A stretch of 20,000 nt of DNA from an uncultured virus (IMG/VR IMGVR_UViG_3300033121_001780) (IMGVR_UViG_3300033121_001780), one strand, 5' to 3'. Counted from the first letter of the stretch, positions 1 to 20,000 are shown. A program made the numbers and translations. The notes: generated by a model from the sequence alone, not told the origin.

Positions 1-2996
1 GAATCCTCCTCCCACTTCATTGGTATAACAGAAATGTCAACTTTCCTAGACTTTAAAAGTGGTTTTGATGATATAGAATCTTCTTTTGCCTTGAAGAATT
101 TTCCCTTTACCATAGCATATTCACCAATAGAATATGTATGTGTGGCTCTCCAGAAATCTCCAGAAACAGAATATGGTTGATCATTACGCACATAATATTC
201 ACCATTTCTATAAACCCAGTCTCCCTCGCTGTATGTAGATCCAGGATTCCAAAATGGTGAATATCCAGAATAGATATCAAAATCAGATGATGTATTTGGA
301 CTTAGATTCGGATTAGATATTGTATTATCTGATAGTACTTCGTATACGATATCATCATATAATACCAAATCGCCATCTAAATATGATATATCAGTCTCCC
401 ATGGCTTTATAATTTTCCAATTAAAATTAATCCTATAGAATCCAGGATTGGATGATGAAGTAAGTCCCCATGGCTTATCAATGACAAATCCATATCCAGA
501 ATTCAACAGTCCAACATATGTTACTATCGAAATACCCTCATATGTAGAATTTGCATATGGATAAGATTGTCTAATATCAACAATATCACCAATGTTAATG
601 TTAGTAGGCGCCTCGGTCAACGAAGTAACAAATGAAACCGATCCACCATAAAATTGATTATCTAAAAATCTTCCCCAGTTTATTATATCTTCAATATCTC
701 CATTTTGATTAACTTCTTGAACATTTCTGCTTAATAGAACAGATAGCTTATAGTCTTGAAAAACATTACTTCCAAATAAATTAATACTGTCAATCATGGA
801 ATCCTGTCTCTTAAGAGAATCAACTTCAAATAATTTGAATTTTATTCCCCTGAATAGTGTTGTATTAGGAATTTGAGCTTCCCCAGCCTCAAAATAAGAA
901 TACTTTCTAGAATTTCTAATAACAGTACCATCTAAGAATTCAATTTCAGATCCGAATAGATATTCAAAATAATCTAATGAATATGTGTAGGTTTGATAGT
1001 CTGTTTGAACTGAATACCTATTCAAATATTTATCCAATTCAAATCTAAATGATGTATCTTGAACATCATCATGGTTTTTTTCTATATGCAAAGAATGGTG
1101 AACATAAGAAGTAGTACCAGAATTAATCGTATAGAAATAATCTAGATTTCTAGATTGTCTTCTAGGGGTAAAATCATTCGTATCAGCAGTTCGATTAAAA
1201 TCACCATGTATTGTATTGTTATTTAGCAGATATGGATAATCTGCATTTGACAATGAATTTTGATAAACCCATCTACATGAAATTGGATTTTTCCTCCATA
1301 GTTCTGATAGGTCCTTATCCACAATTCGAAAAGTCTCAAGATTGGCAGTATAGTCTGAAGATGCTGGTATATATTCCACCTCACCCTTATAAGTATAATC
1401 ATTTATTGGTGGGGGAATAGATTTAAATCTTAAATCGGTTGTGTATAGCTTCGGTTCCTCTGTTCTAGTAATATCCTCTTTTTTTTCATATTCATATCTA
1501 GCAAAATCGGAATTCACTATAGATGTATCAAAATCTTTAACATCTGTAAAATTAGCTCTATAAATATTGAATTTCTTTGGTTGATTATCATTAGTAATTT
1601 CCAAATCCACATATCGATAATAATTTTGATCAGGTGAATTTATGTAATACTCAAATCTATATTCATCTTTAAGATAAAATCCATAATCTGTATGAATTCT
1701 AATATATCCATCATCATCTAATATAAGATTATGATGCTTACCATCTATTTCTATTAAATGTACATCAGATAATTCAAATCCACTTACCACATATGGATCA
1801 CCATTCAGATTCAAAATTCTATTTTGATCATCAATTAAAAACTCTTTTTGATTTAATTGATCTTCCTTTCCGGTTAAGTCTATTTCAGATATAATTTTAT
1901 ATATAGTACGGGATACATTTGAGTAATCTTCTGTTGAGACTCTTGAACTATTTCTAACCCTACTCAAAGAATTACTAACGACTTCATATCTTTCAACTTT
2001 GTAAAAATCACCCAAATATTCGACCCACATGTCGGTTTTACCGAATCCACCAACAAACGGATCACCAGAATCTGAATATAAAATATTACCATTTAGAATT
2101 TGAATATCTGATTTCAATTTTGGGGTTACAAACGGAGTTATGGAATCAACTATTTCTAAATCCTCCAAGTAGAATCCCAAATATCTATTAATAGACCATT
2201 TACGAAGAGAAGTAGGAGTTGCTGGCTCATCATCAAACAAGAAATTAAAATTCACGATATGTGGATAAATTATCTTATTGGATTTGAACCCATCGAAAAA
2301 GGATCTCTCAAAATCAAAAAGGGTATTTTCATCTTCAAGAGATTCATCCATGAACCTTGATTTATACGTATATCCACCAGAATCATAATCTATTCCTATC
2401 CATCTAGTAAACTCCAAATTTCTGAAATCTACTTCCAATGGATATTTTGGAAACGATCTATCATTAGAGAAATTTCTATCAATCCATTCTCCAAGAGCAG
2501 TCTTTTTGGTCAAATCAAAAACCTTAACTGTTTTGAAATTTTCCAATATTTCAGTTCGGAAATTTTCTTTATTAACTATATTCAAACCAGGTCCATCAAC
2601 CCTAAATATTACAAAATATTTAGGAATCGAATGCTTAAAAACATATAACGGAGCAAAGAATTCATATTCTTCTTGATAGTTTTTATTATTTGAAATATTT
2701 CGAGCACCCATTTGATAGATATCATCGTATTGATTTGCAAAATCATTAGACATATTAGAATTATCGTTTGAATATTTAACATCAAATGCCAGATCAACTG
2801 GAAAATCCTTAAAAAAATAAGGAATTAATTCATCAAAGAAATTGTTCTTATTAAATTGAAATTTTTTAAATCGATCGATGTCCAATTCTGGAGCAGAATT
2901 TATACTATCTAAATACAAATTATAGTTTGTATCCACAACTACTTTAACATTAGTTGTTAAGCCAGGATTCGTTCTTAATATCGAAAAGCTTTTCAT
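1..2996 (-). CDS. Very large hypothetical protein (>998 aa, 3'-truncated by the window edge), probably virion structural; carries CBM5/12-like aromatic repeats
   Basis: Absent from the ORF track. I read the frame by hand: ATG at 2996 (MKSFSILRTNPGLTTNVKVVVD...) and no stop down to position 3. It starts 3 nt after the TAA of the upstream 1053-aa gene (TAA-TAG-ATG). Confidence 0.85.
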   Translation of the reverse strand, partial: MKSFSILRTNPGLTTNVKVVVDTNYNLYLDSINSAPELDIDRFKKFQFNKNNFFDELIPYFFKDFPVDLAFDVKYSNDNSNMSNDFANQYDDIYQMGARNISNNKNYQEEYEFFAPLYVFKHSIPKYFVIFRVDGPGLNIVNKENFRTEILENFKTVKVFDLTKKTALGEWIDRNFSNDRSFPKYPLEVDFRNLEFTRWIGIDYDSGGYTYKSRFMDESLEDENTLFDFERSFFDGFKSNKIIYPHIVNFNFLFDDEPATPTSLRKWSINRYLGFYLEDLEIVDSITPFVTPKLKSDIQILNGNILYSDSGDPFVGGFGKTDMWVEYLGDFYKVERYEVVSNSLSRVRNSSRVSTEDYSNVSRTIYKIISEIDLTGKEDQLNQKEFLIDDQNRILNLNGDPYVVSGFELSDVHLIEIDGKHHNLILDDDGYIRIHTDYGFYLKDEYRFEYYINSPDQNYYRYVDLEITNDNQPKKFNIYRANFTDVKDFDTSIVNSDFARYEYEKKEDITRTEEPKLYTTDLRFKSIPPPINDYTYKGEVEYIPASSDYTANLETFRIVDKDLSELWRKNPISCRWVYQNSLSNADYPYLLNNNTIHGDFNRTADTNDFTPRRQSRNLDYFYTINSGTTSYVHHSLHIEKNHDDVQDTSFRFELDKYLNRYSVQTDYQTYTYSLDYFEYLFGSEIEFLDGTVIRNSRKYSYFEAGEAQIPNTTLFRGIKFKLFEVDSLKRQDSMIDSINLFGSNVFQDYKLSVLLSRNVQEVNQNGDIEDIINWGRFLDNQFYGGSVSFVTSLTEAPTNINIGDIVDIRQSYPYANSTYEGISIVTYVGLLNSGYGFVIDKPWGLTSSSNPGFYRINFNWKIIKPWETDISYLDGDLVLYDDIVYEVLSDNTISNPNLSPNTSSDFDIYSGYSPFWNPGSTYSEGDWVYRNGEYYVRNDQPYSVSGDFWRATHTYSIGEYAMVKGKFFKAKEDSISSKPLLKSRKVDISVIPMKWEED

Positions 2997-2999
2997 CTA

Positions 3000-5900
3000 T
3001 TATTTCGCTATTGTATTATAGGTTTTTGGCTTTGCTCCGAATGTAACTTTAGCTCTGTTTAGAGTAAATTTAACAGTGAAGGTGAAAGGTCTATTTTGAT
3101 TTTCGTCCTCAACAAAGAATCTAAGCTTCTTAATGTGCTTAACGGTCTGTGAAACCTTATTAAGATCAATGTATTCATAATCTTTTCCAGCTTGTGTATT
3201 ATCAAGAGCGTTCATCTTGAAGTAAATGTGTATGGGTATAATAATAGCATTTTCATCGCCACCCTTGACAGACCTAATTTTATCCTCATTGGTCTCAACT
3301 AAGTTTTGTAGATCAGGGGTAACCGGATGAACTGTTGATAGCAATTTGGTAGTGGATCCAACGCTAACAACTGGATCAATCCATTTTGTAGAATCTAGAA
3401 GAGAATTATTACTAGACACGAAAGCCATTGCTAAATTTTCAGAATATCCTACATTGTATTCAACCAGCCCAAGAACATTTGTTATTGAATTACTATTCAG
3501 TGATGTAAAGCTATTACCAATGTTTTCAGATAGCTTTGATAGTTCAGTTTGTGTTACAGTGTCATAATTAACAGACCAAACGAACATGTTATCTAAATGT
3601 GTTCTAGAAGATCCAGACACATCTGTAAATAGCAACTCATCCTGATTATTCACCCAGAATGTCTGAGGCGCAGATGGGCTATAAATAGCTGTATTGGAAA
3701 GATATTGCCTATTGGAAAGAAGACCCAAATCCGAATCAATAGATTTGTTCTTAACTTTTAAGATGAAATCCTTAATAACATAAATATTATTAGCAAATAC
3801 CCTTCCGCTAGGAACTCCAGAACCAGTAAATGGATCTAAATATTCCTCACACTCAATATTAAATTCGGTTTCCGAATTATTACCGATTGTAAATTCTTGA
3901 TTGTTTCTAATTATGATAATTTCAATTTCACCCTTAGCTCTAGAAATTTTCTCTTCTAAAGACTTAACCCTATCTTCTAATTTTTTAAGATGTTGGAGCA
4001 AATCCAAAACAACGCCATTTTCATCTTTGAATCCGGATAGAATTGATTCTGCAGTGTGATAAAATGACTTATTATTTAATATTATAGTTTCGGATAAATG
4101 ATCATCTAATCCACGAGCTGTTAACTCACTGTCCACTTTGACCTTAACTTCCTCCCTAGAGGCCTCTTCAAGAATAAATTGATTATCCAGTAGAACATTG
4201 TTCAAATCATCTGGAAAATCAATTGAAATAACATCACTCCACTCGGATTCAACAGGAGATTCTGGCCAACCAACTTCAGAGATAGATTTAACTCTTAATT
4301 CTACTCTCTCATTTGGACTTATGGCAATATCAATTTGATTTATATTTGGAGTCTCAGCACTTTCCAAATCTTCAATTTCCCATGTATACGCAAGAGTTTC
4401 TAAATTGTAATCTCTTTTTCTTGCATCTGTTTTGAATTCATTCCAATTTGAGAAAGCTGCGGTCTTTTTTTCTTTCTTGTTATTAGATAATTTAAATGTT
4501 TCTACAGAAGGCTCTCGACCATCTTTAGAAATGTATCTATATTGAACTCTAAATTGAACAACCTCTTGTGGAAGGGTCCCTCTTTTAGCAACAGGCTCCG
4601 GAATATCCCAGAATCCTCTAAGTCTATATTTCGGATCTACTTTTGTTGATGATGATCTACTTAGAGTAAGAATTTCTTGATTTGTTGTTTCCAGCAGTTT
4701 GGATTTAGAGTTCTTCTTTTTACTTAGTTCATCTACCTCAATTTCGAATTGTTTTTTCTGAGACTCAGAAGTAAATCTAGTCGCCTTTAATTTCTTATTT
4801 CTACTTTCTATGGCTTCTTGTATTTGAGAAATTTCTGATTTAAGAGAAACTGTATAATTATGTTTCGTCTTCATCAAATTAGAATCAGGATTATCTGTAA
4901 GATGCTTATTTATTTGAACAACCTTAAAATTATCAGAGCTCATAAGAGGAATATTTGGTTGACCAGCTAGCCTATTAGGAATCTTCTTAGTAACTTGATC
5001 CTGTAGAAATTCACCATAATCATAAACAAAATCAATGTAAAATTGATCCATTGTAGTTCCATTATCGGCTCTCAAATCATTGGTAAAAAATCCAGTCCCC
5101 CCTGACCAATTTTTAGATATTAAATTGGAATCAGCATTCATTGGTTTGACAAAGACCACGTTCCTTTCTCCATATCCAATGCTTATCCTAGCTCTCTTTC
5201 TATATACTAATGGTGAATAAATCTTAAGAGTCCCTACTCCGACAGGAATAGGTTGCAGTCCCTCCACTCTCTCCAATCGTAATCTAGGATTTGATTCTGT
5301 GTTTGAAATTTCAACAATTTTATACCTTGTTGAAGAATTTTGAAGATTGGGAATTAATTCACTTCCAATGGCAAGTTGTCGAAGTTCTCTGGTGTCATTT
5401 ATAATGTAATCTAATGTATTAACATGATACCAGAGCTTTCTATTGAGAGCATCTTCCTCAATTTTAATAACATTAAAAACTCCGTCATATAAAACAGCAT
5501 TTGGCTCCAAATCAAACATTTGCTCATCATATTTAGGATTCAAAGGATCAACAATTCCTGTGGTTGTTTGGTACCAATTTTCAAATTCTTGAATGTCTAT
5601 TCCACTAATTCCTCTATATAGACTATTAAAGCTATCAAGGGCAGATTGGCCTAGTGTGGTCAATGTTCCATCGGGATTACTAGCAAAATCAACAATATAT
5701 CTTCTAGATAGAATTTTCCTTACATTATCCTCTACTTTATCTCTTAAATCCAATTCTACAAATAAACTTGGATTCAACATGCTCTCGAAAAACCAATTAA
5801 CTTGAGATTTGAATTGTGATACTATTCCGATATCATTAATGGAATTTGGCTCCTTATTAAGATCGACTGTTATAACCTTCTTAAATTTATTAGTAGATGA

Positions 5901-6161
5901 TGTTTGAATTAGAGCCCCACCAGAGTCAATATTATAAAGTGAATTAAGAGAATTATTAAGCCTCTCAATTTCTGATTTCAGATATGTAAAAGATGGTAAA
6001 TTATAGGTCTTTATAACACCATCCATATCAAAAATTCTAACCTCGACCGATGGTTCCTGTGTCGTGGATAAAGAGTTTATTTTGGATAATATTTCTAATA
6101 TATTTTTGTTATATCCCACAACTTGATCGGCAACAACGGGAAAGGAACTTTTAATAGGCAT
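3000..6161 (-). CDS. Large hypothetical protein (1053 aa), putative virion structural protein with coiled-coil segments and an Fn3-like beta-sandwich
   Basis: Long ORF with coiled-coil-like stretches (SLKSEISQIQEAIESRNKKLK; LKKLEDRVKSLEEKISRAK) and an Fn3-like ending (VELRVKSISEVGWP...ESEWSDVISI). Preceded by TAATATATA. The function is inferred. Confidence 0.7.
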   Translation of the reverse strand: MPIKSSFPVVADQVVGYNKNILEILSKINSLSTTQEPSVEVRIFDMDGVIKTYNLPSFTYLKSEIERLNNSLNSLYNIDSGGALIQTSSTNKFKKVITVDLNKEPNSINDIGIVSQFKSQVNWFFESMLNPSLFVELDLRDKVEDNVRKILSRRYIVDFASNPDGTLTTLGQSALDSFNSLYRGISGIDIQEFENWYQTTTGIVDPLNPKYDEQMFDLEPNAVLYDGVFNVIKIEEDALNRKLWYHVNTLDYIINDTRELRQLAIGSELIPNLQNSSTRYKIVEISNTESNPRLRLERVEGLQPIPVGVGTLKIYSPLVYRKRARISIGYGERNVVFVKPMNADSNLISKNWSGGTGFFTNDLRADNGTTMDQFYIDFVYDYGEFLQDQVTKKIPNRLAGQPNIPLMSSDNFKVVQINKHLTDNPDSNLMKTKHNYTVSLKSEISQIQEAIESRNKKLKATRFTSESQKKQFEIEVDELSKKKNSKSKLLETTNQEILTLSRSSSTKVDPKYRLRGFWDIPEPVAKRGTLPQEVVQFRVQYRYISKDGREPSVETFKLSNNKKEKKTAAFSNWNEFKTDARKRDYNLETLAYTWEIEDLESAETPNINQIDIAISPNERVELRVKSISEVGWPESPVESEWSDVISIDFPDDLNNVLLDNQFILEEASREEVKVKVDSELTARGLDDHLSETIILNNKSFYHTAESILSGFKDENGVVLDLLQHLKKLEDRVKSLEEKISRAKGEIEIIIIRNNQEFTIGNNSETEFNIECEEYLDPFTGSGVPSGRVFANNIYVIKDFILKVKNKSIDSDLGLLSNRQYLSNTAIYSPSAPQTFWVNNQDELLFTDVSGSSRTHLDNMFVWSVNYDTVTQTELSKLSENIGNSFTSLNSNSITNVLGLVEYNVGYSENLAMAFVSSNNSLLDSTKWIDPVVSVGSTTKLLSTVHPVTPDLQNLVETNEDKIRSVKGGDENAIIIPIHIYFKMNALDNTQAGKDYEYIDLNKVSQTVKHIKKLRFFVEDENQNRPFTFTVKFTLNRAKVTFGAKPKTYNTIAK

Positions 6162-6181
6162 CTATACAGATTTTATTTTCT

Positions 6182-6190
6182 TATATATTA
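6182..6190 (-). promoter_or_regulatory. Putative phage (late-type) promoter motif TAATATATA
   Basis: Lies about 20 nt upstream of the 6161 ATG. Similar ATATATA motifs precede the ATGs at 6279, 10807 and 12295. Confidence 0.45.
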
Positions 6191-6192
6191 TT

Positions 6193-6227
6193 TTGGATTT
6201 TTCCTGTCACAATTATGAAAAATCCAA
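6193..6227. repeat. 11-bp perfect inverted repeat (TTGGATTTTTC-N13-GAAAAATCCAA) in the divergent intergenic region
   Basis: Arms at 6193-6203 and 6217-6227, read directly from the sequence. Confidence 0.75.
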
Positions 6228-6278
6228 TAATTTCCAGTATTGGTGGGGATTTCCTGATTTTTGACCAATATATACTAT

Positions 6279-6701
6279 ATGTTACTTAAATTGATAAAAA
6301 CCCTTGCTGTGTTTGTGTTTTTAATGCTTTCTATAACCTCTTTTTCACAGTCTGTTGTTTTTGGTAATATAATAAAGGAAAATCCAAAAGATACAATTGA
6401 AGGAAATCTTGTTGTATATAAGCAAATTGATGATTCTACATACATTTTTAAAGAAAAAAGGTTCAGAAACCAATCTATGGTATCTTTGGATCCTGGAGAA
6501 TATGTTTTCGCTTATTATTTTTCCAATTCCTCTTTCATTGAGAAAGTGAGTATCCATGATGATGAATCTGTTATAATAATGAATATTTTAGAAACTCCAA
6601 CATCCATGTCCGAGTTTAAATTTTCGAAAGTTATCTTTCTTTCGTCAGAAATGATTGAATTAGCTGTACAAAGTCGTCGATATGTTTATATGGAGTTCTG
6701 A
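6279..6701 (+). CDS. Secreted/periplasmic hypothetical protein with a Sec signal peptide; possible carboxypeptidase-regulatory-like beta-sandwich
   Basis: Likely start is ATG 6279 (the track uses TTG 6261). MLLKLIKTLAVFVFLMLSITSFS|Q is an SPI signal with +1 Gln, typical of Bacteroidota. Confidence 0.65.
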   Translation: MLLKLIKTLAVFVFLMLSITSFSQSVVFGNIIKENPKDTIEGNLVVYKQIDDSTYIFKEKRFRNQSMVSLDPGEYVFAYYFSNSSFIEKVSIHDDESVIIMNILETPTSMSEFKFSKVIFLSSEMIELAVQSRRYVYMEF

Positions 6702-6734
6702 TTTGGATATTTGATGGGTTTGTATTTATATTTG
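6702..6734 (+). promoter_or_regulatory. Bacteroidota-type housekeeping promoter (-33 TTTG, -7 TATATTTG)
   Basis: TTTG at 6702-6705, a 21-nt spacer, TATATTTG at 6727-6734, then the ligase ATG at 6740. Confidence 0.65.
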
Positions 6735-6739
6735 TCTTT

Positions 6740-8587
6740 ATGATTGAAAAACTGAAAGAGACGATAATCAAAGCAAATATTGCTTACAGAGAGGGAAATC
6801 CAATAATGTCAGATTCAGAATATGATCTTCTAATAGAAGAGTTATCAATGCTTTCTCCGGATGATGATCTTGTATCCAAGATCGGAATATCTCCCAAGGA
6901 TGAGTCCCGAAAGGCCAAGCTACCAATTGAGATGGCCTCTATGAACAAAATCAAATCCCTAGAAGATCTTCTAAATTGGGCACGACTAAAGAATATATCA
7001 ATAGATTCGGAAATAGTCATCACCCCAAAATATGATGGAATTTCATTATGCAATGATGAAATGATGAGTCACGCATTTACTCGGGGGGATGGAGTCTTTG
7101 GACAAAAATCTAATGATCATTATCGACAAATTGGAAATAAATTAATAGGACAAAATCTGTTCCAATTTACATATGGAGAGGTTATAATGTCAAAATCAAC
7201 ATTTACTTCGAAATATTCAGGAGAATTTGCGAATCCAAGAAATTTAGTAGCTGGTCTTCTAAATGCAAAAGAAATTTCACCAATTTTAAAAGACTGCAAT
7301 TACATAAAGTATGGTGGAATAGTATTCGACAAATTCAAAAATAAGATAAAAACAAAAAGTGAATTACTCTATCAACTTAATTCTTGCCAAGAAATAAAAG
7401 TCCCATTTAAAGTTGAGACTATAAATAATTTAAGTGAAGAAACATTCATTGAACTATTCAAAGAATGGTCAAAAGAATATGAAATTGATGGATTAATAGT
7501 TGAGATAAATGATTTATATCTCCAAAATAAACTTGGTAGAGAAAATTCTAGCAATAATCCAGTGTGGGCAAGAGCATTCAAGCATCCAAGTTTTGAACAG
7601 TCAGCTACTACCGAAATCACAGGAATATCTTGGAACATTTCCAAACAAGGATATTTAAAGCCGACTCTCCATGTGAATCCAATTAAATTGGATGGCGTTA
7701 CAGTATCAAATGTAACCGGCAATAATGCTCGATTTGTAAAAGACATGGGGCTAGGAATAGGAGCAAAAGTCGTTGTAAAGAGAAGCGGAATGGTAATTCC
7801 AATAATTGCCGATGTTATACAAGGAGTAGAGTTTCAAATGCCAAATGTTTCCAATATTGATTGGAATGATAATGGTGTTGAATTAATGACTCTGAATGAA
7901 ACAGATGACCAGAGATTAAAAAAAATAATTGCTTTCTTTGGAATTCTGGAATCTGATAATGTTTCCGAGGGTGTAATCACCCAACTTTGGGAAGCAGGAT
8001 TTAGAACAATAAAAGATATTCTGAATCTAAAAATAGATGATTTCCAAAAGATCGATAGATTCGGAAAAAGGAAATCCCAAATAGTTTATAATTCCATTCA
8101 GAAATCCATAAATGGTGTAAGTCTATCAAAACTACAACATGCTACTGGAATTTTTAATGGACTGGGAAGCAAAAAACTAGTTCTATTAGAACATTTCAAA
8201 TCGAAACCAACGATTGAAGAGGTTATGCAAATCGAGGGATTTGCAGAGATCTCAGCAAAAATATACATTGATAATTGGGACGTATTTTTTGAATTTATCA
8301 AGGATATTCCAATTAAGATTCAAGAAAAAATAGAAATTGAAAAAACTGGAAATGATTTAGAGGGATTTCAATTTGTTTTCACTGGAATAAGACTACCCGA
8401 ATACGAAAAAATCATAATTGCAAATGGTGGAAAAATTGGATCAGGGGTTTCTAAATCAACGACACATTTAATTATTAAAAAGAAGGGAAGTGGATCATCC
8501 AAAGAAAAAAAGGCTATAGATCTTGGAATTAAGATATTAGAAGTAAAGGATTTAGAAGAAATTATGGTGCAACTGCATCATAGATGA
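6740..8587 (+). CDS. ligA: NAD-dependent DNA ligase
   Basis: Domain Ia (AYREGNPIMSDSEYDLL), adenylation motif KYDG, TRGDG, ANPRN, EIDGLIV, OB fold (VVVKRSGMVIP), HhH repeats and a C-terminal BRCT (FVFTG...GGKIGSGVSKSTTHLI). Confidence 0.95.
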   Translation: MIEKLKETIIKANIAYREGNPIMSDSEYDLLIEELSMLSPDDDLVSKIGISPKDESRKAKLPIEMASMNKIKSLEDLLNWARLKNISIDSEIVITPKYDGISLCNDEMMSHAFTRGDGVFGQKSNDHYRQIGNKLIGQNLFQFTYGEVIMSKSTFTSKYSGEFANPRNLVAGLLNAKEISPILKDCNYIKYGGIVFDKFKNKIKTKSELLYQLNSCQEIKVPFKVETINNLSEETFIELFKEWSKEYEIDGLIVEINDLYLQNKLGRENSSNNPVWARAFKHPSFEQSATTEITGISWNISKQGYLKPTLHVNPIKLDGVTVSNVTGNNARFVKDMGLGIGAKVVVKRSGMVIPIIADVIQGVEFQMPNVSNIDWNDNGVELMTLNETDDQRLKKIIAFFGILESDNVSEGVITQLWEAGFRTIKDILNLKIDDFQKIDRFGKRKSQIVYNSIQKSINGVSLSKLQHATGIFNGLGSKKLVLLEHFKSKPTIEEVMQIEGFAEISAKIYIDNWDVFFEFIKDIPIKIQEKIEIEKTGNDLEGFQFVFTGIRLPEYEKIIIANGGKIGSGVSKSTTHLIIKKKGSGSSKEKKAIDLGIKILEVKDLEEIMVQLHHR

Positions 8588-8591
8588 AAGC

Positions 8592-9095
8592 TTGATAGAG
8601 GTTATTTGTACTACTAAAAATTGCTTAAAAATAAAATTTCTTGAAACTCTACCACGAATTCTCAATGGTGAAAATTCAATATGGATAACAACATTTCAAA
8701 AGGAATTGAATATCATGATAATGAATTTTTTACTTGGTATAATAATTGGATTTGGATTGCTGCATGGATTCTATTTTATTAGAAACAAAATATATAGAGA
8801 GGTACGTAAGGGAGTATTCACTACTAGACTGGTTGATAATACTGATCAAACAAACTTCATTGTGAATTACGAAATAGAAGAGATAGCAAGATCCAATAAA
8901 AAATCCAAAATTAAAATCTTGTCCTTTAATTCCGAAATTTCAAAATACAATGCTGCCAATTGGAAAGATGCAATTACAAATTTCTACGATAATGCATGGA
9001 TTAAAACCTCAGAAATCGATTGGATAAAATATACAAACGATCCAAACGATCCCAAGTTTATTAGGGATAAAAAAATAAACCAAATACTAAAATGA
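8592..9095 (+). CDS. Hypothetical membrane-anchored protein (start uncertain: TTG 8592 or ATG 8715/8721); ends in RDKKINQILK
   Basis: Hydrophobic segment FLLGIIIGFGLLHGFYFI follows ATG 8721. ATGA overlap with the next gene. Confidence 0.7.
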   Translation: MIEVICTTKNCLKIKFLETLPRILNGENSIWITTFQKELNIMIMNFLLGIIIGFGLLHGFYFIRNKIYREVRKGVFTTRLVDNTDQTNFIVNYEIEEIARSNKKSKIKILSFNSEISKYNAANWKDAITNFYDNAWIKTSEIDWIKYTNDPNDPKFIRDKKINQILK

Positions 9096-9400
9096 TGCAG
9101 AAAGACTATTGGAATGAAAAAGAGAAATATCTACAAAAAATATCAGATCTAGAAAATAGGATCCAACAACAGAAAAATAACCAAATTTCTGTTGAAATCG
9201 GATCATATTATCTAGTATCATTTAATGATAAAATAGAAATGGTTCGAGTATCAGCTCTAACTAAAAAATGCGTGCTGTTTGAATTTTTACAAACAGAAAA
9301 GGATCCACAATGGTTTCTGACGTATAAAAATTATACTATAATTGAAGAATTATCAACAGAATTTATCAGAGACTTCAAAATCGAGCAAATATCCGAATGA
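9092..9400 (+). CDS. Hypothetical protein with an N-terminal coiled coil; ends in RDFKIEQISE
   Basis: ATGA overlaps on both sides indicate translational coupling. Confidence 0.75.
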   Translation: MMQKDYWNEKEKYLQKISDLENRIQQQKNNQISVEIGSYYLVSFNDKIEMVRVSALTKKCVLFEFLQTEKDPQWFLTYKNYTIIEELSTEFIRDFKIEQISE

Positions 9401-9732
9401 TGTTTTGGTGTGTTATAGGCCTTCATAAATGGCAGTATCATCATAAAATGGTTCCATATATTTTACCTGGAAATAGAACATATAATGTTGGAACACATTT
9501 TCGATGCTGTAAAGAATGTGACAAGGAACAAAGAAGAACAAACAGGCCAATAAGTGTAGGAAATGAATGGCTGACTATTAAGTCAGGAAATTCCTTCGAT
9601 AAATTAATGATAAAATTTGCAAAATGGTACCAATCAATGAATTCTTCAATACAAGAATCTAAAAATCAACCAATTCAAAACGAAAACACCGAAATCAAAA
9701 CACAGAAAAATCAACCAAGAAAAATAACCTAA
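9397..9732 (+). CDS. Small putative Zn-binding phage protein (DUF1660-like CxxGxHxW...CxxC)
   Basis: WCVIGLHKW...RCCKEC motif; ATGA overlap with the upstream gene. Confidence 0.6.
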   Translation: MMFWCVIGLHKWQYHHKMVPYILPGNRTYNVGTHFRCCKECDKEQRRTNRPISVGNEWLTIKSGNSFDKLMIKFAKWYQSMNSSIQESKNQPIQNENTEIKTQKNQPRKIT

Positions 9733-9761
9733 ACTTAACCAAATTATTCTGTATAATAAGA

Positions 9762-10100
9762 ATGGACTCTGTAATTAAAATATTTGGCGCCAAGTCTTGG
9801 CATGATACAGTTTCCATAGTAGGAAATAAAGAAGCTCTAATAAGATTTCGAGATCTTATTCAGGATGCTATAACAAAAGGATTTTCAGATGGTGAGTTTC
9901 TAGAATCAGATGGTGAAGGATACAACATAGAAATTAAATTACATGATTGGGGATTCTATTCCGATGGATGGAACAATTTACCAGTTCATTATTCTGATGA
10001 TCTTTCATCGGAGAAAAATTGGAAATATTGGGAAAATTTACATGATTTGATGACAAGTGGGAGGCGAGATAGTAAGATTGAAAAATTGGAAGGAGAGTAA
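9762..10100 (+). CDS. Hypothetical protein; ends in RDSKIEKLEGE
   Basis: 112-aa ORF in the co-directional block, with TATAAT just upstream (9752-9757). Confidence 0.75.
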   Translation: MDSVIKIFGAKSWHDTVSIVGNKEALIRFRDLIQDAITKGFSDGEFLESDGEGYNIEIKLHDWGFYSDGWNNLPVHYSDDLSSEKNWKYWENLHDLMTSGRRDSKIEKLEGE

Positions 10101-10161
10101 AATTAAATTAATATATTAGAAAACCATCAATAGAAATATTGAATATAAATAAATCAACGGC

Positions 10162-10764
10162 ATGGAAATAAAATTCGAGAATTTTGCGGAGAAGGAAAAA
10201 GTATTTATAGAAAGAACAGGAAAAAATTTTGATTTCTACTACAAAAAGTATTATCCAAAACTTATCTATTACACAAATAAGATTTGTAATGATACTCAAA
10301 AAGCTGAAGATGTATCAATTGATTCATTTTTAACAGCTTTTGATAAAATTGATATGTATGAGAGTGACAAGTCACAATTCTCAACATGGCTATTTACAAT
10401 AGCTAGAAATCTAGCTCTTCAAGAAAAGAAAATGGATGGCAAATCAATCTCAATGGATGTAGAGATTGATGAAGAGGGAACAACAATGAAAGACTTCATC
10501 CAAGAGGAAGAATCGGAAGACGAGGCTAAATATGAAGCCATAAATAAAAAGGCCCAAATAATGCTTGAGGCGATAGGAAAACTGAAAGAGCCATATAGAA
10601 GAGTTATAGAAATGAGAGAAATTAAGAGAATGCAATATAAAGACATCTCTGAGCAACTTGGAAAAAATCTTTCGACAATAAAAAGTCAAATAAGGAACGG
10701 GCGCGGATTGCTAGTAAAAGCAACAGAAAAAGACTTTGCAAAGATTGATAGTCAATTTTCATAA
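10162..10764 (+). CDS. RNA polymerase sigma factor, sigma-70 ECF type
   Basis: Region 2 (AEDVSIDSFLTAFDKI...FSTWLFTIARN) and region 4 HTH (MQYKDISEQLGKNLSTIKSQIRNGR). Confidence 0.92.
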   Translation: MEIKFENFAEKEKVFIERTGKNFDFYYKKYYPKLIYYTNKICNDTQKAEDVSIDSFLTAFDKIDMYESDKSQFSTWLFTIARNLALQEKKMDGKSISMDVEIDEEGTTMKDFIQEEESEDEAKYEAINKKAQIMLEAIGKLKEPYRRVIEMREIKRMQYKDISEQLGKNLSTIKSQIRNGRGLLVKATEKDFAKIDSQFS

Positions 10765-10806
10765 CCCAAATTAGCAATGGAAGAAGCATAATCTTATATA
10801 TAGATT

Positions 10807-12003
10807 ATGTCAAGAACAAAATTAATCGTCAGAGGATCAAATCCAAAAGAAAGGCTTTTATCCATTATAAGTCAATGCACAAATAGAAATCAGATATGTC
10901 AACACATCAAAAGGTACATCGATATTATTGATTTCTTAAAATCAAGAGTTAAATCAAATTCTGATAAATCTCCAATGGAACTTCTATATCTATATCAACA
11001 AAATATAGAAGTTCCATTGTGCATTTGTGGAAAAGAAAGAATATACCATTGTCAAGGATACAGACCAACATGCGGTGGAAAAGATTGCATAAACATAACT
11101 AGGGAAAATTCAAAAAAGAATTTTTGCCTAAAAACATATGGAGTGGAATTTGTTACACAACTTGACACAATGAAGGATAAGTCAAAGAAAACATGCTTGA
11201 AGAAATATGGGGTTGATAATATAACAAAATTAAAGGAAGTAATACAAAAAAGAAAGCAAAACAATCTTAAAAAATGGGGGGTGACGGATCCAATAATGAT
11301 GCCCGAATTTAGAAGATCTGATGTGATGAGAATACACCATGATAACAAAATACAGAGTGGACTACCCAATAAATATGAATATTTAGGCCATATTGATAAT
11401 GATATGGCAATTGAGTATTATTCTATAAAATGTCCAAAAAATCACATAACAACTATAAGTAAGTCAAATCTAAGTATCAGAAAATCTAAAAATCAAGAAA
11501 TTTGCAATCTTTGTAATGAATATATTGGATCAATGGCAGAGCAAGAAGTTTTTGATTACATAAAAACAATATATTTTGGAAATATAACTAGAAGTGATAG
11601 AAAATTAATCAAACCATTAGAAATAGACATGGTTCTAGAAGATATTAAAATATGCATAGAATTCAATGGGGATTATTGGCATTCAACTAAAATCATTGAT
11701 GACCAATATTATCATATGGATAAATCAAAATCGTGTATATCAAAAGGATTTAGACTATTACAGATAAAAGAAAGAGATTGGTATGAAAAGAAAGACGAAG
11801 TGAAGAATAAAATGAGCCAATTTATAGAAAATCACCCTATTAAAATAGATAAAAATATCTATACGTTGGATTTATCATGGTATGATGATAGATTTCTTAA
11901 AATTGGTAACTGGAAATTAATTGCACAAAATAAACCCATTCTAATAAATGTTGGCCAATATCTCCAGTGGAGTGGCGGAGAGGAGATATATAAGCTATTA
12001 TGA
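10807..12003 (+). CDS. Free-standing putative homing endonuclease: K-[KT]-[YW]-G-V repeats, Zn ribbons and a Vsr/DUF559-like PD-(D/E)xK nuclease domain
   Basis: Repeats KTYGV, KKYGV, KKWGV; Cys motifs CICG, CGGKDC, CPKNH, CNLC; nuclease motif EIDMVLEDIKICIEFNGDYWHS...GFRLLQIKERDW. Confidence 0.75.
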   Translation: MSRTKLIVRGSNPKERLLSIISQCTNRNQICQHIKRYIDIIDFLKSRVKSNSDKSPMELLYLYQQNIEVPLCICGKERIYHCQGYRPTCGGKDCINITRENSKKNFCLKTYGVEFVTQLDTMKDKSKKTCLKKYGVDNITKLKEVIQKRKQNNLKKWGVTDPIMMPEFRRSDVMRIHHDNKIQSGLPNKYEYLGHIDNDMAIEYYSIKCPKNHITTISKSNLSIRKSKNQEICNLCNEYIGSMAEQEVFDYIKTIYFGNITRSDRKLIKPLEIDMVLEDIKICIEFNGDYWHSTKIIDDQYYHMDKSKSCISKGFRLLQIKERDWYEKKDEVKNKMSQFIENHPIKIDKNIYTLDLSWYDDRFLKIGNWKLIAQNKPILINVGQYLQWSGGEEIYKLL

Positions 12004-12278
12004 AAACAACACACAAAATTCAGCTTTTATGGTCATCTTGGGGAGATATATGTGATCTTATCAAATTCAAAAATGGAACAAAAGGATATTATGTAGATGG
12101 CCATGGAAATATAGCTGATGCGTCTACTAATATTATTGGATTTTATTATAATAATGACAATGAAGGTTGGATAATTCAACAAGGTGATTGGATTATAAAA
12201 GATGAATCAGGTAAAATTTCCTATATGACTGATGATCAAATGAAAAGATCAATTCTCTTAGAAAAGTTAAGTATATAA
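12000..12278 (+). CDS. Hypothetical phage protein (GDWIIK motif); ends in RSILLEKLSI
   Basis: ATGA overlap with the endonuclease gene. GDWIIKDESG resembles the GD[WY]II[KR] motif common in small phage proteins. Confidence 0.7.
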   Translation: MKTTHKIQLLWSSWGDICDLIKFKNGTKGYYVDGHGNIADASTNIIGFYYNNDNEGWIIQQGDWIIKDESGKISYMTDDQMKRSILLEKLSI

Positions 12279-12294
12279 TTAATATATACTAGAT

Positions 12295-12612
12295 ATGAAA
12301 GATCTATCATACACTCAAATATTCCCAATAAAAAAGCAAATATCACACGAAGATGCTTTAAGAGAAAAAATAAAATCTAAAATAGTCCAAATAATAATGG
12401 ATGAAAACAAGATATCAGAAAAAGCATTTTCTAGAGTACATGAAATAATTGATTTGACTAGATCTAAATTTACAGATGATATGATGCAATTTTCTATAAG
12501 GGAATATCAGTCAGGTAAAAGGCCTGAATACATTGCTGAAATCTTATATGATGATCATTTCAAAAACCAAATATTAAAAGAATCAAAAATTTCTAAATTC
12601 AAAGACTTCTAA
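12295..12612 (+). CDS. Hypothetical protein; ends in LKESKISKFKDF
   Basis: 105-aa ORF preceded by TAATATATA (12280-12288); TAATG overlap with the next gene. Confidence 0.75.
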   Translation: MKDLSYTQIFPIKKQISHEDALREKIKSKIVQIIMDENKISEKAFSRVHEIIDLTRSKFTDDMMQFSIREYQSGKRPEYIAEILYDDHFKNQILKESKISKFKDF

Positions 12613-12911
12613 TGAATTCTAAAGTCTATAAATACATAGAATCAATCATATTTGATTATATCGAATCTGTTAGTGGTGATTTTTATCCTGATAAAAAATC
12701 ATTTATTGAAAATATCAAGAAGCAATCATTATTATATTACCCACATTTAAGCAATGATAATGATATTAAAATACTATTTACGTGTTTTGGTAATAAAGAG
12801 TTTATGAATATTGCTTTCATAGGACCACTATCAAACTCTAAATATGATATCTTGATTCCTAGAAAGATTATAGATCGGGAGATAAAATTGAACTATTTAT
12901 TAGAATCATAA
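12612..12911 (+). CDS. Hypothetical protein; ends in REIKLNYLLES
   Basis: 99-aa ORF coupled to the upstream gene via TAATG. Confidence 0.7.
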   Translation: MNSKVYKYIESIIFDYIESVSGDFYPDKKSFIENIKKQSLLYYPHLSNDNDIKILFTCFGNKEFMNIAFIGPLSNSKYDILIPRKIIDREIKLNYLLES

Positions 12912-12936
12912 TATAAAAATTAAAATATTCAATAGA

Positions 12937-13248
12937 ATGTCAATAAAAGTAACAGATGCAAATTTCGACGGTATAATAAGTGAGGGAGTTTCAGTAATAG
13001 ATTTTTTCGCTACGTGGTGTGGTCCATGCGCAGCCATGTCTCCAATAATAGATGAAATATCAGAAGAATATCCAGAATTAAAAGTTGGTAAAATGGATGT
13101 GGATGAAAATTCTGCAATTCCAACAAAACTTAAAATCAGAAGTATTCCTACTCTCATCATATATAAGAATGGTGAAGTAGTAGAAAGAAAAACTGGAATA
13201 GTGTCAAAATCACAATTAAAAACAATATTGGATACTCATATCTCATAA
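12937..13248 (+). CDS. trxA: Thioredoxin
   Basis: DFFATWCGPC active site and cis-Pro motif IRSIPTL; 103 aa. Confidence 0.95.
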   Translation: MSIKVTDANFDGIISEGVSVIDFFATWCGPCAAMSPIIDEISEEYPELKVGKMDVDENSAIPTKLKIRSIPTLIIYKNGEVVERKTGIVSKSQLKTILDTHIS

Positions 13249-13874
13249 TGGATATTATAGAAACCATAAACACTGGTAATGTTATATCCATAGGATATAA
13301 CGAAGATTGTGAAGAATATCTATTTTCTGTTCTAGATAGATTATATAATATATCGTATGTTGATTATAAATTACAAAAATTCCATAGAGATAGCTTCATA
13401 ATAAGTGATGAATCATATATGAGAGATACTAAGCTTAATCTCATTATGAATACAAAACACGATAAGGGATATAATATTGTCAATCTTAATAATTTCGAAT
13501 CTGAAGAATCTGAAACAAACAAGGCACAAGAGATAAGGGATTTTATACGATCCGTATCATCGCAAGGATATATGTGGTCAACTCAGGATCTGAAAATCAG
13601 AACTATATTTTTAAGCCAATCATATGAGGGAATCAATGGAGAAACGATAATGAGAGGCGGATCTTCTTTTATCTATTCATCTGATCTAGTCTTAATGATA
13701 TCAGAGAATGAAAAATTCGAAATAGTCAAAGATACTAACTCTCCTTGTAGTGTAGAGCGAAATATGAAAAATTACACAGAGACATCAAAATACCTACATG
13801 ATGATACGATCTCTGATCTATTTACAGTCACTACAACAACAACCATAAGCCACAAAAATAATCCCAAGATATAA
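13248..13874 (+). CDS. Hypothetical protein, possibly a degenerate RecA/DnaB-like fold without Walker A
   Basis: KAQEIRDFIRSV...IFLSQ...MRGGSSFIYSSDLVLMI resembles RecA/DnaB C-terminal motifs. No GxxxxGK[ST] is present. Confidence 0.55.
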   Translation: MDIIETINTGNVISIGYNEDCEEYLFSVLDRLYNISYVDYKLQKFHRDSFIISDESYMRDTKLNLIMNTKHDKGYNIVNLNNFESEESETNKAQEIRDFIRSVSSQGYMWSTQDLKIRTIFLSQSYEGINGETIMRGGSSFIYSSDLVLMISENEKFEIVKDTNSPCSVERNMKNYTETSKYLHDDTISDLFTVTTTTTISHKNNPKI

Positions 13875-13901
13875 GAGAATTTCCAAATGGAGGAATTTTC
13901 G

Positions 13902-13909
13902 TATATTTG
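13902..13909 (+). promoter_or_regulatory. Bacteroidota-type -7 promoter element TATATTTG
   Basis: Sequence TTTCGTATATTTGTGATATG; the ATG at 13914 follows 4 nt after the element, matching the geometry at ligA. Confidence 0.6.
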
Positions 13910-13913
13910 TGAT

Positions 13914-14345
13914 ATGAATATCATAATAAATAAGAAAGCAAGGTTTAATTACGATATTTTAGAAGAATATACCGCCGGTATGATTCTTCTAGGATCAGAA
14001 GTTAAATCTATTATAACTGGTGATATTAACTTTGGAGATGCCTTTGCTTATTTCAAGGATGGAGAACTCTGGATAAAGAATCTTCATATATCAAAATATA
14101 AAGATTCATCATATCAAAATCATGACGAACTTCGAGAAAGAAAGCTACTTCTAACCAAAAATGAAGTCAAAAAAATATCAAGGATGATGGATACAAAGGG
14201 AACAACCCTTATTCCAATCGAACTCTTTACTCTAAGGGGGAAAATAAAACTGAAACTCGGGGTTTGTAAGGGTAAAAAGACGTGGGAAAAGAGATATTCT
14301 ATCAAGAAAAGGGACATTGAGAGAGAATCAAATTTCCGATTTTGA
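13914..14345 (+). CDS. smpB: SsrA(tmRNA)-binding protein SmpB
   Basis: NKKARFNY, AGMILLGSEVKSI, RERKLLL, GTTLIP and GKK..EKR motifs. Start moved to ATG 13914 because the track's 13887 start would include the promoter element. Confidence 0.95.
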   Translation: MNIIINKKARFNYDILEEYTAGMILLGSEVKSIITGDINFGDAFAYFKDGELWIKNLHISKYKDSSYQNHDELRERKLLLTKNEVKKISRMMDTKGTTLIPIELFTLRGKIKLKLGVCKGKKTWEKRYSIKKRDIERESNFRF

Positions 14346-14404
14346 TATATAATATACGATAGTTAAAATGCTTGATACTATTGATCAAAACATAAACAAT
14401 CCAC

Positions 14405-15268
14405 ATGATTTTCTTGCTTCCTAGTGAGCCTTTTGATATCAAAAAGGTTGATTACGAATTTAAATCTGAATTTACATCAATTTCTATATTAGGATATAGA
14501 ATATATCTGTATGAACACGATAGATTTATCTCAACTGGGGAATTCGTCTCAACATTTGACTTCACAAATAATAGTGATTTAGTTATTCTAAGATCTTGGA
14601 TGTTGAAAGCAGATCAATATGATAATCTGTTTAATATATTGAACAGTAAAGGACTTATGATGATAAATACGCCCGAACAATATCTTAATTGTCATTATTA
14701 CCCAAATATTTACGATAAAATAAGAATGCATTCTCCCCAATCTGTTTGGTTCAAGGATCTCTCAGATGAGAACTGCGTCAATATGAGAAAGATGATCGAT
14801 GGGGATGTTATTATAAAAGACTATGTTAAATCCGAAAAAGGATTTGATGATATTTTCTTTCTTGAAAATCAAATTATGAATGAAGAATTGATTAAACGAA
14901 TCCATAAATTTAAGGATTCTAGAGGAAAGCTATTCAACGAAGGAATTGTCTTCAAGAAAAAATTAAATTTAAAGAAATATGGTGATAAAACCAACGAATT
15001 TAGATTGTTTTATTTGTACCACAAATTAATTTCAATAACTCAGAATTCCGATCTTGGATATGGAAACAATCCCTATATTAGCTTCCTAAATCCAATAATC
15101 GAAACCATAGACTCAAATTTCTTTACAATTGATCTAGCAGAATTAGAAGATGGAAAATGGGTAATTTTAGAATGTGGAGATGGGTCTGTTTCTGGGCTTT
15201 CACCACACCAAAATAGTCTATTTTTCTATACAAATTTTGATAAATTACAAAAAACAGCAAAAATATAA
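14405..15268 (+). CDS. ATP-grasp domain protein (R2K-clade / DUF4343-like)
   Basis: IIKDYVKSEK, NEFRLF and FFTIDLAELEDGKWVILECGDGSVSGL motifs. Confidence 0.75.
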   Translation: MIFLLPSEPFDIKKVDYEFKSEFTSISILGYRIYLYEHDRFISTGEFVSTFDFTNNSDLVILRSWMLKADQYDNLFNILNSKGLMMINTPEQYLNCHYYPNIYDKIRMHSPQSVWFKDLSDENCVNMRKMIDGDVIIKDYVKSEKGFDDIFFLENQIMNEELIKRIHKFKDSRGKLFNEGIVFKKKLNLKKYGDKTNEFRLFYLYHKLISITQNSDLGYGNNPYISFLNPIIETIDSNFFTIDLAELEDGKWVILECGDGSVSGLSPHQNSLFFYTNFDKLQKTAKI

Positions 15269-15285
15269 CCAACAATATATTATTA

Positions 15286-15807
15286 ATGAGGAAAATCCAA
15301 AAAGTGCGTAAGCACAAATTGAATGGCGAAGTTCGATTCCCACAAGTTAGGGTAACAGGTGATTTTGGTGGTAAAATAATGTCATCATATGAGGCCTCAA
15401 AACTTTCTGAAGAAATGGGTCTTGATCTTATTCTCATATCCGAAAGTGCTATACCGCCTGTAGTTAAAATTGAGAACTATAATAAATTCCTCTATGATCT
15501 AGAAAAGAGAGAAAAGGAAATTAAGAAAGGTCAAAAAAGGTCAGAAGTCAAGGAACTAACATTTTCTCCAAATATAGCAGATCATGATTTAGGAGTTAAG
15601 TCAAAAAAGGCTCTTGAATTCTTAAAGAATGGAATGAAAGTGAAGTGTACTCTTTCCATGAAGGGCAGAGAAGCTGCGATGTTCGAAAGAGGACAAATCG
15701 TTATGCTTAAATTTGCTACCTTAGTTGAAGAATCCGGAGTCCCGGAAGATATGCCGAAGAGGGATGGGAATAAGTGGTTTATGGTTCTTAAACCTAACAA
15801 GAAATGA
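15286..15807 (+). CDS. infC: Translation initiation factor IF-3
   Basis: N-domain (LNGEVRFPQVRV, GLDLILIS...PPVVKI..YNKFLY), lysine-rich linker, and C-domain (VKELTFSPNIADHDL, GMKVK..MKGRE). Confidence 0.95.
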   Translation: MRKIQKVRKHKLNGEVRFPQVRVTGDFGGKIMSSYEASKLSEEMGLDLILISESAIPPVVKIENYNKFLYDLEKREKEIKKGQKRSEVKELTFSPNIADHDLGVKSKKALEFLKNGMKVKCTLSMKGREAAMFERGQIVMLKFATLVEESGVPEDMPKRDGNKWFMVLKPNKK

Positions 15808-16571
15808 AAGTTTGTGTAGCAATTTCATCACATAGTCCTGCCTTTTTCACAAAAATGACAGTGGGGACTCTTCTCCGTGAGGTAAAAAATCATGATCTGA
15901 ATATCCATGTTGGATATCATTCGAATCTATCAGATTATACGCAAGATTTAAGTCTATTTGAGCTACATAAAATATGCCAACTTCATGCAGTTGATGAGAT
16001 TGATTGGTATCAACACAACGATGATATTTATCGATATTCAAAAATGCATGCTAAAAATCTTGAGAATATCTTTAAAAATATTAGGTATTATGATTTTGAT
16101 TATCTAGCCATATTAGATAATGATCTGTATATAAAGGGGGACTTCGTTTCCAATATAATAGAGAAATTTCCGGGAAGCGATTTAATAGGTTCCTATTTCG
16201 ATGATAAATTCGAGAGACACACCCTGATAGACAATTGGGGAAATCCTGTCACGTTCGCTCCTAAATGCTCGGTTTGGAACATTTTCATTTCTAGAAAAAT
16301 GTTCGACAAAATCATGGAAGACACAAGTGTAATTTGGCCAAAATTCATAGACGGAACATTTTATGACACTTTATCAGAAATTTTAAAAATATCTGAAGAG
16401 TGGGGGATGAATAGATCCATCGTAACGACGGAAGAAATGTCTACAATGATTCATCATTTTTTCCATAGCTCGTTCAACTATGGAATCGGAATGAATAAAA
16501 AGCCAATTGATGGCCCTCAAGAAATTTGGACAAGGGAATTTCCAAACGGTATTAATGATATCATAAAATGA
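15804..16571 (+). CDS. Putative glycosyltransferase (GT-A fold)
   Basis: N-terminal beta strand MKVCVAI, DxD motif in DFDYLAILDNDLYI, and a late HHF motif. ATGA overlap with infC. Confidence 0.65.
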   Translation: MKVCVAISSHSPAFFTKMTVGTLLREVKNHDLNIHVGYHSNLSDYTQDLSLFELHKICQLHAVDEIDWYQHNDDIYRYSKMHAKNLENIFKNIRYYDFDYLAILDNDLYIKGDFVSNIIEKFPGSDLIGSYFDDKFERHTLIDNWGNPVTFAPKCSVWNIFISRKMFDKIMEDTSVIWPKFIDGTFYDTLSEILKISEEWGMNRSIVTTEEMSTMIHHFFHSSFNYGIGMNKKPIDGPQEIWTREFPNGINDIIK

Positions 16572-17041
16572 AGAAAATATTTCTATTTCTAAGCATCTTA
16601 GTAGGCCTTTTCAGCTGTTCAATAGAAGAAGATCAATTTCTATCAACACCACTTATATTGGTTTTCCCTGTTGGAAAATCATGGCAAGTTCAAGATATTT
16701 CTATCTCTGATCCTGTCACATTTGTTTCTGATACAGATACCATAACTTTTGCCGGCAACTTAACATACTTATTCAATGAATCAGATAATCTGTTCTTTTA
16801 TAATCCAGTTGGATTAGATCCAAATGCTGGAAGAATTGAAACATATTATATATGGGGAACATGGAAAAGTGAAGTTACATCATCTAACAATGAGTTTCTA
16901 ACTCTTAATTTTCCAACAAATGGTGGTGACTTTCACAAATATTCATTCTTGAATGGAATGTGGAAAATAACAGATAAATGGTCAAACAAAATTGAGATGG
17001 AAGATGGCAATAAGCATTTAACAATCAAAGTTAATGACTGA
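16568..17041 (+). CDS. Lipoprotein (SPII signal), lipocalin-like beta-barrel
   Basis: Lipobox MKKIFLFLSILVGLFS|C followed by acidic SIEED; GKSW, GTWK and GMWKI motifs are typical of Bacteroidota lipocalin-like proteins. Confidence 0.7.
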   Translation: MKKIFLFLSILVGLFSCSIEEDQFLSTPLILVFPVGKSWQVQDISISDPVTFVSDTDTITFAGNLTYLFNESDNLFFYNPVGLDPNAGRIETYYIWGTWKSEVTSSNNEFLTLNFPTNGGDFHKYSFLNGMWKITDKWSNKIEMEDGNKHLTIKVND

Positions 17042-17492
17042 AATTATAGAAAAAGGTGATTTTGTCGTTGGACTCCAATCAGTAAAAAATCTGGGTGTTC
17101 CATTTGGAACTGCGGATATTATTGAGGGAAATATTTACTTTGTAAGAGATACAGTGGATTGTTCATGTGGTAGATATTTAGATGTTGGGCTCTTTACAAC
17201 GAAAGAAAAAAATATTACTATATGCTGCAGGAAAATTCATTATGAATCCGAAGATGCAAAAAAGCTTTTTACTCTGGATGTAGAGAAAAATACCATTACT
17301 CCAACAGAATATTCCAAAAATAATTGGAAGATATCTCAAAAATTCCTACAAAGAGAAAAAGTTCTTCTATCAGAAGGAAAGGTAGATATATACTCACCAA
17401 TTGTTTATGCATTTTCAGAGTATTTTAAAAAAGTGGATATATCACAAGAATCACGAGACAGAAAAATTAATATAATAAATGAAAATCTTTGA
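17034..17492 (+). CDS. Hypothetical protein with possible Zn ligands (CSC...CC); ends in RDRKINIINENL
   Basis: 152-aa ORF overlapping both neighbours. Confidence 0.7.
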   Translation: MTEIIEKGDFVVGLQSVKNLGVPFGTADIIEGNIYFVRDTVDCSCGRYLDVGLFTTKEKNITICCRKIHYESEDAKKLFTLDVEKNTITPTEYSKNNWKISQKFLQREKVLLSEGKVDIYSPIVYAFSEYFKKVDISQESRDRKINIINENL

Positions 17493-18429
17493 CTACTCAG
17501 ATGTAATTCTAGTTCCTCGGAAGGGAATTGTCAATTCTAGGAGCGAATGTGATACTTCAGTTAAGTTAGGAAAATTTACATTCAAAATACCGGTAGTTCC
17601 ATCCAATATGGAATCGATAGTTGATGAAAATCTATGCGTAAAATTAGCATCAAAAGGATATTTCTATATAATGCATAGATTTGGAACTGACAATAAGGAA
17701 TTTATTAAAAAGATGAGAAGTCTTAACTTATTTACATCTATATCAATAGGGGTGAATGAGGACTCGTATTCCCTCATTGCAGATTTGATAGAAAGTGATC
17801 TAATGCCAGATTTTATCACAATTGATATTGCCCACGGTCATTGTGAAAAAATGGAAAAAATGATTAAATTCATCAAGACATTTGGACAAGATTCACTTTT
17901 AATATGTGGAAACATATGTACAAGTGAAGCCGCGTCAGATCTGGAAAATTGGGGAGCTGATTGCTTAAAAATCGGAATAGCTCCAGGAGAAGTTTGCACA
18001 ACATATCAGAATACTTCTTTTGGTAGCAGGGGACATCAAGCCTCAACAGTTTTAGAAATTTCAAAATGTTCCAAATTGCCGCTAATAGCTGATGGTGGAA
18101 TAAGGAAAAATGGAGATATAAATGTAGCATTATCAATGGGGGCCTCCATGATCATGATCGGTGGCATGTTGTCTGGATTTGAAGATTCTCCGGGTAATGT
18201 TATATATCATAATGGAATACCTCATAAGGAATTTTGGGGATCAGCATCTCAATATCAATCATCTAAAACAAATAGAATAGAAGGAACAAAAGTTCTAAAG
18301 GTTCTAAAAAATAGAAGCCTCATAGATGAATTAATTTCTTTAGAAGAATCCATACAAAGCGGAATATCCTATGCTGGAGGTAAAAACATATTGGCTTTTA
18401 AAGGAATTAAATATCATGTTAAGAACTAA
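17479..18429 (+). CDS. guaC: GMP reductase (GuaC-type, IMPDH/GMPR family, no CBS domains)
   Basis: FDYSDVILVP, PVVPSNM, YFYIMHRF, ITIDIAHGH, catalytic loop GIAPGEVCTT, IADGGI and SGISYAGG. Confidence 0.88.
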   Translation: MKIFDYSDVILVPRKGIVNSRSECDTSVKLGKFTFKIPVVPSNMESIVDENLCVKLASKGYFYIMHRFGTDNKEFIKKMRSLNLFTSISIGVNEDSYSLIADLIESDLMPDFITIDIAHGHCEKMEKMIKFIKTFGQDSLLICGNICTSEAASDLENWGADCLKIGIAPGEVCTTYQNTSFGSRGHQASTVLEISKCSKLPLIADGGIRKNGDINVALSMGASMIMIGGMLSGFEDSPGNVIYHNGIPHKEFWGSASQYQSSKTNRIEGTKVLKVLKNRSLIDELISLEESIQSGISYAGGKNILAFKGIKYHVKN

Positions 18430-18712
18430 AATTTATCCATTTGGATTTATTGTTAGAATTTTTAACTCTCATTGATACCCAACTCAAAGTTAAAACACTA
18501 CCACCACTTCCTATTAGAGCATAACATTGAAATAAATCACCTTTTTTAAAATTAAAATATCCAGAATTTGCAAATAATCCTGTGGATCCAGCTCCCACAG
18601 ATATACTACCAACCGAGGATCCATTTTTTGATAGATGAAAAACAGTGGAACTGCTTCTACCATTGGCATTTACGTATAGACTCCAATTATCTATTCTCCC
18701 TTCATAATCAGA
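18419..18712 (-). pseudogene. Start-less 97-codon open frame resembling the C-terminal beta-rich domain of a fibre/structural protein
   Basis: Hand translation gives SDYEGRIDNWSLYVNANGRSSSTVFHLSKNGSSVGSISVGAGSTG...FKKGD...SWVSMRVK...FSS*. An in-frame TAA sits immediately upstream (18713-18715). Confidence 0.55.
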
Positions 18713-18869
18713 TTAAATAAGTATTTAAAGTCTCAACTACAAAAAAATCCAATGACTTTAAGAGCCTTCCTGATGCGACCTTATCTAGTTTTATTAAATT
18801 TTTTACTAAAGAATCTATAAATAATCTCCCAATAATATTCAATGACTTAGTGAGTCTATCTTTATCCAT
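18708..18869 (-). pseudogene. 53-aa ORF, probably the truncated 5' part of a phage morphogenesis-type gene
   Basis: MDKDRLTKSLNIIGRLFIDSLVKNLIKLDKVASGRLLKSLDFFVVETLNTYLI*. It starts 1 nt after the fibre stop; ASGRLLKSL resembles the (D/A)TGxLxxSI motif of HK97-gp10-like proteins. Confidence 0.5.
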
Positions 18870-18870
18870 A

Positions 18871-20000
18871 TTAAGTTAATTTTTCCCATCTCATCCACGT
18901 ACCACTCACCATAGATGCTGTGTTAGCTGGAACAGTCCAATACATACCCGCTACCCCACTCGATGATGTTTCAAAGCCAGCAAAAATCACCACAGCTAAA
19001 TCGAAATTAGCGGTGATCGTAGATGCACCTCCTGTCTGTGAATCTAATCCAAATACGAATGCATTTTGTGCTCCACTGGAAAGTGTATGCCTCCATCCAA
19101 ATCCAGAATATGTCCCAGAATCCGCCTTGATTGACATAACAGGATTACATGTTGCGTTATTGCCTCGCCAATATCCGTAAAGTTCCACTTTATATTTTGA
19201 ATTAGCATCTACTGAAAATGTCAAACCACTCACTTGTTGATTCGATGTACCAGAGTTTGATGAATTGGATGTTAATTGTAAAATACCTGAAACTATTGTA
19301 CCAGGACCTTGCCATCCCTGAAATCCCTGAAAACCTTGAAGACCTGTAGGTCCAGTTATGCCTTGAAGACCTTGAACTCCTTGGAAGCCTTGAAGACCTT
19401 GAACTCCTTGAAAACCTTGAAAGCCCTGCCTTCCTTGAAAACCTTGATTACCGGCCATGCCTTGGAAGCCTTGAAGTCCTGTAGAACCAGAACCATTCAA
19501 TAAAAATGATATTGCTGCAAGTTGTCCTATACTTCCGTCGGCTGATATCACGGATAATACCAAATCAACATAATCTGGGGTAGACGATTGATATGTATAA
19601 TTTGTTACTTGATAAATTCCAAACGATGAAAAATCACCCACATTGTATAACTGGAGATAAACAAGTCCTCCTGATGAGAAGGCCGTTCCGATCGCAGTTA
19701 GCCATGTGGTTGCATTTGCAGATTCAGCAGCAACACTAATAGATATTCTAGTGACTGATCCATATGTTGATGAATCAGTCACGAATCTTTTTGGACCAGG
19801 ATTTCCCCACGCAACAATATGGGACTCAAAAAGCCAACGGATAGAATTTGATCCATCCATTCCAAAAATACCTTGGAATCCTTGCCTGCCTTGAAAACCT
19901 TGGAAGCCTATAGATCCTTGAAAACCTTGGAAGCCTATAGATCCTTGAACTCCTTGGAGACCTTGGAAGCCTTGAACTCCTTGGGGACCTTGAACTCCTT
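18871..20000 (-). CDS. Collagen-like (G-X-Q) tail fibre / virion fibre protein, 5'-truncated by the window edge
   Basis: The frame stays open upstream of the track's 19860 start (...GVQGPQGVQGFQGLQGVQGSIGFQGFQGSIGFQGFQGRQGFQGIFGMDGSNSIRW). Two GXY blocks are separated by a globular domain, followed by a beta-rich C-terminal domain. Confidence 0.8.
   Translation of the reverse strand, partial: GVQGPQGVQGFQGLQGVQGSIGFQGFQGSIGFQGFQGRQGFQGIFGMDGSNSIRWLFESHIVAWGNPGPKRFVTDSSTYGSVTRISISVAAESANATTWLTAIGTAFSSGGLVYLQLYNVGDFSSFGIYQVTNYTYQSSTPDYVDLVLSVISADGSIGQLAAISFLLNGSGSTGLQGFQGMAGNQGFQGRQGFQGFQGVQGLQGFQGVQGLQGITGPTGLQGFQGFQGWQGPGTIVSGILQLTSNSSNSGTSNQQVSGLTFSVDANSKYKVELYGYWRGNNATCNPVMSIKADSGTYSGFGWRHTLSSGAQNAFVFGLDSQTGGASTITANFDLAVVIFAGFETSSSGVAGMYWTVPANTASMVSGTWMRWEKLT
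19889..19942. repeat. Exact 27-bp tandem duplication within the collagen-coding region
   Basis: CCTTGAAAACCTTGGAAGCCTATAGAT at 19889-19915 and 19916-19942. A second 27-nt-period repeat lies at 19360-19410. Confidence 0.9.

Follow-up and report, generated by a model that had tools for sequence, protein, structure and literature searches.

A short C-terminal peptide tag on many unrelated small proteins of one huge-phage lineage: a probable docking helix

Introduction

The XB tail of E. coli SspB is the docking tail of a Clp adaptor, and adaptor tails usually bind the Clp N-domain. The capsid targeting sequence (CTS) of T-even phages is N-terminal, and some scaffolds bind the coat protein via a C-terminal Arg/Lys helix. 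Sliding-clamp-binding motifs (T4 gp45 ligands, PIP box) are mostly C-terminal and bring many clients to one hub. The cargo-loading peptides of encapsulins and microcompartments are carried by few enzymes, which are encoded beside the shell genes. In eukaryotes and their viruses, F-box/SOCS-box libraries connect many substrate binders through one short box to a degradation machine. Phage SPO1 Gp53 is an early host-takeover protein that acts as a ClpCP adaptor (accessible part of PMC6873191), and the T-even internal proteins are diverse defence proteins that have only the targeting peptide in common (accessible part of PMC3012670).

Here, we analyzed a C-terminal tag with the consensus R-[DEN]-x-K-[IL]-[NKDE]-x-[IL]-[LGIF] in a window of 20,000 nucleotides from an uncultured virus (IMG/VR IMGVR_UViG_3300033121_001780) and in related phages. 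The tag resembles Clp adaptors (SspB, Gp53) in the combination of a body with a short handle; however, those are one adaptor each, whereas more than 100 unrelated bodies per genome occur here, and the phage ClpC has no N-domain. The tag shares h-x-x-h-h spacing, C-terminal bias, and internal copies in helicases with the clamp-binding motifs, but these use aromatics, whereas the tag needs Arg/Lys. Encapsulin and microcompartment peptides are likewise short, terminal, and partly amphipathic helices but have few clients, compared with a sixth of the proteome, membrane proteins included, in these phages. The likeness to the CTS is that of a short peptide common to many unrelated, variable, and probably counter-defence proteins (accessible part of PMC3012670); the CTS loads virions, whereas the tag is C-terminal and non-late, occurs on membrane proteins too, and is hardly ever combined with the CTS-like peptide that these genomes also encode.

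Results

The window was placed by an untagged, conserved 1053-aa protein (3000..6161, − strand) with 63% identity to LR745206.1 and 62% to LR756502.1; judged by this protein, it is a Mahaphage-clade huge phage, for which a Bacteroidetes host is predicted (accessible part of PMC7162821). One 40-kb contig, possibly from the source sample itself, matches window positions 1–17685 without differences. In one study, three RNA libraries from wastewater yielded short contigs that match scattered window parts, including 9455–9878 and 10065–10504; these matches do not demonstrate transcription or its timing.

A preliminary description had listed seven motif sites, and all seven peptides translated exactly at their coordinates. 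In a six-frame scan of the whole window, R[DE]xK[IL]xx[IL] gave six matches, all on the + strand, with five located 10–12 residues before a stop and one internally (13422). The strict motif was found at the C-terminus of 5 of the 22 complete window ORFs; among 20,000 composition-matched draws, 49 had one match and none had two. The first tag (9063..9095; Arg at −10; profile score 24.6) ends a 126-aa protein with an N-terminal membrane anchor and a beta-rich domain (8715..9095), and the second (9368..9400; Arg at −10; 12.9) ends a 102-aa orphan that overlaps the stop of the preceding gene (9092..9400). The third (10065..10100; Arg at −11; 10.8), fourth (12876..12911; Arg at −11; 15.3), and fifth (17454..17492; Arg at −12; 17.1) end orphans of 112 aa (9762..10100), 99 aa (12612..12911), and 152 aa (17034..17492), respectively. 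These five scores (10.8–24.6) come from a profile trained on two related genomes and seeded on Arg. A degenerate tag (12246..12278, + strand) on a 92-aa protein with a weak PHROG 1810 match (12000..12278) scored 6.5 and is probably real; scores of at least 6 were reached by 2/593 and 4/895 control windows. The internal copy (13422..13445, + strand; score 17.2) lies in a 208-aa protein with a weak UvsX-like PHROG match (13248..13874).

The first tagged ORF probably starts at ATG 8715 (126 aa) rather than TTG 8592, because an identical database record exists and the orthologues have 122–138 aa. Among eight relatives of this protein (~30% identity), 5 of the 11 invariant columns fall in the tag. 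Foldseek gave no fold match for the protein in the PDB, an ESM Atlas search with the tag region returned nothing, and a protein database search returned solely the protein itself. A TAnnTTTG element (6727..6734, + strand), which we take to be a host-type promoter by its consensus, lies upstream of ligA and the coupled tagged genes at 8715–9400, and we infer that these genes form one operon behind it.

The early reading of the tagged bodies as mostly unrelated was borne out, with a best pairwise BLAST E of 0.15 among the five window ORFs. The same was true of the argument that the motif is no DNA repeat: the five C-terminal tags use the Arg codons AGG, AGA, CGA, CGG, and CGA, and their tag DNA shares just 13–18 of 27 bases. 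The motif had also been described as absent from the C-termini of recognizable enzymes; the named window enzymes have no tag, but relatives hold the motif inside a DinG-like helicase, a UvsW-like helicase, and a nucleotidyltransferase.

The motif was derived from the same window ORFs, so the relatives provided the independent test. A comparison of a strict regular expression with shuffled sequences, as first proposed, gave 65/679 and 102/1017 ORF ends in two related genomes against shuffle means of 0.08 and 0.32. In all, 116/679, 178/1017, and 105/975 ORFs were tagged in three relatives, compared with 0–5 in each of five other large phages. Within one huge-phage lineage, the tag is a module at the peptide level, present on about a sixth of all ORFs, and the tagged ORFs are nearly all small and mutually unrelated; clustering of their bodies reduced 116 to 115, 178 to 177, and 105 to 85. 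LR756504.1 carries an R-K-x-x-I-E variant of the tag. A narrow DNA form of the tag (Gly-Ile-stop ending), which covers one sub-variant only, was found in 36 stretches of viral contigs, and a slightly wider form of the same sub-variant was found in 0 of 185,579 prokaryote genomes. A DNA-level element, paralogy, or compositional chance might be suspected, as these proteomes are AT-rich and K/I/N-rich and the codon usage at Ile +7 is skewed (ATA 63–73% vs 33–52%). However, all six Arg codons occur at the tag at about genomic frequency in three genomes (AGA 72/72/77% vs 78/77/80% genome-wide), the bodies are unrelated, similarly AT-rich relatives score 0–5, and resemblance to predicted tmRNA tags is absent, so this explanation is largely refuted. 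A tmRNA-tag origin was rejected on the same comparison, which used relaxed and mostly doubtful tmRNA predictions.

The physical character of the tag was consistent with a helix. Proline occurred in 6/399 tags compared with 104/393 body 12-mers, and hydrophobic peaks lay at +4, +7, and +8. The structure model of the 126-aa window protein has a separate helix (residues 113–125) beyond a linker, with a pLDDT of 56–66; in this one protein, the predicted arrangement matches the docking tail of Clp adaptors as a short C-terminal segment apart from the folded body. The tag Arg stands 8–17 residues before the C-terminus, and the last residues of 399 tags vary (I 83, L 80, K 66, E 42), with 45/399 ending in Gly-Ile. 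Arg is the sole invariant residue, which is partly by construction because the profile was seeded on Arg. It is conceivable that this Arg, instead of taking part in binding, is where the tag is modified (phosphorylation, ADP-ribosylation, conjugation) or cleaved, in line with the lack of any other invariant residue; we consider this very unlikely, since the hydrophobic face is strongly kept too and a phage arginine kinase was rejected, with no family match in 5/5 records in a search limited to arginine kinases. We favor, with a probability of roughly 0.85, an amphipathic helix of two to three turns that docks in one groove of one cytoplasmic partner and is carried by early/middle genes, not by virion cargo; R0, K3, I4, I7, and L8 would form one side of this helix.

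To define where and when the tag acts, membrane topology and upstream motifs were compared. The 26 membrane-anchored tagged proteins comprised 22 C-in, 2 C-out, and 2 ties, compared with 63/64/24 (p = 8e-5), and the tag lies on the cytoplasmic side. A separate class of N-terminal capsid-targeting-like peptides comprises 31, 36, and 38 ORFs in these phages, and its overlap with the C-terminal tag was 1 observed against 17 expected (p = 2e-7). A late-type motif, whose late role is presumed, preceded 7/147 tagged genes with their own upstream region compared with 54/64 genes of the N-terminal peptide class. The gene of the 99-aa window orphan (12612..12911), coupled to a gene behind a late-type motif, is an exception to this general rule. 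In a 636-kb relative, the host-type promoter gave 1/41 versus 91/465, and its enrichment fails there. Given its cytoplasmic side and its scarcity both with the N-terminal peptide and behind the late-type promoter, the tag is unlikely to be a virion signal. Sorting into the virion, one of the options first offered, is accordingly disfavored. As a loading signal, the tag would be a C-terminal counterpart of the T4 CTS or would imitate a scaffold helix that binds the coat protein, for which the T-even internal proteins and the C-terminal Arg/Lys helix of some scaffolds are precedents; besides the near exclusion of the N-terminal class, the rare late-type motif, and the 26 membrane-anchored proteins, capsid, portal, and the protease/scaffold of the 636-kb phage carry no tag, which makes this role highly improbable.

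Among the tagged bodies, fragments of three of the phage's own proteins (capsid protein, prohead protease, and ClpC) were enriched. Capsid-family matches were found for 6/404 tagged bodies compared with 0/779 untagged small orphans, and a further 2 of the 404 matched prohead protease/scaffold and 1 the ClpC M-domain. Head-protein fragments were C-tagged in 10/19 cases compared with 396/2313 small ORFs (p = 4e-4). A capsid-derived 240-aa protein occurs at 16/80 capsid loci and was tagged in 16/16. A 735-kb relative places a different tag, D-P-Y-G-E-E-x-W, on like pieces (5/12 such fragments vs 76/928; p = 0.002). Head fragments without a tag also exist, namely 7/12 in the 735-kb phage and others in W05 and G016. 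Recognizable baits amount to ~2–3% of tagged bodies (9/404), and none were found in the window. Both capsid proteins and the prohead protease have a known role as triggers of immunity (accessible part of PMC11312562). An origin of the tag as a copy of a core-protein tail (SSB, ClpC, portal, capsid) was rejected.

These fragments bear on whether the tag is an adaptor-read degron that marks early proteins for timed destruction, for instance to clear capsid-like decoys before head assembly or to recycle amino acids. The tagged genes show an early/middle signature, capsid fragments could be dominant-negative late in infection, and the tagged genomes hold phage ClpC, ClpP, ClpS, and a conserved 135-aa UVR protein. 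However, the Arg lies 8–17 residues from the end with the last residues free, unlike ssrA-type degrons, which have fixed last residues at a free carboxylate; internal copies are conserved; and the clade would destroy a sixth of its own gene products. A degron of this kind is unlikely. The preliminary description offered a degron as one option; in the classical form, read at a free C-terminus, it is disfavored by the variable tails and internal copies.

The internal copies speak for a non-proteolytic hub or for self-assembly. The helix would then bind a scaffold such as a phage factory, a condensate, or a protein associated with the ribosome or the nucleoid, or else tags would pair among themselves; either way, early proteins would be concentrated and the partners of their bodies sequestered. 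Internal copies were at least 4-fold enriched (17.9 and 18.2 per 100,000 residues vs 1.4–4.4 in untagged phages), and orthologous helicases retain theirs; opposite the DinG-like copy, three relatives show an alignment gap, and some proteins have two tag copies. Among proteins of the kind on which clamp-binding motifs occur, the tag is absent from those scanned, with best scores of ≤2.4 in the PolB N-half, clamp loader, RNase H, DnaB, SSB, sigma, and ligase. The hydrophobic half of the tag resembles helix 1 of DUF6576 (PF20216), which has I-[DN]-x-I-L-D; DUF6576 is a small, repeated C-terminal module of this clade (1–7 per genome), and in one phage protein it starts with a tag-like helix. By sequence, DUF6576 is a possible ancestor of the tag and, together with SHOCT-like short C-terminal modules, a near likeness. 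However, its second helix (G-x-x-S-L-T), which follows I-x-x-I-L-D-K-I, is missing from the tag, Arg is missing from most copies (6/7 of those listed), and the module is present in the untagged 735-kb phage as well. No PF20216 match was found among the C-terminally tagged proteins (116, 148, and 102 scanned), one internal-tag protein matched, and a search for the DUF6576 protein among longer database proteins gave nothing. No scaffold candidate was found, and a dedicated receptor accounts for the invariant Arg and the lineage-specific swap to an unrelated acidic-aromatic tag better than generic pairing of coiled coils would. We therefore regard the hub or self-assembly explanation as somewhat doubtful.

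The candidate partner that we prefer, tentatively and as a possibility, is a Clp-type unfoldase/protease, that is, the phage N-domain-less ClpC with ClpP, its adaptor, or the host ClpC, into which the docking helix may plug a library of binders and baits. The tagged proteins would be exchangeable substrate-recognition modules, with the body as binder or bait and the tag as machine handle; bodies derived from capsid, protease, or ClpC would act as baits for whatever binds those phage proteins, and the purpose would be host proteome remodeling and removal of immune sensors. All three fully read tagged genomes have an N-domain-less Clp ATPase with an IGF-like loop, ClpP, and ClpS, whereas the 735-kb phage, which lacks this tag, has an ATPase with the N-domain and without the loop, and no ClpP match. 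Tags were found on 36/674 small ORFs near N-domain-less ClpC compared with 4/385 near full-length ClpC, and at least two pattern matches occurred in 13/22 short-ClpC records compared with 0/9 full-length-ClpC records.

Several results weigh against the Clp reading. Nine of the 22 short-ClpC records had only 0–1 pattern matches, and G016 (complete, 373 kb) has N-domain-less ClpC and ClpP but just 4/579 weak tag scores; N-domain-less ClpC does not suffice for the tag. Because ClpC was the route to the compared records and most of the tagged records fall together in a single clade of a quick ClpC tree, the association may reflect shared ancestry alone. A domain search found no Clp_N in the phage ATPases of G001, LR745206.1, and LR756504.1, and these genomes thus differ from Clp adaptor systems, where the cognate ATPase has the N-domain; since adaptor tails usually dock there, its lack in this phage ClpC counts against the Clp reading. 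A separately encoded Clp N-domain was rejected by search, and the ATPase of the 636-kb relative is without the M-domain motif too. The internal copies in helicases fit an adaptor role poorly, and the 735-kb phage, which uses the other tag, gave no ClpP match.

The 135-aa UVR protein had no fold match (best Z 4.9), and ESM Atlas gave viral UVR clusters only. The UVR motif (PF02151) is a hairpin with [YF]-E-x-A-A before L-R-D, whereas the tags have no first helix; in the sole tagged UVR match, UVR lies in the body and is a ClpC M-domain copy. A complex prediction that combined a tagged tail of 32 residues with G001 ClpC 40–690 and the 135-aa UVR protein scored 0.00 twice, with no folded controls, and weighs neither for nor against the Clp reading. 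Some 25 further genes follow the same distribution as the tag, and presence/absence profiling narrowed the candidates to ~30 genes but not to one reader.

Discussion

The idea of a modular address label, put forward at the outset, is supported because the tag is proteome-wide, codon-neutral, attached to non-paralogous bodies, helical, and kept in orthologues; its virion-sorting and classical degron variants are disfavored. No description of the tag was found in the literature, including the accessible parts of PMC7162821, PMC7824862, PMC13282480, and PMC13728456, and supplements or subscription papers may mention it. It looks like an address label without an earlier description. It falls outside every family against which it could be tested, and its status as a new class is provisional. 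If the reader proves to be an ordinary Clp domain, the tag would be a variant of the adaptor tails, on a very large scale.

A more speculative extension of the Clp reading, which we think doubtful, is a programmable proteolysis/sequestration platform in the Mahaphage clade. More than 100 small binder genes per genome, including degenerate copies of immune-triggering head proteins, would share one handle for a phage-tuned Clp machine in which these exchangeable modules stand in for the N-domain, and sister lineages would have reinvented the handle (D-P-Y-G-E-E-x-W, possibly N-A-D-D-F-G-F). The likeness to F-box/SOCS-box libraries is an analogy only, valid only if the Clp reading is right, and implies neither a ubiquitin system nor homology.

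A bait-based counter-defence is a possibility raised by the tagged capsid and protease fragments, and each tagged body would become a probe for its host binding partner. A handle of only ten residues for a protease or scaffold of bacteria would be useful as a tool. Identification of the reader would give hundreds of orphan genes a common function and, if the platform reading is true, these phages would hold a prokaryotic-virus counterpart of the F-box adaptor libraries.

A shared C-terminal tag in the window and in related large phages

All seven motif sites in the window (9063-9095, 9368-9400, 10065-10100, 12876-12911, and 17454-17492, a degenerate copy at 12246-12278, and an internal copy at 13422-13445) translated as the preliminary description had reported. 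In a six-frame scan, the strict motif R[DE]xK[IL]xx[IL] occurred six times, five times 10-12 residues ahead of a stop and once internally, and it was C-terminal in 5 of the 22 complete ORFs. Among 20,000 composition-matched shuffled draws, one match was obtained in 49 and two matches in none. The tagged bodies were unrelated (best pairwise E 0.15 among the five tagged proteins and two weaker cases), and the tag was not a DNA repeat, being alike at only 13-18 of 27 bases; both claims of that description held. No tagged window protein matched Pfam, and two had weak PHROG matches.

The 1053-aa window protein was 63% identical to that of LR745206.1 (635 kb), 62% to that of LR756502.1 (642 kb), ~40% to those of the 735-kb and 636-kb records, and <28% to those of Lak and pT24-like phages. 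In the accessible text of PMC7162821, the Mahaphage clade includes the 634-735-kb genomes and Lak, with predicted Bacteroidetes hosts. Eight genomes were covered in 20-50-kb pieces by a simple ORF caller that included spurious short ORFs and lost genes cut at piece ends, so that the tag fractions are approximate. The strict motif ended 65/679 ORFs in G001, an IMG/VR relative (shuffle mean 0.08), and 102/1017 in LR745206.1 (shuffle mean 0.32), which confirmed the C-terminal enrichment over shuffles. A profile trained on these two genomes (score at least 8) matched 116/679 ORFs in G001, 178/1017 in LR745206.1, and 105/975 in LR756504.1, where the tag is a variant, R-K-x-[KIR]-I-E-x-L. The counts in other phages were 5/1089 (LR756501.1), 3/691 (LR756500.1), 1/721 (Lak-A1), 0/315 (pT24), and 4/579 (G016, 373 kb), and control windows 25 residues further inward gave 0-4 matches. 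A stop-anchored DNA pattern confirmed the tag in LR756502.1 (40 matches versus 1 in the control) and detected it in further records. Tagged proteins of >250 aa numbered no more than 2-4 per genome.

Tagged genes crowd near record ends, often as overlapping runs, like host-takeover regions (0-40 and 600-636 kb in LR756504.1; 0-40 and 600-635 kb in LR745206.1; 440-476 kb in G001, whose last bin has 36 of 70 ORFs tagged).

The tag is a modular peptide

Tag codons matched genome usage, with some ATA excess at +7 (counted from the tag Arg, R0), and the tagged bodies of G001, LR745206.1, and LR756504.1 formed 115, 177, and 85 clusters, respectively. Among the G001-LR745206.1 orthologue pairs, 51 were both tagged, 281 both untagged, and 4 discordant, all four borderline or position-shifted. 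In the 51 tagged pairs, K3, I4, I7, and L8 were 61-67% identical versus 47% for the bodies; the invariance of the Arg is in part a product of how the motif was built. An alignment of the 126-aa window protein (8715..9095, + strand) with its family (~30% identity) showed 11 invariant columns, 5 of them tag residues. Pfam matches were found for about 5/116 tagged proteins in G001 (over the cut-off), 3 of 148 scanned (178 in total) in LR745206.1, and none of 102 scanned (105 in total) in LR756504.1. These results show that the tag is peptide-level, proteome-wide, and modular, as originally proposed; the chance that it is a DNA-level or fortuitous pattern is negligible, and an Arg modification site is highly improbable.

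AlphaFold2 modelled the window tag as a low-confidence separate helix following a linker. Proline was nearly excluded (6/399 tags), and hydrophobicity peaked at +4, +7, and +8, the same face as R0 and K3. The Arg lay 8-17 residues before the C-terminus, most commonly 9-11. Internal copies were ~4-fold or more enriched in G001 and LR745206.1 and occurred in a DinG-like helicase (with a gap at the aligned position in three relatives), a UvsW-like helicase, and a nucleotidyltransferase, indicating that the tag favours a free C-terminus but does not need one. Topology predicted from the positive-inside rule placed the tags of 26 membrane-anchored proteins in the cytoplasm in 22 cases and outside in 2, with 2 ties (p 8e-5). 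With a probability of roughly 85%, the tag is a docking helix that faces the cytoplasm, is carried by early or middle proteins that are not virion components, and has a single partner as its reader. It would work like the docking tail of SspB. Gp53 offers a second example of such a tail (accessible text of PMC6873191). Literature searches and word searches in the main texts of papers found no published description of the tag.

Tagged genes are separate from a virion-type class

An N-terminal peptide, M-x-x-[IL]-K-x-[FY]-x-x-F-x-x-E, marked 31-38 ORFs in each of the same tagged genomes and resembles the T4 capsid targeting sequence (CTS). This virion-type peptide and the tag met on one ORF, against 17 expected. 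When the count was limited to genes that have an upstream region to themselves, an ATATATA-type motif preceded 54/64 virion-type genes, 383/1142 other genes, and 7/147 tagged genes. TAnnTTTG, a Bacteroidota-type promoter element, preceded 41/106 tagged versus 93/677 other genes in G001 and LR745206.1, and just 1/41 tagged genes in LR756504.1. From the near-exclusion and the promoter split, we infer early or middle expression of tagged genes. In the window, the tagged genes at 8715-9400 lie downstream of ligA and its TAnnTTTG; the tagged gene at 12612-12911 is an exception, being coupled to one that follows a late-type motif. Of the roles first suggested, docking is retained, whereas a virion signal is very unlikely given the near-exclusion and the depletion of the late-type motif. 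The T4 CTS (concept in the accessible text of PMC3012670) follows the same logic, with many bodies under one label, but the tag fails the testable defining features of the CTS, ssrA degrons, clamp motifs, UVR, and DUF6576.

DUF6576, found 1-7 times per genome in G001, LR745206.1, LR756502.1, and others, mostly as a C-terminal module of differing proteins, is a second, smaller shared-tail system of the clade and may be the ancestor of the tag. The 105-aa window gene at 12295-12612, behind a late-type motif, has a C-terminus resembling the virion-type peptide (I-x-K-F-x-x-F). The window also encodes SmpB (13887-14345; Pfam E 1e-49), not named in the preliminary description and present in four of five large relatives, which may start at ATG 13914, behind TAnnTTTG at 13902; tmRNA prediction on the tagged genomes gave no convincing candidate. 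Further window genes encode an R2K-clade ATP-grasp protein (14405-15268), a DUF7487/REase homing-endonuclease-like protein (10807-12003), and a predicted lipoprotein (16568-17041).

Clp machinery as a candidate reader

G001, LR745206.1, and LR756504.1 share a ClpC without an N-domain (short ClpC) that keeps an IGF-like loop, as well as ClpP, ClpS, and a 135-aa protein with a C-terminal UVR (G001 pieces L041:4643-6775, L049:754-1512, L029:370-654, and L036:16916-17323, respectively). The Clp ATPase of LR756501.1 has an N-domain and no loop, and no match for ClpP or ClpS was found there. Of 80 ClpC loci, 6 were cut off; at the 74 that could be classified, tags occurred on 36/674 small ORFs beside short ClpC and 4/385 beside the full form; at least two tag matches were present in 13/22 records with short versus 0/9 with full-length ClpC. 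The full-length UVR protein occurred in 13/34 records, none having full-length ClpC. Tagged records belong mostly to one ClpC clade in a quick tree with unsure long branches, and ~25 other genes share the Clp presence profile. The complete G016 has short ClpC and ClpP and lacks the tag. All three points count against the link. We regard Clp as a lead, and tentatively suggest that the tagged proteins could be a library of Clp adaptors and baits. Docking onto a non-proteolytic hub, or self-assembly, is only slightly less likely, and a degron read by an adaptor is unlikely. The 135-aa UVR protein is conserved and viral, and the gene immediately upstream of ClpC is tagged in several genomes.

Tagged cargo includes head-protein fragments

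Tagged bodies were mostly orphans among the genomes covered (64/116 in G001, 118/178 in LR745206.1, and 101/105 in LR756504.1). Degenerate parts of each phage's own major capsid protein made up 6/404 tagged bodies versus 0/779 untagged small orphans, and the 404 also held two prohead protease/scaffold pieces and one ClpC M-domain piece; reversed bodies gave one match. With deeper profiles, 10/19 head-protein fragments were C-terminally tagged versus a 17% background (p 4e-4), and three more had internal tags. A 240-aa capsid-derived protein, present at 16/80 capsid loci with 13 distinct tails, was tagged in every case. The window's own tagged proteins included no capsid-, protease-, or ClpC-type fragment. 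According to the accessible text of PMC11312562, CapRel, Lit, Thoeris, and CBASS are triggered by capsid proteins and prohead protease; since these are immune triggers, a bait role for the tagged fragments is plausible.

Degenerate capsid, prohead protease, and portal fragments are conserved and common in these phages with or without the tag (G001 L030:9912-10661; LR745206.1 L061:7176-7907, L063:15010-15237, and L074:435-686), with untagged ones also in LR756501.1, LR756500.1, and G016, and are candidate decoys or assembly inhibitors. The untagged window protein at 9397-9732 is kin to a tagged DUF1660 protein in G001.

Sister phages carry other labels

Other tags were sought by motif-free comparison of ORF ends. 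LR756501.1, which lacks the tag described above, carried D-P-Y-G-E-E-x-W on 89-90 ORFs, 37 of them C-terminally with the Asp mostly at -10, and otherwise internally or directly after the N-terminal virion-type peptide (for example, L090:5891-6127, L083:11314-11850, and L145:12409-12918). It marked capsid, protease, and portal fragments (5/12 versus 76/928, p 0.002). Because it also occurs on virion-type-peptide proteins, the two systems are not identical. A related form, D-P-W-G-E-[ED], is found in pieces L284/L283. In LR756500.1, ~14 ORFs carried a C-terminal N-A-D-D-F-G-[FL], and most of them begin with the virion-type peptide (for example, L172:11706-17016). Unrelated labels mark the same kinds of cargo, suggesting that function, rather than tag sequence, is conserved between lineages.
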